A DNA stretch of 62,314 nucleotides, taken from Gemmatimonadota bacterium (lineage in GTDB: Bacteria; Gemmatimonadota; Gemmatimonadetes; Gemmatimonadales; GWC2-71-9). The translations under genes and the position numbers were made by a program. The notes beneath the pieces were generated by a model. It made no database searches and was not told where the DNA came from. It worked only from the letters and a program-made list of their open reading frames with translations. This document shows, piece by piece, positions 1 through 62,314 of the stretch. The number at the start of each line of letters is the position of its first letter. The stretch's first letter is position 1. The stretch covers positions 1 through 62,314 of the forward strand of contig JBGPDL010000006.1 of the NCBI GenBank assembly GCA_041482275.1, written 5' to 3'.

Positions 1-807
1 AAGCAGCGTCCGCAGCCCGTCGACCCGCTCGCGGTCGCCAGCGCCGTTGGGAGCCCGGGGGACGAGCTGCCAGTACGCCCGGGTGGCCACGTGTCCGGTG
101 GCGGCATCCACCGTGAGGCAGTGAGCCGGCGGCAGCGCCTTGACCGCCCGCAGCAGCGTGCGCTCGCCATAGTCGCAGTTGGCGTGGGCCAGGAACGCGA
201 CGACCGCCTCGTCGTCCGGAGTGGCGTCGATGCCGGGGAAGGCAAGCAGCGCCTTGATCTCCGACGCGAACACGAACGCGCCGGCGGGCGTCCCGTAATA
301 GAAGGGCTTGATGCCCAGCCGATCGCGCGCGCAGAACAGCCGTCCGTGCGCGCCGTCCCAGATGGCGAAGGCGAACATCCCGTCGAGGTGGGCGAGACAC
401 CCCTCACCCCACTGGCGGTAGGCCTGCAGCAGCACTTCCGTGTCGGTCCGTGTCGTGAACTCGTAGCCGAGCGCCTCCAGCTGCGCCCGCAACTCTCGAT
501 GATTGTAGATCTCCCCGTTGAATACGATCCATTGCGGGGAAGCGCACGCCGTCATCGGCTGCGCGCCGCGGGGGGAGAGGTCGAGGATGGCCAGCCGGCG
601 GTGTCCCAGCCCGACGGTGATCGGAGTGGCGCCGTCCCAGTGCGTGGTGTGCGGCACGACGGCGTGATGGAACTGGCCCCCGCTCAACCACCCGAGCAGG
701 AACCCCTCGCCATCCGGTCCACGGTGCGCCTGCAGGTCGTTCATGCGCTGCAGAACCGCGACGTCGATCGGGCGGCCGAGACCGATCGCGCCTACAATCC
801 CGCACAT
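1..807 (-). CDS. asnB: Asparagine synthase (glutamine-hydrolysing), 3' end outside window
   Basis: ATG at 807 reads MCGIVGAIG (N-terminal Cys of Ntn amidotransferase), with HRGPD, LGHRRLAILDL, FNGEIYN and ARDRLGIKP motifs; SD GAGGAG upstream. Not in the ORF track because it runs off the edge. Confidence 0.93.
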   Translation of the reverse strand, partial: MCGIVGAIGLGRPIDVAVLQRMNDLQAHRGPDGEGFLLGWLSGGQFHHAVVPHTTHWDGATPITVGLGHRRLAILDLSPRGAQPMTACASPQWIVFNGEIYNHRELRAQLEALGYEFTTRTDTEVLLQAYRQWGEGCLAHLDGMFAFAIWDGAHGRLFCARDRLGIKPFYYGTPAGAFVFASEIKALLAFPGIDATPDDEAVVAFLAHANCDYGERTLLRAVKALPPAHCLTVDAATGHVATRAYWQLVPRAPNGAGDRERVDGLRTLL

Positions 808-857
808 CGGACCTGCTCCTCGTGGCTGAGCGTGCGCATTTTAGTAATCCGCATCAC

Positions 858-873
858 TCAAGAAGCATGCCGG
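858..873 (-). promoter_or_regulatory. Possible sigma-54 -24/-12 promoter for asnB
   Basis: Minus strand CCGGCATGCTTCTTGA (GG-N10-GA; -12 element deviates from GC); TGT-N12-ACA palindrome at 995-1012. Confidence 0.3.
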
Positions 874-1044
874 ATGCTGGCACCCCCGGGTGGGCGCCGC
901 TCGCGTAACTCTCTATCTCACAACGGTATACTGCTTACTCCTTCGGGTGGCCCAATCGTCTAGTCCTGCAGCGCAAGGCCGAGGGGGGCAAAACTGTAGC
1001 AGCCGAGTTACAAGCCCGCGGCCGTCCGGCCGCTCCAGAAGCGA

Positions 1045-1076
1045 CGCGGGCGCCGGCTGGAATGCCGGCGCCCGCG
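1045..1076 (-). terminator. Stem-loop after the Ig-repeat gene pair
   Basis: Perfect 13-bp inverted repeat CGCGGGCGCCGGC-6 nt-GCCGGCGCCCGCG about 30 nt past the stop at 1106; weak U-tail. Confidence 0.6.
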
Positions 1077-1105
1077 AGAGAACCGCGCTCAACCGCTCGG
1101 GTCGC

Positions 1106-3607
1106 TCAATGGAACTCGAGGGCTCCGATGTCGTAGCCCGCCCCCTGCGGCCGAATGATGCCGAGGAAGTCGTTCAGCACCATCGACAGAATGGCGCCGG
1201 CGTCGATGGCCGGGCTCCCGGCCTGGAGCCGGAAGTCGAGTGCCGACGGGTTCACGAACTTCGGGTCGGTATTCTCGATGTTCGAGCCCGTCCCACCCCC
1301 GCCGACCGTCCCCGTGCTGAGGTTGTGGTCGATGTGGGCGCCACTCGACGTGCCCGAAATGCCGACGTTCTGGCCCGGCAGGTAGAAGATGTTGTTCTGG
1401 ATGTACAGGTTCGTCGTCGTCGCCGCGAGAATGATCTGGCCGTCGCGGTTCGGGTTCGGGAACGCGAACGTGTTGTTCACGATGTACAGCTGGTCCACGG
1501 TCGAGCCGTAGCGCTGGATCCCCCAGCCGCGCGTGATGTTGTAGAACACGTTGTTCCGGATGATGACGTTCGTGCCGCGGCCGTTGTAGACGCCGTGGTC
1601 GTGATTCATCCAGTAGTCGTTGCCCGGCTGGCAACCGTTCTCGCCGGCAGCGAACCGCCCGATGTCGTGCACCCAGTTGCCTTCGATGATCAGGTTGTCG
1701 CTGTACGCGTCGATGGCCGACAACCCGATGCCGCTCGATTCGCAGTACCGGCCCACGTCGTGAATGTTGTTCCCGGCGATCTCGATGTCGTGGGTGCTGG
1801 TGCTCGGGTCCACGCCGTAGTGGTTCGAGCCCTTCACCTCGAACCCCTCGACGCGCACGTAATTGGCACTGATTTCGACGACGGTGCCGGAGTAGTTGTT
1901 CTGCCCGTCGAGCACCGCTCCCCACTTGTTCTGCGACTTGAACACGACCAGGTTGCCCGCGGAGCCACCCCGTCCGATGGACACGACGGCGCTGCTGCTA
2001 CCGGTGTAGACCCCGTTCCGCACGATCACCATGTCGCCCGGGTTCACGACGTCGGCGGCGTGCTGCACGGTCTGGAACGGCCGCGCGCTGTCGCCCGGAT
2101 TGCCGTCGTTGCCGGCCGCGACGTCCACGTAGTAGCACCGGCCTCCACCCGTGGGCGCGCACCCCGCCGGCGGCGGCGGCGTGCCGACCGCGATCATCGC
2201 GGTCCCGGTCTTGCCTTCCGACGTGGCGGTGATCATCGCCGTGCCGGTCGCCACCCCGCTTACGAGCCCGCTCGAGCTCACCGTCGCCGCCGCGTTGCTG
2301 TTGCTCACCCACGTCACCGTGCGCCCGGTCAATGTGTTGCCGTTCGCATCCTTGGTGGTCGCGGTGAGCTGCACGGTTTGCCCTGGCTGCACCGCCGCCG
2401 CCGCCGGGGACACCGTCACCGACGCGACGGGTGCCGCGGTCACCGTAATGGTCGCGGTGCCGCTCTTCCCTTCGCTCGTGGCCGTGACCGTGGCCGTGCC
2501 TGCGCCCCGCGCCGTGATGAGCCCACTGCCGTTCACCTTCGCGATCGTCGTATCACTCGAAGACCACGTGACGACGCGCCCCGTTAGGGGATTGCCGTTG
2601 GCATCCCGGGGCGTCGCCGTGAGCTGCACCGTCTGACCAACCTGAATGCTCGCGGACGCCGGGCTCACCGTCACCGACGCCACCGGGACAAAGGTCACTG
2701 TCACGGTGGCCGTGCCGCTCTGCCCCTCACTCGTGGCCGTGACCGTGGCCGAGCCACCGGCGCGCGCCGTGACCAGCCCACTGCCGTTCACCTTGGCGAT
2801 CGTGGTGTCGCTCGAGGACCATGTGATCACTCGACCCGACAGCGAATTGCCGTTCGCGTCCTTCGGCGTCGCGCTGAGCTGCGCCGTCTGGCCCGTCAGC
2901 AGGCTGGCGGAGGCGGGGCTCACCGTGACCGACGCGACCGGCACGTTCGAGACCGTGATCGTCGCTGTCCCGCTCTGCCCCTCGCTCGTCGCGGTGATCG
3001 TGGCCGAGCCGGTCCCGGTGCCTCTCACGAGCCCGTTGCCGTCGACGGTCACGGCCGCGGTGTTGTTGCTGGCCCACGTGACGGTCCGACCCGTCAGCGC
3101 GTTGCCAGCCGAATCGGTCGTCGTCGCCTGCAGCTGCGCCGTCGCGCCCACCAGGATCGTCGCCGCCGTCGGCGCCACGCTCACCGCGGATACCGGCATC
3201 AGCGTCACCGTGACGGTCGCAGTGTCCGACAGGCCGCCCGGATTGCTGGTCGCGACGACCCGGAATTGGCCGGTGGTCGACCCGGCCTTGTAGTGACCGT
3301 AATGGCGCTTGCCGTTGCTGCTCGTGTCGGTGATGCTGCCGCTCGTCACGCTCCAGCTCACCGTGACGCTCGCGGAGTCGCCTGTGCTCATGAACGCGAC
3401 GGCCGTGAAGTCGGCGGTCGCGTTTTGGCGCAGCGTGAGAGTCTTGGGAGAGACGAGCAGGTTGGCAACCGTTCCGCCTGGGTCGGTGACGCGGAGCGGC
3501 ATCTCGCACGCGACGATCGCCGCCGTGACGAGCACCGCCAGGGAAGCTACGACGACTCGGTCCTTCAACAGGGCCAGTCGGCACGACAGCTTGTGCTTGA
3601 ACGTCAT
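1106..3607 (-). CDS. Predicted lipoprotein with Ig-like (Big_2-type) repeats and a C-terminal right-handed beta-helix (pectin-lyase-like) domain
   Basis: Start moved to ATG 3607 (MTFKHKLSCRLALLKDR; GGAG SD); lipobox-like IVAC; one divergent plus four ~81-aa PVASVTVSP...TATSEG repeats; YYVD..GNDGNPG motif, beta-helix repeats, C-terminal GSPAIDAG...DIGALEF. Confidence 0.88.
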   Translation of the reverse strand: MTFKHKLSCRLALLKDRVVVASLAVLVTAAIVACEMPLRVTDPGGTVANLLVSPKTLTLRQNATADFTAVAFMSTGDSASVTVSWSVTSGSITDTSSNGKRHYGHYKAGSTTGQFRVVATSNPGGLSDTATVTVTLMPVSAVSVAPTAATILVGATAQLQATTTDSAGNALTGRTVTWASNNTAAVTVDGNGLVRGTGTGSATITATSEGQSGTATITVSNVPVASVTVSPASASLLTGQTAQLSATPKDANGNSLSGRVITWSSSDTTIAKVNGSGLVTARAGGSATVTATSEGQSGTATVTVTFVPVASVTVSPASASIQVGQTVQLTATPRDANGNPLTGRVVTWSSSDTTIAKVNGSGLITARGAGTATVTATSEGKSGTATITVTAAPVASVTVSPAAAAVQPGQTVQLTATTKDANGNTLTGRTVTWVSNSNAAATVSSSGLVSGVATGTAMITATSEGKTGTAMIAVGTPPPPAGCAPTGGGRCYYVDVAAGNDGNPGDSARPFQTVQHAADVVNPGDMVIVRNGVYTGSSSAVVSIGRGGSAGNLVVFKSQNKWGAVLDGQNNYSGTVVEISANYVRVEGFEVKGSNHYGVDPSTSTHDIEIAGNNIHDVGRYCESSGIGLSAIDAYSDNLIIEGNWVHDIGRFAAGENGCQPGNDYWMNHDHGVYNGRGTNVIIRNNVFYNITRGWGIQRYGSTVDQLYIVNNTFAFPNPNRDGQIILAATTTNLYIQNNIFYLPGQNVGISGTSSGAHIDHNLSTGTVGGGGTGSNIENTDPKFVNPSALDFRLQAGSPAIDAGAILSMVLNDFLGIIRPQGAGYDIGALEFH

Positions 3608-3636
3608 GGGTCTCGCTCCATGGTATGTGGTGCGCC

Positions 3637-6126
3637 TCAGGGCGTGAAGAATTCGCTCATGTCGGGCGCCGTCGCCGCAGCCCCCGGGAAGACCGTCACA
3701 CCGAGCCCCTTCAGAATGAGCCGCAGCGTGCTCTGGTGCTGGTACACGGTGGTCGACTGGTAGCCCGGCTTCGACTTCGGGCTCACGGCGACCCACGCGA
3801 CGCGTCCGCCGCCATTGGTGTTATCACCGCCCGCCTCGTCGAACACGATGATCAACAGCCCGTCCTGCTGGAACACCGGGCTGGCGAGCAGCGGCGCGAG
3901 GTTGGTCTGCAACCAGCTGTCGGCCACATCGAGGCCGCAGTCGTGCGCGTCGTTGCACAGATTGGGCACGATATTCGAGAACGCCGGCAGCGTACCGTTC
4001 GCCAGGTCGGTCGCGAACTGGGTGAACGGGACGTTGTTGCACCCCTGCCCGGTCGGGTCGTTGGCCACGTCCGAGAGCAAGGGAAAGACGTTGTGCTTGC
4101 GCGCATAGTCTCCCGTGTCCCCGCCGAGGTAGCACGCGTTCGGAATGCTCTCCGCGTACGACTTCCACGTCTTCCCCGCGGCCACCAGGCTGCGCACGAT
4201 GTTCGGCACGTTCTCGATCGTCGACGAGCCATCGTCGTTCGTGAGAATTTGGCCCGTGGCCAGCTCGAAGTAGTTCCCGATCGATGGGTGCGTATTGGCG
4301 TAGTACTGCGTCGCCAGCCCGTACTGCTGGGCCAGGCCGTTCAGATACGGCATCGACGAGTTGCCGATGACGTCCACGTAATCGGTGTTCTCCTCCGTCA
4401 CCACGAAGACGTGTCCGAACTGGGAACCGCCGCCGGTCGACGGGGTGACGGTCACCGACGCGGTGCCGCTCTTGCCCTCGCTCGTCGCCGTGATCGTCAC
4501 CGGGCCGCCCGCGGCAACGCCCCGCACGAGCCCGCTGCCGTTCACCGTGGCGACCGTTCCATCGCTCGACGACCAGGTGATCACCCGGCCGGACAGCGGA
4601 TTGCCGTTCGCATCCTTGGGGGTCGCGGTGAGCTGCAACGTGCTCCCCACCGCCACGCTCCCCGACGCCGGCGCCACCGTGACCGACGCGACCGGCACGG
4701 GCGTGACGGTGATGGACGACGTGCCGCTCTTCCCTTCGCTCGTGGCCGTGATCGTCGCCGAGCCCGCCACTTTCGCGGTCACGAGTCCGCTGCTGTTGAC
4801 GCTGGCGACCGTCGTGCTGTTGCTGGACCACGTCACCGTCCGGCCCGTCAGCACGTTGCCGTTGGCGTCCTTGAGCGTCGCGGTCAGCTGTACCGTCTGC
4901 CCCGCCTGCACGCTCGCTGACGCCGGGCTCACCGTCACCGAGGCGACCGGCACGCCCGTCACCGTGATGCTCGCGCTGCCGCTCTTGCCTTCGCTCGTGG
5001 CCGTGATCGTGGCGGATCCGACGGCCACCGCCGTCACGAGCCCGCTGCCGTCCACCGTCGCCGCGGACGTATTGTTGCTCGACCAGGTCACCACCCGGCC
5101 GGACAGCGGATTGCCGTTCGCGTCCTTCGGGGTGGCGGCGAGCTGCACCGTCTGACCGGTCACCACGCTCGCCGCGGCCGGGGTCACCGTGACCGAGGCC
5201 ACCGGGGCGTTGGCGACCGTGACGCTGGCCGTCCCGCTCTGACCCTCGCTGGTCGCCGTGATGGTGACGGGACCGCCCGCGGCCACGCCGGTCACGAGCC
5301 CGCTCGAGCTCACGCTGGCAAGGGATGTGTTGCTGCTGGACCAGGTCACCGTGCGACCGATCAACGGATTGCCGCTGGCATCCTTGGGCGTCGCGGTGAG
5401 CTGCGCCCGCTGACCCACCAGGAGGCTCGCCGACGTCGGGCTCACCGTGACCGACGACACCGGGACGTTGGAGACCGTGATGCTTGCGGTCCCACTCTGC
5501 CCTTCACTCATCGCCGTGATGGTCGCCGAGCCAGGGCCCGCGGCGGTCACCAACCCGCTGCCGCCGACCGTGGCCGCGGAGGCGTTGTCGCTGGACCACG
5601 TCACCGTCCGGCCGGTCAGCACGTTGCCGTTCGCGTCCCGCAGCGTCGCCGTCAGCTGGACCGTCTGCCCCACCAGGATATTGGGCGACGCCGGGCTTAC
5701 GCTCACCGACGCGACGGGGACGGAGCAGGCCACGCTGATGCTGGCCGAATCGGACAGGCTCCCGGGCTGACTCGTGGCCTTCAGGCTGAATTGTCCGCAG
5801 CTCGCGTTGTGGTAGTGGCCGTAGTGGCGACCGCCCGCGGAATTGGTGTCGACGGCGCCGCCCGTGGCGCTCCAGGTCACGGCGATCTGCGCCGTATCGC
5901 CGGCGGCGGTGAAGCCGACGGCCGTGAAGTCCTGGACCTGGTTGGGTTGTAGCGTGACTGCGCTGGGAGAAACGACGAGTTGGGCGACCGTCGGGTTCGG
6001 CTCGTTGATGTTGATCGGCTTCTCGCAGCTCGCGACGAACGTGAGCGGGAGCGCGAGCAGCGCGCCGCGGAGCAGACGGTCTTTGAGAAGGGCCAGACGG
6101 TGCGCCAGCTTGTGTAGGAACGTCAC
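3637..6126 (-). CDS. Predicted lipoprotein with Ig-like (Big_2-type) repeats and a C-terminal phosphoesterase (acid phosphatase-like) domain
   Basis: Start moved to GTG 6126 (GGAGG SD; MTFLHKLAHRLALLKDR); lipobox-like VASC; one divergent plus five Ig repeats; HVFVVTEEN, THPS, YARKHN and NDAHD motifs. Confidence 0.88.
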   Translation of the reverse strand: MTFLHKLAHRLALLKDRLLRGALLALPLTFVASCEKPININEPNPTVAQLVVSPSAVTLQPNQVQDFTAVGFTAAGDTAQIAVTWSATGGAVDTNSAGGRHYGHYHNASCGQFSLKATSQPGSLSDSASISVACSVPVASVSVSPASPNILVGQTVQLTATLRDANGNVLTGRTVTWSSDNASAATVGGSGLVTAAGPGSATITAMSEGQSGTASITVSNVPVSSVTVSPTSASLLVGQRAQLTATPKDASGNPLIGRTVTWSSSNTSLASVSSSGLVTGVAAGGPVTITATSEGQSGTASVTVANAPVASVTVTPAAASVVTGQTVQLAATPKDANGNPLSGRVVTWSSNNTSAATVDGSGLVTAVAVGSATITATSEGKSGSASITVTGVPVASVTVSPASASVQAGQTVQLTATLKDANGNVLTGRTVTWSSNSTTVASVNSSGLVTAKVAGSATITATSEGKSGTSSITVTPVPVASVTVAPASGSVAVGSTLQLTATPKDANGNPLSGRVITWSSSDGTVATVNGSGLVRGVAAGGPVTITATSEGKSGTASVTVTPSTGGGSQFGHVFVVTEENTDYVDVIGNSSMPYLNGLAQQYGLATQYYANTHPSIGNYFELATGQILTNDDGSSTIENVPNIVRSLVAAGKTWKSYAESIPNACYLGGDTGDYARKHNVFPLLSDVANDPTGQGCNNVPFTQFATDLANGTLPAFSNIVPNLCNDAHDCGLDVADSWLQTNLAPLLASPVFQQDGLLIIVFDEAGGDNTNGGGRVAWVAVSPKSKPGYQSTTVYQHQSTLRLILKGLGVTVFPGAAATAPDMSEFFTP

Positions 6127-6144
6127 GGCACGCCTCCACGGGCT

Positions 6145-6194
6145 AGAAACGAACGGGCCGCCAACGTCGACCCTCGTCGATCGCTGGCGGCCCG
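6145..6194 (-). terminator. Intrinsic terminator forming the riboswitch expression platform
   Basis: Transcript CGGGCCGCCAGCG-AUCGACGAGGGUCGA-CGUUGGCGGCCCG then UUCGUUUCU; its 5' arm is the aptamer's 3' strand. Confidence 0.75.
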
Positions 6195-6269
6195 GCTGGC
6201 GTGGCGGCGAACCGCCGTAGCCCCGTAGCTCTGCGTCACCGCCTTTCGGCGGTTTTGCTCTGAGCAGCG
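6182..6269 (-). ncRNA. GEMM-I (c-di-GMP-I class) riboswitch aptamer, A20 variant (candidate c-AMP-GMP sensor)
   Basis: P1 CGCUG/CAGCG; junction CUCAGA; P2 GC-AAA-ACCGCC-GAAA-GGCGGU-GAC-GC; P3 with receptor-like GCUACG...CACGC and UUCG loop; 56 nt upstream of the start codon. Confidence 0.92.
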
Positions 6270-6366
6270 TGCTCTCGGGTGGCAACCTACCCACCACCTC
6301 GCAAGCACGGCGGTGACCTACGTCACTCCATCTCGCCTACACGGGCATGTAGTGCGCGCGCAACAC

Positions 6367-7698
6367 TTACGGGTCGATGTCGACACCGACCCCGTCGCGC
6401 CGCAACCTGCCCAGCAGCCACGCCTGGACGCGCGCGGTCACTTGCACCATGCCGTCAACCTGCGTCTCTGCCAGCACTTCCGCGTCGCGATGCAGTGACG
6501 CCAGCAGCTTGCCGTCGCCCAGTGGAACATGGATCCGGGCGATCGGTCGGAGCGCCAGAGCAGAGGTCCGCAGGACGAAGCGTAGTCCTTCCACACCACC
6601 GGATTGCAGAGTGCGGGATGCGGAATGCGGAATGGACGCGGTCAGCACTGCGTGGGGGAATCGCTCCCGCACCTGGGCGAGGAACGCCTCAGGCTCCGGC
6701 AGCAAATCCGCCTTGTTGAACACATGCACGGTCCGTTGTCGCTCTCCGAGATCGGCCTCGCCCTTCCGCATTTCCGTAATTGTCTCCTCCACCACCTCCG
6801 CCTGCTGCTCCCAGCCGGGGTGCGCCGCGTCGATCACGTGGAGCAACAGGTCCGCCGCGCGTGCTTCCTCTAGGGTGGCGCGGAACGAGGCGACGAGATG
6901 ATGGGGCAGCTTACGGATGAAGCCCACCGTGTCGGTCACGCGGAAGCGGTACCCCCCCCCGACGTCCACCTCGCGGGTGAGCGTGTCGAGCGTGGCGAAC
7001 AGGCGATCCTCCACGAAAATGTCGCCGCCCGACAGCGCACGCAGCAGACTGGACTTGCCGGCGTTGGTGTACCCGACGAGCGCGGCACTCGGCAGGTCGC
7101 GGCGGCCCTGGCGCTGGTTGGCGCGATGGTCGGCGACATCCTCGAGGCGTTTCTTCAACACGGATATCTTGCGGCGGATCGCCCGGCGGTCGGTCTCGAG
7201 CTGCGTCTCACCCGGGCCCCGGAGCCCGATGCCGCCGCGGATGCGCGACAGGTGGGTCCACATGCGCGTGAGGCGCGGCAGCAGGTACTCGAGCTGCGCC
7301 AACTCGACCTGCATTTTCGCTTCGGCGGAGCGCGCGCGCGTCGCGAAGATGTCGAGAATCAGCTCGGTGCGGTCCATCACTCGCACCTCCAGCCCCTTCT
7401 CGAGATTGCTGCCCTGAACGGGCGAGAGCGGTTCGTCGAACAGCAGCAGCGTCGAGCGGGATTCCTGGAGAAGGCCCTTGAGCTCCTCCACCTTCCCCTG
7501 CCCGAGATACAGCTTGGGCGTGGGCGCATCGACCCGCTGCTGCGTCCGGCCGACGACCTCGGCACCCGCGGTGTCGGCGAGCCGGGCGAGCTCGTCCAGG
7601 TGCTCCCCCACCTGCGCCGCGTCCGCCGATCCCTTGCGCGGGGCGCCGACCAGAAACGCCCGCTCGACCGGAACCTGGATGTCAATGAGTTGTCGGAT
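6367..7698 (-). CDS. hflX: GTPase HflX (probable ATC start)
   Basis: DRTELILDIF, QVELAQL, GPGETQLE, GYTNAGKS, LFATLD, DTVGFI and NKAD motifs; conserved ERAFLV lies upstream of the first GTG (7611); GAGGAGG 8 nt before in-frame ATC 7698. Confidence 0.93.
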   Translation of the reverse strand: MRQLIDIQVPVERAFLVGAPRKGSADAAQVGEHLDELARLADTAGAEVVGRTQQRVDAPTPKLYLGQGKVEELKGLLQESRSTLLLFDEPLSPVQGSNLEKGLEVRVMDRTELILDIFATRARSAEAKMQVELAQLEYLLPRLTRMWTHLSRIRGGIGLRGPGETQLETDRRAIRRKISVLKKRLEDVADHRANQRQGRRDLPSAALVGYTNAGKSSLLRALSGGDIFVEDRLFATLDTLTREVDVGGGYRFRVTDTVGFIRKLPHHLVASFRATLEEARAADLLLHVIDAAHPGWEQQAEVVEETITEMRKGEADLGERQRTVHVFNKADLLPEPEAFLAQVRERFPHAVLTASIPHSASRTLQSGGVEGLRFVLRTSALALRPIARIHVPLGDGKLLASLHRDAEVLAETQVDGMVQVTARVQAWLLGRLRRDGVGVDIDP

Positions 7699-7757
7699 GC
7701 CCGCGACCTCCTCGACCGGAATCTAACAGCGCACGGAGCACAGCGCGGTCCGCACGC

Positions 7758-8231
7758 TCACTTGAGCACCTTGCTGAGCGGCACGTTGCCCCGACCCGTG
7801 AGCGTCACCGTCTTGTCTCCCAGCGGCGTCTCGAGGAATACGCGGCCGGTGAGGCCGTAGGCCACCGCCTGGCGCGTGAGCAGCGCCTTGGCTCCGGCTC
7901 CCACGCCCGCCCATTCGAAGCGGACGGGCAGAACCACGCGGCTGTGGTTGGTGGGCGACAGGTCGAGCGGACGGTCGAGCAGCGCGTCGCCGAAGTGCGT
8001 GCCTTCGAGGTCGATCCCGATCTCGAGCCGGGTCGAGCGGATGCGATAGTCGTTCGGGTTCCATACATCGAACACGAGATCGAAGGTGCCGCCGGTGAGG
8101 CCGATGCCGGTGACGTCGATCTCCTGCAGCTCGAGCGCGGGCTCCTTGAACGCGAGCCGGCCGAGGGTGGCGCAGGCGAACGACAGGGCGGCAAGGGGCG
8201 GCAGAAGGCGGTAGAGGGTGGCAGAGGTCAT
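7758..8231 (-). CDS. LEA type 2 (WHy) family lipoprotein
   Basis: ATG 8231 overlaps the rarA stop (ATGA); signal ending FAC; VWNPN motif. Confidence 0.8.
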   Translation of the reverse strand: MTSATLYRLLPPLAALSFACATLGRLAFKEPALELQEIDVTGIGLTGGTFDLVFDVWNPNDYRIRSTRLEIGIDLEGTHFGDALLDRPLDLSPTNHSRVVLPVRFEWAGVGAGAKALLTRQAVAYGLTGRVFLETPLGDKTVTLTGRGNVPLSKVLK

Positions 8232-9565
8232 CCGTCTTGTTCCCCGGCCGTGCGCTTCAGGTCCGCCCACCACTCCATGCGTTTCTTGATGTCCTTCTCG
8301 AACCCGAACTCCGTCGGCTCGTACCATTTCGCTCCCTTGAGCGGCCCCGGCAGATACTCCTGGGGCACGTAGGCATGCTCGTACGCGTGCGCGTATTTGT
8401 ACCCCGCGCCATACCCCAGCTCCTTCATCAGGTTCGTCGGGGCGTTGCGGATATGGAGCGGCACCGCCTCGGCCGGATGCTCGGTCGCCGCCGCCATCGC
8501 CTGGTCGAAGGCGGCATACACGCGGTTCGACTTGGGCGCGGTCGCCAGGTAGACCACCGCCTCCGCGAGCACCAGCTCGCCTTCGGGAGACCCGAGGAAA
8601 TGATACGCGTCCTTGGCGGCGAGCGTGAGCGAGATGGCCCGGGGGTCCGCGAGCCCCACGTCCTCCGCTGCGATCCGCACCAGGCGGCGCGCGACGTACA
8701 GCGGATCCTCCCCTCCGGCGAGCATACGGGCCAACCAGTAGAGCGAGCCTTCCACGTCCGAGCCCCGCACGGCCTTGTGCAGCGCCGAGATCAGGTTGAA
8801 GTGCTGGTCGCCGGATTTGTCGTAAATGGGGAGCGGCTTCTCGAGCACGGCCTGCACCACGTCGCTGGGAATGGGAGCGGGGAGAGGGGAGAGGTTCGTG
8901 ACGTGTTGGAAGACGGCTTCCAGCGCGTTCAACGCGCGCCTCGCGTCACCTTGGGCATGGCGAACGAGCAGGTCGATCGCCTCGCCACCGAGCTGTACCT
9001 CTCCCTTCTCCCCTCGCCCCTTTTGCTCTGCGGCGACGGCTCGCTGCACGACCGTCCGGATGTGCTCGTCGTTGAGCGGCTCCAGCACGAACACCCGGCA
9101 GCGCGACAGCAGCGCCCCGGTCAGCTCGAAGCTCGGGTTCTCGGTCGTGGCGCCGATCAGCGTCACGATCCCGTTCTCCACCCAGGGGAGGAACGCGTCC
9201 TGCTGCGCCCGGTTGAAGCGGTGGATCTCGTCGCAGAAGAGAATCGTGCCGCGCCCTTCGTACTTGAGCTGCTCTTCCGCCGCCTTGGTGATCTCCCGCA
9301 CACGTGCCACGCCTTCGGTCACGGCGGAGAACGGCTCGAAGTGACGGTCCGTGTAGTGGGCGATGAGGTGGGCCAGGGTGGTCTTGCCGGAGCCCGGCGG
9401 CCCCCAAAAGATGCACGACCCCACGTCGCCGCGGCGGATCAACTCGCCCAGCGGTCTCCCCGGACCGAGCAGCTGCTCCTGGCCGAGGAACTCTTCCAGG
9501 GTGTGCGGTCGCATCCGCGCCGCCAGCGGTTCCGAGGGGCGGGAGAAGAGCGTGGGCTCGGTCAT
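8228..9565 (-). CDS. rarA: Replication-associated recombination protein A (MgsA/RarA)
   Basis: PLAARMRP, GPPGSGKTT, DEIHRFN, GATTENPSF, ISALHKAVRGSD, EDVGLADP; ATGA overlap with the ZIP gene. Confidence 0.96.
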   Translation of the reverse strand: MTEPTLFSRPSEPLAARMRPHTLEEFLGQEQLLGPGRPLGELIRRGDVGSCIFWGPPGSGKTTLAHLIAHYTDRHFEPFSAVTEGVARVREITKAAEEQLKYEGRGTILFCDEIHRFNRAQQDAFLPWVENGIVTLIGATTENPSFELTGALLSRCRVFVLEPLNDEHIRTVVQRAVAAEQKGRGEKGEVQLGGEAIDLLVRHAQGDARRALNALEAVFQHVTNLSPLPAPIPSDVVQAVLEKPLPIYDKSGDQHFNLISALHKAVRGSDVEGSLYWLARMLAGGEDPLYVARRLVRIAAEDVGLADPRAISLTLAAKDAYHFLGSPEGELVLAEAVVYLATAPKSNRVYAAFDQAMAAATEHPAEAVPLHIRNAPTNLMKELGYGAGYKYAHAYEHAYVPQEYLPGPLKGAKWYEPTEFGFEKDIKKRMEWWADLKRTAGEQDG

Positions 9566-10281
9566 CGGCTCAGCTCGAGGAGGGCCCGCGTGAGGAAAAA
9601 CGCCGCCGCTCCGCTCAAGAACGCGAGCGGCGAGGCCCAACCCCGCTTCCCCTGGAACTCGGGCACGAGATTCGAGGCGGCCACATAGATCGTGACGCCG
9701 GCGGAAACCGCCAGCCCGTGCTGCGCCAGCCAGCCCAGCTGGTCGGTGAGCACCACCCCGACGAGAGTGGCCAGGCCGAGGAGCGTCGCCGCACCCACCG
9801 CTTGTCCTCCCGACCGCCCAACCGCCAGATACAGGCTCGAGATGGTCACGCCCTCCGGCAGCTTGTGGAGAAAGATCGCGACGAACACCATCATGCCCAG
9901 ACTGGGGCGCACCAGGAATGCGCTCGCGATCGCCACCCCATCGAAGAAGGTGTGGAGCAACAGTCCGACCAGAGCCGACGGTCCGGCGGCGGGATGCACC
10001 GCGTGAGTCTCCTCGCCGAAATGGAAGTGCGGCGTGAGCGTGTGCTGCGTGAGATGGACCGCCAGATAGCCCGCGAGCACCAACGCGGGCGCCGCGTCGC
10101 CCGAGCGAGCGAAGGCCGCGGGCAGAACTTCCATCAGCGCCACCGCCAGCATGAACCCGGCTCCGAACGCGACGAAGTGCTCGATCACCGTGAGCTCGCG
10201 GGCGGCGCGCCGCGTTACGGCGAGGGCGCCGATGACGTTGCCCAGCGCGGCGATCAGTGCCCAGCCGAGCGCGCTAGACAC
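9562..10281 (-). CDS. ZIP family metal transporter
   Basis: Multi-TM; FGAGFML, HFHFGEETH, HTFFDG and HKLPEG motifs. Confidence 0.9.
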   Translation of the reverse strand: MSSALGWALIAALGNVIGALAVTRRAARELTVIEHFVAFGAGFMLAVALMEVLPAAFARSGDAAPALVLAGYLAVHLTQHTLTPHFHFGEETHAVHPAAGPSALVGLLLHTFFDGVAIASAFLVRPSLGMMVFVAIFLHKLPEGVTISSLYLAVGRSGGQAVGAATLLGLATLVGVVLTDQLGWLAQHGLAVSAGVTIYVAASNLVPEFQGKRGWASPLAFLSGAAAFFLTRALLELSR

Positions 10282-11455
10282 GGGACAGGAGATAGTCGCG
10301 GGTGTTGCGCGCCGGGTCAGCCAACACCTCGCTGAGCAGCCGCTGCAGGGCTGCTCCCATGTCTGGCCCCGGACGGACGCCGACCGCGAGGAGATCGTCG
10401 CCCGTTACGGCCAGGTCCTTCACGGTCAGCGGGTCCTTGGCGGCACGGATCGCCTCCACGACTCGCGGGACCGGGGAGCGGGGAGCGGGACTGGCCGCGA
10501 GCAGGGCCAGCAGGTCGTCCGCATATACGCCGACCTGGGACAGCCAGCGTCGCACCTCGGGAAGATGCTTCGGGTCAGGGTAGTTGTCGCGCCACTGCCC
10601 GATGGCCCTTCCCCGCTCGATATCCTTGGTCGAGCACTTCAGCCGGGTGAGCAAGGATGCCGGATCACCCGCGAGATAGGCGGTAACGAGCACCGGATCG
10701 CGCGGCAGCTCGTCCACCGCCCCGAAAATACCGCTCCCCGCTCCCCGCTCCCGGATCTCCGGCAGCCAGATCCGCGCCGCTCCCACCTCCACCCACAGTC
10801 GCAGCAGCTTCGACACCCTGCCCGCCGTCCTGATGCCCTTGAACCACTCGTCCCGCACCCGCTCGGCCGACAGCTGCGCTAGTCCCTGGACGTTGGCCTT
10901 GGCGGCTTCGAGGGTACGCGGGTGGATGCGGAACTCGAACCGCGCGCTGAAGCGCAGGGCCCGCAGGATCCGCAGGTAGTCCTCCTGAAACCGCCAGTTG
11001 GGGTCGCCCACCGAGCGGATCAGCTTGGCTTCGAGGTCGTCGGCGCCGTTGAACGGATCGCGCCACTCGTGCCGGATCGGATGATAGGCGATCGCGTTGA
11101 TCGTGAAGTCGCGCCGCGCTAGATCATCCATCAGCGACACGCCGAACTCCACCACGGCGTGGCGGCCGTCCGTCTTGATGTCCTTGCGGAACGTGGTGAC
11201 CTCGTGCTGCCGGCGGTCGCCGTCAAGCACGGCGACCGTGCCGTGCTCGATTCCCACGGGCACCGTGCGCTTGAACAGCCGCTGCACCTCGGCGGGCGGT
11301 GCCGCCGTGGTGAGGTCGAAGTCGTGGTTCTCGAGCGCGAGCAGATTGTCGCGGATCGCGCCGCCCACGCACCACGTCTCGTAGCCGGCGTCTTCAAGCT
11401 TCCGTGCAATCCGAAGGACCTCGTCCGGGATCGGCAGACGATCCGGGAACGTCAT
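10274..11455 (-). CDS. cca: CCA tRNA nucleotidyltransferase / poly(A) polymerase family
   Basis: VGGAIRD, DFD, EVTTFR, DLARRDFTINA, EDYLRILRALRF. Confidence 0.9.
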   Translation of the reverse strand: MTFPDRLPIPDEVLRIARKLEDAGYETWCVGGAIRDNLLALENHDFDLTTAAPPAEVQRLFKRTVPVGIEHGTVAVLDGDRRQHEVTTFRKDIKTDGRHAVVEFGVSLMDDLARRDFTINAIAYHPIRHEWRDPFNGADDLEAKLIRSVGDPNWRFQEDYLRILRALRFSARFEFRIHPRTLEAAKANVQGLAQLSAERVRDEWFKGIRTAGRVSKLLRLWVEVGAARIWLPEIRERGAGSGIFGAVDELPRDPVLVTAYLAGDPASLLTRLKCSTKDIERGRAIGQWRDNYPDPKHLPEVRRWLSQVGVYADDLLALLAASPAPRSPVPRVVEAIRAAKDPLTVKDLAVTGDDLLAVGVRPGPDMGAALQRLLSEVLADPARNTRDYLLSRV

Positions 11456-11486
11456 ACGGTGCGGAATGGAGAATGCGGCATTGGAT

Positions 11487-12251
11487 TCATCCGCACAGCA
11501 CGCTCCCGCCGTTCACGTTGAGGACCTCGCCCGTGATGTGGCGCGCCAGGTCGCAACACAGGAACACGATCGGGCCGGCGCAGTCCGCGGCACTGGCCAC
11601 CCGACCGAGGGGGATGGTCCGTTCGATCTCCCGCTTCCCCCGTCCCCCGTCCCGGGCATACGGCTGCTCCGCCATCTCCGTATCCACCCATCCCGGGGCG
11701 ACGCAGTTCACATTGATGCGACGCGGGGCCAGCTCGATCGCGAGCGACTTGGTAAGCGCGATCACCGCGCCCTTGGCGGCCGCGTAGTCGGCATGGAACG
11801 CCTCGCCGCGCTGGCCCGCGGTGGACGACACCAGCACGACCTTGCCGCCGTCCGGCAGCCGCGGGACGCCGGCGCGGCACACGTACAGCACGCTGTCGAG
11901 ATTGGCCCGGCGCGTCTCCTCCCACTGCGCGTCGCTCAGCTCGGCCACGGCCACGTCGTCGGGCGGCCAGATCCCGTGGTTCACGATCAGCACGTCCAGC
12001 CCGCCCAAAGCCTGCACCGCTTCGCCCACGGCGCGTTGGGCCGCGACCGGATCTCCCAAGTCACCGGCGATACTGACCGCCCGACCGCCCGTCCGCCCGA
12101 CCGCTTTGCAGGTCTCCTCCGCGTCCTCCCTGCGGCGCCGGTACCCCACGGCGACGGTGCATCCGGCCTGCGCCAGCAGCAACGCCGTCGCCCGCCCGAT
12201 GCCACGACTTCCCCCGGTGACGAACGCACGCTTGCCTTCGAGGGAAATCAC
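11487..12251 (-). CDS. SDR family oxidoreductase (FabG-like)
   Basis: TGGSRGIG, YAAAK and NCVAPG motifs; GTGA overlap with gmhA. Confidence 0.9.
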   Translation of the reverse strand: MISLEGKRAFVTGGSRGIGRATALLLAQAGCTVAVGYRRRREDAEETCKAVGRTGGRAVSIAGDLGDPVAAQRAVGEAVQALGGLDVLIVNHGIWPPDDVAVAELSDAQWEETRRANLDSVLYVCRAGVPRLPDGGKVVLVSSTAGQRGEAFHADYAAAKGAVIALTKSLAIELAPRRINVNCVAPGWVDTEMAEQPYARDGGRGKREIERTIPLGRVASAADCAGPIVFLCCDLARHITGEVLNVNGGSVLCG

Positions 12252-12823
12252 AGCCCCAGCGCCTCCTCGACCATCGCACACACGATGTGCTCTACGGCGA
12301 GGTGCAACTCCTGGATGTGTGACGTCTCATCGGAAGGTACGACGAGATAGTGGTCTGCGAGACTTTTCAGGGCCCCACCACCCTTGCCCAGCAGGGCAAC
12401 GACCTTCACACCCTTGACCTTCGCCGCCTGAGCGGCGCGAAGCGTATTGGGACTCTCACCGCTCGTAGAGTGCAAGACGAGCACGTCCCCGGAACGGGCC
12501 AGCGCTTCGACCTGGCGCGCGAAGATCTCGTCGTACCCCAGGTCGTTGGCGCACGCCGTGAGGAGCGAGGTGTCGGTGGTGAGGGCCACGGCGCGGAGCG
12601 CGGGGCGGTTGGACTGGTATCGCACCACGTATTCGGTGGCGAGATGCTGCGCGTCGGCCGCGCTGCCGCCGTTGCCGGCGAAGAACAGGGTCCCCCCCGC
12701 CCGCAGCGCGGCGACGTAGGTATCCACGATCGTGGCGATCGTATCCGCGTGCTGCTCTCCGACCCGCGCGGCGAGCGCCGCCAGGGCGTCGAGCCCCGCC
12801 CGGGCCTGCTCGGCAGGGGTCAC
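12248..12823 (-). CDS. gmhA: Phosphoheptose isomerase (SIS domain)
   Basis: GNGGSAADAQH, NDLGY, STSGES and IQELH; start moved to GTG 12823 (GTGA overlap). Confidence 0.93.
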   Translation of the reverse strand: MTPAEQARAGLDALAALAARVGEQHADTIATIVDTYVAALRAGGTLFFAGNGGSAADAQHLATEYVVRYQSNRPALRAVALTTDTSLLTACANDLGYDEIFARQVEALARSGDVLVLHSTSGESPNTLRAAQAAKVKGVKVVALLGKGGGALKSLADHYLVVPSDETSHIQELHLAVEHIVCAMVEEALGL

Positions 12824-13554
12824 TGCGCCAGCGCCTCTACCAGCGCCCGGAGATGCGCCTCCGCCCCCGACGAGCCATGCTCCTCGACCGCGGTCCCGAC
12901 CACCACGAAATCCGCGCCCGCCGTCCGCGCGGCCCGCACCTGCTGCGCCGTCCGGATGCCTCCGCCCACGAACAGCGTGAGCCCCGGGACCGCGGCGCGG
13001 CACGCGCCGATCACGCTGGCGTCCACCGGATGCGGCGCGCCGCTCCCGGCGTCGAGGTAGATCGCCTGCATGCCGATGAGCCGCGCCGCGGTCGCGTGCG
13101 CCGCGACGAGCTCGGGCTTGTCCGCCGGCAGAGGGCGGGTCTGGCTCACCGCTTCCACGCTCGTGACCCGGCCTCCGTCCACGAGGATGTAGCCCGTCGA
13201 CAGGGTGGGGACCGGATGGCGCGTCAGGAACGGCACGGCGCGCACGTGCTCCTCGATCAGGTACTGCGGATTCCGCCCGGAGACGAGCGACAGGAACAGC
13301 ACGAGGTCCACCTCGGCCGTCAGCTGCAGGGCCGACCCCGGGAACAGCGCCACGGGCAGGCCGGTCGCCGCCTCCCGGATCGCCCGTGCCACGCGCTCGG
13401 TGTCCTGCGTGCCGTCGAACGACGAGCCGATCATCAGCCCCGCGGCGCCGGCCTGCTGCGCGGTCCGCGCCACGGCTCCCGCCTCCACCGGTGCGGTGCG
13501 GCTGGGGTCCACCAGCACCAGCAGTCCCGGTCGCCGCTCGAGCAGCCCCTTCAC
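12820..13554 (-). CDS. Geranylgeranylglyceryl/heptaprenylglyceryl phosphate synthase (GGGPS/PcrB family)
   Basis: LVDP, LFPG, FLSLVSGRNPQYLI, YLDAGSGA, VGGGIR and VVGT motifs; GTG 13554. Confidence 0.88.
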   Translation of the reverse strand: MKGLLERRPGLLVLVDPSRTAPVEAGAVARTAQQAGAAGLMIGSSFDGTQDTERVARAIREAATGLPVALFPGSALQLTAEVDLVLFLSLVSGRNPQYLIEEHVRAVPFLTRHPVPTLSTGYILVDGGRVTSVEAVSQTRPLPADKPELVAAHATAARLIGMQAIYLDAGSGAPHPVDASVIGACRAAVPGLTLFVGGGIRTAQQVRAARTAGADFVVVGTAVEEHGSSGAEAHLRALVEALAQ

Positions 13555-13850
13555 CGCCCACCCTCCGCCACGCGATCGGCGAGCGCACTCAACCCGCCGG
13601 CGTCGGCCTCCGCTTGAGCCTCGAACGCGTAGGTGACGAACGCGTCGGCCGCGAGCAGATCGAGTGCCAGCTCCCGTCCGCCCTCCGGGCGGCGGGCCAC
13701 ACGCGCCAACGCCTGCTCCCCGAGGTGTGCCAGGTGGTCCGGCAGCCGCAGGTCGGCGTCGGCCAGCGCCGCCGCGAGGTGGGTGAGCAGCGCCTCCGGC
13801 GGCGCCGGGCGCCGCGCCTCGAGCCAGGCAAGCAATTCGCGACGGGTCAT
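13551..13850 (-). CDS. Hypothetical protein (99 aa)
   Basis: Exactly fills the alaS-GGGPS gap with ATGA and GTGA overlaps; MTRRELLAWL...LDLLAADAFVTYAFEA. Confidence 0.75.
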   Translation of the reverse strand: MTRRELLAWLEARRPAPPEALLTHLAAALADADLRLPDHLAHLGEQALARVARRPEGGRELALDLLAADAFVTYAFEAQAEADAGGLSALADRVAEGGR

Positions 13851-16459
13851 CGGCCGAGCAGCCTCGCCACGATCGCCGCCGCCCGCGCTCGCGCCTCGCC
13901 CAACTTCGCGGCATCGCCCGCGCCGGCGGACGCGAAATGGGGCCGGCCGCCGCCCTTGCCGCCGCTCACCGCCGCGATCGCGCTGGCGATCTCTCCAGCC
14001 TTGACTCCCTGGGAGATCAGGTCGTCGGTCACGGCGACGTGGATGCCCGCACGCTCTCCGTTCGTAAACAGGATCGAGATCGCGTGCGTGTGGCTCGCCC
14101 GGAACGCATCCATCACGAGCCCGATCTGATCGCGGTCCTCGAGATCCGAGTCGGCAATGTGCACCTCCACATCCCCTATCTTTTCGACCCTTTCCCCTTC
14201 CCCCTTCCCCGTTCCCCCTTTGAGCAGCTCCTCCACCCGCTTCTCGAGCTTCCGATTCTCCTCGAGCAGCTGCTCGATCCGGCGCACCAGATGCTCGGGT
14301 TGCGTCTTCAGGGCGCCCGCCGCTTGCTCGAGCTCTCCATCCACGCGTCGAATCAGCGCGTAGGCCCCCGGACCGGTCACCGCCTCGATGCGCCGCACGC
14401 CGGCCGCTGCGCCCGTCTCGTGCGTGAACCGGAACAGCGCGATCTGCCCCGTGCTCGGCACGTGCGTCCCGCCGCACAGCTCGACCGAGACACCGGGCAC
14501 GTCCACCACGCGCACGATGTCCCCGTACTTCTCGGTGAAGAACGCCATCGCGCCCGCGGCGATCGCTTCTTTGTATTTCATCTCGCGGGTCGTGACGGGG
14601 AGGTTCTCCCAGATGTGGCGGTTCACTTCCTCCTCGATGCGCGCGAGCGTCGCGTCGTCCACCGGCCCGTGATGGGCGAAGTCGAAGCGCAGCCGCTCGG
14701 GGGCCACCACCGAGCCCTGCTGGCGCACGTGCGGGCCGAGCAGCTTGCGGAGCGCGGCGTGCACGAGGTGGGTCGCCGTGTGGTTGCGCTCGATGTTCTT
14801 GCGCCGCAGCTCGTCCACCTGGGCCAGCACCGCCGCCGGCTCGAACTCATGCTCGAAGCGTCCGACGACGGCGCTCACGCCGTCCACTTTCTCGACCCCG
14901 TCCACATCGAGCGTCCAGCCGTCCCCCTTCACGCGCCCCGTGTCGCTCACCTGGCCGCCCGATTCGGCGTAGAACGGATTCTCCTCGAGCACCACTTCCA
15001 CCACGTCCTGCGACTGGCGAAACTTGAGCACCTCGGTCTCGGCCCGCGTCATTTCGTAGCCCACCCACTTCTGCTTCCGCTTGGGCTTCACCGCGCGCCA
15101 TTCGCCGCTGCGCTGCACGTGCACGGCCGGGCCTTCCCCGGCCTTGCTGCGGCGCAACGCGTCGTGCGAGCGGCTGCGCTGCCGCTCCAGCTCACGCTCG
15201 AACCCCGCGACGTCCACCGTCTGGCCGCGCTCGAGAGCGATGATCTGCGTCAGATCGATCGGGAACCCGTAGGTGTCGTACAGCTTGAACGCCTCGGCCC
15301 CGGAGAGCGCCTGCGCGTTCTTCAACTCCTCGAGCCGCTCCAGGCCCCCTTCGATCGTGTCGAAGAAGCGCTCCTCCTCGGCCCGCGTCACGGTCTCCAG
15401 GTGGGCCCGCTTGGCGGCGAGCTCTGGATAGACCCCGCCCAGGACGCCCTCGACCGTGCGGACCAGGTGGACGAGCGTCGGCTCGCGGCGCCCCAGCAGC
15501 CAGGCGTGGCGCACGGCGCGGCGCAAGATGCGGCGCGCCACATAGCCGCGCCCTTCGTTCGACGGGTACACGCCGTCCGCCAGCAGGAACGCCACGGCCC
15601 GGGCGTGATCGGCGAGCACGCGATACGACGCGCCGCCGGGCCCGCGATCGTACTTCTTCCCCACCACCTCCACCGCACGCTCGATGATCGGCGTGAAGAG
15701 ATCGGTGTCGAAGTTCGAGGGTACCCCCTGCATGACGGCCGCGACGCGCTCGAGACCGGCGCCGGTGTCCACCGAGGGAGCGGGGAGCGGGGAGCGGGAC
15801 CCATCGGCCTGCTGGTCAAACTGCATGAACACGAGGTTCCAGATCTCGAGCAGTTGGCCCGCTTCACTGAGCCGGAGGAAGTCATCGAGCGAGGGACTGC
15901 TCCCCGCTCCCCGCTCCCTGACGTCGACCAGCATCTCGGAACACGGCCCGCACGGCCCCGCCTCCCCCATCTGCCAGAAGTTGTCCTTATCGCCGAGTCC
16001 GTAGATCCGCGAGTCGGAAATACCGGTGAGCTTGCGCCACAACCCGCGCGCCTCGTCGTCCGTGTGGTGCACCGTCACGTACAGTCGGGCCGGATCGATC
16101 CCGAGCCAATCCTTCCCCGTCACCCACTCCCACGCGTACGCGATGGCGTCGTGCTTGAAATAGTCGCCGAACGAGAAATTCCCGAGCATCTCGAAGAAGG
16201 TGTGGTGCCGCGCCGTGTGGCCTACGTGCTCCAGGTCGTTGTGCTTCCCGCCCGCGCGCACGCACTTCTGGCACGTCACCGCCCGCGTGTAGTCCCGTCG
16301 CTCGAGCCCCTGAAACACCCGCTTGAACTGCACCATCCCGGCGTTGGTGAAAAGCAGGGTGGGGTCGTCCGCGGGGACCAGCGAGGCGCTCGGGACCTCC
16401 TGGTGTCCCCGGGCGGTGAAGAACGCGAGGAACTTGCGACGGATTTCCGCGGCGGTCAT
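13847..16459 (-). CDS. alaS: Alanine--tRNA ligase
   Basis: DPTLLFTNAGM, HHTFFEMLGNFSFGDYFK, NHTATHL, ELCGGTHV and GKGGG. Confidence 0.98.
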   Translation of the reverse strand: MTAAEIRRKFLAFFTARGHQEVPSASLVPADDPTLLFTNAGMVQFKRVFQGLERRDYTRAVTCQKCVRAGGKHNDLEHVGHTARHHTFFEMLGNFSFGDYFKHDAIAYAWEWVTGKDWLGIDPARLYVTVHHTDDEARGLWRKLTGISDSRIYGLGDKDNFWQMGEAGPCGPCSEMLVDVRERGAGSSPSLDDFLRLSEAGQLLEIWNLVFMQFDQQADGSRSPLPAPSVDTGAGLERVAAVMQGVPSNFDTDLFTPIIERAVEVVGKKYDRGPGGASYRVLADHARAVAFLLADGVYPSNEGRGYVARRILRRAVRHAWLLGRREPTLVHLVRTVEGVLGGVYPELAAKRAHLETVTRAEEERFFDTIEGGLERLEELKNAQALSGAEAFKLYDTYGFPIDLTQIIALERGQTVDVAGFERELERQRSRSHDALRRSKAGEGPAVHVQRSGEWRAVKPKRKQKWVGYEMTRAETEVLKFRQSQDVVEVVLEENPFYAESGGQVSDTGRVKGDGWTLDVDGVEKVDGVSAVVGRFEHEFEPAAVLAQVDELRRKNIERNHTATHLVHAALRKLLGPHVRQQGSVVAPERLRFDFAHHGPVDDATLARIEEEVNRHIWENLPVTTREMKYKEAIAAGAMAFFTEKYGDIVRVVDVPGVSVELCGGTHVPSTGQIALFRFTHETGAAAGVRRIEAVTGPGAYALIRRVDGELEQAAGALKTQPEHLVRRIEQLLEENRKLEKRVEELLKGGTGKGEGERVEKIGDVEVHIADSDLEDRDQIGLVMDAFRASHTHAISILFTNGERAGIHVAVTDDLISQGVKAGEIASAIAAVSGGKGGGRPHFASAGAGDAAKLGEARARAAAIVARLLGR

Positions 16460-16524
16460 GGGGGTGAATATACTGCCCCGCGGCGAGCAACTGAAAGGCT
16501 AGCTAGGAGTTATCCGAGTCGGCG

Positions 16525-17154
16525 TCACCCGCACAGCTCTTCGATCAGGGCCCTTACCTGCGGCCCGGCGTAGCCGCGACGCATCAGGAAGGCGAGGAGG
16601 CGGCGCCTGCGCACCAGAGGCGGGAGCCCGTCCAGCTGCCGGGCGCGCTTGACCGCCACCGCGCGCGCTTCCTGCCGGGGGTCGATGTCCTCGTCGTCGA
16701 GCGCCTGCCGCACCGCGTCCTCCGCGGTGCGGCGCTCCACTCCCTGCGCCAGCAGATCCTGGATGAGGCGCGCCGGGCCCTTGCCACGCGTCGCGCGGAG
16801 CGCCGCGTATTGCTCGGCGAACCGCCGGTCGTCGAGCAGGCCGCGGGCCGCCAGCCGCTCGAGGGCCGCATCCACGGCGCGCGGGGGATGTTGTTTCTTC
16901 ACGAGACGCCGCTGCAGGTCGCGCCGGGCGTGCGCCCGGCGGGCAAGCGCGCGCAAGGCCGCGCGCTCCGCGGCCTCGACGTCGGCGAGCTCGCGCAACC
17001 GCTCGAGCACAGCCGGTGCGAGCCCGGCGCCCAGCCGCAGACCGAGCGGCTCGAGCACCGCCGCCGGCAGCGAAGCGAATCGCCCCCGGTCCACCTCGAC
17101 CAGCCGGTAACCCGGCTGGCGTGGATCGGGGGCGAGGCCGGTGAGCGTCGGCAC
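16525..17154 (-). CDS. recX: Regulatory protein RecX
   Basis: Abuts the recA stop; GLLDDRRFAE, KGPARL and FLMRRGY. Confidence 0.9.
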   Translation of the reverse strand: MPTLTGLAPDPRQPGYRLVEVDRGRFASLPAAVLEPLGLRLGAGLAPAVLERLRELADVEAAERAALRALARRAHARRDLQRRLVKKQHPPRAVDAALERLAARGLLDDRRFAEQYAALRATRGKGPARLIQDLLAQGVERRTAEDAVRQALDDEDIDPRQEARAVAVKRARQLDGLPPLVRRRRLLAFLMRRGYAGPQVRALIEELCG

Positions 17155-18234
17155 TCACTCCTCGGGGGAAGGGGCCTCCTCGTCGGCCGCCACCGGGGCG
17201 GCCTTCACGCCGAGGTGCTCCTTCACCTTCGCCTCGACTTCCAACGCGAGATCGGGGTGATCCTTCAAGTACAGCTTGGCGTTTTCGCGCCCCTGCCCGA
17301 TCCGCTCCTTGCCGTAACCATACCACGCGCCGGACTTCTCGATGATCCCAGCCTCCGCCGCGATGTCCACCAACAGCGACTCGTGGCTGATGCCCTCGTC
17401 GAACATGATGTCGAACTCGGCCTGACGGAACGGCGGGGCCACCTTGTTCTTCACCACCTTCACGCGCACGTGGTTCCCGATCACCACCTCGCGCTCCTTC
17501 ACCGGACCGATGCGCCGCATGTCCAGCCGCACCGACGCGTAGAACTTGAGCGCCCGGCCGCCCGTGGTCGTCTCCGGGTTGCCGAACATGACCCCGATCT
17601 TCTCGCGCAGCTGATTGATGAAGACGACGGAGGTGCGCGAGCGGTTGATCGCGCCGGCGAGCTTGCGGAGCGCCTGGCTCATGAGGCGCGCCTGCAGGCC
17701 GGGAAGCGAGTCGCCCATCTCTCCCTCGATCTCGGCCCTGGGAACGAGCGCGGCGACCGAATCGATCACCACCACGTCCACCGCTCCGGAGCGCACCAAG
17801 ATCTCCGTGATCTCGAGCCCCTGCTCGCCGGTGTCCGGCTGCGAGACGAGCAGGTTGTCGATGTCCACGCCGAGCTTCTTCGCGTATTCCACGTCGAGCG
17901 CATGCTCCGCGTCGATGTACGCAGCCGCGCCACCTTGGCGCTGCGCGTTCGCAACGATGTGCAGCGCCAACGTGGTCTTACCGCTCGACTCGGGCCCGAA
18001 GATCTCGGTGACGCGGCCGCGCGGTATCCCGCCGATCCCGATGGCCGCATCCAGATTGATGGCGCCCGTCGGAATCACCTCCACCCGCACGCGGGGGGAA
18101 TCCGCCCCCATCCGCATGATCGCACCCTTGCCGCAGGTCTTCTCGATCTGCGCGATGGCCAGGTTCAGGGCCTTCTTGCGCTCGTCCGAGAGCTGCGCGA
18201 CTTCCTTTTCGGCCGCCATGAGTGTCCTCGACAT
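17155..18234 (-). CDS. recA: Recombinase RecA (alternative start 18219)
   Basis: [29 protein letters not shown] and GGRALKFY. Confidence 0.98.
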
Positions 18235-18260
18235 GGGTTGGGAGCCTCCGCATGAGAGGC

Positions 18261-18277
18261 CCGAATATATACCGAAA
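18261..18277 (-). promoter_or_regulatory. Direct repeat upstream of recA, candidate SOS (LexA) operator
   Basis: Minus strand TTTCGGTATATATTCGG: TTCGG twice at an 11-bp period around an AT-rich core. Confidence 0.4.
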
Positions 18278-18283
18278 CCGGGC

Positions 18284-18676
18284 CTATCGCCACCCGGGGC
18301 GGAACGCGTCGGTCAAATGCTCCAACTTCCCGTCCATGATCGCAATGCAGTCGAAGCGGTAGATGTCGGCGGGCTGCCCGAACCGGTCCACCCACACGCG
18401 GGCGACTTTGACGAGCTCGCGCCGTTTGGCGCCGGTGACCGCCTCGAGCGGGCTTCCGAACGCCGTGCCGCGCCGCGTTTTCACTTCGACGAAAGTCACC
18501 AGGTCCCCTTGGCGGGCGATCAGGTCGATCTCCGCGTGGCCCACGCGAAACCGGTGTGCCACGATGTGGCACCCGCGCGACAGGAGGTAGCGGATCGCCT
18601 GCTCCTCGCCCGCAAGGCCCCGCTTGTGGCGCTCGTCCAGCCACTGCTCCGGGTCGCTGCGCAGTCCCCCCTTCAC
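18284..18676 (-). CDS. yraN: YraN (UPF0102) family protein
   Basis: [22 protein letters not shown] and RFD; start moved to GTG 18676. Confidence 0.9.
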
Positions 18677-18739
18677 GTTGCAACCTAACGGGTCGGCCGG
18701 CGCGCGGCGTAACCGGATCGCTGCGAGCGGTGGCCATTC

Positions 18740-18840
18740 AATGCGGAATTCGCAGTGCAGAATGCGGAATGTCAGGCGAGCGTCGCTCGGCGAACGACCT
18801 CTCACGGCAATCCCGCGTTCCGCATTCCACATTCCGCATT
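18740..18840. repeat. Intergenic palindrome built from TGCGGAA heptamer arrays
   Basis: Four TGCGGAA-like units (18742-18769) face four TTCCGCA-like units (18811-18838). Confidence 0.75.
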
Positions 18841-21062
18841 CATTCCCTCCCGCCGATCTCATCCAGCTCCTCGAGGCCGACGAGCACGTCGCGCGGCTTC
18901 GATCCGTTCGCCGGGCCGAGGATGCCGGCCAGCTCCAGCTGGTCGATGATCCGGGCGGCTCGGCCGTACCCGATGCTCATGCGCCGCTGCAACAGCGACG
19001 TCGAGCCGAGCTGGTTCTGGATGCAGACTTCGGCCGCCTGCCGGAACAGGGAGTCGCGCTCGCCCGGGGTGCCCTCCTCCCCCGTCCCCCGTCCCTCCTC
19101 CCCGGCCTTCTCCGCTTCTTCCAGCGCCGTCACCTGTTCGCCGATACTCGCGCCCACGGGGGCGGCCACCTGCGCGGCGTGTGCCTGGTACCACTCCATC
19201 AGCCGCTCGGTCTCGTCGGTCGAGATGAATGCGCCCTGCACGCGCAACAGGTCGCTCTTGCCCGGCGGCAAGAACAGCATGTCGCCGTTGCCGAGCAGGG
19301 TCTCGGCGCCGTTCTGGTCGAGGATGGTGCGGCTGTCCACCTTGGCCGAGACGCGGAACGCGATGCGGCAGGGAAAGTTCGCCTTGATGAGCCCGGTGAT
19401 GACGTTCACGGAGGGACGCTGGGTCGCGAGCACCAGGTGGATGCCGATGGCCCGCGCCTTCTGCGCCAGCGTCGCGAGCGGCGTCTCGATCTCCCCCTGC
19501 ACCGTGAGTATCAGGTCCGCGAGCTCGTCCACCACGAGCACGATGTAGGGGAGGATCCCACCCGCGTACTCCCCGTCCAGCGGCAGCTCCTTCTGGATGC
19601 CGGCCTGCGTCACCAGCGTCTCGCGCGGACCCTTGAGCGGCTTCCGCTCTTCCACTTTGCGGTTGAAGTCCACGATGTTGCGCGCGTGGTTGGCGTGCAG
19701 CAGCCGGTAGCGCCGCTCCATCTCCCACCCCGCCCATTTGAGCACGCTCGCGGCCTTGTGATGGTTGGTCACCACCGGCAGCCCCAGGTGCGGCAGCGCT
19801 GCGTACATCGATAGCTCGACCATCTTCGGATCGATCATCAGCAGCTTGAGCTTGTCGGGCGGGTGCGTATAGATCAGGCTCGTGATGATCGTGTTGATAC
19901 AGACCGATTTCCCGGAGCCCGTGACGCCGGCGATCAGGAGGTGCGGCATCTTGGCCAGGTCGGCGACCACCGGCTCGCCTTCCAGGTTCTTGCCGAGGGC
20001 GATCGGCAGGGCGCGCGTCGCGCGGTGGTACTCACCGCCCTCGATCAGGTCGCGCACGTGCACCATCCGCGGCAGCGGGTTCGGCACCTCGATGCCAACG
20101 GCTGCTTTGCCGGGAATGGGCGCCACGATGCGAAGCGACGGGGCGCGCATCGCCAGTGCCAGATCGTCGGCGAGGGCGGCGATGCGACCGACCTTCACGC
20201 CCGGCCCCGGCGCCACCTCGTACTGGGTCACCACCGGCCCGACGGTGCGGCCGAGGATCGAGCCTTCGACCCGGAACGTCTGCAGTGTCTCGATGAGCTT
20301 CCGCCCCATCTGATCGATCTGCGCGAGGCCAGCGTCGCCGTCCTCCGGCGGCGCGGGCGTCAGGAGATCGATGGGGGGGATGAGGACGCCGGCCGGCACC
20401 GGCGGGGGCTTGGGCGGCGGCGTCCCTTTCGACTTGCGGGTCTTCTCAGCCAGGGAACGGGGAGCGGAGAGCGGTTCCTTCCGATCCCGTGCGACCCGGT
20501 CGTTCTCCGAGGCCGCCATCTTGGGCGTCTCCCGCTTCGGCGCCCTCGCCGCGGCGGAGGGTCCCATTCCCCGCTCCCCGCTCCCCGTTCGCAGTACCAC
20601 CAGCGGGTGCCATCCGACCGTCAGCAACCCTAGCGCCGACAGGGCGAATAGCCCCGCCAGCGTACCGCCGGCGGTCCCGATGGCCTGGTGGACGCCGTGC
20701 GCGAGCAGCGCGGGCGCCATCCCCACGAGCTTCTGCGTGGGCCCCCATGCGGCGTAGTCGGGCGGAAAGGTCGCTCCCGTCACCGTGCCGATGCCGTAGG
20801 GGATCAGCAGGATCAGCCCGGCGCCCAGCAGCGCCGCGCGGGGAGCGGACAGGCTTCCCAGACGCTCGAACGCCGCGAGCGCCCAACCGACGCCAAGCAG
20901 CGGTAGCAGCACCGATCCCACGCCCAGCACGCGCCACAAGAGCGAGCCGATCTGGTCACCCCAGCTTCCCGTGATGGGCAACCGCAGCAGGGTGAGTCCG
21001 AGAAACAACCCGACCACGAGCGCGCCGATGCCGATCAGCTCCTGGCGCACCTTCGGGTTCAT
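18840..21062 (-). CDS. ftsK: DNA translocase FtsK/SpoIIIE
   Basis: N-terminal TM helices, [28 protein letters not shown], gamma domain LLQRRMSIGYGRAARIID; ATG 21062. Confidence 0.96.
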   Translation of the reverse strand: MNPKVRQELIGIGALVVGLFLGLTLLRLPITGSWGDQIGSLLWRVLGVGSVLLPLLGVGWALAAFERLGSLSAPRAALLGAGLILLIPYGIGTVTGATFPPDYAAWGPTQKLVGMAPALLAHGVHQAIGTAGGTLAGLFALSALGLLTVGWHPLVVLRTGSGERGMGPSAAARAPKRETPKMAASENDRVARDRKEPLSAPRSLAEKTRKSKGTPPPKPPPVPAGVLIPPIDLLTPAPPEDGDAGLAQIDQMGRKLIETLQTFRVEGSILGRTVGPVVTQYEVAPGPGVKVGRIAALADDLALAMRAPSLRIVAPIPGKAAVGIEVPNPLPRMVHVRDLIEGGEYHRATRALPIALGKNLEGEPVVADLAKMPHLLIAGVTGSGKSVCINTIITSLIYTHPPDKLKLLMIDPKMVELSMYAALPHLGLPVVTNHHKAASVLKWAGWEMERRYRLLHANHARNIVDFNRKVEERKPLKGPRETLVTQAGIQKELPLDGEYAGGILPYIVLVVDELADLILTVQGEIETPLATLAQKARAIGIHLVLATQRPSVNVITGLIKANFPCRIAFRVSAKVDSRTILDQNGAETLLGNGDMLFLPPGKSDLLRVQGAFISTDETERLMEWYQAHAAQVAAPVGASIGEQVTALEEAEKAGEEGRGTGEEGTPGERDSLFRQAAEVCIQNQLGSTSLLQRRMSIGYGRAARIIDQLELAGILGPANGSKPRDVLVGLEELDEIGGRE

Positions 21063-21778
21063 GTGATGCGGCGGTCCGCGTAGCTGGGCACGACGTCGAA
21101 GCGGTCCGGCCGGGCGGCGAACGCGACGTCGGCCGCAAGATCGACCTCGGCGAGCTGGCGCGCGGCCTCCGACTCTTCCAGGGCCTCCAACCATCCCGCG
21201 AACTCGGCTGTGAGGGCGACGGCGGCCCGGGCGGCGTCGTTGAGCACGACCTTACGGATGCCCCGCTTCACGGCCTTGATGAGCCGGCCGGCCGTATAGC
21301 CGTCCTCCGCCGCAAACTGCCTTTCCCGCCCGGCGCACACGATGACAAGATCGCCGCGCTCAGCCAGGATCGTCCGCGCCCGCGCGGCCAACGCCTTGAA
21401 GTTCGCCGGGGCGCCCACCAGCACCGGGTCGCCTCCCTGTGCCGCCACGAGGGCCGGTGTGCCGTTGGTCGTCGCGAGCACGATGGTCTTGCCCGCGACC
21501 GCCGCCGCGGTCATCTCGCGCGGCGAATTGCCCAGCGCGAACCCTTCGATCTTCACGCTCTTGCGCTCGCCCGCCAGGAGCACCCCGTCCTTCTCGAGGT
21601 TCGACGCCAGCCGGACCGCTTCCTCCGAGCTGGCGGCCGGAATCACCGCCTTGGCGCCGTTCGCGAGCGCCGTGATGACAGTGGTGGTCGCGCGCAGCGC
21701 GTCGATCACGACGACGCCGCGGCCGGCCAGATCTCCCGCGACGAAGCCGAGCGGCGTGAAGTGGACGTCGATCTTCAT
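21059..21778 (-). CDS. comB: 2-phosphosulfolactate phosphatase family protein
   Basis: [17 protein letters not shown] and TTNGT. Confidence 0.88.
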
Positions 21779-23133
21779 GCGGGTGGCTGCAACAGCTGGG
21801 GCTCGCGCTCGAGGAACTTGGTGTCCACGCGGCCGGCGATGAAGTCGGGATGGCGCATGACCCGACTGAGAAACGGGATGGTCGTGGTCACGCCTTCAAT
21901 GATAAACGAGTCGAGCGACTGTCGCATGCGGGCGAGCGCCTCCGCGCGGCTGTTACCGTGCACGATCAGCTTGGCGAGCAGGGAGTCGTAGTACGGCGGC
22001 ACCGTGTACCCGGCGTAGATGTGCGTGTCGACCCGGACGCCGGGGCCTCCCGGCGGGTGGTACACGGTGATCGTGCCGGGGCTCGGTTGAAAGTTCCGGG
22101 ACGGGTCCTCCGCGTTCACGCGACACTCGATGGCGTGGCCGCGCAGCCGGTTGCCGTTCATCACGAACGAGAGCGGCTCCCCCGCAGCCACCCGGATCTG
22201 CTCCTTCACGAGATCGAAGTTGGTGCACATCTCGGTGACGGGGTGCTCCACCTGGATTCGGGTGTTCATTTCCATGAAGTAGAAGGAGCCGTCCTCGTCG
22301 AGCAGGAACTCGATCGTCCCCGCCCCGACGTATCCGATGGACTCCGCGAGCCGGACGGCCGCGTCGCCGATGTCTTGCCGCAGTGTATTGTCCACGGCGG
22401 GGCTGGGGGCTTCCTCGATCAGCTTCTGGTGGCGGCGCTGCACCGAGCAGTCGCGCTCGCACAGGTGCATCACCCGCCCGTGGGTGTCGCCCATGATCTG
22501 GATCTCGATGTGGCGCGGCCGCGCGAGGTACTTCTCGAGGTACACGCCGTCCGACCCGAACGCGGCGAGGGCTTCCTGCTTGGCGAGCGAGAAGCTCTGA
22601 GCGAACTGCTCGTCGTCCTGCGCCACCCGCATGCCCTTCCCGCCGCCCCCCGCCGCCGCCTTGATGATCACGGGAAAGCCGATTTTCTGGGCGATCTTGA
22701 GCCCCGACTCCACGTCGTCCACGGGGCCGGGGGAACCGGGGACCGTGGGCACCTTGAGCTTCTGCGCCAGCTTCCGCGCCGCAGCCTTGTCGCCCATCTG
22801 CCGGATCTGCTCGCCGGTCGGACCCACGAAGGTGATGTTCGAGGTGCGCACGATATCGGCGAACTCGGCGTTCTCGGCCAGGAAGCCGTACCCCGGGTGA
22901 ATCGCGTCCGCCCCGGTGATTTCCGCGGCGGCGATGATGCGCGGGATGTTCAGATAGCTGTCGCGGGAGGGAGCGCGCCCGATGCACACGTCGTCGTCGG
23001 CAAAGCGCGTGTGCAGGCTGTCCCGGTCGGCCTCCGAGTACACGGCGACCGTCGAGATGTCGAGCTCCTTGCACGCGCGGATCACCCGCAGGGCGATCTC
23101 CCCGCGGTTCGCGACCAGCACCTTCTTGAACAT
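21775..23133 (-). CDS. accC: Acetyl-CoA carboxylase biotin carboxylase subunit
   Basis: [24 protein letters not shown] and [10 protein letters not shown]. Confidence 0.97.
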
Positions 23134-24299
23134 CAGGGCGTGATTTCGTCGTGCAGCCCGGCCGGGGCCGTGCTGCCGCCGAACGCCTGGCTCTCGCCCG
23201 AGTCCACGCCCGACACTTTCAGCGCGAACTCGCTCGGGTTCGTGGCGTAGAAGATCGCGCTCTCGTAGCTCACCATCCCCTGTTCGTACCAGTAGAACAG
23301 CGACTGGTCGAAGCTCTGCATGCCGTATTGCACCGAGCCTTGCGCGATCAAGTCGGGAATGCTGAGCGACTTCGTGAGATCGCGCATGTTCTCCTGGACC
23401 GCCGCGGTATTGATCAGCACCTCGGCCGCGGGCACCCGCCCCTTGCCGTCCTTGCGCGGCACCAGGCGCAGCGACACGATCGTCTGCAGCGCGGTCGACA
23501 GGAGGTGACGGACCTCATCGTGCTGATGCGGGGGAAAGAACGAGATCACGCGCGTGATCGTCTGCGTCGCGTCGGTCGTGTGCAACGTCGAAAACACCAG
23601 GTGCCCGGTGTCCGCCGCCTTGAGCGCGGTGTCGAGCGTCTCCATGTCCCGGATCTCGCCGATCAGGATCACGTCGGGTGCCTGCCGCAGCACATGGCGC
23701 AGGGCCGCGTTGAACGAGAGCGTGTCGTTGCCCACCTCGCGCTGCGAGATGTTCGCCAGGTTGTCGCGATGGAGGAACTCGATGGGATCCTCGATCGTGA
23801 TGATGTTGACGCGCCGGTTCGTGTTGATGTGGTTGATCAGCGCCGCCAGCGCCGTGGACTTTCCCGACCCCGTCACCCCGGTCACCAGCACCAGCCCGCG
23901 CGGCCGCAGCGCGATCTCCTCGAGCACGGCCGGGAGGTTCAGGTCGCGGATCGTCTTCACTTCGTAGGGAATCGCCCGGAAGGCAAACGCCACGGTGCCG
24001 CGCTGTTGGTAGACGTTGGTGCGGAACCGTCCCACCCCCGGTACCCCGATCGCGAAATCCGCCTCCTTGTGCTCGGCGAACTCCTTCACCTGACGCGGGG
24101 TCATGATCTGCTCGGCGAGCGACTTCAGCTCCTCCGGCTTCAAAGGCGTCGTATCGAGCGTCACCAACTCGCCGTTCACTCGGATGGTCGCCGGCCGGCC
24201 CACTTTGAGGAGCAGGTCCGAAGCGTTGCGCTGGACCATCTGCGTGATGGCCCCCTTGAAGTTGAAGGTCGCTTGGCCGGTCTGGGGAGCTTCAGCCAT
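23133..24299 (-). CDS. PilT/PilU family type IV pilus retraction ATPase
   Basis: [25 protein letters not shown] and [10 protein letters not shown]. Confidence 0.92.
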
Positions 24300-24768
24300 G
24301 GGGGTCCACCCGGAAGAGGGGCTGTCCGAACTCCACGGGCTGCGCGTTCTCCACCAGGACTTCCCGCGCCACCCCGGCGACCTCGGACTCGATCTCGTTC
24401 ATGATTTTCATCGCTTCGATGATGCACACCACCTGCCCGGTCGCGACCCGGGAGCCCGCCTTGACGTACGGTTCGGCGCCGGGCTCGGGGGCGGAGTAGA
24501 ACGTCCCGACCATGGGTGATTTGATCTCGACCAGATGGGACGGGGAAGCGGCCGGCGGCGCCGCCCCGGCGGCAAGGGCGTGCGGCCCCGGAAACTGTGC
24601 CTGAGCCACCACCACCTGCCCTCCACCCCCGGCGTTCGCGACCACCCCGGCTTTCGACACCCGAACGGACGACCAGGCCCCGAACAGGCCCCGGCGCACC
24701 TCGATGGCCCCAAGCTCGGGCGCGTCCTTCAGGATCTGCACCAACTGCGCGATGATATCGAGCTTCAT
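24292..24768 (-). CDS. accB: Biotin carboxyl carrier protein
   Basis: SPMVGTFY and EAMKIMNEI biotinylation motif; ATG 24768. Confidence 0.95.
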
Positions 24769-24779
24769 GGGTCCCAAAG

Positions 24780-25880
24780 TTACACGAGCTCCACGAGGTC
24801 CGTCAGCCCGTCGGAGAGCAGCTCCGCCGGCCTGCCGTCCGGCGCCAGGTGAACGTCGTCCTCGATGCGCACGCCGCCCTCGCCCGCGAGGTACACGCCG
24901 GGCTCGATCGTCACCACCGCGCCCGCGGGAAGCGCATCGAGGTTGATCTTGGAGAGTCGGGGTGCCTCGTGAACCTCGAGCCCGAGCCCGTGGCCGAGCG
25001 AGTGACCGAACGCCTCACCGAAGCCGCGCGCGGCGATCGGGTCGCGCGCCAGCGCGTCCGCATCCCGCCCGCTCATCCCTGCATACACACCGCTGCGGGC
25101 CCGCCGCTGCGCCTCGTGCACCAGGCCGTACAGCACGCGCTGCCGATCGCTGGCCCGGGCGCCCACGACCACGGTGCGCGTGATGTCCGCGCAATAGCCG
25201 TCCACCTGAGCCCCGAAGTCTAGCAGCAGCCATTCGCCCGCCGCCACCGTCCGCGCGGTCGACCGCGCGTGGGGCAGCGCGCTCCGTGGTCCGGACGCCA
25301 CGATCGTAGCAAACGGATGTCCCTCGCTGCCCAGTCGTCGCAACGTGCCCTCGAGCGTCCCCGCGATGGCGAGCTCGGTCATGCCGGGCCGCACCTGGAC
25401 GAGCGTCTGTCGCAGCGCTTCACCGGCGAGCAGCGCCGCACTCCGGATCGCCGCGACCTCGCCCGCGTCCTTCGCCGCGCGCAGCCGCTCCACCAGCTCC
25501 GTCGTCGCTCGCCAGCGCCACGCCTTCCCGGCGTCGGCGAACCGCCGCGCTTCGTGCACCGACAGGGCGTGCGCCTCGTAGCCGAGTTCGGACAACGGGC
25601 CGAGCGTGGCCAGCTCCTTGAAGAACCGGTCCCACACGCTCGTGCTCTCGACTTCGACTCGCGCCACGGCACCCGCCTCGGCGCGCGCCTGCTCGTCGTA
25701 ACGGAAATCCGTCACGAGCAGGACATCCGCTCGGGTGACCGCGACCAGCGCCGCCGAGCCCGAGAACCCCGTCAGGTACCGGATGTTGGCGCGGGACGAG
25801 ACGAGCAACCCGTCCAACGCTTCCGCTTCCAGCGCCCGCACCAGCGCTTCTTGGCGCGCCCGCCGCCGGTCAGGCGCCAT
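24780..25880 (-). CDS. Xaa-Pro peptidase (M24 family)
   Basis: [28 protein letters not shown] and RIEDD; ATG 25880. Confidence 0.93.
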
Positions 25881-26316
25881 GGCGGGCCTGGAGATAGCCA
25901 ACCAGGCCCTCGAGTCCCAGCCGGTAACTCTCGGCGCCAAATCCGGTCACCAGGCCCAGCGCCGCGTCCGCGAGGACTGAATGGCGCCGCTCCGGCTCGC
26001 GGGCGAAGATGTTCGACAGATGGACTTCGACAAAAGGCACGCGCACCGCGAGCAGCGCGTCCCGCACCGCCAAGCTCGTGTGCGTGAACGCGGCGGCGTT
26101 GATCACCAGTCCGTCCGCCTTCCCCTGGAGTCGCTGGATCGCATCCACCAGCTCGCCCTCGTGATTGGTCTGCGTCCACGACAGCTCGACGCCGAGCCCC
26201 CGCGCCCGCTCGCGGGTACGCGCTTCGATCTCGGCGAGGGTGGTCCGGCCGTACAGCTCCGGCTCACGCTCGCCCAGCAGATTCAGGTTCGGGCCGTTCA
26301 ACACGGCGATGTGCAC
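25870..26316 (-). CDS. aroQ: Type II 3-dehydroquinate dehydratase
   Basis: NGPNLNLLGEREPELYG, THTS and EVHLSN; GTG 26316. Confidence 0.95.
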   Translation of the reverse strand: MHIAVLNGPNLNLLGEREPELYGRTTLAEIEARTRERARGLGVELSWTQTNHEGELVDAIQRLQGKADGLVINAAAFTHTSLAVRDALLAVRVPFVEVHLSNIFAREPERRHSVLADAALGLVTGFGAESYRLGLEGLVGYLQARHGA

Positions 26317-27890
26317 TAGGACTTGAGGCCTTTGAGCCAGGATTGGAACTGGTCGAGGTCGCCCTCGTCTTCCACCGGCGGTAGCAGCTTTGCGCCGGAG
26401 GTGCGGTTCGGCGCCTTGGGTGGGGCGCCGCTCCCTCCGGCCGAGCCGCCGCCCGCCCCGGCCTCGGGTCCCGGGCTGAAGAACTGGTCGAACGAGAACC
26501 CCCCGCTCGCGGGGGGAGCGGCGGCCGGCTCGGCAGCGTGCCCCGCCGGTGCCTCCGCCGCCGGCAGCGAGCTGTGCACGCCCTCGTCGCCGAACACTTC
26601 GTCGAGCGATATGCTGTCGGCCGCAAGGCGAGTCGCCTCGCCCGGCGCGTCGATCCCGGGCTCGGGCTCCGCATCCACGGCGGTCGCCGCGAACGCGCCG
26701 TCGAGCGGCGACCCACCGGATGGCGGCGGCTCGGCCGCCGGCGCCCCGGGCCGCCCCGCCAGAATCCTCCGGAGAAACGCCTGAACCGACTCTCCCGTCC
26801 CGCCGCCCGTCAGTGCGTCGACCCGCGCGCGCAGCCGGGCATCGCCGGGCCGCTGCGCCAGCAGCGCGTGGTATACGCGCAGCGCGTCGTCCTGGTGGCC
26901 CTGCCGGAGATACAGCTCTGCCATCGTTTCGGTGAGCACCGGCTCGGCGCGCGACAGCGCGGCCGTATCGGCCGCCCCGTCGTCGTCCGAGAGCGCGACC
27001 GCGGCGGGCGGTGGGGTCGGCGCTGGAGCCGCTGGAGCCGGCGGCGCGAACGGCGGGCCCACATCGTCCGGCATGATCAGCGGCAGGTCCACTGTCGGGA
27101 GCTCGTCGTCCGGCCCCGTGGCCTCGAGCGGCCCGGCGAACAGCGCGCTCTCGTATTGCGATTGCGCCAGCCCCTCGACCACCAGGTCCTGCGCCTCCAG
27201 CTCGACTTGTTCCTGCACCTCGAGCCCGTCCGCCCGGGCCGCGTCGTGCGCCACCGCGTTGAAGTCGAGCGTACCGTCGAACGTCTCGATGTCCGCCGGT
27301 GCCCCCTTCACGTGGAGAGGGGGCACGGTGGGACCTTCCGAAGCGTGTTCGATCACGAAGTCGGCTTGTGCGGCCTGCGGCGGCGGGGGCGGGGGCGGCG
27401 CCGGCGGCACAGCGGGCATGGGAGACAGCGTTTGCACCGGAGCGGGCACCATCCGCACCACGGGCTCCGGCGCGGCAGCCTGAGCCGCCTTGACCTTGGC
27501 CCGCGCCAGCGCCTCGGCGGCATCCCCGTTCATGGGATCGGCGTTCAGCAGCCTGCCGAACCACTCCACCGCTTCGTCGAAGCGGCCGCCCCGCTCGGCG
27601 ATGTCGGCCAGAATCTTGAGCGCCAGCACGTTCTCCGGATCGAGCGCGAGCACTTTCCGGAATACCTCGGACGCGCCGGCATCGTTCTTCTGATCGATCA
27701 GGCAGCGCGCGTACACGATGTGCGCGCTGACGTAGTCGGGGTGCCGCTCCAGGCCGGCCTTGCACAGGTCGATAGCCCTATCTACTTCTCCCGCCTTACG
27801 ATAGGCATCGGCCAGGGGGGCAAAGTTGCGTCCCTTGGGGTTCTCCAACCACCGCTTTTCCAGCTTTTCTATTTCGCTAGTGTAGGCCAC
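26316..27890 (-). CDS. Tetratricopeptide repeat protein with acidic/Pro-rich linker
   Basis: N-terminal TPRs (FAPLADAYRKAG), TETMAELYLRQG and C-terminal DLDQFQSWLKGLK. Confidence 0.85.
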   Translation of the reverse strand: MAYTSEIEKLEKRWLENPKGRNFAPLADAYRKAGEVDRAIDLCKAGLERHPDYVSAHIVYARCLIDQKNDAGASEVFRKVLALDPENVLALKILADIAERGGRFDEAVEWFGRLLNADPMNGDAAEALARAKVKAAQAAAPEPVVRMVPAPVQTLSPMPAVPPAPPPPPPPQAAQADFVIEHASEGPTVPPLHVKGAPADIETFDGTLDFNAVAHDAARADGLEVQEQVELEAQDLVVEGLAQSQYESALFAGPLEATGPDDELPTVDLPLIMPDDVGPPFAPPAPAAPAPTPPPAAVALSDDDGAADTAALSRAEPVLTETMAELYLRQGHQDDALRVYHALLAQRPGDARLRARVDALTGGGTGESVQAFLRRILAGRPGAPAAEPPPSGGSPLDGAFAATAVDAEPEPGIDAPGEATRLAADSISLDEVFGDEGVHSSLPAAEAPAGHAAEPAAAPPASGGFSFDQFFSPGPEAGAGGGSAGGSGAPPKAPNRTSGAKLLPPVEDEGDLDQFQSWLKGLKS

Positions 27891-27917
27891 GGGCTAAGTG
27901 GTTGGGGGAGTTGGACA

Positions 27918-27947
27918 AAGATAGTGTTTGCTCGGGCGCGCTGTCAA
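27918..27947 (-). promoter_or_regulatory. Sigma-70 promoter for the TPR-aroQ-acc-ftsK run
   Basis: TTGACA-N18-TATCTT on the minus strand. Confidence 0.7.
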
Positions 27948-27967
27948 TCTGACTCGCGCTCGCTCGC

Positions 27968-27996
27968 TTGAGTTTTCGCGTTGTCGTTTTTAGACT
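27968..27996 (+). promoter_or_regulatory. Sigma-70 promoter for the divergent ppiD-like gene
   Basis: TTGAGT-N17-TAGACT. Confidence 0.6.
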
Positions 27997-28039
27997 TATG
28001 CCCCTTCTCACCCCGTCTTCGTCGGGAGTCTGGTCCACT

Positions 28040-29875
28040 ATGATGCGCGCGATGCGCGAAATCACGAAACCCGTCTTCTGGGTCGTGGCGATCTCTTTCA
28101 TCGGCTGGATGGCGTACGGCCAGGTTTCGGACTTCGTCGCGGGCGGCAAGGACGTCGTCTTGAAAGTGGACGGCGCGGTGGTGCGATCGCAGCCGTTCCA
28201 GGCTCAGTATCAGACCATGCTCGAGCAGTACCGGCGCCAACAGGGCGGCGGGCGCCTCACGCGCGAGGACGAACGCCAGATCCAAGATCGCGTCGCGGAT
28301 CAGTTCATCCAGAACATCCTGCTCGATCGGGCGTATCGGCGTCTGGGCATCACGATCTCGGACGAAGAGATCATCCAGTCCGCGAAAAGCTCGCCCCCGC
28401 CGCAGATCCTGCAGCAGGTGCTTCAGGACCCTACGTTCCAGACCAACGGCCAGTTCGACATCACGAAGTGGCAGCGCTACCTCGCGAGCGCCGCCCCGGA
28501 GTTCCGCGCCGAGATCGAGCGATTGTACCGCGAGTTTCTGCCGCAGCGCAAGCTCGAGGACTACCTCACGGCCGACGTCTACGTGTCCGACGCCAAGCTG
28601 TGGCGCATCTGGCGCGATCAGCACGAGTCGGTGACGGTCGCGTTGCTTGTCGTCCGGCCGGAGGACGTGCCGGACTCGCTGGCCCCGGTGAGCGATGCAG
28701 AGCTGGCGCAGTACTATGCGGCTCACCGGAACGACTTCAAGCGGCCGGCGGCGGCGTGGCTCAGGTACGTGGCGCTGCCCCGCATCCCGGACGGAGCGGA
28801 CAGCGCCGCGGCTCTAGCGCACGTGCGCGCGTTGCGGGCGCGGATCACGAGCGGCAAGGCCAAGTTCGAAGACGTGGCGAAGCGGGAGTCGGCGGACTCG
28901 GGCAGCGCGGCGCGCGGCGGGGATCTCGGCTGGGTGAAGCGCGACGCCCCGGGGTTCGTGGCGCCGTTTGCAACCGCAATGCGCCGGCTCGCGCCGGGAA
29001 CGCTCAGTGAGCCGGTGCTGACCGACTTCGGCTATCACGTGATCCGCGTCGACGCCGCCCAGGGCGACTCGGTTCACGTCCGGCACATCCTCGTGCCGAT
29101 CGCCCTGCAGGGCAAACATCTCGACGCAGTGGACGCCCGTACCGACACGCTGGACCGCCTCGCGGCGGAGCAAACCGACGGTGCCCGGCTCGACACCGCG
29201 GCCCGCCGGCTCGGCCTGCCGTTCGCGCGCGCGCCGAGGCTCGTCCGGGGCGAGCGGATGACGCTCGGCCGCTCTACCGTCCCCGACGTCGGCGTGTGGG
29301 CGTTCGAGGCACGGCCCGGCGAAACGAGTCCGGTGATCGATGCCGCAGGGGCGAGCTATGTGTTCCGTCTCGACTCGCTCGAGGCGGAAGGCGTCCCGCC
29401 GCTCGCACAGATCCGCGCCCGCGTGCTCGGCGCGGCACGCTACGAAAAGAAGAAAGCGGTGACGCGCAAACGCGCGGAGCAGGCGGCCGCGTCTCTCCGC
29501 GACGCGGCGGATCTGGTCGCCGCCGGTCGGGCGCGCGGATACCAGCCCGAGAAGCTCGGCCCATTCACCCGCGTATCGGCGCCCGCCGAGTTCGCGCGCA
29601 ACCCGATTGTGCTGGGTGTGGCCTTCGGGCTGCGGCCGGGGGAACGCAGCGGCGTGGTGGCGGGGGAGACCGGCTGTTTCGTGGTGCAGGGTCTGGCGCG
29701 GCACGCCGCCGACTCGGTCGCCTGGCTGAAGCAGCGCGTCGCCCAGCGCGACGCGCTGATCCGACCGATCGCGCAGGCACGGGTGCAGCAATACCTCGCC
29801 GCGCTGCGCGCTCAGGCGAAGGTGGTGGACCACCGCGAGGAGTTGTTCCGCCCCGCGGCGACCAGCGCGAGCTAG
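28040..29875 (+). CDS. SurA N-terminal / parvulin peptidyl-prolyl isomerase (PpiD-like)
   Basis: N-terminal TM, FEDVAKRESAD.GS..RGGDLGW and FGYHVI; GGGAG SD before ATG 28040. Confidence 0.88.
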   Translation: MMRAMREITKPVFWVVAISFIGWMAYGQVSDFVAGGKDVVLKVDGAVVRSQPFQAQYQTMLEQYRRQQGGGRLTREDERQIQDRVADQFIQNILLDRAYRRLGITISDEEIIQSAKSSPPPQILQQVLQDPTFQTNGQFDITKWQRYLASAAPEFRAEIERLYREFLPQRKLEDYLTADVYVSDAKLWRIWRDQHESVTVALLVVRPEDVPDSLAPVSDAELAQYYAAHRNDFKRPAAAWLRYVALPRIPDGADSAAALAHVRALRARITSGKAKFEDVAKRESADSGSAARGGDLGWVKRDAPGFVAPFATAMRRLAPGTLSEPVLTDFGYHVIRVDAAQGDSVHVRHILVPIALQGKHLDAVDARTDTLDRLAAEQTDGARLDTAARRLGLPFARAPRLVRGERMTLGRSTVPDVGVWAFEARPGETSPVIDAAGASYVFRLDSLEAEGVPPLAQIRARVLGAARYEKKKAVTRKRAEQAAASLRDAADLVAAGRARGYQPEKLGPFTRVSAPAEFARNPIVLGVAFGLRPGERSGVVAGETGCFVVQGLARHAADSVAWLKQRVAQRDALIRPIAQARVQQYLAALRAQAKVVDHREELFRPAATSAS

Positions 29876-30108
29876 TCGCTCAGGCGCTTCGGGTCGCCGC
29901 CCGACGACAGCGAGCTGGACGTCGGCGGCTGCACGCCGCGCGGCGGTGCCGGCAGGTCGTCGCCGGTCGCGTCCTTGAGACTCCGCTTGAACTCCTTGAT
30001 CCCCTGTCCGATCGACGATCCGATTTCCGGAATCCGCTTCGCGCCGAACACCAGGACCAGCACCAGCAGCAGGATCAGGATGTGGCTGAACGACAGGTCC
30101 CCGAACAT
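29872..30108 (-). CDS. tatA: Twin-arginine translocase TatA/TatE subunit
   Basis: TM helix plus FGAKRIPEIG..IG.GIKEFK. Confidence 0.92.
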   Translation of the reverse strand: MFGDLSFSHILILLLVLVLVFGAKRIPEIGSSIGQGIKEFKRSLKDATGDDLPAPPRGVQPPTSSSLSSGGDPKRLSD

Positions 30109-30121
30109 GACTTGCCTCGCT

Positions 30122-30394
30122 TCAAAAGATCGACCGGGCGACGTAGTACGCGATCGCCACTCCCACGAGCGCGAGCAGCGAGACGTCCAATCCGATCGGC
30201 CCGAGCGTGATCGACACGACCAGGAGGTCCATGTGGACCGGCCCCAGTGTCGGGGTCACAGCCCACGTGAAGATCTCTTTCGCCGGCCCCTGCGGCAGGA
30301 AGCGGCGCAGGAGCGAGTGGACGAAGCCGCCGAGCACGAAGCCGGTCGCCAGCACGCCGAAGTAAAATAGCGGCCTGCGCGGGCCTTGCGCCAC
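30122..30394 (-). CDS. Small membrane protein (DUF4321-like)
   Basis: 90 aa, two hydrophobic segments, in operon position. Confidence 0.65.
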   Translation of the reverse strand: MAQGPRRPLFYFGVLATGFVLGGFVHSLLRRFLPQGPAKEIFTWAVTPTLGPVHMDLLVVSITLGPIGLDVSLLALVGVAIAYYVARSIF

Positions 30395-30396
30395 GG

Positions 30397-31386
30397 CTAG
30401 CTGCGCCGCTCCACGGCGTATGCAATGCTGTCGCGCAACGCGTCGCGCGCGGGCGACGGGGGCAGGACGTCCAACTCCGCGTCGGCCTGCTGGGCCAGCT
30501 CCAAGGCCCGGCGGCGGGCGTAGTCCAGCCCCCCGGTGGCAATAACGCGCTGGATCACCTCCGCCACCAGCGCGTCAGCAGGTTCCGGAGTGGTCATCAG
30601 CTCGCCCACCAGCCGCCGGTCGGCAGGAGTCATCGCGCCGAGCGCGGCGATCAGCGGCAGCGTGACCGTGTGCTCGCGCAGATCCCGCCCCGACGGCTTG
30701 CCCGTCACCGCCTCGCCGGCGGTGTAGTCGAGCAGGTCGTCGGCGATCTGGAAGGCCATGCCGAGCCGCATCCCGAACCGCGCGAGCGCCGCGCGGTATT
30801 CCTCCGGTGCGCGCAACGCGCCCACCTCGCACGCACCCGATAGGAGCGACGCCGTCTTGGCGCGAATCAGCTCGTCGTACTGGGTTTCGCCGTACGCCAG
30901 CTTGTCGTGCGCCTCGAGCTGCCGCATCTCGCCGATCGTCATTTCGTTCGTGACCCGCGCGAAGACGCGCAGCGGCGCGACATCGTCCAGGCGGACGAGC
31001 TCGATGATGGCGCGAGAGTACAGGTAGTCGCCCATGATCACGGCCACCTGGTGAGAGAACAGCGCGTTGACGGTCGGCATGCCGCGTCGCAGCACGGAGT
31101 GGTCCACCGAGTCGTCGTGGACCAGGGTCGCCAGGTGGATCAGCTCCACCACCGCCGCCAGCGTGACCGCGCGCGGGTCCTCCGCAAGCGCCGCCTGGCT
31201 CGAGAGCAGCAGCAACGTGGGACGGAACAGCTTGCCCTTCATCCGCAGCAGGTGTTCGTTGACTTCGGCGACGATAGGGAAGTCCGCGGCGATGATGCGC
31301 CGCAGCTCGTCGGCGACGCGGGCGAGCTCGGCCGCCACCGGCCGTTGCAGGTCCCGCAGCGCGACCGGAACGACTTGTTGGCTCAC
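30397..31386 (-). CDS. Polyprenyl diphosphate synthase (IspB/HepT-like)
   Basis: GKLFRP, ATLVHDDSVD..RRG, KTA and FQIADDLLD; GTG 31386. Confidence 0.93.
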   Translation of the reverse strand: MSQQVVPVALRDLQRPVAAELARVADELRRIIAADFPIVAEVNEHLLRMKGKLFRPTLLLLSSQAALAEDPRAVTLAAVVELIHLATLVHDDSVDHSVLRRGMPTVNALFSHQVAVIMGDYLYSRAIIELVRLDDVAPLRVFARVTNEMTIGEMRQLEAHDKLAYGETQYDELIRAKTASLLSGACEVGALRAPEEYRAALARFGMRLGMAFQIADDLLDYTAGEAVTGKPSGRDLREHTVTLPLIAALGAMTPADRRLVGELMTTPEPADALVAEVIQRVIATGGLDYARRRALELAQQADAELDVLPPSPARDALRDSIAYAVERRS

Positions 31387-31387
31387 G

Positions 31388-33952
31388 TCACTTCGCCTTC
31401 GCGAGCGCCTTGGCGCGCTCGCCGACGTCCCGGAAGCGGATGTCCACCGCGAACACCCGACCGTACAGCTCGCGCGCCTCCACTCGCTTGCCCTGCTCCT
31501 CGAGGGCCCGGCCCAACCAGTACAAGATGCCGAGGCGCTCCTGGTCGCCCGACGCGGGCAGCTCGAGCGCGCGCCGCAGGATAGACTCCGCCACGACGTG
31601 CGCGCCCTTCTCCATGAAACACACACCCAGCGCCTCCGAGCTCCGCAACTTCCCCTCGGGGGAGCGCAACGCCTTCTGCAGCTGCGCGATCGCTTCGTCC
31701 AGCAACCCCATCTCCTTGAACGCCACGCCCAGGTCGTAGTGCGACTGGAAATCGCCCTCGTCGATATTCTCGTCGATCCCCTGCTTGAAGCGCGCGAGCA
31801 TGTCCCGGAAATCCTGCTCCTCGTCGCCCGTGGGCTCCTCGTCGGCCACCTTCATGCGGGTGTCGCGCTCGGGCAGGTCGCTCGTGAGAATCATCGCTTC
31901 GAGATCCACGAAATCGCCTTCGTCCCCCGCTTCGTCCCGGACCTTCATTTTCGCGTCCCGGGGGTCCGTCTTCCCCTCTGTGTGGCGAGCGGGCGCCTTC
32001 GCCTTCGGCGCCGGCGGCGCCGGCGCGACGGGTGCGAGCATCGCGAGGGCCGCCTTGGCACGCTCGTTGCCCGCATCGTGCTCGGCCACCCGCTGGTAGA
32101 CGGCCCGCGCCTTGTCCGGCAGATCGCTCCGCAGCAGCGTGTCGGCGAGCTCCACGTAGGCGTCGACCAGCCTCGCCTTGTCGCCCGACTTGAACGCGAA
32201 CTCGACCTGCTTCTGGCGGTGGCGCACACTGTTGGGGTCGAGCCGTAGGATCTCGTCGACCAGGTCCTGCGCCTGGGGCAGGTTTCCGCGGTTCTCGAAC
32301 CCGGTGGTCGCAAGGTCCAGCTCCTCGATGCCCCGCTCGCGCTCCCCCGCCTCGATCAGCGCCTCGCCCAGGGTGTGATGCGCCTCGGGATCGTCGGGGT
32401 CGTCGGCGACGCGCGCCTCGAGCTCCTCGATCGTCGGCTTCGCCGCCGGCGCCTCGATGTTGGCGAACACCAGCGACCCGGTCTCGTCGGCCTGGTTCAC
32501 CACGCCGTCGAGCCCCAGGTCGATCGCGGCCGAGCGGCGCCCCGGCGACGTGATCGAGGTGTCGTTTTCCGTCTGGATGAACCCCACGGTCCCGGCGACC
32601 GGCGCTGCGTCATCGATCGCGAGCGGCTGGTCGTCGACGTCGTGACCCTTCCCCGTGGTAGCCGTGTCGAAATCGGGCTCGAGCTCGAGCGGCGGCACCT
32701 CCATTGCCGTCTTGCGGTTGGGGGACGTGGGCGGCGGCGGCGCCGGACGCCTGGGCACAACCGGCTTCACCCTGGCCGGCTCGGCCCGAGGCGGCTCGAG
32801 GGTCGGAGCGGGCGACTTGGGAACGGTCATCCGTAACGGTGCCCCCTTCGCAGAGATCGGCGCAGCGGGTCGCTTCGGCACGACCGGCGCCACCCGGCCC
32901 GGCGGAGCCTTCGGCGGAACCGCCTTCGGGGCCGCAACGGGCGGCTCGATTTCCAGCTCGCTCTCGAGCAGCGGCTCGAGCTCGATCTCTCCGTCCAGCG
33001 AGTCCACATCCCCGGTCGCGGTGGGCTCGAGCTCCGCCAGCGGAACGACGTCGTCCGCGGTGACCTCGTCCCGTAACGACGGAACGTTCCTCGCTTCGAG
33101 CTGCACGTCGCCGAACTCCGTGCTGGTCGTCTCGAACCCCTCGAGCACTCCGCCCCCGGCGGTGGACTCGACTCCTTCGACGAGACTGGTCGATTCGATC
33201 TCCAGCGACACGTCGGGCTCTGCCGTCACCGGCTCGATCAGACTCTCCGCGACGGTCTCCGGCTCGGGCGCAGGCAGCGGCGCCGGTTTGGCTGGAGCGG
33301 TGGCGCGCGGCCCGGTGGGCGCCTTCGGAACGGGCGGAGCGTCGACGTCCAGAAATACCAGGCTCGACGTCTTGCGCTTGCCGGACTTGGACGGGTCATC
33401 GAGGGGCGCGACTTTCGCCGCCGCCGCGGCGCCGCCGATCGAGCGACGCTCCGGGGCGCCGTACATCCGCAGATGCTCCTCCAGGGTCTCGCGCAGATGG
33501 GCGCCCTCACCCGACAGGTCGGCGAACTCCTTCAGCGCGGCGAACGCCTGCTGGATCTTTCCCACCTTGTGCATCCGCTCCGCATACTCGACGAAGTTCT
33601 GCTTGGCCTCGGCCATGAAGCCCTTCGCCGCGTACAGCTTCGCGAGCTTCAGATAGGTCGTCTGCCGCCCCGGCGCGTTGCGCAGCACCTTGTTGCACAT
33701 CGCGATGGCATTGTTGTGGAAGCCCAACTCGGCGTACCTGTCGACCGCGCGGTCGTAGTAGTCGGCGGCCAGGGCGGGGTCCCTGACCTTGAGATACAGA
33801 TCGCCGACGCGATTGAAGACGGAGAGATCCGGGTTGGGGTCGCCCTCCGCATCCTGCTCCGTGAGGATTTCGAGCCACGCCTCGATGGCCCCCTTGGGGT
33901 CTTTGGCCTCGAGCGTGCGGGCCTTGTCCTTGAGCTTCTCAAGTTTCGACAT
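31388..33952 (-). CDS. Large TPR protein with long disordered acidic/Pro-rich centre
   Basis: TPR clusters at both ends; C-terminal SHYDLGVAFKEMGLLDEAI. Confidence 0.85.
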   Translation of the reverse strand: MSKLEKLKDKARTLEAKDPKGAIEAWLEILTEQDAEGDPNPDLSVFNRVGDLYLKVRDPALAADYYDRAVDRYAELGFHNNAIAMCNKVLRNAPGRQTTYLKLAKLYAAKGFMAEAKQNFVEYAERMHKVGKIQQAFAALKEFADLSGEGAHLRETLEEHLRMYGAPERRSIGGAAAAAKVAPLDDPSKSGKRKTSSLVFLDVDAPPVPKAPTGPRATAPAKPAPLPAPEPETVAESLIEPVTAEPDVSLEIESTSLVEGVESTAGGGVLEGFETTSTEFGDVQLEARNVPSLRDEVTADDVVPLAELEPTATGDVDSLDGEIELEPLLESELEIEPPVAAPKAVPPKAPPGRVAPVVPKRPAAPISAKGAPLRMTVPKSPAPTLEPPRAEPARVKPVVPRRPAPPPPTSPNRKTAMEVPPLELEPDFDTATTGKGHDVDDQPLAIDDAAPVAGTVGFIQTENDTSITSPGRRSAAIDLGLDGVVNQADETGSLVFANIEAPAAKPTIEELEARVADDPDDPEAHHTLGEALIEAGERERGIEELDLATTGFENRGNLPQAQDLVDEILRLDPNSVRHRQKQVEFAFKSGDKARLVDAYVELADTLLRSDLPDKARAVYQRVAEHDAGNERAKAALAMLAPVAPAPPAPKAKAPARHTEGKTDPRDAKMKVRDEAGDEGDFVDLEAMILTSDLPERDTRMKVADEEPTGDEEQDFRDMLARFKQGIDENIDEGDFQSHYDLGVAFKEMGLLDEAIAQLQKALRSPEGKLRSSEALGVCFMEKGAHVVAESILRRALELPASGDQERLGILYWLGRALEEQGKRVEARELYGRVFAVDIRFRDVGERAKALAKAK

Positions 33953-35216
33953 GGAGTCCTAAAGATACCGGCGCCGGGGAGAGCGGACAAGCGGAACCCC
34001 CTGTCCAGACGGCGGTTACGAGGTTTTCCCCCATCCAGTACGCCGCTTCCCGCCAATCCGTCACGGCGCATGCCACGAGGTCGGCGCGAAACCCGGGGGC
34101 GATCTGACCCCGATCGCCGGCCAGGCCGAGCGCTGCTGCGGCGTTCACGGTCACCGCGTGGACGACCTCCGCGTGGCGCAGGCCGAGCTGCGAGACGCCG
34201 AGCGCCATCACCAGCGGCAGGCTGACGGTGGGCGACGATCCCGGGTTGAAGTCGGTCGCGAGCGCGACGGCCGCGCCGGCCTCCACCAAGCGCCGGGCCG
34301 GTGCCTGCTGGCGCCGGCCGAGGAACACCATCGTCGCGGGCAGCAGAACGGCCACGGTGTCGCTCGCCGCGAGCGCGCGGATCCCGGCCTCCGAGATTCC
34401 GGCGAGGTGGTCCGCGGACAGCGCTCCCAGCTCGGCAGCGAGCTCGGCCCCGCCGGAGCCTTCGAGCTCGTCGGCGTGCAGCTTCACGGCCAGCCCATGA
34501 CGTCGCGCGGCGCTGAGGATGGCGCGGGTTTCCGCGACGTCGAACACGCCGGGCTCGCAGAACACGTCGCATGCCACGGCCAGCCGCTCGCGGGCCACCG
34601 CGGGGATCATCTCGTCGCACAGCAAGCGTACGTACTCCGCGCGGGCGTTGCGGTACTCCGGCGGGACCTCGTGGGCGCCGAGGAACGTGGGGACCAGAGC
34701 GGCGCGCTCCGTGGCAGCCACGTCACGGACGACACGCAGCTGCTTGAGTTCCGTGGCGGGATCGAGCCCATATCCCGATTTCACTTCGACTGTGGTCGCG
34801 CCATGTGCGAGGAGCGTGCGCACGCGCGCGCGGGTGAGCGCGGCCAGTTCGCCCTCGCGCCGCGCGCGCACGTCGCGCACCGACTGCAGGATTCCCCCGC
34901 CCCCTGCCGCGATCGTCTTGTAGTCCTCACCGAGGGCCCGGCGCTCATGGTCGTCGAGCCGGGGCGCCCCGAACACGGCGTGCGTGTGACAATCGATCAG
35001 GCCGGGGAACAGGACGCCGCGCACCTCCTCCGCCACCGCACCGCCGTGCATGTCCCGCAGCGCTGCGTAAGATCCGACCGCCCGGATGCGGTCGCCGTCC
35101 AGCAATACCGCGGCGTCGTGGAGCACCTCCAGCTCGCGCAACTCCCGGCCGCGGCGTGCCCGTGGCGGGCCACGGCCGGTCACGATCTGGCGGGCGCCGA
35201 CGAGCAGCGTACTCAG
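33939..35216 (-). CDS. hutI: Imidazolonepropionase (probable CTG start)
   Basis: [30 protein letters not shown] and [10 protein letters not shown]. Confidence 0.93.
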
Positions 35217-36877
35217 TCGCCCGCCTCCCGCATCGGCAATCGAATGCCGTGACGGCGAGCGGTGGCGAGGGCATCCGGGTAGCCCGCGTCCGCGTGGCGC
35301 GCCACGCCGATCCCCGGATCGTTCGTGAGCACGCGTTCGAGCCGCCGCCCGGCCGCGGGCGACCCGTCCGCCACGCTCACCTGCCCGGCGTGTAACGAGT
35401 TGCCGATCCCGACCCCACCCCCGTGATGGAACGACACCCACCCGGCGCCCGACGCCGTGTTGAGCAGCGCGTTGAGAATCGGCCAGTCGGCGATGGCGTC
35501 GGACCCATCCCGCATCGCTTCCGTCTCCCGGAACGGCGAAGCGACCGATCCCGTGTCGAGGTGATCCCGCCCGATCACCACCGGTGCGCTGAGCTCCCCC
35601 CGCCCCACCAGGTCGTTGAGCGCGCATCCGAAGGCGGCCCGCTCGCCCTGCCCCAACCAGCAGATGCGGGCGGGCAAGCCCTGGAACGCCACGCGCTCCT
35701 GGGCGAGCCCGATCCAGCGACGCAGATGCTCCTGGTCGGGGAAGAGCTCGAGCACCAGCCGATCGGTGCGTTGCAGGTCCTTCGGGTCCCCCGAGAGGGC
35801 GACCCAGCGGAACGGCCCCTTTCCCTCGCAGAACAGCGGCCGGATGTACTCGGGAACGAAGCCGGGAATGTCGAACGCGTCCGCCACGCCAGCGTCCCGC
35901 GCCTGGGCGCGGATGTTGTTGCCGTAGTCGAAAACCACCGCGCCCCCGCGCCGCAGCGCGAGCATCGCCTGCACGTGCGTCGCGATGCTCGCGACCGCGC
36001 GCCGGACGTACTCGGCTGGCGCGCTCCGCCGCAACGCTATCGCCTGCTCGAGGTCGAGTCCCGCCGGCACGTACCCGTGCAGCGGATCGTGCGCCGAGGT
36101 TTGATCGGTGACGACGTCGGGGACGTAGCCCTGCCGCACCAGCGTGGGAAGCACCTCGGCGCAGTTCCCGATCAGTCCGACCGACAGGGCCCGGCCCTCC
36201 CGTTTTGCCTCGTCGCACCACCGCAACGCTTCCTCCAGGGACGCGGTCGCGCGATCGAGATACCGGGTGTCGAGCCGGCGCTGCACGCGAGCGGGGTCCA
36301 CCTCCACCGCGAGGCACACACCGTCATTCAGCGTGGCGGCGAGCGGCTGCGCGCCGCCCATTCCGCCCAATCCGCCCGTCACCACCAGCCGCCCCCGCAG
36401 CGATCCCCCGAAGTGCCGCCGCCCCACGGCCGCGAACGTCTCGTAGGTCCCCTGCAGGATGCCCTGCGTGCCGATGTAGATCCACGATCCCGCCGTCATC
36501 TGGCCGTACATGATCAGGCCCCGGCGCTCGAGGTCCCGGAACACGTCCCACGTCGCCCAGCGCCCGACCAGATTCGCGTTCGCGATGAGCACGCGAGGTG
36601 CGTCCGGGTGCGTCGTGAACACGCCCACCGGCTTCCCCGACTGCACGAGTAGCGTCTCATCATCGGCGAGCGTGAGCAGCGTGCGGCAGATCGCGTCGAA
36701 CGCGGGCCAGTCGCGGGCCGCCTTCCCGGTACCGCCGTACACGACCAGGTCCGCCGGGCGCTCCGCCACCTCCGGATCGAGGTTGTTCATGAGCATCCGC
36801 AGCGCCGCTTCCTGGACCCATCCGCGGCACGACTTGGCCGGGCCCCGCGGCGCGCGCACCACTCGAGGCCCGCTCAC
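35213..36877 (-). CDS. hutU: Urocanate hydratase
   Basis: [28 protein letters not shown] and GRDHLD; GTGA overlap with hutH. Confidence 0.97.
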
Positions 36878-38358
36878 GCCGCCTCGGGGTCCAAGATGCG
36901 GGCGCGCACCGCGCTCGCGATCCGCTCGATGTCGCCGCCCGCCGGCCGGTCGCCGTCGGCCGCGGCCACCAGGCTGCGCACCGCCGCGTACGTCCGCGCC
37001 ACGCCCCGGCCCGGCCGCAGCGGTTTGAGGAATTCGAGGCCCTGCGCCGCCGCGAGCAACTCCACCGCAACGACCCGCACGGCGTTGGCGAGGATCCGGT
37101 CCGCCTTCCACGCGGCCGTCATGCCCATGGGCACCACGTCTTCCTGGTTCCCTTCGGTGGGTATGGATTGGACGCTCGCCGGCGTCGCGAGGACTCGGCA
37201 CTCGGCGACCAGCGCGGCCGCGGCGATCTGCGGGGTCATGAACCCGGACTCGAGGCCGGGATTCCGGGCGAGGAACGGCGGCAGGCCGGAGGAGAGATCG
37301 GGATTCACAATGCGCTCGAGCCGGCGTTCGGCGAGGCCGGCAAGGGTGGCGAGCGCGATGCCGATCACGTCCAGCGCCAATGCGATGGGCTGCCCGTGAA
37401 AGTTGCCGCCGGAGATGATCTCGTCGCCGAACACGAGCGGGTTGTCGGTCGCGGCGTTCAGCTCGGTCGCCACCAATCGCTCCGCGAATGCCAGCCCCTC
37501 CCCCACCGCACCGAGGACCTGCGGCGTGCAGCGCAGGGAATAGGCATCTTGCACGCGCGGGTCGTTCTCGCGATGCGACTCCCTGATCTCGGAGTCGGCG
37601 AGCAGCTCGCGCAACAGGGCGGCGGAGCGCTGCTGGAACGGATGGGGACGCGCGTCGTGGATCCGCGGGTCGAACGGCTCAGGCGAGCCCCGCACGGCCT
37701 CGAGACTCATCGCGGCCGCCGCGTGCGCCGTGCGCCACAGCGTCCAGGCGTCGTGCACGAGCAGCGCCGCGAGCCCCGTCTGCGCTTGCGTCCCGTTGAC
37801 GAACGCCAGCCCCTCCTTCGCTTCCAGCGTGATCGGTCGCAGCTTGTTGGCCCGGAGCGCCGCGCCGTCTTCCCCCTCACCGATCATCGCCAGCGCCAGG
37901 TGCGCGAGCGGCGCGAGATCGCCCGACGCCCCGACGCTCCCCTGCGACGGGACCCGCGGGTGCACCCTGGCGTTCAGCATCTCGACGATGAGCCCCGGCA
38001 GCTCGGGGCGCACGCCGCTCGTGCCCCGCAGCAGCACGTTGGCTCGCAACAACATCATCGCCCGTACCGCGTCGACGGAGAGCGGATCCCCCACCCCCGA
38101 CGCGTGACTGCGAATCAGATTGCGCTGCAGCTCGCGCGCCTGCTCCGGTTTGATCCGCACGTGCGCCAGCTTCCCAAAGCCGGTATTGACGCCGTAGATC
38201 GTATCCCCGCGGGCAACCGCCGCCTCGACCGCCCGGCGCGACGCGGTCACCGTCGCCAGCGACGGCGCGGCGATGGCGACGGACGCGCCGCCGCGGGCGA
38301 CGGCCACAACGTCCTCGATCGAGAGGGAATGGCCGTCCAGCGTGACGAGGGCTGACAT
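36874..38358 (-). CDS. hutH: Histidine ammonia-lyase
   Basis: [14 protein letters not shown] (MIO), QDAYSLRC and GGNFHG. Confidence 0.97.
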
Positions 38359-38367
38359 GCGGAGAGG

Positions 38368-38396
38368 AAGCTACGCCAGCGGGCGAGAGACGCCAA
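38368..38396 (-). promoter_or_regulatory. Sigma-70-like promoter of the hut operon (near-leaderless)
   Basis: TTGGCG-N17-TAGCTT, 9 nt before the hutH ATG; no SD. Confidence 0.5.
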
Positions 38397-38399
38397 GAT

Positions 38400-38478
38400 G
38401 TCCCGACGCCGACTGGATGCAAGAGGAGCGAGCGGGATCACCTCCCCGCTCGCCCCGTGCAACGCCCGCTCGGCGTCC
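38400..38478 (-). terminator. Long imperfect hairpin after the lipoprotein gene
   Basis: GGGGCGAGCGGG/CCCGCTCGCTCC core with outer GACGCCGA/TCGGCGTC arms; poor U-tail. Confidence 0.45.
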
Positions 38479-38484
38479 CGGCGA

Positions 38485-39651
38485 CTACCGCGACTCTGCC
38501 GCCCGGGATCCCGTGAGGGCCGGACCCTTAGGAACAACCAGCTCCGGATTCCCGGGATCGGTCTGCACGCTCCAATCGAAGATCACGTACTGGCGGCTGA
38601 CCGCGGTGACGCGGAGCGCCGCATAATGGTATTGCCCGCCTTCCAGGCGCTGGAAAACGTAACCGTAGCCCGGCACCGCCTGGATCATGTTGGGTGCATA
38701 GCCCGTCGCCGGCGCGAAGTCGATGGCGGTCAAGTCGGCCACCGGCGAGTTCTGGTACAGCCGCATGGAGTCCCCTGCGAACTCCGGCACGAGCCACAGC
38801 GAAGAGTCGCTCGGTTGGACCAACACCGAGAAGTCGATGTCGGTGCGGTTCCCGTCTTGCACGAGACCCAGCTCGCCCGCGTCTCCGTACCCGTTGGCGT
38901 CTCCGTCGAGCCAGAACCGGAAGCCCGATTGCGGCGTGTTCACGCCGAACGCCCACACCAGGACATTCCGCGCGTCGGGCCGCGGCGTGTCCTGCCACAG
39001 CGGCGACCACAGGCTCTCGTAGCCCTCCAGACTGATCGCCGAAACCCCGAAGCAGCGCGGTACGCCGTTTTGCAGCTGCGCCGCCAGGAACTCGTGCGAT
39101 ACCGTGGTGCCCTCAAGCGCCCAGTCCGCGCCGCACAGCCCCCGGTCGAGGTCGTAGCTCGTGCTGTAGACACGGTACCACTTGAACCGCTGGGGATCGG
39201 TCAGGAAGGCATTGTCGGCCCAGTCCAGATGGATCGCGCTGTCGAGCGAGATCGAGCCGATGCTCGCCGGCGCCTCGAGTTGGAGACGCTCGTCCACCGT
39301 GATGGTATTGGATGCGTCGCTCTCGCCGCCGCCCAAGTCGACCGCCGTCACGAAGTACTGCAGGTGCGGCACGCCGTTGTCGTGGAACGTGTTGGACGTC
39401 GTCTCGCCGCGCAGCAGGAACTGCCCTCCGGTGCTGCCGCGCGAGTAGATGCGGTAGCTCTGCAGATCCGGGCTCTGCACGTCGTCCCAGGCGAGCAGGA
39501 TCCCGGCCGGGCTGTTGGGAGCGCCGCTCGGGTCGAGCTCGTAGGCGAGATTCTGGGGCGCGGGGAGGGCGGAGAATGAGACGGTGTCGTTGCGGCACGC
39601 AGCGGCCGCGAGACTGGCGACGACCAGGAGCGAGCGGGGCGAAAACGGCAT
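38485..39651 (-). CDS. Hypothetical lipoprotein with two fibronectin-III-like repeats
   Basis: Start moved to ATG 39651 (GAGG SD); lipobox AAAC; two AP...L.W......Y R.YS units. Confidence 0.8.
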   Translation of the reverse strand: MPFSPRSLLVVASLAAAACRNDTVSFSALPAPQNLAYELDPSGAPNSPAGILLAWDDVQSPDLQSYRIYSRGSTGGQFLLRGETTSNTFHDNGVPHLQYFVTAVDLGGGESDASNTITVDERLQLEAPASIGSISLDSAIHLDWADNAFLTDPQRFKWYRVYSTSYDLDRGLCGADWALEGTTVSHEFLAAQLQNGVPRCFGVSAISLEGYESLWSPLWQDTPRPDARNVLVWAFGVNTPQSGFRFWLDGDANGYGDAGELGLVQDGNRTDIDFSVLVQPSDSSLWLVPEFAGDSMRLYQNSPVADLTAIDFAPATGYAPNMIQAVPGYGYVFQRLEGGQYHYAALRVTAVSRQYVIFDWSVQTDPGNPELVVPKGPALTGSRAAESR

Positions 39652-39685
39652 GGGTGCCTCAGGGCTGCGGGTCGGTGGCGGAGAA

Positions 39686-39701
39686 AGCATGCCCCGTGCC
39701 G
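39686..39701 (-). promoter_or_regulatory. Sigma-54 -24/-12 promoter
   Basis: CGGCACGGGGCATGCT (GG-N10-GC), about 35 nt upstream of the lipoprotein ATG. Confidence 0.6.
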
Positions 39702-39773
39702 TAGCGTAACCGGCGCACGGCGAGGCACTTGCGATGCCGCGCGCCATCCGCGGTGTCATCCTGGGGGGACGGT

Positions 39774-42700
39774 TTAGCGCGCTAGCGACTGCTGCTCGTA
39801 GTTGAACTTGATATCCGGCTGGTCGAGCAGCGAGATGTAGAAACTGAAGGCGAAGTTACCGGTCGCGGTCTTCACAAACGAAAAGCTCGCGCGCCAGCGA
39901 TGCAGGTCGCGCTCCAGGCTGATCGTGTGGTCGCCGAACTGGCGCGTATTGAAGTCGTAATGGGAGTTCCACACGGCCGACCAGCGCGCCGTAGGCTGGA
40001 ACGAGAGACCGAGCCCCATCTCCCGGCGCCCGGCCAGGTTGCTGATGCCCGTGGAGTCGGCGTGCGGGCGGCTGCGCGAGCTGCTGTAGGTCACCGACAG
40101 GTTGAATCCGCGGCCTCCTCCCCCGATCGACAGCCCGCCCGGACCGACGAACTCCTTCCGACCGAACGGGCTGGGGGAGCCTGGCTGACCCTCGGTGCTC
40201 GCCGGGGGAGGTGTCGGCGGGGGCTTCCCCAGGCCAAACAGGCGGGCAATCCCGCGAATCGTCGCTGGCGTGACCGCGAACTGGGCGGACACGTTCGTCA
40301 AGAAGGGATCGAACTTCGCCGAGTCGGTGCCGACCTGACCGTTCCACAGGTCGTGCGTCAGGCTGAGCGAGAACCCAGGCAGCACGTCCGACGCGAGCGT
40401 GTTGTTCATCGTGGCCGTGGTCCAGCCCGTGCGGCCGCGCTGTCTCGCCTGCTCGAAGTTGTACGATAGCGCACTCGTGTTGATGGTGAGCAACTTGATC
40501 TTGCGCACGGCGCGCTCGGTGGTGTCCCCCGGCGGCGGCTTGAGCTTTGCTTCGAAGTTTTGCGACAGGCCCAAGCTGATGGTCTGCTGCGGGTCGCTCC
40601 CGGAGTTCAGGAGCCGGTGTGTCGGGTCGATGGCGTCCCGGAACGCGCTCGAGACCGCGGCGCCGGGAGCATACGCGTAACTCACGATCGGTGAGAACGA
40701 GTGACGGATGCGCGCGATCGGCCCGATGCCGGGGAAGAAACCGAAGAACGTGGGAGTGAGGCTGGCGTTGAATTGCAGCCGCTTGCCCTGTCGCAGGAAC
40801 TGACCGTTGGTGAACTGGTTGCGGATCATGAACGGGCCCGCCGACGTCTGATTCACGATCGCGATGCCGGGCTGGAGCTTCCACGTGCCGGTAAAGAGCG
40901 ATGGCAAGTTGATGCCGGTTTGCCATTCGACGGTCGTGCTGAACGTCTGGTCGAACAGCACGCGGCGGCGGCCGCCCGCGGCCGTCGAGTCCGGGATGTC
41001 GAACGCCTGCCGCGCGTTGCTGATGGCATCGTTCACCACGAAACTGTTGGCCCAATTCCACGGCCCGATGCGGAGCGGCGTCTGCAGGTTGAGCGTCGTC
41101 TGCCGGTTGTCGGCAAACAGCGCCAGCGTGTCGAGTCCCCCTCCCGCACCAGGGACGACGAGGGGCGTCGGGCCCTGGTGAAACGCCTGTGCGTTCTGGA
41201 ACGAGAATCCCGGCGACCAGGTGATGGACGGCGTGACGTTCACCGGCGACGGCGTCAGGCTGATGGAGGGAAGGACTTGCGAGATGAGGCCGTTCCCGAT
41301 TTCCTGACGCCTGTTGCCGCCAATCGTGAGCGTTCCCCAGTTGAACTGTCTGGTGAAGTTCACTTGCGACCCGAGGCTCGCAGTCGCGAGGAATGGGTTC
41401 ACGGTATTCCTCCGAATCACCGTGGAGTTGGTCGAGTAATCGATGTTCGCGTTGAACCGGGTGCGCGAGGAAAAGCTCTGCTGGTGCTGCCAGCCCAACC
41501 GCAGGGAGTTTGCCGCCAGGCCGAGCTGCACATAGCGCTCGACCGACAGGCCGCCCGACACAAATCGATCGAGCCACCGGTAGTTCACCTGCCCCCGGAG
41601 CGACACATAGCGCCCCGCGTACCAGTCCGCCGACGCGAGCAAGTCCACGTAGTCGTTCAGCACGATGTAGTACCCGAAGTTCGCCACGTGTCGCTGGTAC
41701 GTGCGGACCGGACGCACGATATCGTTCAGCCCCAAGCGCGGTACCAGGATGCCGCTGCGCCGTCCCCTGCGCACGTCCTGGAAGATGAACGGCAGCCACA
41801 TGATCGGGACATCGTGGACGTACAGGACCGCCGGACGCGCCACCATCACGTTCTTATTGAGCCACTTCATCTGACCTGTCGCAAAGTGGTAGTCGGGAAC
41901 GGGGCTGTCGTCGGAGGTGATCTCGCTGCTCGCACCGTACAAGCGCGTCGATCCCGAGTCGACCGCCAGGTCGCCGCGCACGTACCACCGCGCGGCGCCC
42001 TGCTGGAAGTCAGTCAGGGCATTGTGCACCGTGCCGCGCTTGATGCAGGTGTCGTACCGCATCCCCTCCCCGACCATCACGGTCGCCTGATCGAACAGGC
42101 GGGGGTCTCCGACGGCGTCAAGCCGGCAGCTGCGCTGGTGATAGCGAATCGAGTCCGATTCGAGCTTGGTCCCTTCGCGCTCGACGTACGCCTCGCCGCG
42201 GAGATGAATCGTCTCGGTATCGCCGCCCTGGACAATCAGCGTATCGGCCACGTACTGCGTGATCCGGTATCCCTGGAGCTTGAGCAGCGAATCGATCATC
42301 GCGTCGGGCGGCGGGAAGCTGCGGGTCGGGCCCGTGGGGAGTCCGAGCCGGCGGGCGAGGGCGGTGTCGAGGGCGCGGGCCTGGGCGGACTCGGCGGCGG
42401 TGCGCGGGGGCGTCGTATCGGGCCGGGCCGGCCGCCGGGTGGGCGGCGTTTGCGCGCCGAGCGAGCCGCCCGCGGCGAGGAGCAGCAGCGCGACGATCCC
42501 CGCCGCGCTCGCGGCCCCCGTTTGTGCCCGTCGCGCCCGTCGTTTCTCCACCACCCAGGCGCACCAGATGCCGACCTCGTACAACCCCCACAGCGGTACC
42601 ATCATCAGCAGCATCGACACGGCGTCGGGCGGCGCGAGCAGCGCCGCCGCCACGGCGGAGATCACGAGGGCATAGCGCCGGTTGCGCGCCAGGAACTGAG

Positions 42701-43271
42701 GCGTGACCAGGCCAAGGGACGCGAGGATCACGACGACGAGCGGCAGCTCGGTCACGACCCCGAAGGCGAGGATCAGCTGGGCGGCGAACGCAAAATACTT
42801 GTCCGCCGTGATGAGGGGGTCGAACACGCCCCGCTGAAAGCTCAGCAGAACGGCCAGCGCCCGCGGCAGCACCCAGAAATACGCCGCGGCGGCGCCGGCC
42901 AGAAACAACAGGGCTCCAGCGGAGAGCGTCGGCACGATGAGTCGGCGCTCCCGCGCATACAGCGCCGGCACGAGAAACGCCCAGGCCTGGTAGCCCACGA
43001 CCGGCGAAGCGAGAAGCAGTCCCAGGACGAAGGCGAACTTGAGCGTGATGAAGAAGGGCTCGGTGGGGCTCGTCACGCGGAGCTTGCCGCCCGGGATGAG
43101 CGGCGCGATCGGCCGGATGAGGAGGCCGATGACATCCACGCGCTCCACGATCACCCACCCCACCAGGGTGCCGACCACGAGGGCGAGCAGGCTGTAGAGG
43201 ATGCGCCAGCGCAGCTCCTCGACGTGATCGAGGAACGGCATCTCGGCTCGGTTGTCCGCGGTCTCAGGCAC
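39774..43271 (-). CDS. tatC: TatC fused in frame to a putative LPS-assembly protein LptD
   Basis: Residues 1-~240 are TatC (MPFLDHVEELRWR, SPTEPF, WAFLVPALY..ER, PPD..S, LYE); after residue ~274 an LptD-like region (PDYHF, ARPAVLY, LPF, GILVP, beta-strand-rich C-terminus ERDLHRW). No stop between them. Confidence 0.88.
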   Translation of the reverse strand: MPETADNRAEMPFLDHVEELRWRILYSLLALVVGTLVGWVIVERVDVIGLLIRPIAPLIPGGKLRVTSPTEPFFITLKFAFVLGLLLASPVVGYQAWAFLVPALYARERRLIVPTLSAGALLFLAGAAAAYFWVLPRALAVLLSFQRGVFDPLITADKYFAFAAQLILAFGVVTELPLVVVILASLGLVTPQFLARNRRYALVISAVAAALLAPPDAVSMLLMMVPLWGLYEVGIWCAWVVEKRRARRAQTGAASAAGIVALLLLAAGGSLGAQTPPTRRPARPDTTPPRTAAESAQARALDTALARRLGLPTGPTRSFPPPDAMIDSLLKLQGYRITQYVADTLIVQGGDTETIHLRGEAYVEREGTKLESDSIRYHQRSCRLDAVGDPRLFDQATVMVGEGMRYDTCIKRGTVHNALTDFQQGAARWYVRGDLAVDSGSTRLYGASSEITSDDSPVPDYHFATGQMKWLNKNVMVARPAVLYVHDVPIMWLPFIFQDVRRGRRSGILVPRLGLNDIVRPVRTYQRHVANFGYYIVLNDYVDLLASADWYAGRYVSLRGQVNYRWLDRFVSGGLSVERYVQLGLAANSLRLGWQHQQSFSSRTRFNANIDYSTNSTVIRRNTVNPFLATASLGSQVNFTRQFNWGTLTIGGNRRQEIGNGLISQVLPSISLTPSPVNVTPSITWSPGFSFQNAQAFHQGPTPLVVPGAGGGLDTLALFADNRQTTLNLQTPLRIGPWNWANSFVVNDAISNARQAFDIPDSTAAGGRRRVLFDQTFSTTVEWQTGINLPSLFTGTWKLQPGIAIVNQTSAGPFMIRNQFTNGQFLRQGKRLQFNASLTPTFFGFFPGIGPIARIRHSFSPIVSYAYAPGAAVSSAFRDAIDPTHRLLNSGSDPQQTISLGLSQNFEAKLKPPPGDTTERAVRKIKLLTINTSALSYNFEQARQRGRTGWTTATMNNTLASDVLPGFSLSLTHDLWNGQVGTDSAKFDPFLTNVSAQFAVTPATIRGIARLFGLGKPPPTPPPASTEGQPGSPSPFGRKEFVGPGGLSIGGGGRGFNLSVTYSSSRSRPHADSTGISNLAGRREMGLGLSFQPTARWSAVWNSHYDFNTRQFGDHTISLERDLHRWRASFSFVKTATGNFAFSFYISLLDQPDIKFNYEQQSLAR

Positions 43272-43308
43272 GACGGCCCCCCCGCCCCCGGCCCCCGGTG
43301 TGGAGGGG

Positions 43309-44097
43309 CTACCGCCCCAGGCGTTGGAGCTTGTCGCGCGCCAGGTTGGCCTCTTCGGAGCGGGCGTACCCGGCGATGACCCTGGCGTAGTACGTCCGGG
43401 CCGCCGCCTTGTCGCCCCGCTGCTCGGCCAGCAACCCGAGCTTGTACAGCGCCGCAGGGGCCCGCGGAGAGTTGGGGTACGTCTTCACGAGCTGTTGGTA
43501 CACTGCGGCCGCCGAATCCGCGCTTTCGCCGGCGAACGTCTCGCCGATATGAAACAGCGCGTCGGGGGCGCGCTCGTCGGTGGGGAACACCCGCAGAAAC
43601 TCCCGGAACCCCACCCGGGCGGTAGCGAGGCTGCCGCGGCGGAACTGCTGGAGCGACAAATCCCACATCTGGTCCGGACCGGGACCAGCCGGGTTCCCCG
43701 AGGGTCCGACCGGGGCGCCGGGCGCGGCGCGCGACGTGTCGAGCACCGGGAGGGGCTGGCGCGCCTGTGCTTCCAGGCGGCCGCGGAGCTCGGTGAGCCG
43801 CTGTTGGCTCTGGCCGGTGAGCTCCTGCACTGCCACGAGCTGCTGCTGCACGGCCAGTAAATCGGTCTTCATGTCGCCGCGCAGCTGCACCAGGTACGCC
43901 TGCTGGGCGACGATCTTGTCCTGCACCGTAGCAAGCAGCGCGCGGACTGTGTCGATGGCGGCGGCGCGTTGACTATCGGCGCGGTCGCGCTCGACGCGGA
44001 GCGCCTCGACCTGAAGCTCCACCCGCCGGACATCGCCTTTCAGCGCGCATCCGGCGGTGAGCCCCAGGGCGAGCAACAACGGCACCGATCGCGTCAC
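43309..44097 (-). CDS. cpoB: Tol-Pal system protein YbgF/CpoB
   Basis: Lipobox TAGC, coiled coil and C-terminal TPRs; follows pal. Confidence 0.85.
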   Translation of the reverse strand: MTRSVPLLLALGLTAGCALKGDVRRVELQVEALRVERDRADSQRAAAIDTVRALLATVQDKIVAQQAYLVQLRGDMKTDLLAVQQQLVAVQELTGQSQQRLTELRGRLEAQARQPLPVLDTSRAAPGAPVGPSGNPAGPGPDQMWDLSLQQFRRGSLATARVGFREFLRVFPTDERAPDALFHIGETFAGESADSAAAVYQQLVKTYPNSPRAPAALYKLGLLAEQRGDKAAARTYYARVIAGYARSEEANLARDKLQRLGR

Positions 44098-44108
44098 GAG
44101 CGAATACG

Positions 44109-44726
44109 TCAGGGTTGTTTCAGGTCGTCGCCGCCCGAGAGAATCTCAAACTCGTCGCGCCGATTCTGGGCCCAAGCGTTCTCGTCGTGCCCGGAGTCGA
44201 TGGGCCGTTCCTCGCCGTACGACGCGGTCTCGACACGACTCGGGTCGATGCCGTGACTGACGAGGTACTGCTTGGCCGCTGTGGCCCGTCGGTTGCCGAG
44301 CGCGAGGTTGTATTCGTCCGAGCCGCGCTCGTCGCAATGCCCGCTGATCCGGACACGCAGCGCCGCATTCGCCTGCAGGATCGCCACCTTCTGATCGAGG
44401 ACGGCGGCGTCCCCCGCCCGGATGATCGCCTTGTCGTAGTCGAAGTGGATCATGGTCGCGAGGATGGTCTTCACCGCCTCGGTCGTCCGTCCGAGCGCGG
44501 CGAGCGAGTCGGCGACCCGCTGGCGGCGCTCGGCCTCTGCGCGCGCGCGGCGGTCGGCTTCGGCCTGCTGCGCCGCAGCGATCGAATCCAGCCGCGCCCG
44601 CTCGGCCGCCGCGATGGAGTCCGCATTGGCGGTTTGCGGGGCCGGCGGCTCCGGCTTGGCGCCGCCGCAGGCAGCGACCGCCGCTACGGCGAAACAGCTC
44701 AGCAGGAGCAAGGGTAGGCGTTTCAT
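44109..44726 (-). CDS. pal: Peptidoglycan-associated lipoprotein
   Basis: Lipobox VAAC; FDYD, GHCDERGSDEYNLALG and NRR. Confidence 0.95.
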   Translation of the reverse strand: MKRLPLLLLSCFAVAAVAACGGAKPEPPAPQTANADSIAAAERARLDSIAAAQQAEADRRARAEAERRQRVADSLAALGRTTEAVKTILATMIHFDYDKAIIRAGDAAVLDQKVAILQANAALRVRISGHCDERGSDEYNLALGNRRATAAKQYLVSHGIDPSRVETASYGEERPIDSGHDENAWAQNRRDEFEILSGGDDLKQP

Positions 44727-44742
44727 CGGGTCCTCTCCGATT

Positions 44743-46128
44743 TCAAGGGGTAGACGAAGCGGTCTCCGGTAAACGGGGAGACCAAGCCGGCAGGCGCGCG
44801 CCGCTCTTTTGCAGCAGCGGACGGATGCGGCCGGTTTCCAAATCGATCATCCAGAGCTGCCGATACCCCGAACGATCCGACACAAAGGCCATATGGCGAC
44901 TGTCGGGTGCCCAGGTTGGATCTTCGTTCCGCCCGACCGAGGTGAGCTGCCGCACAGCGCGCGTCCGCACGTCGAGGACGAACACCTGCAAGGTGCCGCC
45001 CACGTCGCGGTGGAAGGCGACGGTCTGTCCGTCGGGCGACCACTCCGGCGCATTGGACGAACCGGTCGCACCGTAGTCGAACGGCGCGAACAACTGTGGG
45101 TCCGTCCCGTCCGCCGCCATCGTGTAGATTTGCGGCAGCCCGGATCGCGTCGACACGAAGGCGATCCGCTGTCCGTCGGGACTGTAGGTCGGTGACAAGT
45201 TGTCGTAAAAGCGCCCCACGGTCAAGCGCTGTAAGCAGCAGCCGTCCTTGACGTTCACGGTGTAGACGTCGGTGCCTTCCTCCGTCGCGCGACTGAATGC
45301 GAGGGTCTTGCCATCGGGGGAGAAGGACGGCGTGAAATCGAGCGCCTGGCCGGTGGTCGGCACCGGGGTGCGCCTCCCGGACGCCACGTCCTGGACGAAC
45401 AGCCGGCCGTGACCCTCCCAGAACTCCATGTACCCGAACCGACGCCCGTCGGGCGCCCATGCGGGCGAGAGCGCCGCGTGATCGCTCGATGACACCAGGC
45501 GTTGGTCCGCCCCGTCCTGATCGATGGCGTACACCTTGCCTTCCATCACGAACAACACGCGCGTCGCCGCCGTACCGCCCACGCCGAGCGACGCCTCGAG
45601 CACGCGGTCGGACAAGCGATGCACCGCCAGCCGGAACCCAGGGTCCGCGAGGGCAGGCAGGCGAGCGCGCAGCTCGCGCCGCACGCCGCCCGCGGCCACG
45701 TCGTGCACGGTGACAACCGTCGTGTCGCCCGGCCCTGCCGTGAGCGCCACCGCAAAGTCGGCCCCGAGGGCCTGGTACAGCGGATAGTTGAGCCCCGCCG
45801 CGGCGGCTGCACCGCCGGTCGCCGGGCGACCGGACGCCACCGTCGCAATGCGGATCGAATCCACTCCCGGAAGCGTGATCAGCTCGAACCGGTCGCTGTA
45901 GTCGAGGTCGCGCGCCACGATCGCGCGCACCGAGTCGAGTCCGGCGGCGCGCCCCGGCAGCACCACCATCCCGGGCCGTACCCCGGGGCGGTACACAATG
46001 CCAATGCGAACGCCGCGGTCGATGGCCAAGGTGTCTTGGGCGCTCAGACGGCCACGCAGACCGACCGTCAGGAACGCTGCGGAGACACCCACCGCCAGAC
46101 CGCCAGACCGCCAGACCACCGCCTTCAC
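44743..46128 (-). CDS. tolB: Tol-Pal beta-propeller protein TolB
   Basis: DLDYSDRF and PD40 repeats (P.WSPDG); GTG 46128. Confidence 0.9.
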   Translation of the reverse strand: MKAVVWRSGGLAVGVSAAFLTVGLRGRLSAQDTLAIDRGVRIGIVYRPGVRPGMVVLPGRAAGLDSVRAIVARDLDYSDRFELITLPGVDSIRIATVASGRPATGGAAAAAGLNYPLYQALGADFAVALTAGPGDTTVVTVHDVAAGGVRRELRARLPALADPGFRLAVHRLSDRVLEASLGVGGTAATRVLFVMEGKVYAIDQDGADQRLVSSSDHAALSPAWAPDGRRFGYMEFWEGHGRLFVQDVASGRRTPVPTTGQALDFTPSFSPDGKTLAFSRATEEGTDVYTVNVKDGCCLQRLTVGRFYDNLSPTYSPDGQRIAFVSTRSGLPQIYTMAADGTDPQLFAPFDYGATGSSNAPEWSPDGQTVAFHRDVGGTLQVFVLDVRTRAVRQLTSVGRNEDPTWAPDSRHMAFVSDRSGYRQLWMIDLETGRIRPLLQKSGARLPAWSPRLPETASSTP

Positions 46129-46811
46129 TGCCGCTTCCCGCTGAAGTAAAACCGGACGAACAGCACGTCCGAATTCCAGCCGGCCGGCAGCGCCCCGAAC
46201 ACCTTGAAGCGCCCAGCTTGCTCCACCGCTCCCTGGGCTTCGAGGTCGAAGGCAAAGTTGCCCGAACGCCTGACGAACTGGAGGTCGCTCACGGACCCGT
46301 CGCGATGCACGAAGAACGAAACCTCCGCCTCGAGGGGACTGCTTTGGAGCGGGCGTTGCCAGCGCCGCAACACTTGCGCCACGATGTTCTGCAAGTACTC
46401 GGGGAACGGAAACTCCACCCCTTCCGTGCTCACCGTCGCCACGTCCGAGCCGGTGGAGGGCGTTTCGCCGGGGAGCGGCGCCGCTTTGGGCGTCGTGCGC
46501 GGCGCCGCCTCGCGTTTCGTGTTGTCGGCTACAGGCGGCGGCGCCGCCTGGGACACGGTGCTCTTGGGCGACGGCGCCTTGGGGGCCGGCGCGGGCTTTT
46601 CCTCGGCCGGGCGATCCACTGCCTCGGGCGCTTTGCGCGCGTTCGGTGCCGGCTCGGGCGCCGCCACAAGGTGCACGCGATACGTCGGGGGCACGGGCTT
46701 GCGGGCGTCGGCGGCCCCAGCCACGAGGAACACCGCGGCGAGCGCGTGGACCGCGACCGTGCCCGCGAGGCCAACACGCATACTGTCGGGACCCCGCGGT
46801 CCGCGCCTCAC
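46125..46811 (-). CDS. TolA/TonB C-terminal domain protein
   Basis: TM helix with His, Pro-rich linker and SGNFAFD; position in the tol cluster. Confidence 0.85.
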   Translation of the reverse strand: MRRGPRGPDSMRVGLAGTVAVHALAAVFLVAGAADARKPVPPTYRVHLVAAPEPAPNARKAPEAVDRPAEEKPAPAPKAPSPKSTVSQAAPPPVADNTKREAAPRTTPKAAPLPGETPSTGSDVATVSTEGVEFPFPEYLQNIVAQVLRRWQRPLQSSPLEAEVSFFVHRDGSVSDLQFVRRSGNFAFDLEAQGAVEQAGRFKVFGALPAGWNSDVLFVRFYFSGKRQ

Positions 46812-47242
46812 CGCTCCACCGTTTCCGGCTCCGCCACCAGACCGACATCGCTCACCCCCGACGTGCGGATCACGGCCAGAACCTGAACCACGGCGGCGTA
46901 CGGTACCCGCCCATCGGCCCGGAGGTACACCCCAGTGGGGTGTTTGGTTCGCACAAAGGCTGGGAATGTTGCGCGGAAGTCCTCATAAGAGAGGGGCGCC
47001 TGGTCGATGAAGATGCGACCGTCCCGGTCGAGCGTGACCACCAGCCCCGACTTGGGCTCGAGCGGGCGCGCCGCCGCGCGCGGCAACCGGACGTCCACCC
47101 CGCCCTGCATGATCGGCGCCGTGATCATGAAAATGATCAACAGTACGAAGGCCACGTCCACGAGGGATGTGACGTTGATGTCGGCGTTCAACGGCAGCTC
47201 GCCGTGCCCGCGCAGCCCGCCGCCGCCCACGAGACCGGCCAC
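46808..47242 (-). CDS. tolR: ExbD/TolR family protein
   Basis: INVTSLVDVAFVLLIIFMITAP and LRAD; GTG 47242. Confidence 0.9.
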   Translation of the reverse strand: MAGLVGGGGLRGHGELPLNADINVTSLVDVAFVLLIIFMITAPIMQGGVDVRLPRAAARPLEPKSGLVVTLDRDGRIFIDQAPLSYEDFRATFPAFVRTKHPTGVYLRADGRVPYAAVVQVLAVIRTSGVSDVGLVAEPETVER

Positions 47243-47964
47243 TAGAGCCTCCCTTCGCGGGCCAGCGTCGCGATGATCTCCTGGGCGAACCCTTCCAGCT
47301 CGCCGGCGAACAGGCCGAGCCGATTCACAAACAAGTTGTAGGCCATGACCGACGGCACGGCGACCGCCAGGCCCGCCACCGTAGTGACGAGGGCCTCCGC
47401 GACGCCCGGAGCGACGGCTCCGATGTTGCCGGAGCCTCCGACGGCGATGCCGATGAACGCGTCCATGACGCCGAGTACCGTGCCAAGCAGACCGAGCAAC
47501 GGGCTCACCGAGCCGAACGTGGCCAGCCACGGGATGAACCGGGCCGCGGCATCCCGCTCCGCCGCGACCTCCTTCGCGAGCACCATCCGCAACGCCTCGA
47601 GCTGCGTCGTGGTCAGAGCGCTCTGGGTGGCGACGGTGGGGCCGTTGTCCTTCAAGCCGCCCGGCTTCAATTCCGAGAAGAAGAGAATGCCCTCACGCAG
47701 CAGGCGGTTGTACGGCGAGGAAGGCAGCCGCATCGCCGCATGATACGCGTCATCGAGCCGCGGCGCCCGCTCGATCTCCGCCATGAACCGGTCGGCCTGC
47801 CGCCGCATGCGGCGGAACTGCCACCACTTGAGAAAGATGAGATACCAGGAGACGAGCGAGAACACGACGAGGATCGCGAGCACGAACTTGGTCTCGCGGC
47901 TCGACGTGAGCACGAGCTCCCAGGGCGTTGTGGGAACCGCCCGTCCCACCTGTAGCAGCGGCAC
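47242..47964 (-). CDS. tolQ: MotA/TolQ/ExbB proton channel protein
   Basis: SPLLGLLGTVLG and VAPGVAEALVTT; GAGGAGG SD before GTG 47964. Confidence 0.9.
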   Translation of the reverse strand: MPLLQVGRAVPTTPWELVLTSSRETKFVLAILVVFSLVSWYLIFLKWWQFRRMRRQADRFMAEIERAPRLDDAYHAAMRLPSSPYNRLLREGILFFSELKPGGLKDNGPTVATQSALTTTQLEALRMVLAKEVAAERDAAARFIPWLATFGSVSPLLGLLGTVLGVMDAFIGIAVGGSGNIGAVAPGVAEALVTTVAGLAVAVPSVMAYNLFVNRLGLFAGELEGFAQEIIATLAREGRL

Positions 47965-47981
47965 GCTATCGGCCCTCCTCG

Positions 47982-48965
47982 CTAGTTGCGGTACCCGTCC
48001 GGATGCGCCCGGTGCCAGGCCCATGCGGTCGCCAGGATCTCCTCGAGGCTCGAGTGGCGCGGCCGCCAGCCGAGCAGCCGCTCGGCACGCCCCAGAGCCG
48101 CGACCAGAAACGGCGGGTCTCCCGGGCGCCGGGGCCGAAGGGTCGTCGGGATGGCCCGCCCCGTCACCGCGCGCGCCGCCTCGACAACCGCGAGCACCGA
48201 TTGGCCCTCCCCGGTTCCCAGATTCAGCGCCACCGCGCCGTCGAGATTCGCGTCCAGCGCCCGCAGGTGGGCATCGGCTAGGTCCAGAATGTGGATATAG
48301 TCCCGGACTGCAGTGCCGTCGGGGGTCGGGTAGTCGGATCCGTACACCTCCACCGCCGCGGCGCGCTCCTGCGCCACGCGTAGGATGTTGGGGATCAAGT
48401 GGGTCTCGGGCTCGTGGTCTTCCCCGTAGCGCGCCGAAGCACCCGCGGCGTTGAAATAACGGAGGCTCACCGACGCGAGCCCGTGACTCTGCGCGTAACG
48501 GGCCAGCATGCCCTCGAACTCCACTTTGGTCTCGCCGTAGGGGTTCATCGGCGCAGGCGGCGTGTCCTCGCGGATGGGCTCTGCACCGCGGTGGCCGTAG
48601 ATCGTGCAGGACGAGGAAAAGATCACGCGCGGCACGCCCGCGGCGACTGTCGCGTCGAGCAGCACCCGACCGGCCGTAACGTTGTTGGCGCGGTACTTCG
48701 CCGGATCCACCACCGATTCGGCGACGAGCGCGAACGCCGCGAGGTGCATGAGGGCATCGATCCGTTGCCGGGCGAACAGCTGCTCAAGCACGCGGCGGTC
48801 ACCCACATTCCCCTGGATGAATGCGACGCCGGGCGCGATGGCCGCCCGATGGCCGGTGCTGAGATTGTCGAGCACCATGGGCGTATCGCCCCGGGCCAGG
48901 AGCTGCTCGACCACGACGCTGCCGATGTAGCCCGCCCCGCCGGTGACCAGGACGTTACGGCCCAT
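47982..48965 (-). CDS. galE: UDP-glucose 4-epimerase
   Basis: GGAGYIG, YGETK, LRYFN and DGTAVRDYIH. Confidence 0.95.
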   Translation of the reverse strand: MGRNVLVTGGAGYIGSVVVEQLLARGDTPMVLDNLSTGHRAAIAPGVAFIQGNVGDRRVLEQLFARQRIDALMHLAAFALVAESVVDPAKYRANNVTAGRVLLDATVAAGVPRVIFSSSCTIYGHRGAEPIREDTPPAPMNPYGETKVEFEGMLARYAQSHGLASVSLRYFNAAGASARYGEDHEPETHLIPNILRVAQERAAAVEVYGSDYPTPDGTAVRDYIHILDLADAHLRALDANLDGAVALNLGTGEGQSVLAVVEAARAVTGRAIPTTLRPRRPGDPPFLVAALGRAERLLGWRPRHSSLEEILATAWAWHRAHPDGYRN

Positions 48966-50217
48966 CCGGCCGCTCCAGGCGGAACAGCCGCTTGAGCGCC
49001 TCCACCAGGCCGTAGCCGCGGCCCGCCTGGGCCGCTTCCTTTACCGCGATGGTGGGCGGATGCAGGAACTTGTTGAGGAGGGCCTGACTGAAGTGCTCGA
49101 GCTCGCCGCGATCCTCCGGGCTGAGATGGGGCAGCCGTCGTAGCACCCGCTCGAGCTCGGCGGCCCGCACGCGGTCCATGCGGTCGCGGAACTCCTTCAG
49201 CACGGGGACGACCACCAGTCCGCCGTACCACGCCCAGAACCGCTCCACTTCTTCGCTCACGATATGCTCGGCCGCGGGAATGTCGCGGCGCCGCCCTGCC
49301 GCCGCCTGCGCTGCAACGGCCTGGAGGTCGTCCAAGTCGTAGAGGAAGACGTTCTCGAGCTGTGCCACCGCGGGTTCTACGTCGCGCGGCACGCCGAGGT
49401 CGAGGATGCACAGGGGGCGGCCGCCACGCCGGGCCACCGCCGGTGCCACGCGGTCCCAGGTCACGACGGCGTGCGGCGCGGCCGTGGAGCTGAGCACGAT
49501 GTCGGTATCGGCGAAGTGCTCCCACGCTTCATCGAGCGGCAGGGCGCGCGCGTGCAGCTCTTCCGCGATTGCCCGCGCCCGCTCGTAGGTGCGGTTCGCG
49601 ACGAGGGTCACGCGCACGCCCTCGGAGACGAGGCACGTAGCGGCGAGCTCCGCCATGTCGCCGGCGCCGAGGATCAGCGCCGAGCGGCCGGCGAGCGTGG
49701 TGAAAATCTTGGCGGCAACGGCGACCGCGGCGGACGGCGCGGATGCGGCGCCGGTCGCGAGTTCCGTCTCACTCCGGACCCGCGCACCCACGAGCAAGGC
49801 CGACTGGAACAGGCGGTGCAGCACGGGCCCCGCTTGCGCCTTCGACATCTCCCACGCTTCGCGTACCTGCCCCTGAATCTGCGACTCGCCCAGAATCATC
49901 GAGTCGAGCCCGGCCGACACGCGGTACAAGTGGCGCACGGCATCGCGATCACGCTGGGTGTAGCCGTATTCGACGGCGCTGCGGCCCCCGCCCAGTCGCT
50001 CCGACAGCAGGGTCCACACCGCCTCAGGCGCAGCGTCGTCGGGTTCGGCCAGGTAGAACTCCGTGCGGTTGCAGGTCGAGAGGAGCACCCCGCCGCGCAC
50101 ACCCACGCCCAGCACGCGCTCGAGCGCTACCGGCACTTCGCGGGGCGCATGCGCGAACCGCTCCCGCACCTCGAGCGGCGCGGTCCGGTGATTCACGCCC
50201 AGCACGGTGATGCTCAT
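48955..50217 (-). CDS. hemA: Glutamyl-tRNA reductase
   Basis: STCNRTE, GLDSMILGESQI and GAGDM. Confidence 0.96.
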   Translation of the reverse strand: MSITVLGVNHRTAPLEVRERFAHAPREVPVALERVLGVGVRGGVLLSTCNRTEFYLAEPDDAAPEAVWTLLSERLGGGRSAVEYGYTQRDRDAVRHLYRVSAGLDSMILGESQIQGQVREAWEMSKAQAGPVLHRLFQSALLVGARVRSETELATGAASAPSAAVAVAAKIFTTLAGRSALILGAGDMAELAATCLVSEGVRVTLVANRTYERARAIAEELHARALPLDEAWEHFADTDIVLSSTAAPHAVVTWDRVAPAVARRGGRPLCILDLGVPRDVEPAVAQLENVFLYDLDDLQAVAAQAAAGRRRDIPAAEHIVSEEVERFWAWYGGLVVVPVLKEFRDRMDRVRAAELERVLRRLPHLSPEDRGELEHFSQALLNKFLHPPTIAVKEAAQAGRGYGLVEALKRLFRLERPDGP

Positions 50218-50230
50218 GTCGATCGGCGGC

Positions 50231-51022
50231 TCAGAGAAAGCGTTGGGTACCGGGCGCCGTGAGCTTCAGCGCGAGGTACACCAGCAGCACCGCAGCGAAG
50301 CTCGCGATGCTTGCGAACGCCGCGCGCCGGCCAGCCCAGTGGCGGATCACCCGCACGCCCACCGCCCACCCGAGCACCAGCCACGTCAGCATCCCCCACA
50401 CCACTTGCGCCGCATCCACCGATGCGCCGCCGGCGTAGCGCACGCCGAAGCCGAGCAGCACACCAAGCGTCACCGTGGGGAAGCCCAACACGAGCGACAG
50501 GTGATTCAACTGGTCCAGCCGCTCGAGCGGCGGAAACAGGCGGAACACCTGACCAAAGCGCTTCGCCTTCAGCTCGCGGAACTGCAGCAGGTACAGTGCG
50601 GCGGCGATGAATGCCAACGCCAGCATGGCGAGCCCCAATACGCTGACGGTGATGTGCAGGATGGACCAGGGGCTCCGCTCCGACGGCGGCCCCGACTCGG
50701 GAGTGAGCCCAATCAGCAGCGCGAGTCCGATCAGGCCCGTTGCGACGGGACCCGTGAACACACCCACGGCCGAGGCTCGGAAGGCGCCTTCACTCACCAC
50801 CTGCAACAGCACCAGGAACAGCGCCAGCATAGAGAGGGTCGGCGCCACGCCAACGAACGGCGTCAACTGGGCAACCCCGGTCAGATGAGCGGCGATTCCG
50901 AGCAGCGGCACGCCGAGCGCGAGCACGCGGGGTGCTGCACGCAACCCGGCGAACGGGGCCACAACGAGCGCCGTGGCCACGGCGTACAGGCCGAGCGCGA
51001 TGAGATGAGGAACGAGAACCAC
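50231..51022 (-). CDS. CcsA/HemX-like cytochrome c assembly family membrane protein
   Basis: About eight TMs, W..LH, LYLLQ..LK and PPLERLD; directly upstream of hemA. Confidence 0.8.
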   Translation of the reverse strand: MVLVPHLIALGLYAVATALVVAPFAGLRAAPRVLALGVPLLGIAAHLTGVAQLTPFVGVAPTLSMLALFLVLLQVVSEGAFRASAVGVFTGPVATGLIGLALLIGLTPESGPPSERSPWSILHITVSVLGLAMLALAFIAAALYLLQFRELKAKRFGQVFRLFPPLERLDQLNHLSLVLGFPTVTLGVLLGFGVRYAGGASVDAAQVVWGMLTWLVLGWAVGVRVIRHWAGRRAAFASIASFAAVLLVYLALKLTAPGTQRFL

Positions 51023-51062
51023 CGGGCGCCAAGCGCCGGCCCCCTGCGGGGCCGGCGACCGA

Positions 51063-52355
51063 TCAGGACGGCATCTTCCGGATGAGCCGCACCGGCATGC
51101 CTGGAACGAGGGTCGGGTGATCGATGTTGAGGATCAACCCGGACGCCGAATGATCGCGCGTGTGCACGATCTCGAGCACGACCTGCACCTGCTCGGACGA
51201 TGAGCCCAGCACCCCCGATGCGGGTCGGAACACCTCGAACACGTCACCCGGGCTCACGCCCTCCGCACGACCGCGATTGATGAATACCACCTGCTGCAGG
51301 CTCGTCAGCACGTGGAGATCCCGCTCGGCGATCACCACCCCCTCCAGCCCTTGCTCGACCGGCGTGGGACGCACCTGCCCCGGATCCTTGAAAGGCTCGA
51401 GCGGCAAAGCGAGATGACCATCGTGAATGCGACCGAATTGCATGATGACCTCTGCGAACACCTGCCGGCGCTGCAGCTCCGTCACCCGCGCGACGCCCAG
51501 TGGCACCACGACGCCGCCCCATCCCGCAATCTCGCGGTCGATGCGCACAACCAGTAACGAGTCGCCTACGTGATACGACGCATTGCGCGGCGGCTGCACC
51601 GCGATCTGGTCGAACGTCGTCGCGCTCGAGCGGTCCGTGAGCCGGGGAACCGCCGGAACGGACGTATTGCCGAGCACTCGGCCGTACGGAAGGCGCTCTT
51701 CTTCGCTGAGGAAACCGGCCGCGTAGAATTCCCCGCGCCGCAGCGGATGGTACGGCTGATTGGCATAGGCCCGCAGCACGTCCCGCACTTCCTGCGTGGC
51801 GTTACGGCGCCGGTCGAACACGGTCTGATACCCTTCCGTAGGCTCGGGCGGCGGCGCCTCGACGACCTGGGCCGTGTCGAACATCGCGGTGGTGTCCGGC
51901 CCGACGGCGACCGCAGCGACGGTGTCCGGCGTGGTCGCCGCGTGCACCGTGTCACCCGTGACCTCCGTGGGCGGCGCCACCGCGGTGGTTTCCGGCGCCT
52001 GGGCGAGACTCACCGCAGGCGCCAGACTCAGCTCCTCCCCGGGGTAGATCCAATGGGGATCGTCGATGAGGGTGGTGTTCAGCCGGTAGATCTCGGGCCA
52101 GAGGAGGGGGTCGTTGTAATACAGCTGCGCGATCGACCAGAGCGTCTCCCCGGTCGCCACGACGTGCGTGGCGGGGAGTTGCCCCGGCGGGGCCGGCGCG
52201 GCCGCTTGCGACGTATCCGGCGCCGGCGCCGAGGTGTCCGTGCGGGCCTGCGTCGTGTCCTGCGCCGCGAGCGCGGGCGCCAGCCCCGCGAGCAGCCCTG
52301 CCACAAGGGCGAGCAGGGCTGTTCGTTCAGAACGGCAGATCGTCGTCCTCCTCAT
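51063..52355 (-). CDS. LysM peptidoglycan-binding domain protein
   Basis: Signal peptide (LAA|QD); HVV..GETLWSIA..YY..P.LWPEIY..N...I.DPHWIYPG. Confidence 0.9.
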   Translation of the reverse strand: MRRTTICRSERTALLALVAGLLAGLAPALAAQDTTQARTDTSAPAPDTSQAAAPAPPGQLPATHVVATGETLWSIAQLYYNDPLLWPEIYRLNTTLIDDPHWIYPGEELSLAPAVSLAQAPETTAVAPPTEVTGDTVHAATTPDTVAAVAVGPDTTAMFDTAQVVEAPPPEPTEGYQTVFDRRRNATQEVRDVLRAYANQPYHPLRRGEFYAAGFLSEEERLPYGRVLGNTSVPAVPRLTDRSSATTFDQIAVQPPRNASYHVGDSLLVVRIDREIAGWGGVVVPLGVARVTELQRRQVFAEVIMQFGRIHDGHLALPLEPFKDPGQVRPTPVEQGLEGVVIAERDLHVLTSLQQVVFINRGRAEGVSPGDVFEVFRPASGVLGSSSEQVQVVLEIVHTRDHSASGLILNIDHPTLVPGMPVRLIRKMPS

Positions 52356-52803
52356 CCAGCGCCTCCGGGAACGCGTCGAGCGACTCCGCCTTGCCCTCGG
52401 GCGCCACCTTGGCCGCGGTGTTGGCCCGCGCGAAATCGCCGGAGCCTTCGCCGCCTCCCCGAGACGACAAGAGGATCACCTCCCGCGCGATGATCTCGGT
52501 GGTGTACCGGGTCTGTTTCTCCCGATCTTCCCAAGTCCGGTACTCGACGCGCCCCTCGACGTAGATCCGGTCCCCTTTCTTCATGTACTTCTCGGCCAGA
52601 TCCGCCAGCTGGGCGCCCTTGTTATTCCAGCAAATCACGCGGTGCCACTCGGTCTTTTCCTGCTTCTCCCCACCCTGCCCCGTCCATTGCCGGCTGGTCG
52701 CCAACGAGACAGTGGCGACACGGGAACCATTGTTGGTGCTCCGCACCTCGGGATCGGCCCCCAAGTTCCCGATTAGCATGACTTTATTGAGGCTCCGGCT
52801 CAC
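52327..52803 (-). CDS. ssb: Single-stranded DNA-binding protein
   Basis: LNKVMLIGNLGADPE, TEWH and C-terminal DDDLPF; GGAGG SD before GTG 52803. Confidence 0.97.
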   Translation of the reverse strand: MSRSLNKVMLIGNLGADPEVRSTNNGSRVATVSLATSRQWTGQGGEKQEKTEWHRVICWNNKGAQLADLAEKYMKKGDRIYVEGRVEYRTWEDREKQTRYTTEIIAREVILLSSRGGGEGSGDFARANTAAKVAPEGKAESLDAFPEALDEEDDDLPF

Positions 52804-52849
52804 AGCAAACCTCCAGACGCTGGGCGGGTCTGGGACCAAGGGCGACAAC

Positions 52850-52878
52850 AGTATATGACCCGCAAGTTATTCTGTCAA
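52850..52878 (-). promoter_or_regulatory. Near-consensus sigma-70 promoter of ssb
   Basis: TTGACA-N17-TATACT. Confidence 0.85.
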
Positions 52879-52898
52879 TCAAAGATACGCCACTTGTG

Positions 52899-53369
52899 CT
52901 AAAGTTTTGCAGACACTCCCTCTGCTGGAATGGCAGCCCGGAGTACCACGGCGTCCTCCACCGGGCGCCTATAGTACGCCGTCCGCCGAGCCACCTCGGT
53001 GAACCCTAGGGACTGATACAACCGACGCGCGACGGCGTTCGACTCGCGCACTTCGAGGTACACGACGCGAACGCCCCGGCCGGCGAGCAGCGCCAGCACG
53101 CGCTGCACCAGCGCGCGTCCGACGCCGTGGTCACGATGCGCCGGTGCGACCCCGAGATTGAGGATCTCCCCCTCATCGGCAGCGCAGTGGGCGACGACGT
53201 ACCCGATCACGACGCCGCGCGCTTCGGCGACCAGGAACGGGACTTCCGGCGCCAGGCACTCCGAGAAGTCATTCGTCGACCAGGGATCGGAGAACACGAC
53301 CCGCTCGATGGCGGTGACGTCACCCACGTCAGCCGGCCGGGCGGGACGGATCGCGGAGCGGCCGGCCGT
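52899..53369 (-). CDS. rimI: Ribosomal protein S18 alanine N-acetyltransferase (start uncertain: ACG 53369 or ATG 53411)
   Basis: IE..F.DPW, EGEILNLGV, LEVRESN, LY..LGF and YY...EDA. Confidence 0.9.
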   Translation of the reverse strand, partial: TAGRSAIRPARPADVGDVTAIERVVFSDPWSTNDFSECLAPEVPFLVAEARGVVIGYVVAHCAADEGEILNLGVAPAHRDHGVGRALVQRVLALLAGRGVRVVYLEVRESNAVARRLYQSLGFTEVARRTAYYRRPVEDAVVLRAAIPAEGVSAKL

Positions 53370-54096
53370 GGCGCGCCTCCCATTGGGCCTGCGCTTCCGC
53401 AGGACGTCCATAGACGGGCTCGGCGGTGGCGGGAACGGCAATGCGGTGTACGGCGCCCTCGTAGCGCATCACCGCGAGCAGCCCGTCGGCGACTGTCGCA
53501 TGCGCCCCAGACTCGCCCTGCTCGTCGAGGGGCGGGCGACCCGTCCAGGCCTGGACCTCTTTCGAGAAGCGACGAGCGCCATCGCCAATCGCGGCGTCGG
53601 GCGGTAGCGGTGCGAGGTGCTGGAACTCGGCGATGGTCAGGACGGCGGGCGGGACGAGGGTCTCGAAGCTGTCACGCGTGAATCGATACAGCGCCCCGTA
53701 CACCTGCCCGCGCAGCGCGTCGTAGCAGGCCGCGATGGTGGCCGTGGGTCCGAGCCCAAGCTCGCTCCATGCGACCCATGCCAATCCCATCAGTGACGGC
53801 ACCGCGAACAGCGGAATCTCCCGTTCGTGGGCGAGCCCCTTGGCGGCCGCCCATCCGACCCGCAAGCCCGTGAAACTCCCGGGGCCGTCGCCGACAACGA
53901 TGCCGGCGAGCTCGTCGAGCGTTGTCCCAGCTTGCTTCAGCGTGTCGTCGATGACCGCCAGGATCCGGCTCGCCTGTTGTCTCGCCCCCCGGATGACATC
54001 CGAGGCGCGGATCTGGCGCGATCCCTCGCGACGGTGCGAGACGACGACACTCGCGACCTCGCTGGCGGTATCGATCGCCAACCACGCCTCTCTCAT
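53329..54096 (-). CDS. tsaB: tRNA threonylcarbamoyladenosine biosynthesis protein TsaB
   Basis: LAIDTAS, GPGSFTGLR and DALRGQVY; ATG 54096. Confidence 0.93.
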   Translation of the reverse strand: MREAWLAIDTASEVASVVVSHRREGSRQIRASDVIRGARQQASRILAVIDDTLKQAGTTLDELAGIVVGDGPGSFTGLRVGWAAAKGLAHEREIPLFAVPSLMGLAWVAWSELGLGPTATIAACYDALRGQVYGALYRFTRDSFETLVPPAVLTIAEFQHLAPLPPDAAIGDGARRFSKEVQAWTGRPPLDEQGESGAHATVADGLLAVMRYEGAVHRIAVPATAEPVYGRPAEAQAQWEARHGRPLRDPSRPAG

Positions 54097-54500
54097 GCGT
54101 CGTCCACGACGCGAAATTCCGGGTCCCGATCGTACGCAAGCCGGAGGTGGCAGGTCAGCGGCGGCGCCCACGGGCCCGCGCGCTCGGGCCACTCGATCAG
54201 CACGATCGCACCCTCGCGCACGATGTCGTCGAACCCGAGATCACGCGCTTCCGCAGGGGATCGGAGCCGGTAGCAGTCGACGTGATACACGCGGCGCCCG
54301 TCGGGCGTTTCGTGTTGATGCACGAGTGCGTACGTCGGGCTCGTGGCCAGCACCCGGGCGCCGAGTCCCCGGCAGATCGCCTGGACGAGGGTGGTCTTCC
54401 CGGTCCCGAGCTCACCGGAGAAACCGATCACGGCGGGCGACGCGAGGCCGCGCCCGAGTGCTTCACCGAACCGGCTGAGTTCGTCCGCGGACAGGCGCAT
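54093..54500 (-). CDS. tsaE: tRNA threonylcarbamoyladenosine biosynthesis ATPase TsaE
   Basis: [20 protein letters not shown] and IEWPE; ATG 54500. Confidence 0.93.
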
Positions 54501-56487
54501 GGCGTACGCTATCGCCTTCGGCCCGGAGGTCCAGGATCTGGTCGCGCAGCAGCGCGGCGAGCTCAAAGTCGAGCTCCTCGGCGGCGGCTTGCATCTGGCT
54601 CTCGAGTAGCTTGACGAGCGCGTCGCGCTCCCGGGCGTCGGCGGGCCGCCGGACGCCGGCGTCGGCGGGCTTGGCGGTCTTCGCATCGGCGAAGCGCGTC
54701 GCGAAGCGCACCTGGTCCACGGACTTGACGATCGAGCGCGGGGTGATGCCGTGCAGCTCGTTGTACTCGAGCTGCGCCTGCCGCCGGCGGCTCATCTCGT
54801 CCAGGGCGCGTTGCATCGAGCCCGTGACGCGGTCGGCGTAGAGGATCGCACGCCCATGGAGGTGGCGTGCCGCGCGACCAACGGTCTGGATCAGCGAGCG
54901 ATCGGAGCGCAGGAACCCCTCCTGGTCGGCGTCGAGGATCGCGACCAGGGAGACCTCAGGCAGATCGAGCCCTTCGCGTAACAGATTGATCCCCACGAGC
55001 ACGTCGAACTCCCCGAGCCGCAGGCCCCGAATGATCTCGACCCGTTCGATGGCGTCGATCTCGGAGTGGAGGTAGCGGACCCGGACCCCGTGCTGCTGGA
55101 GGTAGTCCGTCAAGTCCTCCGCCATGCGCTTCGTGAGCGTCGTCACCAGCACGCGCTCGTGCTTCTTCTCCCGCAGCCGGATCTCGTGCAGCAGGTCATC
55201 GACCTGGCCCTTCACCGGCCGCACCTCCACCGTCGGGTCGACGAGCCCGGTCGGCCGGATGATCTGCTCCACCACGACGCCGCCGGAAAGCCTGAGCTCC
55301 TCCTCGCCGGGCGTCGCGGACACGAACACGATGCGCGGCACAAGCCGCTTGAATTCGTCGATCCGGAGGGGTCGGTTGTCGAGGGCCGACGGCAGCCGGA
55401 AGCCGTAGTCCACGAGGGTCTGCTTGCGGGAGCGGTCTCCCTCGTACATGCCGCCGAGCTGCGGCAACGTCTGATGCGACTCGTCGATGATGCACAGGTA
55501 GTCGTCGGGCAGATAGTCGAGCAGGCAGGCTGGCCGCTCCCCCGCGGCGCGGCCGGTCAGGTGCCGCGAGTAGTTCTCGATTCCGGTGCAGCGGCCCACC
55601 TCGAGCAGCATATCGATGTCGAAGTGGGTACGGGACTCGAGGCGCTGCGCCTCAAGCAGCTTGTTCTGCGCCCTGAGCTCCGTCAGGCGCGCTGCGAGCT
55701 CGGCCCGAATCGCCGTGACCGCGCGCTCGATCGTGGGCTGCTCGGTGACGAAATGCGTCGCCGGATAGACCGCCGCCCGCGCTAGCTCGGTGATGGTGTC
55801 CCCGGTGACCGGGTCGATCTTCGCGATACGCTCCACCGTGTCGCCCCAGAATTCGATGCGCACGGCCTGCTCGTCGTAGGCGGGGAACACTTCGACGGTG
55901 TCCCCCCGCACCCGGAACGCACCGCGCTCGAACGCCGCGTCATTGCGCTGGTACTGCACGGCCACGAGCTCCGCGAGCAGCGCATCGCGCCCCCGTTCGT
56001 CGCCCACGGCCGCGGTGACGAGTCGCCGGCGGTACACCTCCGGGTCACCCAGGCCGTAGATGGCGGATACGCTCGCCACGATCACCACATCGTCACGCTC
56101 CATCAGACTCGACGTCGCGCGCAACCGCAGCCGGTCGATGTCGTCGTTGATGGAGGAGTCTTTCGCGATGTAGGTGTCGGTCTGGGGGACGTACGCCTCG
56201 GGCTGGTAGTAGTCGTAGTACGAGATGAAGAACTCGACCGCGCTCTTGGGAAAGAACCCCTTGAGCTCGCCGTACAGCTGGGCGGCGAGCGTCTTGTTGT
56301 GCGACAGGACGAGGGTGGGGCGGCCGAAGCCGGCGATGACGTGCGCCATGGTCATCGTCTTGCCGGAGCCGGTGACGCCGAGCAGCGTCTGATAGGGATC
56401 GCGGCGCGCGAGACCGGCCGCGAGCTCTCCGATGGCACGCGGCTGATCCCCCGCCGGCGCGAACGGAGACACCAGGTCAAACGGCAT
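54463..56487 (-). CDS. uvrB: Excinuclease ABC subunit B
   Basis: [32 protein letters not shown] and C-terminal UVR domain. Confidence 0.98.
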
Positions 56488-56496
56488 CAGGGAAAG

Positions 56497-58680
56497 TTAA
56501 CCGGCGACGGGCTGGGTCTGGGGGCCCGATTCGCGCCGCGACACTTCCATCACGCCCTTCACCCGGCGAATCGCCCGGATCACCTTGTTCAGGTGGGTCT
56601 GGTTCTCGACTTCCACGAGCACGGAGCCGAACACCGCCCCATCCCGGGTCGAGATCTCCGCCGAGCGGATGTTGGTGCCGGACTCGCTGATGGCGGTGCA
56701 GATGTCGGCGTACAGCCCGCGCCGGTCCTCGCCGCCCACGGCCAGCCGCACGACGAACGTCTCACCGTCGGACTCCTGCCAGTCGATCTCCATGCGACGT
56801 TCCGCCTCGGTCGAGAGGACGAGGAGGTTGGGGCAATCCGAACGGTGGATCGAAATGCCACGGCCCTGCGTGACGTATCCAACCACCGGGTCCCCCGGCA
56901 CCGGCTGACAGCACTGGGCATAGCGCACCATCAGCCCGTCCACGCCCTGGATCTTGATGCCGCGTCCGAGCCGCAGCCGCTCGATCACGCGGCCGAACGC
57001 GGTGGGCTTGGGGGCCTGGAGCTCGTCGGCCGGGAGATCGGGGTAGAGCGCCCGCATCATCGTCCCGAGCGCGATGTCGCCCCGTCCCAGCGCGGCTTGC
57101 AGCTGCTCCCCGGTGCCCACCGAGAGCGCCGCGGCGGCGGCCTCGAAGCGCACCGCGTCCGGGGGGTCGAGTCGCCGACGCCGCAGCTCGCGCGCCAGGA
57201 TCTCCCGTCCCAGCTCCAGGCTTTTGCCGTGCTCCTCCTGCCGGACCCATTGACGGATCTTGTGTCGGGCGCGCGCGGTCTGGACGTGTGCGAGCCAGTC
57301 GCGCGAGGGCTTGGCCTGCAGGCTGGTCATGACCTCCACCGTGTCGCCGTTCTTCAAGGGCCGGTGCAAAGGCGCGATGCGGCCGTTGATGCGTGCGCCC
57401 TGGCAGTGCTGGCCCACCTCGGTGTGCACGGCGAACGCCAGGTCGATCGGCGTGGCCCCCTTGGGCAGGCGCTTCACGTCGCCGCGCGGCGTGAACACGA
57501 AGATCTCGTCCTGATAGAGGTCGACCTTCAGGAACTCGAGGAACTCCTCCGGGGTGTGCGCGTCCTGCTGCAGCTCGAGCAGCTGGCGGAACCAGGCGAG
57601 GTGGCGGTCCAGCTCGTCGGGGCTCTTCCCTCCCTCCTTGAACAGCCAGTGGGCCGCGATGCCGTACTCCGCGGTGTGGTGCATTTCACGGGTGCGGATT
57701 TGGATTTCGTACAGCTGCCCGCTCGGTCCGAACACCGTCGTGTGCAGCGACTGGTAGCCGTTCGACTTGGGGCTCGCAATGTAGTCCTTGATGCGCTCCT
57801 GGAGCGGCGTCCACTTGTGGTGAATCACGCCAAGCACGTGGTAACACTCGGGGATGCTGTTCACGAGCACGCGGACCGCCAGCAGGTCGTAGATCTCCTC
57901 GAAGGGCTTGTCGCGCCTCTTCATTTTCTTGTAGATCGACCAGAGATTCTTCGGCCGTCCGGTGATCTCCGCCTCCGTAAGCCCCGCGCTCCGCAGCTCG
58001 ACCGCCAGCGGTCCGTGCAGTCGCTCGATGGTCCGCTCGCGCTCGACCTTTTTCGCACGCACCTTGCGCGCCAGCGCCCGATAGTCGTCCGGCTCGAGGA
58101 ACTTGAACGCCAGGTCCTCAAGCTCGGCCTTGACCCCCGCCATGCCGAAGCGGTGGGCGAGCGGGGCGTAGATCTCCCGGGTCTCGAGCGCAATGCGGCG
58201 CCGCTTCTCAGGGTCCAGATGCTCGAGCGTGCGCATGTTGTGCAGCCGGTCGGCGAGCTTGATGATGATGACCCGGGCGTCCTTCGCCACCGAGAGCAGC
58301 AGCTTGCGGTAGTTCTCCGCCTGCTCCTCGGCCGTGGACCGGAACGTGAGCGTCGAGAGCTTGGTGAGCCCGTCGACCAGCTCCGCCACTTCGGGACCGA
58401 AGGTCTTGCGGATGTCCTCGACCGAGACGTCTGAATCCTCCACCACGTCGTGCAGCAGCGCGGCCGCGATGGTGATCGAGTCCATCTGCTGCTCGGCGAG
58501 AATCGTCGCCACGGCCACCGAATGGGAGACGTAGTCGTCCCCCGATTGGCGCTTCTGGCCGCGATGCGCCTGGGCGCTCATCTGGTAGGCACGCGTCAGC
58601 AGGTCGAGGTCAAGCCGGTCGCGCTGCGACGCGACCGCCCGTGCCAGCTCGGGAGCGAGCAGCGCGGCCGTGCCCGTCAC
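56497..58680 (-). CDS. relA: Bifunctional (p)ppGpp synthetase/hydrolase
   Basis: HDVVED, KLADRLHNMRT, NGYQSLHT and EIQIRT, followed by TGS, CC and ACT domains. Confidence 0.96.
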   Translation of the reverse strand: MTGTAALLAPELARAVASQRDRLDLDLLTRAYQMSAQAHRGQKRQSGDDYVSHSVAVATILAEQQMDSITIAAALLHDVVEDSDVSVEDIRKTFGPEVAELVDGLTKLSTLTFRSTAEEQAENYRKLLLSVAKDARVIIIKLADRLHNMRTLEHLDPEKRRRIALETREIYAPLAHRFGMAGVKAELEDLAFKFLEPDDYRALARKVRAKKVERERTIERLHGPLAVELRSAGLTEAEITGRPKNLWSIYKKMKRRDKPFEEIYDLLAVRVLVNSIPECYHVLGVIHHKWTPLQERIKDYIASPKSNGYQSLHTTVFGPSGQLYEIQIRTREMHHTAEYGIAAHWLFKEGGKSPDELDRHLAWFRQLLELQQDAHTPEEFLEFLKVDLYQDEIFVFTPRGDVKRLPKGATPIDLAFAVHTEVGQHCQGARINGRIAPLHRPLKNGDTVEVMTSLQAKPSRDWLAHVQTARARHKIRQWVRQEEHGKSLELGREILARELRRRRLDPPDAVRFEAAAAALSVGTGEQLQAALGRGDIALGTMMRALYPDLPADELQAPKPTAFGRVIERLRLGRGIKIQGVDGLMVRYAQCCQPVPGDPVVGYVTQGRGISIHRSDCPNLLVLSTEAERRMEIDWQESDGETFVVRLAVGGEDRRGLYADICTAISESGTNIRSAEISTRDGAVFGSVLVEVENQTHLNKVIRAIRRVKGVMEVSRRESGPQTQPVAG

Positions 58681-59360
58681 AGCAGTCCCGCTTCCGCGAA
58701 GCTCACGTAGCGATCGCCTCCGACGATCACGTGGTCGTACACCGGGACGTCCAGCAGCCGGCCGGCATCCACGAGCTGCCGGGTCACCGCCCGGTCGTCC
58801 GCCGAGGGCGTGGGGTCGCCGCTCGGGTGGTTGTGCACCACGATGATCCCCGCCGCCGCCTCGGCGATCGCCGCCCGAAACACCTCCCGCGGGTGCACCA
58901 GCGAGCTATTCAAGATCCCTCGCGTGATGAGCAGGTCCCCCAGCACCTGGCTCTGGCTGCCCAGGGCCAGCACATGGAATTCCTCCACGGCGAGGTCCCG
59001 CAGCCGGGTGGCGTAGAAGCGCTGCACATCGGCGGGGCCCCGGATCCGCTCGGGTGGCGGCTCCTGCTCCGCGCTCACCCGGCGCCCCAACTCGAGCGCG
59101 GCCGCCACCCGGGCCGCCTTGGTGCGGCCCACGCCCGGCACCAAAGCCAGCTCCGCGGAGGGACGCCCCGCCAGCCGGCGCAGCGAGCCCTCCACCCGGG
59201 TGAGTACCTCGCCCGCCACCGCGAGGGCGTCCTGGCCGGCGCATCCCGTACCTAGGAGAATGGCCAGGAGCTCCTGTCCCGTCAACGCGGCGGGGCCCAC
59301 GCTCCATAACCGCTCCCGCGGACGGTCGTGCTCGGCATGCTCGGAGAGACGCAGCGGCAT
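58677..59360 (-). CDS. radC: RadC (JAB domain) family protein
   Basis: RPRERL, VHPREVF, HNHPSGD and DH. Confidence 0.95.
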   Translation of the reverse strand: MPLRLSEHAEHDRPRERLWSVGPAALTGQELLAILLGTGCAGQDALAVAGEVLTRVEGSLRRLAGRPSAELALVPGVGRTKAARVAAALELGRRVSAEQEPPPERIRGPADVQRFYATRLRDLAVEEFHVLALGSQSQVLGDLLITRGILNSSLVHPREVFRAAIAEAAAGIIVVHNHPSGDPTPSADDRAVTRQLVDAGRLLDVPVYDHVIVGGDRYVSFAEAGLL

Positions 59361-59399
59361 GGTGCCAAGCTAGCCAGCGCCAAGGGAGTAGGCGTATCC

Positions 59400-59434
59400 A
59401 AAAAAAACGAGGGGGCGCAGCCTGCTGCGCCCCC
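59400..59434 (-). terminator. Rho-independent terminator of secA
   Basis: GGGGGCGCAG-CAGG-CTGCGCCCCC then TCG and T8. Confidence 0.9.
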
Positions 59435-59459
59435 GTCCCGCGTCCCCCGTCCCGTTACA

Positions 59460-62314
<2,855 letters not shown>

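Follow-up and report, generated by a model that had tools for sequence, protein, structure and literature searches.

A conserved leader of about 17 residues opens the proteins encoded by two adjacent genes (A and B) of a Gemmatimonadota bacterium, and purifying selection acts on it at the level of the peptide and not of the RNA. This leader is best read as a new kind of extension of lipoprotein signal peptides that is specific to one lineage and has a putative function, which we infer from sequence comparisons. These comparisons also showed that the leader is common to a large, modular set of predicted envelope lipoproteins, built from a Big_2/fn3 stalk and interchangeable heads, and that most operons of this set lie behind a predicted c-di-GMP-I riboswitch with a terminator-type platform. 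The stretch of DNA that was analysed (62,314 nt of contig JBGPDL010000006.1, hereafter the window) carries genes A and B as a single operon on the minus strand, B first, with the riboswitch ahead. The features of the operon are given below in the order of transcription.

6183..6269, minus strand: c-di-GMP-I (GEMM-I) aptamer, Rfam RF01051, 56 nt upstream of the start of gene B
6145..6193, minus strand: platform of the intrinsic-terminator type from a terminator scan, with hairpin 6193..6155 and T-rich tail 6154..6145
3637..6126, minus strand: gene B, 829 aa, with leader, lipobox, first domain (D1), five Big_2 repeats and a predicted phosphoesterase head
6076..6126, minus strand: conserved n-region of gene B, residues 1-17, GTG start (sequence and alignment)
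6028..6075, minus strand: h-region and lipobox VASC (Cys33) of gene B (sequence and alignment)
5725..5997, minus strand: D1 of gene B (residues about 44-134), Ig-like but divergent and carrying the RHYGHY loop, aligned to D1 of A
4429..5718, minus strand: stalk of gene B, five Big_2 repeats (PF02368, 241.5 bits, five stretches)
3640..4428, minus strand: head of gene B, predicted phosphoesterase family (phospholipase C / acid phosphatase superfamily), PF04185
1106..3607, minus strand: gene A, 833 aa, with leader, lipobox, D1, four Big_2 repeats and a predicted beta-helix head
3557..3607, minus strand: conserved n-region of gene A, residues 1-17 (sequence and alignment)
3506..3556, minus strand: h-region and lipobox IVAC (Cys34) of gene A (sequence and alignment)
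3203..3475, minus strand: D1 of gene A (residues 45-135), a Big_2 domain below the threshold that carries the RHYGHY loop (PF02368, E 0.0042)
2180..3199, minus strand: stalk of gene A, four Big_2 repeats (PF02368, 187.5 bits, four stretches)
1109..2176, minus strand: head of gene A, predicted parallel beta-helix (right-handed, of the carbohydrate-active kind) with a choice-of-anchor Q domain at its end (model and profile matches)

The GTG start of gene B follows GGAGG at a distance of 6 nt, the ATG start of gene A follows GGAG at 8 nt, and 29 nt separate the two genes. Judged by 63% identity over residues 1-480, A and B are paralogues, and their likeness as such therefore reflects descent and not chance. 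What goes beyond expectation is that the n-region is kept far better than the sequence after it. Pattern and phmmer searches of all six frames of the window's own genome (94.7% complete) found no further copies besides A and B.

Both proteins start with M-T-F-x-H-K-L-x-x-R-L-A-L-L-K-D-R, after which the hydrophobic core diverges. The preliminary description had reported nearly identical 17-residue leaders, different codons for some of the shared residues and differing h-regions, all of which was borne out: 14 of the 17 residues are the same, five of these 14 (R10, L13, L14, K15 and R17) are written with different codons, and A and B share three of the next 17 residues, up to the Cys. Among relatives, the leader follows the consensus M-[TP]-F-x-[HF]-K-L-[SA]-x-R-L-A-[LR]-[LM]-[KR] over 15-17 residues. 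The further claim that conservation acts at the protein level held in a set of 54 non-redundant N-termini, in which pairwise amino-acid identity was 0.67 for the n-region, 0.32 for residues 16-33 and 0.45 for D1, while synonymous-codon differences among identical residues were equally frequent in the three regions (0.46, 0.54 and 0.49, respectively), these relatives not being independent samples. The invariant residues R10 and L7 are encoded by four and five different codons, respectively, in the same set, which was chosen by the motif pattern, a choice that in part builds in the invariance of K6, L7 and R10. An amphipathic helix was rejected as a feature of the n-region, the hydrophobic moment of which fell within that of shuffled sequences (26-81% of shuffles at or above the observed value).

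The leader proteins are predicted bearers of type II (lipoprotein) signal peptides. A and B each combine a positive n-region and a hydrophobic core with a lipobox of the form [LVI][ASTVI][GAS]C, and the lipobox Cys earlier noted in both proteins was found at Cys34 of A and Cys33 of B. This Cys was invariant in 53 of 53 aligned leaders, for the selection of which the lipobox lay outside the pattern, and a lipobox was present on every full-length bearer of the leader. The residues that follow, C-E-[KRM]-P, are also conserved (E in 94%, P in 89%) and occur as well on relatives with ordinary signals.

Downstream of the lipobox, the string DT.S.G.RHYGHY was found in the first domain of both A and B, as the preliminary description had it. 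D1 of A matched PF02368 over profile positions 2-79 of 79 with 17.4 bits, under the cut-off of 22.8, and no Pfam family matched D1 of B below E 0.28. The stalks had been described as four or five repeats of about 81 residues; the counts were upheld by Pfam (four in A, five in B), but the period is 86 residues (a domain of about 82 residues plus a linker). The heads proved unrelated, again as claimed, with a predicted phosphoesterase-family domain on B and a predicted beta-helix on A. The B head matched PF04185 over residues 589-807 with 105.9 bits (cut-off 23) and weakly matched TIGR03396 and TIGR03397, and a sequence search of the PDB with this head found no relative at E<=0.01. For the A head, a choice-of-anchor Q domain was recognised at residues 790-832 (NF041518, 43.2 bits, cut-off 25), the match to Beta_helix PF13229 was under the cut-off (19.9 bits against 25.9), and an orthologue that is 91% identical (L021:3732) matched PF22842 (Pel9A-like) with 31.2 bits (cut-off 25.2). 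A beta-helix fold of this head is supported by an AlphaFold2 model (pLDDT 70.5, pTM 0.75), for which Foldseek returned Pel9A, rhamnogalacturonan lyase, PL6 lyases and GH136 from the PDB at E 8e-6 to 1e-4 with TM scores of just 0.3-0.5, and by a profile match to 5olq (2.9e-7). The survey of C-terminal domains proposed earlier was carried out on 34 leader-family proteins, in which the leader was combined with interchangeable heads, namely 11 phosphoesterase, three Pel9A/beta-helix, four C-terminal Big_7, one alginate-lyase-like and one PL14.

The leader is not confined to two paralogues, the outcome that would have reduced it to a recent duplication. Of 27 genomes of the same genus, 21 contain the N-terminal 135 residues, with 1-7 copies per genome that often stand in tandem. 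When residues 1-135 were searched against a database, 340 proteins matched at E<=1e-3, and the N-terminal motif was present in 117 of 120 among the matches listed, followed by variable h-regions. A profile of the leader only (A1) matched 413 representative protein clusters at E<=1e-3, with the motif at or near the N-terminus in 149 of 149 sequences read. Across the order, A1 matched 64 of 301 genomes, distributed as 57 of 136 in the family of the window's genome (f1, counted as the other genomes of that family), 3 of 137 in f2 and 3 of 27 in f3; the best reading is that the leader is specific to one family of Gemmatimonadales. The motif had not been recognised as a named one, and this stood: no Pfam family (residues 1-40 of A and of B) and no NCBIfam family matched at E<=10.

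That the leader would define a family of stalk-mounted enzymes held as to the interchangeable heads and was not quite right as to the stalk, from which the leader is separable. The leader was seen on fn3-first proteins (L035, L060:4564), on direct-Big_2 and metallophosphoesterase-like proteins and on small lipoproteins, and in a set defined by D1 alone it was present in 44 of 46 strong D1 proteins, the other two having an ordinary lipoprotein signal. In the same genomes, other riboswitch-controlled Big_2 lipoproteins use ordinary short signals, and the leader is therefore not needed to export this kind of protein.

The aptamer ahead of gene B matched RF01051 over its full length (1-87) with 66.4 bits (gathering score 35), and the terminator that follows it gave an RNA fold z of -4.76. 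A search for upstream GEMM riboswitches at relatives, which had been suggested earlier, detected a c-di-GMP-I aptamer at 32 of 38 loci with the leader, placed 44-111 nt before the first leader ORF, and such aptamers were also present at leader loci of other genera and of families f2 and f3. The 5' arm of the terminator in the window shares the last 11 nt of the aptamer, and a hairpin overlapping the aptamer tail was folded at 31 of 32 loci, 20 of 32 also passing a strict T-tract test. Since the 3' end of the aptamer overlaps the 5' arm of the terminator, binding of c-di-GMP should stop termination and turn the operon on. In a cross-tabulation of six genomes, a leader ORF came next after 17 of 32 c-di-GMP-I units; the remaining units drive genes for prepilin-like proteins, for Big_2 lipoproteins with an ordinary signal, for STAS proteins and others, and a riboswitch that requires the leader was rejected because such units also drive leader-less genes. 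Second genes in operons, gene A among them, carry the motif with no riboswitch in front, as do genes in other genera. Taken together, the predicted aptamers suggest that the leader family forms, for the most part, a regulon of c-di-GMP-I riboswitches, on which a literature search found no paper.

The reading that we prefer, and to which we give about an even chance, is that the leader lengthens type II lipoprotein signal peptides at the N-terminus, as a conserved feature of one lineage, and shapes export through the general Sec system. The n-region would be removed by signal peptidase II, so its action would have to take place on the cytoplasmic side, either ahead of translocation or in the course of it. 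Its most likely role is to tune the targeting, timing or placement of the export of large multidomain lipoproteins by a single general Sec system, a mode of action proposed for the extended signal-peptide regions of autotransporters. As products one would expect enzymes with a lipid anchor and an Ig stalk that keeps the heads off the membrane, and at high c-di-GMP their substrates may be matrix or environmental polysaccharides and phospho-compounds. A function in export only does not explain the presence of the motif on short upstream ORFs that have no hydrophobic core and look constrained.

Eleven such ORFs (L029, L030, L034, L040, L041, L052, L053, L056, L059, L067 and L097), 41-75 aa long and headed by the motif, are located downstream of the riboswitch terminator and ahead of the main gene. 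Those of class B have an AGGAGG Shine-Dalgarno sequence of their own, and in 7 of the 11 the stop codon overlaps the ATG of the main gene (ATGA). In a small sample of related pairs, the first 18 codons of class A differed by six synonymous and no non-synonymous changes (pS 0.26 and pN 0 over codons 2-18) and were unalignable beyond, while pN/pS was 0.29 over codons 2-30 of class B. An origin of these ORFs as degenerate second aptamers was rejected, since Rfam at permissive settings detected no second aptamer within them at the 10 loci covered. The ORF at L097 retains a lipobox and the beginning of D1; therefore these ORFs are truncated first genes, and part of the apparent constraint may predate truncation. 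They still look peptide-constrained.

These upstream ORFs, with the Shine-Dalgarno sequences of class B, the overlap of most of them with the main gene and their excess of synonymous differences, argue for the first 15-18 residues of the leader as an autonomous co-translational element, as does the share of c-di-GMP-I units that drive a motif ORF (about half of those in six genomes). As a nascent peptide, this element would have the ribosome, the mRNA or a partner in the cytoplasm as its target, would work without the signal peptide that usually follows, and may tether riboswitch-controlled transcripts to the membrane or provide a second gate that depends on c-di-GMP. We regard this explanation as doubtful, given the size and relatedness of the sample, the origin of the ORFs by truncation, the lipobox on every full-length bearer, the riboswitch-free motif of second genes and other genera, and the lack of a known partner. 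In a bolder form, which we consider unlikely, the motif would be a self-standing translated control element of c-di-GMP-riboswitch transcripts, kept and constrained as a peptide even after deletion of the rest of the first gene because the nascent peptide acts, perhaps by docking the translating mRNA at the membrane or by being read by a c-di-GMP-responsive factor. If true, this element would place the whole surface-enzyme regulon under c-di-GMP control a second time, at the co-translational level.

Passive inheritance, in which recent duplication or homogenising recombination spread a motif with no function of its own, would accord with the 63% identity of A and B, with tandem arrays rich in repeats, and with the many copies at contig ends and the truncated relics, which point to frequent recombination. 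It is nevertheless quite unlikely, since the n-region is conserved twofold relative to the h-region at equal synonymous divergence, since the motif occurs in many genera of the family and on unrelated mature domains, and since leader subtypes differ among paralogues of one genome, which argues against homogenisation.

The preliminary description had also proposed a dedicated route of export or assembly, and the genomes gave it no support. Conserved n-region motifs of signal peptides are rare and, where studied, mark special handling of large surface proteins, as do the YSIRK, KxYKxGKxW and ESPR motifs; by this analogy, and because phospholipases C of the phosphoesterase family in Pseudomonas are Tat substrates, the leader could direct its proteins to Tat, to an accessory Sec system or to some other dedicated machine. 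Such a choice is very unlikely. A Tat signal was rejected, since the leaders lack a twin-arginine pair (only R10 is invariant, and R or K occurs at position 9 in 13 of 54); 5 of 5 genomes contained one SecA and one SecY, with accessory SecA2/SecY2 not found in any of the five; and the 14 neighbouring ORFs scanned (about 23 kb), all housekeeping, included no transporter or other export gene. NCBIfam, which holds models of signal motifs, likewise returned nothing at E<=10. The leader probably selects no dedicated secretion machine.

Conservation of the first codons as RNA, within the riboswitch platform or a translation-initiation structure, was rejected as hardly tenable: the distance from aptamer to first motif ORF is tightly kept (mostly 53-73 nt), but synonymous sites in the leader are as variable as elsewhere, the terminator occupies the spacer before the start codon together with the Shine-Dalgarno sequence, the motif is also found in gene A and other second genes, which no riboswitch precedes, and riboswitch-driven pilin and ordinary-signal genes lack it.

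To our knowledge no conserved n-region motif has been described for lipoprotein signals, and a literature search found none. As a signal-peptide extension that is sharply defined and tied to a predicted c-di-GMP input, the leader would offer a testable way to study how a little-known soil phylum puts its envelope enzymes to use on a change of lifestyle. A leader profile would also better annotate several hundred proteins now called "hypothetical" or "Ig-like domain-containing", and, because short relic ORFs have kept the motif, it may also have a role other than in export.

Among known systems, the YSIRK-G/S and KxYKxGKxW motifs of Gram-positive bacteria resemble the leader as short, conserved n-region motifs on a subset of surface proteins. 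They differ in that the leader matched no Pfam or NCBIfam model and occurs without SecA2/SecY2 (five genomes), in a diderm organism and on proteins with a lipobox. The surface glycan-degrading lipoproteins of Bacteroidota are likewise lipid-anchored, modular, polysaccharide-active enzymes of a diderm, but their surface export signal lies behind the Cys and is retained after maturation, whereas the leader motif precedes the Cys and is predicted to be cleaved off. Closest in layout is ESPR (PF13018) of autotransporters and two-partner-secretion proteins, also a conserved N-terminal extension before an otherwise ordinary signal of large surface proteins. ESPR is unrelated to the leader in sequence (no Pfam family at E<=10) and longer (about 25 residues as opposed to about 17), its signals are cut by signal peptidase I as opposed to the predicted cleavage at the lipobox by signal peptidase II, and its bearers are beta-barrel-linked passengers of Proteobacteria as opposed to lipoproteins of Gemmatimonadales. 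On the N1-H1-N2-H2-C scheme of extended signal peptides, as given in PMC2805444, the leader may be read as N1 (MTFKHK), H1 (LSxRLALL) and N2 (KDR), followed by H2 (the variable core) and C. [quoted passage not shown] As in those systems, in which surface-anchor or adhesion genes are preceded by a c-di-GMP aptamer, in some cases by a tandem, the riboswitch described here precedes genes for surface proteins, but these are predicted Ig-stalk lipoprotein enzymes of Gemmatimonadales that share a leader.

The conserved first 17 or so residues of the two lipoproteins (M-T-F-x-H-K-L-x-x-R-L-A-L-L-K-D-R) appear, from sequence comparison, to be a new, unnamed, peptide-constrained extension of predicted lipoprotein signal peptides, which marks a modular family. 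The genes that carry this leader in the window, and the control elements ahead of them, are as follows.

1106..3607, minus strand: gene A, ATG start, 833 aa
3637..6126, minus strand: gene B, GTG start, 829 aa
6183..6269, minus strand: full-length c-di-GMP-I riboswitch aptamer directly upstream of gene B (66.4 bits against a gathering score of 35)
6193..6155, minus strand: strong hairpin after the aptamer, followed by a T-rich tail
6145-6269, minus strand: whole riboswitch and terminator

Since riboswitch and terminator stand ahead of gene B and gene A follows after a 29-nt spacer, B and A are predicted to form a single operon under c-di-GMP-I riboswitch control, with a GGAG-type ribosome-binding site ahead of each gene. 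Within 6145-6269 (minus strand), the 3' end of the aptamer was overlapped by the 5' arm of the terminator, a layout common to most related operons. Housekeeping genes flank the operon: downstream lies an asparagine-synthase-type amidotransferase, and upstream are HflX, a LEA_2 protein, MgsA and others. The genome's other two c-di-GMP-I aptamers lay at G000:C38:22424-22507 with a prepilin-type gene behind it and at G000:C3:22931-23011.

The leaders of A and B were identical at 14 of 17 residues, five of these being encoded by different codons, whereas the hydrophobic cores next after them had only 3 of 17 residues in common. This agreed with the preliminary description, as did the lipobox Cys (position 34 in A, 33 in B) and the string DT.S.G.RHYGHY in the first mature domain (D1) of both proteins. 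D1 of A aligned along the entire Big_2 model below threshold (17.4 bits, cut-off 22.8), and the domain is best read as a divergent Big_2. Pfam counted four Big_2 repeats in A and five in B, the numbers previously given, with a period of 86 aa rather than about 81. The heads, described earlier as unrelated, were a Phosphoesterase-family domain in B (Pfam, 105.9 bits) and a predicted beta-helix in A. The head of A scored below cut-off against the Beta_helix model (19.9 bits), while a choice-of-anchor Q domain at the C-terminus scored above cut-off and a 91%-identical orthologue matched a Pel9A-like model. An AlphaFold2 model of this head was a parallel beta-helix (pLDDT 70.5, pTM 0.75) with fold-level resemblance to pectate, rhamnogalacturonan and alginate lyases and GH136 enzymes (TM 0.3-0.5). 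Everything observed in the preliminary description was present, and more general than sequence alone could show.

Residues 1-40 of A and B matched no Pfam-A or NCBIfam model even at E<=10, and full-text literature searches found no description of the leader; the preliminary description likewise did not recognise it as a named motif. A and B were the only carriers of the leader in the genome that contains the window, which is 94.7% complete. The 135-residue N-terminus was present in 21 of 27 same-genus genomes, in one to seven copies each and often in tandem. Residues 1-135, used as a database query, matched 340 proteins at E<=1e-3; the sources, when named, were Gemmatimonadales or Gemmatimonadetes metagenome genomes, and the annotations were "Ig-like domain-containing" or "YjdB". 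The N-terminal motif was found in 117 of the best 120 of these 340 matches, with a freely variable hydrophobic core. A leader-only profile (A1), built from 53 leaders over 42 positions, was run against 1.84 billion proteins and matched 413 representative clusters at E<=1e-3; each of the 149 matches inspected either started with the motif or, where the gene call was too long, had it a little way inside. Across the order, 64 of 301 genomes were matched by this profile, including 57 of 136 others in the same family and, for the two sister families, 3 of 137 and 3 of 27, where the first two tallies include one unpublished genome, G110 (63 of 300 and 56 of 135 without it; no other claim depends on it). 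A motif limited to two recent paralogues is ruled out by these numbers. Variants such as M-T-Y-T-F-K-L-S-R-R-L-A occurred in more distant genera. Family genes very often ran into contig ends (e.g., L024, L027, L031, L032, L036, L046-L050, L052, L053), which fits assembly breaks within repeated Big_2 arrays, and copy numbers per genome are therefore lower bounds.

From 40 retrieved loci, 54 non-redundant N-termini were taken for a comparison of conservation.

Pairwise amino acid identity, and synonymous-codon differences among identical residues
Residues 2-15 (n-region): 0.67; 0.46
Residues 16-33 (h-region): 0.32; 0.54
D1: 0.45; 0.49

High n-region identity combined with varied synonymous codons (four for invariant Arg10, five for invariant Leu7) indicates that conservation acts on the peptide, and RNA-level conservation was rejected on the strength of synonymous variation comparable to that of the other regions. 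The invariance of K6, L7 and R10 arises partly by construction, as the N-termini were gathered with a motif pattern; the lipobox was not part of this pattern, and its Cys was invariant in 53 of 53 leaders. Among 46 proteins chosen by D1 alone, 44 carried the leader and two had ordinary short lipoprotein signals. From the Cys onwards the sequence read C-E-[KRM]-P (E 94%, P 89%), as it also did on relatives with ordinary signals; from the lipobox position these residues are predicted to stay on the mature protein.

Leader, stalk and head behaved as separable modules. The first mature domain behind the leader could be fn3 (L035, L060:4564) or a canonical Big_2, and other bearers were a metallophosphoesterase-like domain, small lipoproteins, and proteins in which the lipobox was followed immediately by a different head. 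Heads among 34 family proteins scanned were most commonly phosphoesterase (11), with three Pel9A/beta-helix, four with C-terminal Big_7, one alginate-lyase-like, one PL14, two fn3-first and two small Big_2 plus fn3 proteins; the remainder had no Pfam head. Thus, the suggested family of stalk-mounted enzymes held as to interchangeable heads but was drawn too narrowly. Arrays usually had a phosphoesterase gene first behind the riboswitch and a variable second gene. The protein translated from L060:4564-7728 carries one stretch of over 100 residues twice in exactly the same form, which points either to a recent tandem duplication or to an artefact of assembly.

The strongest associations of the leader were with c-di-GMP riboswitches and operon-initial position. 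The survey of upstream riboswitches covered 40 loci retrieved at N-terminus matches. A leader ORF was present in 38, and in 32 of these (all except L028, L035, L039, L042, L054 and L059) the first such ORF was preceded by a c-di-GMP-I aptamer at a distance of 44-111 nt, in most cases 53-73 nt; later leader genes started 5-175 nt after the preceding one. Other genera, and single loci in each of the two sister families, showed the association too, and in more distant genera the leader was also present without the riboswitch. Cross-tabulation of riboswitch units in six genomes placed a leader ORF behind 17 of 32, while the others stood ahead of genes for prepilin-like proteins, ordinary-signal Big_2 lipoproteins, a STAS protein and other products; thus, the riboswitch does not need the leader. 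At least nine of the last 14 aptamer bases were paired into the downstream hairpin in 31 of 32 loci, and 20 of the 32 also passed a strict T-tract test. Since aptamer and terminator would compete for the same bases, the riboswitch is probably an ON switch, in which bound c-di-GMP would prevent terminator formation and allow operon expression. Tandem double aptamers, and one triple, were noted at L058:1451-1725, L072:41-383, L105:724-995 and G095:C2:1094984-1095416, the triple standing ahead of a lipoprotein whose signal is different and may be decayed (L092). L084, L085 and L087 hold Big_2 lipoproteins that have ordinary short signals and are under riboswitch control; their start codon lay only 19 nt past the aptamer, a spacing more suggestive of translational control than of a terminator. 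A borderline c-di-GMP-II-GAG match (40.8 bits against 40) was seen at L073:2450-2538 (plus strand), with the adjoining leader gene on the other strand.

Short upstream ORFs (uORFs) of 41-75 aa with the same N-terminal motif were found between riboswitch terminator and main leader gene in eleven loci.

L029: 893-1018
L030: 871-996
L034: 849-980
L040: 3530-3715
L041: 798-1019
L052: 1554-1757
L053: 1433-1654
L056: 765-977
L059: 1013-1210
L067: 2173-2382
L097: 546-773

The two main classes began M-P-F-G-F-K-L-S-H-R-L-S-L-T-K (class A) and M-[TP]-F-T-F-K-L-A-K-R-L-A-L-S-K (class B, with its own AGGAGG), L067 and L097 being further examples, and 7 of the 11 uORFs ended in an ATGA in which their stop codon overlaps the main start. 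Decayed aptamers were rejected as their origin, as a permissive Rfam scan of 10 loci gave no second aptamer within them. Because the L097 uORF retains the lipobox and the beginning of D1, the uORFs are taken as truncated remnants of a former first gene. A riboswitch followed by a 107-aa relic, with no gene behind, was present in L099. Codons 2-18 of class A showed six synonymous and no non-synonymous differences, beyond which the sequences were unalignable, and class B gave a pN/pS of 0.29 over codons 2-30; in this small sample of related sequences, where part of the signal could predate the truncations, the first codons look peptide-constrained. If this constraint holds, the motif would have a role independent of the remainder of the signal peptide, and its interest would be higher if the uORFs prove that it acts on its own.

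The earlier proposal of an extended signal or sorting motif with a dedicated route stands as to the peptide-constrained extension but not as to the route. Five genomes examined each had one SecA and one SecY, no transporter genes were found among the 14 ORFs scanned around the operon, and the leader contained no twin arginine (13 of 54 leaders had R or K at position 9), which argues against an accessory Sec or Tat route. The secA gene of the window's genome was split by the end of the contig (window 61077-62312, minus strand) and continued on another one (G000:C70:2-832). As the n-region would be removed with the signal peptide, we infer that it can act only before or during inner-membrane passage and not in later sorting. 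N-region motifs exist on Gram-positive surface proteins, and these are among the closest known counterparts of the leader. Another of these counterparts is the extended signal-peptide region of autotransporters, for which an N1-H1-N2-H2-C layout is described (PMC2805444). The leader is a member of neither group and resembles each at most by analogy.

Follow-up and report, generated by a model that had tools for sequence, protein, structure and literature searches.

The leader considered here lies on the minus strand of the window, i.e., the whole stretch of 62,314 nucleotides that was analysed, and carries a GEMM-I aptamer ahead of two adjacent lipoprotein genes. The features, in order of transcription and in window coordinates, are the following.

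6183..6269, minus strand, transcribed from 6269 to 6183: GEMM-I (c-di-GMP-I family) aptamer, from the RF01051 match, the R1 model and covariation.
6259, minus strand (T on the plus strand): A at the pocket position of Vc2 G20; position 11 of the RF01051 model, where the consensus is G.
6230..6232, minus strand: A47-G48-A49 of J2/3 (consensus AAA), with A47 at 6232 and G48 at 6231, from the cmscan alignment.
6187..6189, minus strand: C90-G91-C92, with C90 at 6189 as partner of G48 and C92 at 6187, from the cmscan alignment.
6154..6194, minus strand: predicted terminator hairpin, from folding; its 5' arm (6194-6182) is the aptamer P3/P1 3' strand and includes C90-C92.
6145..6153, minus strand: U-rich tract UUCGUUUCU following the hairpin; of the first 10 nt beyond the stem, 6 are U.
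6124..6137, minus strand: GGAGG Shine-Dalgarno (6137-6133) and GTG start (6126-6124) of gene 1, read from the sequence.
3637..6126, minus strand: gene 1, a lipoprotein (lipobox LTFVASC) with 5 Big_2 repeats and a C-terminal phosphoesterase-family domain, from translation and Pfam.
1106..3610, minus strand: gene 2, with a lipoprotein N-terminus paralogous to that of gene 1, 4 Big_2 repeats and a right-handed beta-helix, from translation and Pfam.

A GEMM-I riboswitch at 6182-6269 had been proposed from the letters alone, with an Infernal search against the Rfam c-di-GMP-I model as a check. That search gave a match well above the gathering score: cmscan with Rfam 15 aligned the full RF01051 model (1-87) to minus-strand positions 6269..6183 with a score of 66.4 bits and an E value of 8.4e-11 (gathering score 35 bits), in line with the proposed coordinates, and with the entire window taken in, this was the sole match above gathering. 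With R1, a covariance model built from the organism's own family, the aptamer scores 82.2 bits. The P1 helix (5' CGCUG at 6269-6265, the reverse complement of 3' CAGCG at 6186-6182), the GAAA tetraloop, here the P2 loop, and the equivalents of A47 and C92 are present in the alignment or sequence, as the original prediction had them. Among 82 distinct relatives, 97.3% of cells are paired and both sides have changed in 14 of 18 pairs, on an alignment that was fitted to the model and favours the structure; none of 500 shuffles reached any of the five covariation measures, and slid controls were 23-46% paired. Compensatory changes support the P1b and P3 helices of the aptamer. It is highly improbable that the match is a mere look-alike arisen by chance, or a relic that regulates nothing, in view of the E value over a full-length model, the strong covariation among relatives, and the conservation both of the aptamer's position before the same gene family and of the terminator design.

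The terminator hairpin has a folding energy of -38.0 kcal/mol (z -5.0; 0 of 200 shuffles equally stable) and is also present in the MFE structure of the whole leader; a terminator-like site is likewise predicted on the minus strand. Since aptamer and terminator share one strand, 3' in the former and the 5' arm in the latter, ligand binding should turn the operon ON, and the earlier wording that the element would "switch on" its genes probably holds. In the ligand-free RNA, the strand at 6194-6182 (C90-C92 and the P1 3' strand) would pair with 6166-6154 to form the terminator hairpin of 41 nt, UUCGUUUCU would come next, and transcription would end upstream of the genes. In the bound form the aptamer would retain its 3' strand, the terminator would be blocked, and RNA polymerase would continue into the two-gene lipoprotein operon. 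ON polarity in vivo is probable from this overlap, and it is very likely that the RNA is a functional GEMM-I ON switch for the operon. A scan for promoters of the sigma-70 type between the hflX-like upstream gene and the aptamer found none.

Gene 1 matches Big_2 (5e-73, in 5 stretches) and Phosphoesterase PF04185 (3.3e-30, residues 591-809), and its N-terminus, VTFLHKLAHRLA, aligns with MTFLHKLA and MPFGHKLA of relatives. Gene 2 begins 26 nt after gene 1, its start being Met63 of the printed frame; it matches Big_2 (1.3e-57) and, below the cut-off of 25.9 bits, Beta_helix (1.2e-4, 22.2 bits). Control of surface-enzyme genes had been proposed, and the operon agrees with it in encoding two Big_2 lipoproteins, which carry a phosphoesterase domain (gene 1) and a beta-helix (gene 2) and presumably reside at the cell surface.

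The binding pocket departs from the canonical GEMM-I form at three bases, G20 to A and A48:U90 to G48:C90. The RF01051 alignment confirms the previously noted A at the Vc2-G20 equivalent, directly preceding GCAAA, and the J2/3 region aligns as GACGCAGAGC with the consensus GACGCAAAgC. G48 (6231) and C90 (6189), where the consensus has A and U, were overlooked in the original prediction. C92 pairs in Watson-Crick fashion with the guanine of the ligand. With A47 and C92 kept, the ligand is still expected to place a guanine in the beta site. PMC3764141 names G20, A47, A48 and C92 as key pocket bases for recognition; this set is not fully kept here, with A47 and C92 present alongside A20, G48 and C90. 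Base 48 is a ligand contact in each of the two solved types (PMC7288161, PMC3764141), and A48-U90 is a Hoogsteen pair in Vc2 (PMC11705072). The triple A20, A47 and C92 of the GEMM-Ib cGAMP riboswitches is thus present (6259, 6232 and 6187), and the rest of the pocket, AGA at 47-49 with C90, is unlike that of the validated Geobacter members (AAA and U90).

Pocket bases were tallied as column counts on model-fitted alignments. The organism's own family has 146 GEMM-I copies, of which 75 have A and 71 have G at position 20 (column 11). The triple variant A20/G48:C90 accounts for 51 of these copies, in 27 of 62 genomes. AGA at 47-49 was found in 53 of the 146, together with A20 in 51 of the 53, and C90 accompanies G48 in all 53; in alignment A2, the covariation set, the 48:90 pair is AU in 38, GC in 33 and other in 11. 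The organism belongs to Gemmatimonadota, as the original prediction suggested. The signature occurs in 56 of 401 Gemmatimonadota genomes and in 9 of 10 other genomes of the organism's genus, and all 16 copies retrieved from four other families have A20, AGA and CGC. A20 is retained across the whole taxonomic class Gemmatimonadetes. The GAAA P2 loop recurs in 48 of the 51 copies of the A20/G48:C90 class, and by a rough fold criterion the overlap of aptamer tail and terminator was seen in 28 of the 51, compared with 12 of the 69 copies with G20 and 1 of the 24 remaining A20 copies.

A lipoprotein N-terminal motif follows 33 of the 51 class copies, vs 1 of 69 G20 copies and none of 24 other A20 copies, and Big_2 is found in 33 of 44 distinct proteins encoded downstream of class copies. 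On this comparison of sequences, the aptamer is assigned to a subclass that is conserved in Gemmatimonadetes, has three altered pocket bases and serves its own regulon of Big_2 lipoproteins. G20 copies occur alongside class copies in 17 of the 27 class-bearing genomes, the two kinds of aptamer serving different regulons, and at five loci a class copy is followed in tandem by a G20 copy before one gene. Such tandem loci make better sense if each aptamer responds to a different signal.

The search of the genome for a cGAMP synthase, also suggested earlier, gave a divided answer. No Ser/Thr Hypr GGDEF was found among the nine readable GGDEF domains of this genome and there was no SMODS match; the PF21654 (DncV-like) model found nothing either, and neither did it in control genomes, so that its result is uninformative. 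Eight of the nine domains are Asp-type. The ninth, P0003, alone lacks Asp at the selectivity site: it is a conserved Fe-S/hydrogenase-like GGDEF protein (Hyd-GGDEF) with Asn348 there, Tyr304 at the cross-dimer site, an RxxD I-site, and Fer4, Fe_hyd_lg_C and FeS sensor domains. The selectivity site (GacA Ser348/PleD Asp344) was set by its spacing to N339 and GGDEF, and the cross-dimer site (GacA Tyr304) by the 44-residue spacing given in PMC6456294 rather than by structural alignment. Of 30 orthologs of P0003, 28 have Asn at the selectivity site and 2 have Ser; at the cross-dimer site 21 have Phe, 6 Tyr and 2 Val/Ile (1 not aligned). All 30 carry the GGDEF motif, within the GGDE[F/Y] pattern of Hypr enzymes, which never have GGEEF. 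Many Hyd-GGDEF orthologs have in-frame stops; selenocysteine was considered and is improbable, since TAA, TAG and TGA are all represented among the stops and the open frames have their full length, which places the stops probably in an extreme N-terminal extension of the match.

We know of no Asn-type GGDEF enzyme with a known product. In 80 GGDEF loci from many phyla, the cross-dimer residue is other than Arg/His in 13 of 13 loci with Asn and in 8 of 9 with Ser, and it is Arg or His in 55 of 58 loci with Asp. P0003 resembles the Hypr enzymes (GacA, Bd0367) in its lack of Asp, its cross-dimer Tyr, its strict GGDEF and its RxxD I-site, and differs from them in having Asn rather than Ser/Thr and an Fe-S/hydrogenase-like sensor instead of Rec. 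By score it is no closer to 6d9m (2.7e-27, rank 11) than to WspR (7.8e-33); 6d9m is a T4-lysozyme/response-receiver GGDEF fusion chain and, going by its record title, appears to be the GacA Hypr structure, for which the eLife paper gives 5VS9. Two of six readable HD-GYP domains in the genome are RxxQ (RAYQ, contig C14; RVYQ, contig C4), and Rxx(Q/N) in place of Rxx(K/R) is reported as a signature of cGAMP-specific phosphodiesterases (GAP) in bioRxiv 10.1101/600031. RxxQ HD-GYPs also occur in genomes that have no Hypr-like GGDEF (G077, 2 of 7; G311, 1 of 7; G431, 1 of 5), and the signature therefore does not discriminate here.

All readable GGDEF domains were read in nine class-bearing genomes, two of them (G077 and G311) single-contig, closed assemblies. 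Five of the nine (G077, G311, G060, G431 and G255) have only Asp-type domains; SMODS gave no match at E<=0.01 in G077, G060, G311 and G431, and one fragment of 24.8 bits, below the 26.5 cut-off, in G255. Two others, G003 and G329, each have one Ser348/Tyr304 GGDEF. By family, Hyd-GGDEF is present in 150 of 165 genomes of f1, 2 of 2 of f5 and 11 of 30 of f6, and in none of the 175 genomes of f2, f4, f7 and f8; the riboswitch signature is present in f2, f4, f7 and f8 and in none of the 32 genomes of f5 and f6. The family distribution of the class is discordant with that of this candidate cGAMP synthase. Within the organism's family there is no enrichment: 24 of the 27 genomes that bear the class have Hyd-GGDEF, the base rate being 87 of 101.

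The original prediction read A20 as a mark of cGAMP sensing. The base is there, and the Asn348/Tyr304 GGDEF and the RxxQ HD-GYPs speak for that step, but it is not secured, because A20 alone gives bispecific binding (PMC6140456), because G48:C90 at a ligand-contacting base differs from the validated Geobacter type, and because the genome evidence for a cGAMP synthase is split, five of nine genomes being Asp-only. The preferred reading, at a probability of about 0.5, is that the class is driven by c-di-GMP or is bispecific for c-di-GMP and 3',3'-cGAMP. Here c-di-GMP would drive the class, bound more weakly than by the G20 aptamers, and 3',3'-cGAMP would be accepted where it is made, so that the class would amount to a bispecific, higher-threshold switch for a dedicated Big_2 lipoprotein regulon. 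PMC6140456 reports that Vc2 G20A binds c-di-GMP at 53 nM and cGAMP at 120 nM and describes bispecificity as widespread in natural A20 aptamers. The same reading draws on the eight Asp-type GGDEF domains of the genome, which can supply c-di-GMP, on the five of nine class-bearing genomes without Asn, Ser or Thr at the selectivity site, on the SMODS results (absent in four, sub-threshold in G255), and on the discordant families of Hyd-GGDEF and the class. With G48 at a base that contacts the ligand in the solved types (PMC7288161 and PMC3764141), the Vc2 G20A binding data may not transfer. Set against a c-di-GMP-driven or bispecific switch are the retention of A20 alongside G20 aptamers in the 17 of 27 genomes, the separate A20 and G20 regulons with their five tandem loci, and an Asn348/Tyr304 GGDEF with two RxxQ HD-GYPs that fit a cGAMP pathway.

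It is possible, and the less probable case, that the class is selective for cGAMP or prefers it, as a Gemmatimonadetes counterpart of Geobacter GEMM-Ib. P0003 would then make 3',3'-cGAMP and the RxxQ HD-GYPs would remove it, with the surface lipoprotein enzymes turned ON irrespective of c-di-GMP or, at tandem sites, by both signals together. In its favour are the pocket triple A20, A47 and C92 of cGAMP aptamers (PMC6140456), the coexistence of G20 and A20 classes with separate regulons, the five A20-then-G20 arrangements, and the two RxxQ domains among six. On the enzyme side, P0003 is the one non-Asp domain of nine; its orthologs, with Tyr/Phe at the cross-dimer site in 27 of 30 and GGDEF in 30 of 30, fit the rule, taken from PMC6456294, that non-Asp enzymes combine GGDE[F/Y] with a non-Arg cross-dimer residue; and the 13 of 13 Asn-type pairings and the Ser348/Tyr304 proteins of G003 and G329 point the same way. 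Weighing against it, Asn falls outside the Hypr signature of Ser or Thr as published in PMC9140294 and PMC6456294, the five genomes noted above lack any non-Asp GGDEF and any SMODS match above cut-off, Hyd-GGDEF and the class are discordant by family and unenriched within one, RxxQ domains occur where no Hypr-like GGDEF does, and the G48:C90 pocket is unlike that of validated members.

An unlikely third case is that the pocket reads another guanine-containing nucleotide (e.g., linear pGpG or pApG, or another cyclic dinucleotide), as a new GEMM-I-fold ligand class similar in kind to the orphan variants c-di-GMP-I-GGC and -UAU. Three key recognition bases (as listed in PMC3764141) have changed together and are near-invariant over at least five families, the combination is absent from 37 Geobacteraceae copies, conservation unusual for unpaired/P1 positions is seen in the flanks CGCUGCUCAG and GCCGCCAGC, and GEMM-I pocket variants already form separate Rfam families (RF03167). 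Such a change of ligand sits poorly with the strong RF01051 match and with A47, C92 and a whole scaffold that are canonical; the genomes give no pointer to a particular alternative, and the conservation of the flanks may reflect double duty in the terminator. A broader proposal is rather doubtful: that the class is a distinct GEMM-I-fold ligand class selective for 3',3'-cGAMP or another non-c-di-GMP dinucleotide, forming natural two-input gates with downstream G20 aptamers ahead of surface-lipoprotein genes, its signal coming, in the organism's own family, from the Asn-type Fe-S/hydrogenase-like GGDEF as a promiscuous GGDEF enzyme of a new kind. If that proposal were true, redox or H2 sensing would be linked to the cell surface.

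Validation of cGAMP riboswitches comes mainly from Geobacter, and elsewhere the assignment of GEMM-I ligands rests on position 20 alone. In this second phylum there is a large and deeply conserved subclass in which position 20 and the 48:90 pair change together, and which has a regulon and a place in tandem arrays of its own. Should it be bispecific, it would offer a natural case of threshold tuning by pocket mutation and a caution against annotating cGAMP signalling from A20; should it be selective for cGAMP or another ligand, it would extend non-c-di-GMP dinucleotide signalling to Gemmatimonadota and provide new biosensor aptamers. GGDEF proteins of the Asn348/aromatic304 group, which spans several phyla, are candidates for promiscuous cyclases of a second type.

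Among known systems, Vc2 and RF01051 share with the class the three-helix junction, the GAAA tetraloop, the A47 intercalator position, C92, the pairs G21-C46 and C22-G45, covariation in all helices and a leader placement before surface or envelope genes; the differences are A20 for G20, G48:C90 for the Hoogsteen pair A48-U90, and the tie of the Gemmatimonadetes class to one gene family, the Big_2 lipoproteins. The Rfam variants c-di-GMP-I-GGC (RF03167) and -UAU (RF03168) are likewise orphans with an altered pocket on the GEMM-I scaffold. Their names give the bases at positions 20/47/92. Their changes lie at 20, 47 or 92, whereas the present aptamer is A/A/C with an extra change at 48:90; its assignment to either variant was rejected, as cmscan kept RF01051 as best clan member. 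Vc2 G20A and the natural bispecific Clostridium beijerinckii Cbe 1-2 also place A20 in a c-di-GMP-type scaffold, and differ in that they retain A48:U90 and have not been reported to form a conserved class with a dedicated regulon. In aptamers of this type the adenine is protonated when it reads c-di-GMP and neutral when it reads cGAMP, and the two affinities are similar (PMC6140456).

The Geobacter GEMM-Ib riboswitches (Gs1761, Gm0970) are alike in A20, A47 and C92, in a terminator-based ON switch, in tandem copies and in the control of extracellular or lipoprotein genes (PMC6456294 and PMC6140456). In a sample of 13 Geobacteraceae genomes, typical A20 copies (12 of the 13 A20 copies sampled) read ..AAUACU[AC]AA..G[AG]CGGAAAGCC..GGG(U/A)(U/C)GCCGAA, with a C-G/U-G P1b base, AAA at 47-49 and, except for C in one copy, U at position 90; the MAG G101 alone had 4 copies, none of the typical type. 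Neither G48 nor the A20/G48:C90 triple variant was found in any of the 37 Geobacteraceae copies. The Gemmatimonadetes class retains the canonical G21-C46/C22-G45 pairs and alters 48:90 instead, which makes it an independent A20 lineage.

The leader upstream of the lipoprotein genes contains a real GEMM-I aptamer, an assignment that is secure. When the whole window was compared with Rfam 15, RF01051 (c-di-GMP-I) was the sole match above cut-off (6269..6183, minus strand; 66.4 bits, gathering score 35; E 8.4e-11), with the whole model aligned. The details by which the original prediction had recognized it were all found, including the A at the position of G20 in Vibrio cholerae Vc2, whose numbering is used here.

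Aptamer features (minus strand; numbered positions from the RF01051 alignment)
P1 ends: CGCUG 6269-6265 and CAGCG 6186-6182, mutually complementary
P2 loop: GAAA, from sequence and alignment
Position 20, before GCAAA: A, 6259; G20 in the model and Vc2
A47 position: A, 6232
Position 48: G, 6231; GACGCAGAGC against consensus GACGCAAAGC
Position 90: C, 6189; GGGCCGCC against consensus GGGCUGCC
C92 position: C, 6187

G48 and C90 are two further departures, absent from that earlier list. In Vc2, A48 and U90 are reported to form a Hoogsteen pair adjoining the ligand (PMC11705072), and A48 is described as central to recognition and as contacting the ligand (PMC3764141, PMC7288161). Position 20 was also tabulated across the GEMM-I copies of this Gemmatimonadota genome (2.79 Mb, 94.7% complete); there are three, the A20 copy of the window and two with G20.

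The aptamer sits in the 240 nt that separate an hflX-like GTPase gene from a gene with a GTG start.

Leader and operon (coordinates are for the minus strand)
6370-7611: hflX-like GTPase gene
6137-6133: GGAGG before the GTG start of gene 1
6126-6124: GTG start of gene 1
6126-3637: gene 1, lipoprotein; five Big_2 repeats, phosphoesterase-family domain
3610-1106: gene 2, 26 nt after gene 1; paralogous N-terminus, four Big_2 repeats, weak beta-helix match
After a 300-nt gap following gene 2: asparagine-synthase-like gene

A hairpin running from 6194 to 6154 in the leader folds alone at -38.0 kcal/mol (z -5.0; 0/200 shuffles equally stable), is followed directly on its 3' side by UUCGUUUCU, and recurs when the whole leader is folded to minimum energy. 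Because this terminator hairpin takes its 5' arm from the 3' strand of the aptamer, C90-C92 and the 3' half of P1 included, aptamer and terminator are mutually exclusive. A ligand-stabilised aptamer would block the terminator and let transcription continue, and from its sequence the element is very probably an ON switch for the surface-lipoprotein operon; that it has no function at all is extremely improbable. The original proposal of control over surface-enzyme genes is judged correct. The regulated pair (1106-6126) has a common lipoprotein N-terminus and Big_2 repeats with differing C-terminal enzyme domains. Other members of the family combine this N-terminal module with a variety of C-terminal parts, a pattern suggesting that the Big_2 lipoproteins are a modular family of surface enzymes.

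GEMM-I matches occur in 87 of 101 genomes of the bacterium's own family, including its own and the unpublished G014 and G068. For the survey, which left out the latter two at the sequence level, 130 stretches were fetched around 150 listed matches (75 weaker ones lay beyond the listing), and a family model built from 32 copies aligned 146 hits in 62 genomes. Counted by alignment column, 75 copies have A at position 20 and 71 have G.

Pocket types among the 146 family copies
A20 with A47-G48-A49 and C90 (hereafter the class): 51
G20 with AAA: 69
A20 with AAA: 24
G20 with AGA: 2

All 53 family copies with G48 also have C90. As A48 and U90 are the pocket pair of Vc2, the class by its sequence departs from canonical GEMM-I by G20A and a covarying pocket-pair change. 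The 24 A20 loci with AAA at 47-49 (e.g. L129, L131, L134-L136, L138, L141; GCCCGAUAAGAGCACAC ... AGCUCGGUGCCGAA) are a second group, with a non-GAAA loop, upstream of response-regulator, STAS-like and other genes; they are present also in genomes without the Hyd-GGDEF enzyme described below.

A pattern search placed the class signature in 56/401 Gemmatimonadota genomes, against about 11 hits overall for a reversed-pattern control.

Genomes with the class signature
Own genus: 9/10 other genomes
Own family, f1: 40/165
Family f2: 6/94
Family f4: 3/7
Family f7: 4/70
Family f8: 1/4

Each of the 16 copies retrieved from f2, f4, f7 and f8 is complete and has A20, AGA and C90-G91-C92; one further match, in f11, was rejected as not aptamer-like.

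The lipoprotein motif M-x-F-x-(H/F)-K-L-S-x-R-L-A is found downstream of 33/51 class copies, 1/69 G20 copies and 0/24 other A20 copies, and Big_2 domains occur in 33 of 44 distinct proteins downstream of the class. A terminator overlaps the aptamer tail in at least 28 of the 51. Genes behind G20 copies encode pilin-like proteins, proteases and others, and G20 copies co-occur in 17 of 27 class-bearing genomes. At five loci a class copy and then a G20 copy, always in this order, precede one lipoprotein gene; at four there are two or three consecutive class copies, the triple arrays spaced by about 157 nt (tandem examples: L053 and L055 in G047; L048, L049 and L018 in G100; L022 in G084; L020 in G058). 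The longest open frame downstream of many G20 copies starts with M-S/L-G-R-R-S-P-P-R/K-G-N (own contig C3:22931-23011, locus L002; also L029, L068, L072, L088, L098, L103); it looks conserved and may be an artefact of an opposite-strand gene.

Inferring cGAMP from A20 is less secure than first stated. A20 is needed for cGAMP recognition, but alone it yields a bispecific aptamer; the values reported for Vc2 G20A are 53 nM for c-di-GMP and 120 nM for cGAMP, and such dual binding is said to be widespread in natural A20 aptamers (PMC6140456). The writer and eraser of a possible cGAMP pathway were therefore examined, and their evidence is split.

Published Hypr enzymes are described as having Ser/Thr at the selectivity site, a motif that is always GGDE[F/Y], and at the cross-dimer site a residue other than Arg, for instance Tyr304 (PMC6456294, PMC9140294). 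The Hypr search that had been proposed for this genome gave 11 GGDEF matches, 9 readable at the selectivity site: none with Ser/Thr, eight with Asp and one with Asn. The last, P0003 (566 residues; C34:26194-27891, locus L009:298-1995), couples a GGDEF domain to two 4Fe-4S ferredoxin motifs, an [FeFe]-hydrogenase large-subunit-like domain and one more Fe-S motif (Hyd-GGDEF); it has Tyr at the cross-dimer site and an intact GGDEF motif. It could be a cyclase of unusual specificity that senses redox state or H2. The genome gave no SMODS match. Thirty orthologs have Asn (28) or Ser (2) at the selectivity site, Tyr/Phe (27) or Val/Ile (2; one unaligned) at the cross-dimer site, and GGDEF in 30/30. 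Many ortholog matches include one in-frame stop (TGA commonest, also TAG and TAA) with the open frame full length; the stop probably lies in the N-terminal overhang of the match and does not reflect recoding. Among 80 GGDEF loci from many phyla, a sample biased by its choice on similarity, a non-Arg/His cross-dimer residue goes with Asn in 13/13 and with Ser in 8/9, and Arg/His with Asp in 55/58. By this pairing the Asn group seems related to the Hypr type; it falls outside the published Ser/Thr definition. Asn-type domains outside Gemmatimonadota (L219, L220, L224, L226, L231, L235; Beta- and Gammaproteobacteria, Myxococcales, other MAGs) have Phe, Met or Thr, not Arg, at the cross-dimer site, and the type may be a wider GGDEF class.

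That the class prefers cGAMP, as P0003 with its Asn, GGDEF and Tyr would favor, is nevertheless rather unlikely. Full-length Hyd-GGDEF orthologs (E<=1e-100) occur in 87/101 family genomes, including the unpublished G014 (1.5e-160), and at E<=1e-80 in 150/165 f1 genomes and parts of two other families; the 24/27 in class-bearing genomes is the base rate, and presence is independent of the class. The two 87/101 counts, for GEMM-I and for Hyd-GGDEF, include the unpublished G014 and G068, and the counts of the phylum-wide searches for the class signature and for Hyd-GGDEF include the unpublished G068 and G151; sequence-level statements are independent of all three. The family distributions are discordant.

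Hyd-GGDEF and class signature by family
f5: Hyd-GGDEF 2/2; class 0/2
f6: Hyd-GGDEF 11/30; class 0/30
f2, f4, f7 and f8: Hyd-GGDEF 0/175; class 14/175

Every GGDEF match was read in eight further class-bearing genomes, five of which have no Asn/Ser/Thr domain; none of the eight has SMODS above cut-off.

GGDEF readings
G003 and G329: one Ser348/Tyr304 domain each
G249: one Ser348 domain, degenerate GGAEF motif
G077 and G311 (single contigs), G060, G431, G255: no Asn/Ser/Thr at the selectivity site

Either cGAMP is made there by an unrecognisable enzyme, or the class uses c-di-GMP, whose production is possible in all eight. RxxQ, a reported signature of cGAMP-specific phosphodiesterases (bioRxiv 10.1101/600031), replaces Rxx(K/R) in two of six readable HD-GYP domains of the genome (C14:38767-39264 and C4:34895-35383), which fits a cGAMP pathway; no EAL domain was found in this 94.7% complete genome, so cyclic-dinucleotide turnover seems to fall to HD-GYP enzymes alone. 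RxxQ domains recur, however, in G077 (2/7), G311 (1/7), G431 (1/5) and G060 (1/1 fetched), genomes without an Asn/Ser/Thr GGDEF, and hence the signature does not follow a recognisable synthase. Sensing that is c-di-GMP-driven or bispecific, with a shifted threshold, is given a probability of about 0.5; another guanine-containing ligand is less probable still than a preference for cGAMP.

Neither the A20/G48:C90 class nor Asn-type GGDEF enzymes are described in the full-text literature searched, which lay outside the founding papers and supplementary tables. Searches on GEMM-Ib and Hypr GGDEF brought up no work beyond the established literature on Geobacter, Myxococcus and Bdellovibrio; the top-listed literature on GEMM-I tandem cGAMP riboswitches held no Gemmatimonadetes entry, and the listings for Gemmatimon* with cGAMP, and for Gemmatimonadetes with riboswitch and c-di-GMP, nothing related. 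In a Geobacteraceae sample of 13 genomes, 13 of 37 GEMM-I copies have A20 and 0/37 have G48, whereas the class has G48; on this sequence comparison it is an A20 lineage of its own, distinct from the Geobacter type.

Follow-up and report, generated by a model that had tools for sequence, protein, structure and literature searches.

Can the inner-membrane translocase subunit TatC and the outer-membrane protein LptD be produced as one polypeptide, and if so, how do two mature proteins arise from it? The question is raised by a locus on contig JBGPDL010000006.1 of the Gemmatimonadota assembly GCA_041482275.1, of which the first 62,314 nucleotides (the window) were analysed. A single reading frame with a GTG start and without internal stop encodes, in this order, a whole TatC, a basic cluster, a hydrophobic core, the sequence L-G-A|Q and an LptD-like part. 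Its features are as follows:

39774..43271, minus strand: tatC::lptD reading frame, 1165 aa plus stop (stop codon 39774-39776)
42549..43271, minus strand: TatC part with six helices (residues 1-241; Pfam match 42594-43229; fold match to 4b4a)
42549..42554, minus strand: GTG GTG, encoding V240 and V241 at the end of TM6; candidate unconserved internal starts (codon comparison)
42528..42548, minus strand: basic cluster E242-K-R-R-A-R-R248, identified by sequence comparison as TatC's ancestral cytoplasmic tail; putative n-region of an internal signal in the fusion
42453..42527, minus strand: hydrophobic core plus c-region (residues 249-273, AQTGAASAAGIVALLLLAAGGSLGA), with a predicted site for signal peptidase I, L-G-A|Q, between 42453 and 42452
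42261..42452, minus strand: Pro-rich low-confidence linker, predicted N-terminus of mature LptD, residues 274-337, with a conserved LGLPTGPxRSFP motif (comparison and AlphaFold)
41772..42260, minus strand: LptD N-terminal domain, similar to a beta-jellyroll, about residues 338-500 (model strands; profile matches to 7omm_A, 1e-7, and 8onu_A, 4.4e-3; weak LptD N-domain match)
39828..41690, minus strand: large LptD beta-barrel, about residues 528-1148, including the LptD_2 Pfam match (Pfam, AlphaFold, Foldseek)

Identity of the two parts

The original prediction of an uninterrupted 1165-residue TatC-LptD frame is borne out by the reading frame itself, by Pfam and TIGR00945 and by the predicted fold. 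Residues 15-226 match Pfam TatC (PF00902) with an E-value of 4.7e-62 and 209.9 bits against a cut-off of 25.1, and the TIGR00945 tatC model is matched with 196.6 bits, which passes its equivalog cut-off of 132.7; the scores of the TatC part with the E. coli-type and archaeal TatC equivalog models lie under their cut-offs. AlphaFold yields the six-helix TatC fold with pLDDT mostly between 70 and 90 across residues 13-250, and Foldseek aligns this part with 4b4a (TM-score by target 0.81, rmsd 3.0, 39% identity) and 4hts (TM-score 0.83). As judged from these similarities, the TatC part is a member of the TatC family, and transport of folded twin-arginine substrates is its predicted function. A profile search of the genome returned the fused reading frame as the sole TatC match. 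One match to PF02416 (57.4 bits), likewise the only one in the genome, provides a TatA/B partner:

29959..30096, minus strand: TatA/B/E family gene (PF02416 match)

In the second part, residues 477-675 match LptD_2 (PF19838; E 2.2e-38, 132.6 bits against a cut-off of 22.5). PF04453 (LptD) has no match anywhere in the genome, which is 94.7% complete, and the classical proteobacterial NCBIfam LptD models PRK04423 and PRK03761 score 18.5 and 14.7 bits where 944 and 683 would be required. By these profile scores the LptD part is a distant relative of the LptD_2 type and no equivalog of E. coli LptD. The 18 top Foldseek matches are all LptD chains (9kn3_A with E 4.6e-21 and a TM-score by target of 0.43; 7omm_A with 2.9e-19), with the qualification that the TM-scores are modest and that the pLDDT of the jellyroll is only 50-80. 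A profile built from 13 sequences matches not only LptD 7omm_A and LptA 8onu_A, with the values listed above, but also LptD 8h1r_A (7.5e-4). In the model the LptD part is a jellyroll followed by a very large barrel, resembling solved LptD structures, and a role in LPS insertion is predicted. Both halves of the fusion look intact. Because the genome contains no other TatC match and no other LptD was found, the functions of TatC and LptD must both come from the fused reading frame.

Distribution and origin of the fusion

A sequencing or assembly error that deleted the tatC stop or shifted the frame could produce such a structure in this bin, and it may be held in favour of an artefact that the bin is fragmented, with 126 contigs, and that separate genes occur in more distant relatives. 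However, contigs from three other sequencing runs (X2 record 2, X3 record 6, X4 record 16) cross the junction with zero gaps and with substitutions only, the one at 42533 being a synonymous Arg change by codon reading. The junction is open in frame in all 19 loci of the same genus that span it, and 119 of the 151 genomes of the family contain a stop-free match across it (106 of them full length) at identities of 44-86%. Moreover, the TatC part has matches in 417 protein clusters with lengths of 640-2039 aa, and both Pfam families are present in all 120 matches listed. The fusion is not an assembly error, and the probability that we assign to an artefact is vanishingly small. As grounds against the fusion, the original prediction had named separate genes in relatives together with a stop or indel in the reads; the former are found in distant relatives, where they represent the ancestral state, but the latter is absent. 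In another run (X5, with 13 of 29 bins of the stretch covered), a 270-base contig joins positions 42301 and 42551 with 210 other letters between them and a side of 21 letters; we take this joint to be a piece of another organism.

Conservation among relatives, which had been put forward as a check, is also evident from a closer look at loci of the same family, where the junction was open in frame in 46 of the 57 examined, and from an independent scan that started from the LptD alignment and found 68 fused loci among the best 80. Two genomes that each consist of a single contig (G108 and G116) are both among the fused ones. All fused genomes seen are metagenome bins, with no cultured carrier among the best 80 scan loci. 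TatC and LptD of many Gemmatimonadales, members of a large uncultured family, are encoded as one protein.

The gene order tolQ-tolR-tolB-pal-ybgF-tatC-lptD is kept throughout the class. The window contains the following neighbours of the fused gene:

44743..48024, minus strand: TolB-like (PD40 repeats), TolR/ExbD-like and TolQ/ExbB-like genes, all on the same strand
44109..44726, minus strand: Pal-like OmpA-domain lipoprotein
43309..44097, minus strand: TPR protein of the YbgF/CpoB type, upstream; precedes tatC or lptD in 161 of 189 loci examined
38485..39759, minus strand: predicted lipoprotein of 424 aa without Pfam family, directly downstream; found after lptD in 96 of 189 loci examined, many of the 189 having too short a flank to reveal it

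In the sister families tatC and lptD are separate neighbours whose stop and start codons, respectively, overlap in GTGA or ATGA. Gene comparison identifies the separate, translationally coupled tatC-lptD pair as the ancestral state and shows that the fusion arose through loss of the tatC stop within this overlap. On the LptD tree, a FastTree calculation from LptD only with 83 rows and the root set on one sister family, the fused and split states changed at least nine times, and seven of these changes are forced by well-supported branches. Independent fusions are present in another family (L028 and L176). The locus L178, a further candidate, was rejected and counted as split, as an in-frame stop lies just ahead of the end of the matched stretch. 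The repeated gain and loss of the fusion looks like a near-neutral interconversion and fits with the same mature products being obtained from both forms. With such a pattern, the earlier idea of a fixed 1:1 synthesis finds no support as a selected advantage of the fusion.

The junction and its processing

The segment between the two parts, E242-A273 (42453-42548), reads EKRRARRAQTGAASAAGIVALLLLAAGGSLGA and is followed by Q274-T-P-P, exactly as originally described; KRRARR is followed by AASAAGIVALLLLAAGG and then by S-L-G-A|Q. To place the window in a wider context, 107 fused junctions were analysed with hand-made criteria. Each of the 107 has a basic cluster and a hydrophobic core of nine residues with a mean Kyte-Doolittle value of 3.0 (minimum 2.3). 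With a site search that demanded Q preceded by A, G or S at -1, position +1 is Q in 107 of 107, and -1 is A in 98 cases, G in eight and S in one. At -3, L is found 59 times, A 30 times, V 12 times and another residue six times. Leu at this position is tolerated by signal peptidase I without being its favoured residue. The distance from the basic cluster to the Q varies between 22 and 62 residues, and the surrounding sequence is hypervariable. In its build the linker corresponds to a Sec-type signal peptide, with a positively charged n-region, a hydrophobic core and residues at -1 and -3 that are small or neutral, and the original prediction of a signal-peptide-like linker gains further from the stand-alone LptDs. 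In the sister families, the N-terminal signal peptide of LptD ends with A|Q followed by a Pro-rich stretch in 11 of 12 cases, and split members of the same family have an A|Q-ended N-terminal LptD signal peptide in six of six. These stand-alone precursors share with the fused protein the hydrophobic core, the A|Q site, the Pro-rich mature N-terminus, the LptD_2 type and the place after ybgF-tatC. What sets them apart is a start of their own, in overlap with the stop codon of tatC, together with a short M-R/K n-region; both are gone in the fusion, where the basic tail of TatC appears to serve as n-region instead. A candidate processing enzyme is provided by two TIGR02227 signal peptidase I matches in the genome (162.3 and 128.6 bits; cut-off 47).

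The arginine pairs in the basic cluster call for comment. Tat motifs are of the type S/T-R-R-x-F-L-K and precede a weakly hydrophobic core. Sister TatCs that end in a stop bear a similar basic tail after TM6 (ERRRAR.., RRRTRR.., YRKRRKRR..), and for this reason we read the RR cluster as the ancestral cytoplasmic tail of TatC and not as a Tat motif. A Tat signal peptide at the junction was considered and rejected: the RR pairs lack an F-L-K-like continuation (KRRARRAQTG), the cluster is homologous to the tails of stand-alone TatCs, and an LptD barrel protein has to pass the inner membrane unfolded. The suggestion that the extra RR-bearing helix might occupy TatC's own substrate site finds no support, given this ancestry of the arginines. 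AlphaFold assigns residues 254-299 a pLDDT below 50 and no confident or packed position, so that the model does not bear on the packing of a seventh helix against TatC.

How, then, would LptD be released? The probable answer is a membrane polyprotein that is cut by signal peptidase I and leaves a seventh helix on TatC. Insertion of TatC would take place during translation and leave its C-terminus on the cytoplasmic side, and the basic tail after TM6 would keep the following segment N-in. The core (residues about 255-270) would span the membrane as a seventh helix and start LptD export through Sec. Signal peptidase I would then cut after A273 (L-G-A|Q274), so that LptD is freed in the periplasm with an N-terminal Gln and proceeds to outer-membrane assembly, and TatC would retain the extra helix and acquire a periplasmic C-terminus. 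Canonical TatC (Aquifex aeolicus 4b4a; E. coli TatBC 9dzz) has six helices with both ends in the cytoplasm. The fused TatC matches it in score and fold, and its basic tail is like that of the sister TatCs, but the proposed cut would give it a seventh helix and place its C-terminus in the periplasm, with a possible effect on TatA/TatB binding near TM5-TM6.

Ribosomes might alternatively restart at V240/V241 (GTG GTG) or an equivalent position, such that LptD is made with an ordinary signal peptide (M-V-E-K-R-R-A-R-R...) and TatC read-through is a by-product. The GTG pair indeed lies immediately ahead of the basic cluster in the window, and a product starting there would bear a textbook signal peptide. 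When canonical starts (ATG, GTG or TTG) were counted from three codons before the basic cluster to the hydrophobic core, at least one was present in 74 of the 107 junctions; the other 33, however, offer no such codon for initiating an LptD that includes its complete signal peptide, and no alignment column retains a start. Among the 19 genus members, the V240 codon is GTG in ten, ATG in one, GTC in six and ATC in two, and that of V241 is GTG in 11 and GTC in eight, to be compared with a genome-wide share of GTG among Val codons of 61%; two of the 19 have no start codon at either position. In agreement with the earlier remark that a clear internal Shine-Dalgarno sequence is missing, none of the motifs GGAG, GAGG and AGGA occurs within 20 nt upstream of the window's GTG GTG. 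These motifs are three to five times enriched at a spacing of 4-11 ahead of first ATGs in this genome, a modest use that makes their absence weak counter-evidence. An internal start for LptD is not conserved, with V240 and V241 varying between GTG and GTC at background frequency, and a start near 42550 as a conserved route, named originally as a competing possibility, loses its footing. Ribosomes translating TatC would in any case pass the site, and the fused chain would still be made. We consider internal initiation an improbable explanation. The fusion could also stay uncleaved, in whole or in part, so that an inner-membrane TatC with its seventh helix would be connected to the outer-membrane LptD barrel by a Pro-rich linker of about 30-60 residues, a covalent tether spanning the periplasm. 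Cleavage is, after all, deduced from sequence, the model shows the long, Pro-rich linker past Q274 as disordered, and the N-terminal domain of LptD is normally turned to the inner membrane via the Lpt bridge. Against this stands the A-x-A|Q-type site, kept in all 107 junctions amid variable surroundings, which a never-cut anchor would not need and at which the stand-alone LptD signal peptides also end. The repeated switches between fused and split states are hard to square with a tether that has its own function, and we know of no protein that is integral to both membranes. Such a tether, in all or some of the chains, is unlikely. We give a similarly small chance to partial processing, in which some chains would tether both membranes beside the Tol-Pal genes, or to a seventh helix that alters the binding of TatA and substrates by TatC; either way the fusion would be functional in its own right and not a tolerated accident.

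Precedents and implications

The cut polyprotein has a counterpart in FbcH of Bradyrhizobium japonicum, a cytochrome b - cytochrome c1 polyprotein that is reportedly split at an internal signal peptide, with cleavage shown experimentally. The common features are one reading frame that begins with a polytopic inner-membrane protein with a cytoplasmic C-terminus and continues through an internal signal peptide into an exported protein, and a signal helix that would be left on the upstream protein by the signal peptidase cut. With a single reading frame, an internal signal at the border and no separate conserved LptD start, TatC-LptD is, on comparative grounds, a polyprotein of the FbcH kind, for which two mature products are predicted. 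There are also differences. FbcH yields subunits of one complex in one membrane, whereas TatC and LptD belong to unrelated machines, the Tat translocase and LPS export, in two membranes; cleavage is experimental for FbcH and inferred for TatC-LptD; and the TatC-LptD fusion has come and gone repeatedly in a single order. Internal signal peptides behind membrane segments are also cut by host signal peptidase in the glycoprotein precursors of flaviviruses and bunyaviruses. These are eukaryotic ER systems encoded by viral genomes, without evolutionary relation to tatC::lptD. Signal peptidase cleavage at an internal signal is known from very few natural polyproteins of bacteria. No published description of a TatC-LptD fusion was found in the literature on TatC/LptD fusions, bacterial internal-signal polyproteins or TatC or LptD of Gemmatimonadetes; in PMC3827258, which belongs to the Gemmatimonadetes/TatC literature, the words 'fused' and 'fusion' are absent.

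If the proposed processing is correct, an essential inner-membrane translocase subunit and an essential outer-membrane LPS inserter are united in one polyprotein, and this fusion is fixed in most of one whole family, in over a hundred species-level genomes. Public annotation labels the fused proteins simply as TatC, which renders LptD invisible in gene-content surveys of these bacteria. It would follow from the fusion that the targeting of LptD takes place during translation, behind a membrane protein, and that TatC can accommodate one more helix. Repeated switching between fused and split genes inside a single order would amount to a natural experiment on how overlapping stop/start pairs become fusions and revert.

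The tatC::lptD reading frame and its distribution

TatC and an LptD-like protein are encoded in one continuous frame:

43271 to 39774, minus strand: tatC::lptD open reading frame, 1165 amino acids, GTG start codon, no internal stops

Residues 15-226 match TatC (Pfam, E 4.7e-62; TIGR00945, the TatC equivalog model, 196.6 bits against a cut-off of 132.7) and residues 477-675 match LptD_2 (Pfam, E 2.2e-38). The connecting segment runs from E242 through KRRARRAQTGAASAAGIVALLLLAAGGSLGA to residue 273 and continues with Q274-TPP; the coordinates and sequence of the original prediction were recovered at identical positions in the frame. An AlphaFold model built on a 57-row alignment (mean pLDDT 72.3, pTM 0.50) reached pLDDT values of mostly 70-90 for TatC and the barrel, 50-80 for the jellyroll and below 50 for the linker (254-299). 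In Foldseek searches against the PDB the 18 best matches were all LptD chains (9kn3_A at E 4.6e-21), and the TatC half matched 4b4a with a TM-score of 0.81 by target at 39% identity. A profile of 13 LptD parts detected LptD 7omm_A (1e-7) and 8h1r_A (7.5e-4) as well as LptA 8onu_A (4.4e-3), while classical LptD models did not match this frame or the genome. The LptD half is a distant relative of the LptD_2 type.

Contigs of three other sequencing runs span the junction (42452-42560) without gaps and with substitutions only, the sole one in the linker, at 42533, leaving Arg247 unchanged (codon read by eye). Within the genus, every one of the 19 spanning loci keeps the frame open, with identities of 71-86%. 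Matches occur in 149 of 151 genomes of the family, and 119 of 151 contain one stop-free match across the junction, 106 of them full length, with identity down to 44%; without three unpublished genomes the latter two counts are 117 and 104. Among 57 fetched family loci the junction is open in 46, including one (L081) in which the gene extends past the contig end. Adjacent but separate genes were found in six of the 57, and in five lptD directly follows ybgF with tatC elsewhere in the genome. Another of the open loci, L079 in genome G089, is interrupted by a TAA some 400 nt inside the LptD part and represents either a pseudogene or faulty assembly of this bin.

When species genomes were independently scanned with the LptD alignment, the best 80 of 577 relatives comprised 68 fused and 7 split loci and 5 at contig ends. 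Every one of these 80 record titles denotes a metagenome bin of Gemmatimonadales, Gemmatimonadetes or Gemmatimonadota, and a cultured carrier is not among them. In the protein database, 417 clusters of 640-2039 amino acids match the TatC part; all of the 120 clusters listed contain both Pfam families, and those that are named bear only 'TatC' as source name. We regard the TatC-LptD fusion as solid genomic fact. A search of the literature proper, supplementary architecture tables aside, found no paper on such a fusion. The closest precedent for a bacterial polyprotein of this kind is FbcH.

Anatomy of the junction and predicted processing

Across 107 fused junctions, a basic cluster after TM6 and a hydrophobic core of nine residues (mean hydropathy 3.0, minimum 2.3) are invariably present. 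A glutamine preceded by A, G or S, the search criterion for the junction, was found without a single failure; the residue before it (-1) is A in 98, G in 8 and S in 1, and position -3 is L in 59, A in 30, V in 12 and another residue in 6. Proline predominates at position +3 (40 of the first 65 junctions). Basic cluster and glutamine are 22 to 62 residues apart, and the rest of the sequence is hypervariable. Unusually long linkers occur in L094 (G103), with some 35 inserted residues rich in Asp, Gly and Pro between basic cluster and core, and in L014 (G012), with a Gly/Ala-rich insert at the same place; in both, Arg or an uncharged stretch still precedes the core. Farther downstream, ahead of the jellyroll, the motif LDTAxARRLGLPTGPxRSFP (residues ~300-325, within 42261-42452, minus strand) is kept across all three families. 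Its conservation exceeds that of the disordered surroundings, which suggests a putative binding site.

These features would fit a polyprotein that is inserted, exported via Sec and cut by signal peptidase I after A273, the predicted site, and we consider this the probable course of events. TatC would insert with its C-terminus inside, and the following segment would be held N-in by the positive tail. The hydrophobic core would then span the membrane and open Sec to the LptD part, signal peptidase I, encoded by two genes here, would cut after A273, and LptD would proceed to the outer membrane while TatC retained a seventh helix. Processing of the polyprotein is a prediction.

An uncleaved or partly cleaved chain is rather unlikely: the A|Q-type site of fused junctions is the same at which the signal peptides of split relatives end. 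Quite unlikely, too, is internal initiation as the main route to LptD. It could draw on the GTG GTG at 42549-42554, which encodes V240 and V241; a Shine-Dalgarno-like motif was looked for upstream of these codons and not found. Among 19 genus members the V240 codon is GTG in 10, ATG in 1, GTC in 6 and ATC in 2, and the V241 codon is GTG in 11 and GTC in 8; two of the 19 lack a start codon at both positions. Since GTG makes up 61% of valine codons in the genome, these frequencies are background. No ATG, GTG or TTG is present in 33 of the 107 junctions within the stretch that opens three codons ahead of the basic cluster and closes where the core begins. In some genes, L051 and L119 among them, a methionine borders the core; its place is taken by V, I or A in orthologues. 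A separate start codon for LptD is therefore unconserved, and an independent start at GTG GTG does not hold up as a conserved route. In a third of the carriers, to judge from the codons, the long chain is the only possible source of LptD, rare start codons aside. In the genome under study this frame is the only TatC match and a second LptD was searched for and not found, so that both proteins must come from 39774-43271. The chance that the fusion is an artefact is practically nil.

Genomic setting and origin of the fusion

The fused gene lies at the end of a cluster of genes on one strand, in the order tolQ-like, tolR-like, tolB-like, pal-like, ybgF-like, tatC::lptD and a lipoprotein gene:

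43309-48024, minus strand: tolQ-tolR-tolB-pal-ybgF part of the cluster
38485-39759, minus strand: predicted lipoprotein of 424 amino acids, signal ending LAAAAC, no Pfam family, directly downstream of lptD
33942-38358, minus strand: histidine ammonia-lyase-type gene (PF00221, E 1.6e-185) and imidazolonepropionase-type amidohydrolase gene, farther downstream

The order tolQ-tolR-tolB-pal-ybgF-tatC-lptD is conserved through order and class (loci L022-L189). A ybgF-like gene stands upstream of tatC or lptD in 161 of 189 loci, and the lipoprotein gene follows lptD in 96 of 189, a count for which the flank is too short in many loci; its product could be a partner or plug of the LptD_2-type barrel. 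The genes at 33942-38358 look like ordinary histidine-utilisation genes. A TatA gene lies about 10 kb from tatC::lptD, inside the window. Tat and Lpt are not known to be functionally linked.

Two sister families, as well as further families of the class, have tatC and lptD side by side in the same order as separate genes. In 12 of 14 sister-family junctions the two genes occupy different frames, and the tatC stop overlaps or adjoins the start of lptD (GTGA or ATGA; TAG then GTG); in L022 both share one frame, TAG being followed by GTG, and L028 is fused. At class level the genes are adjacent in all 15 loci, which were selected for both hits being on one contig; 14 are split and one (L176) is fused. 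As separate genes, tatC and lptD are translationally coupled via the GTGA/ATGA overlaps. The sister-family genome G035 (L028/L029) combines an independent in-frame fusion with a further tatC that stands alone on a different contig.

The linker's basic cluster aligns with stand-alone TatC tails of relatives (ERRRAR.., RRRTRR.., YRKRRKRR..), and its RR pairs are not a Tat-like feature; the core and A|Q site correspond in the alignment to the signal peptide at the N-terminus of stand-alone LptDs. The fusion therefore deleted the tatC stop, the lptD start and the short lptD n-region, whose role is apparently taken over by TatC's own positive tail. Nothing points to the helix occupying TatC's own substrate site, as had also been proposed.

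An LptD tree (FastTree, 83 sequences, one sister family as root) requires a minimum of nine changes of the fused state, seven of them forced by well-supported branches. The simplest reading is that the genes fused once, early in the family, and later separated again several times, and that fusions elsewhere were independent. In split members of the same family the lptD start codon again overlaps the tatC stop, and the signal peptide is ordinary. In five loci (L089-L093; G052, G170, G174, G047, G115) lptD directly follows pal-ybgF and tatC is on another contig; as they nest within fused lineages, tatC seems to have been cleanly removed from a fused or adjacent state. Nothing points to fixed 1:1 synthesis as a selected benefit, as originally suggested, the states switching repeatedly. 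The repeated switching between fused and split genes looks like a consequence of overlapping stop and start codons that is tolerated.
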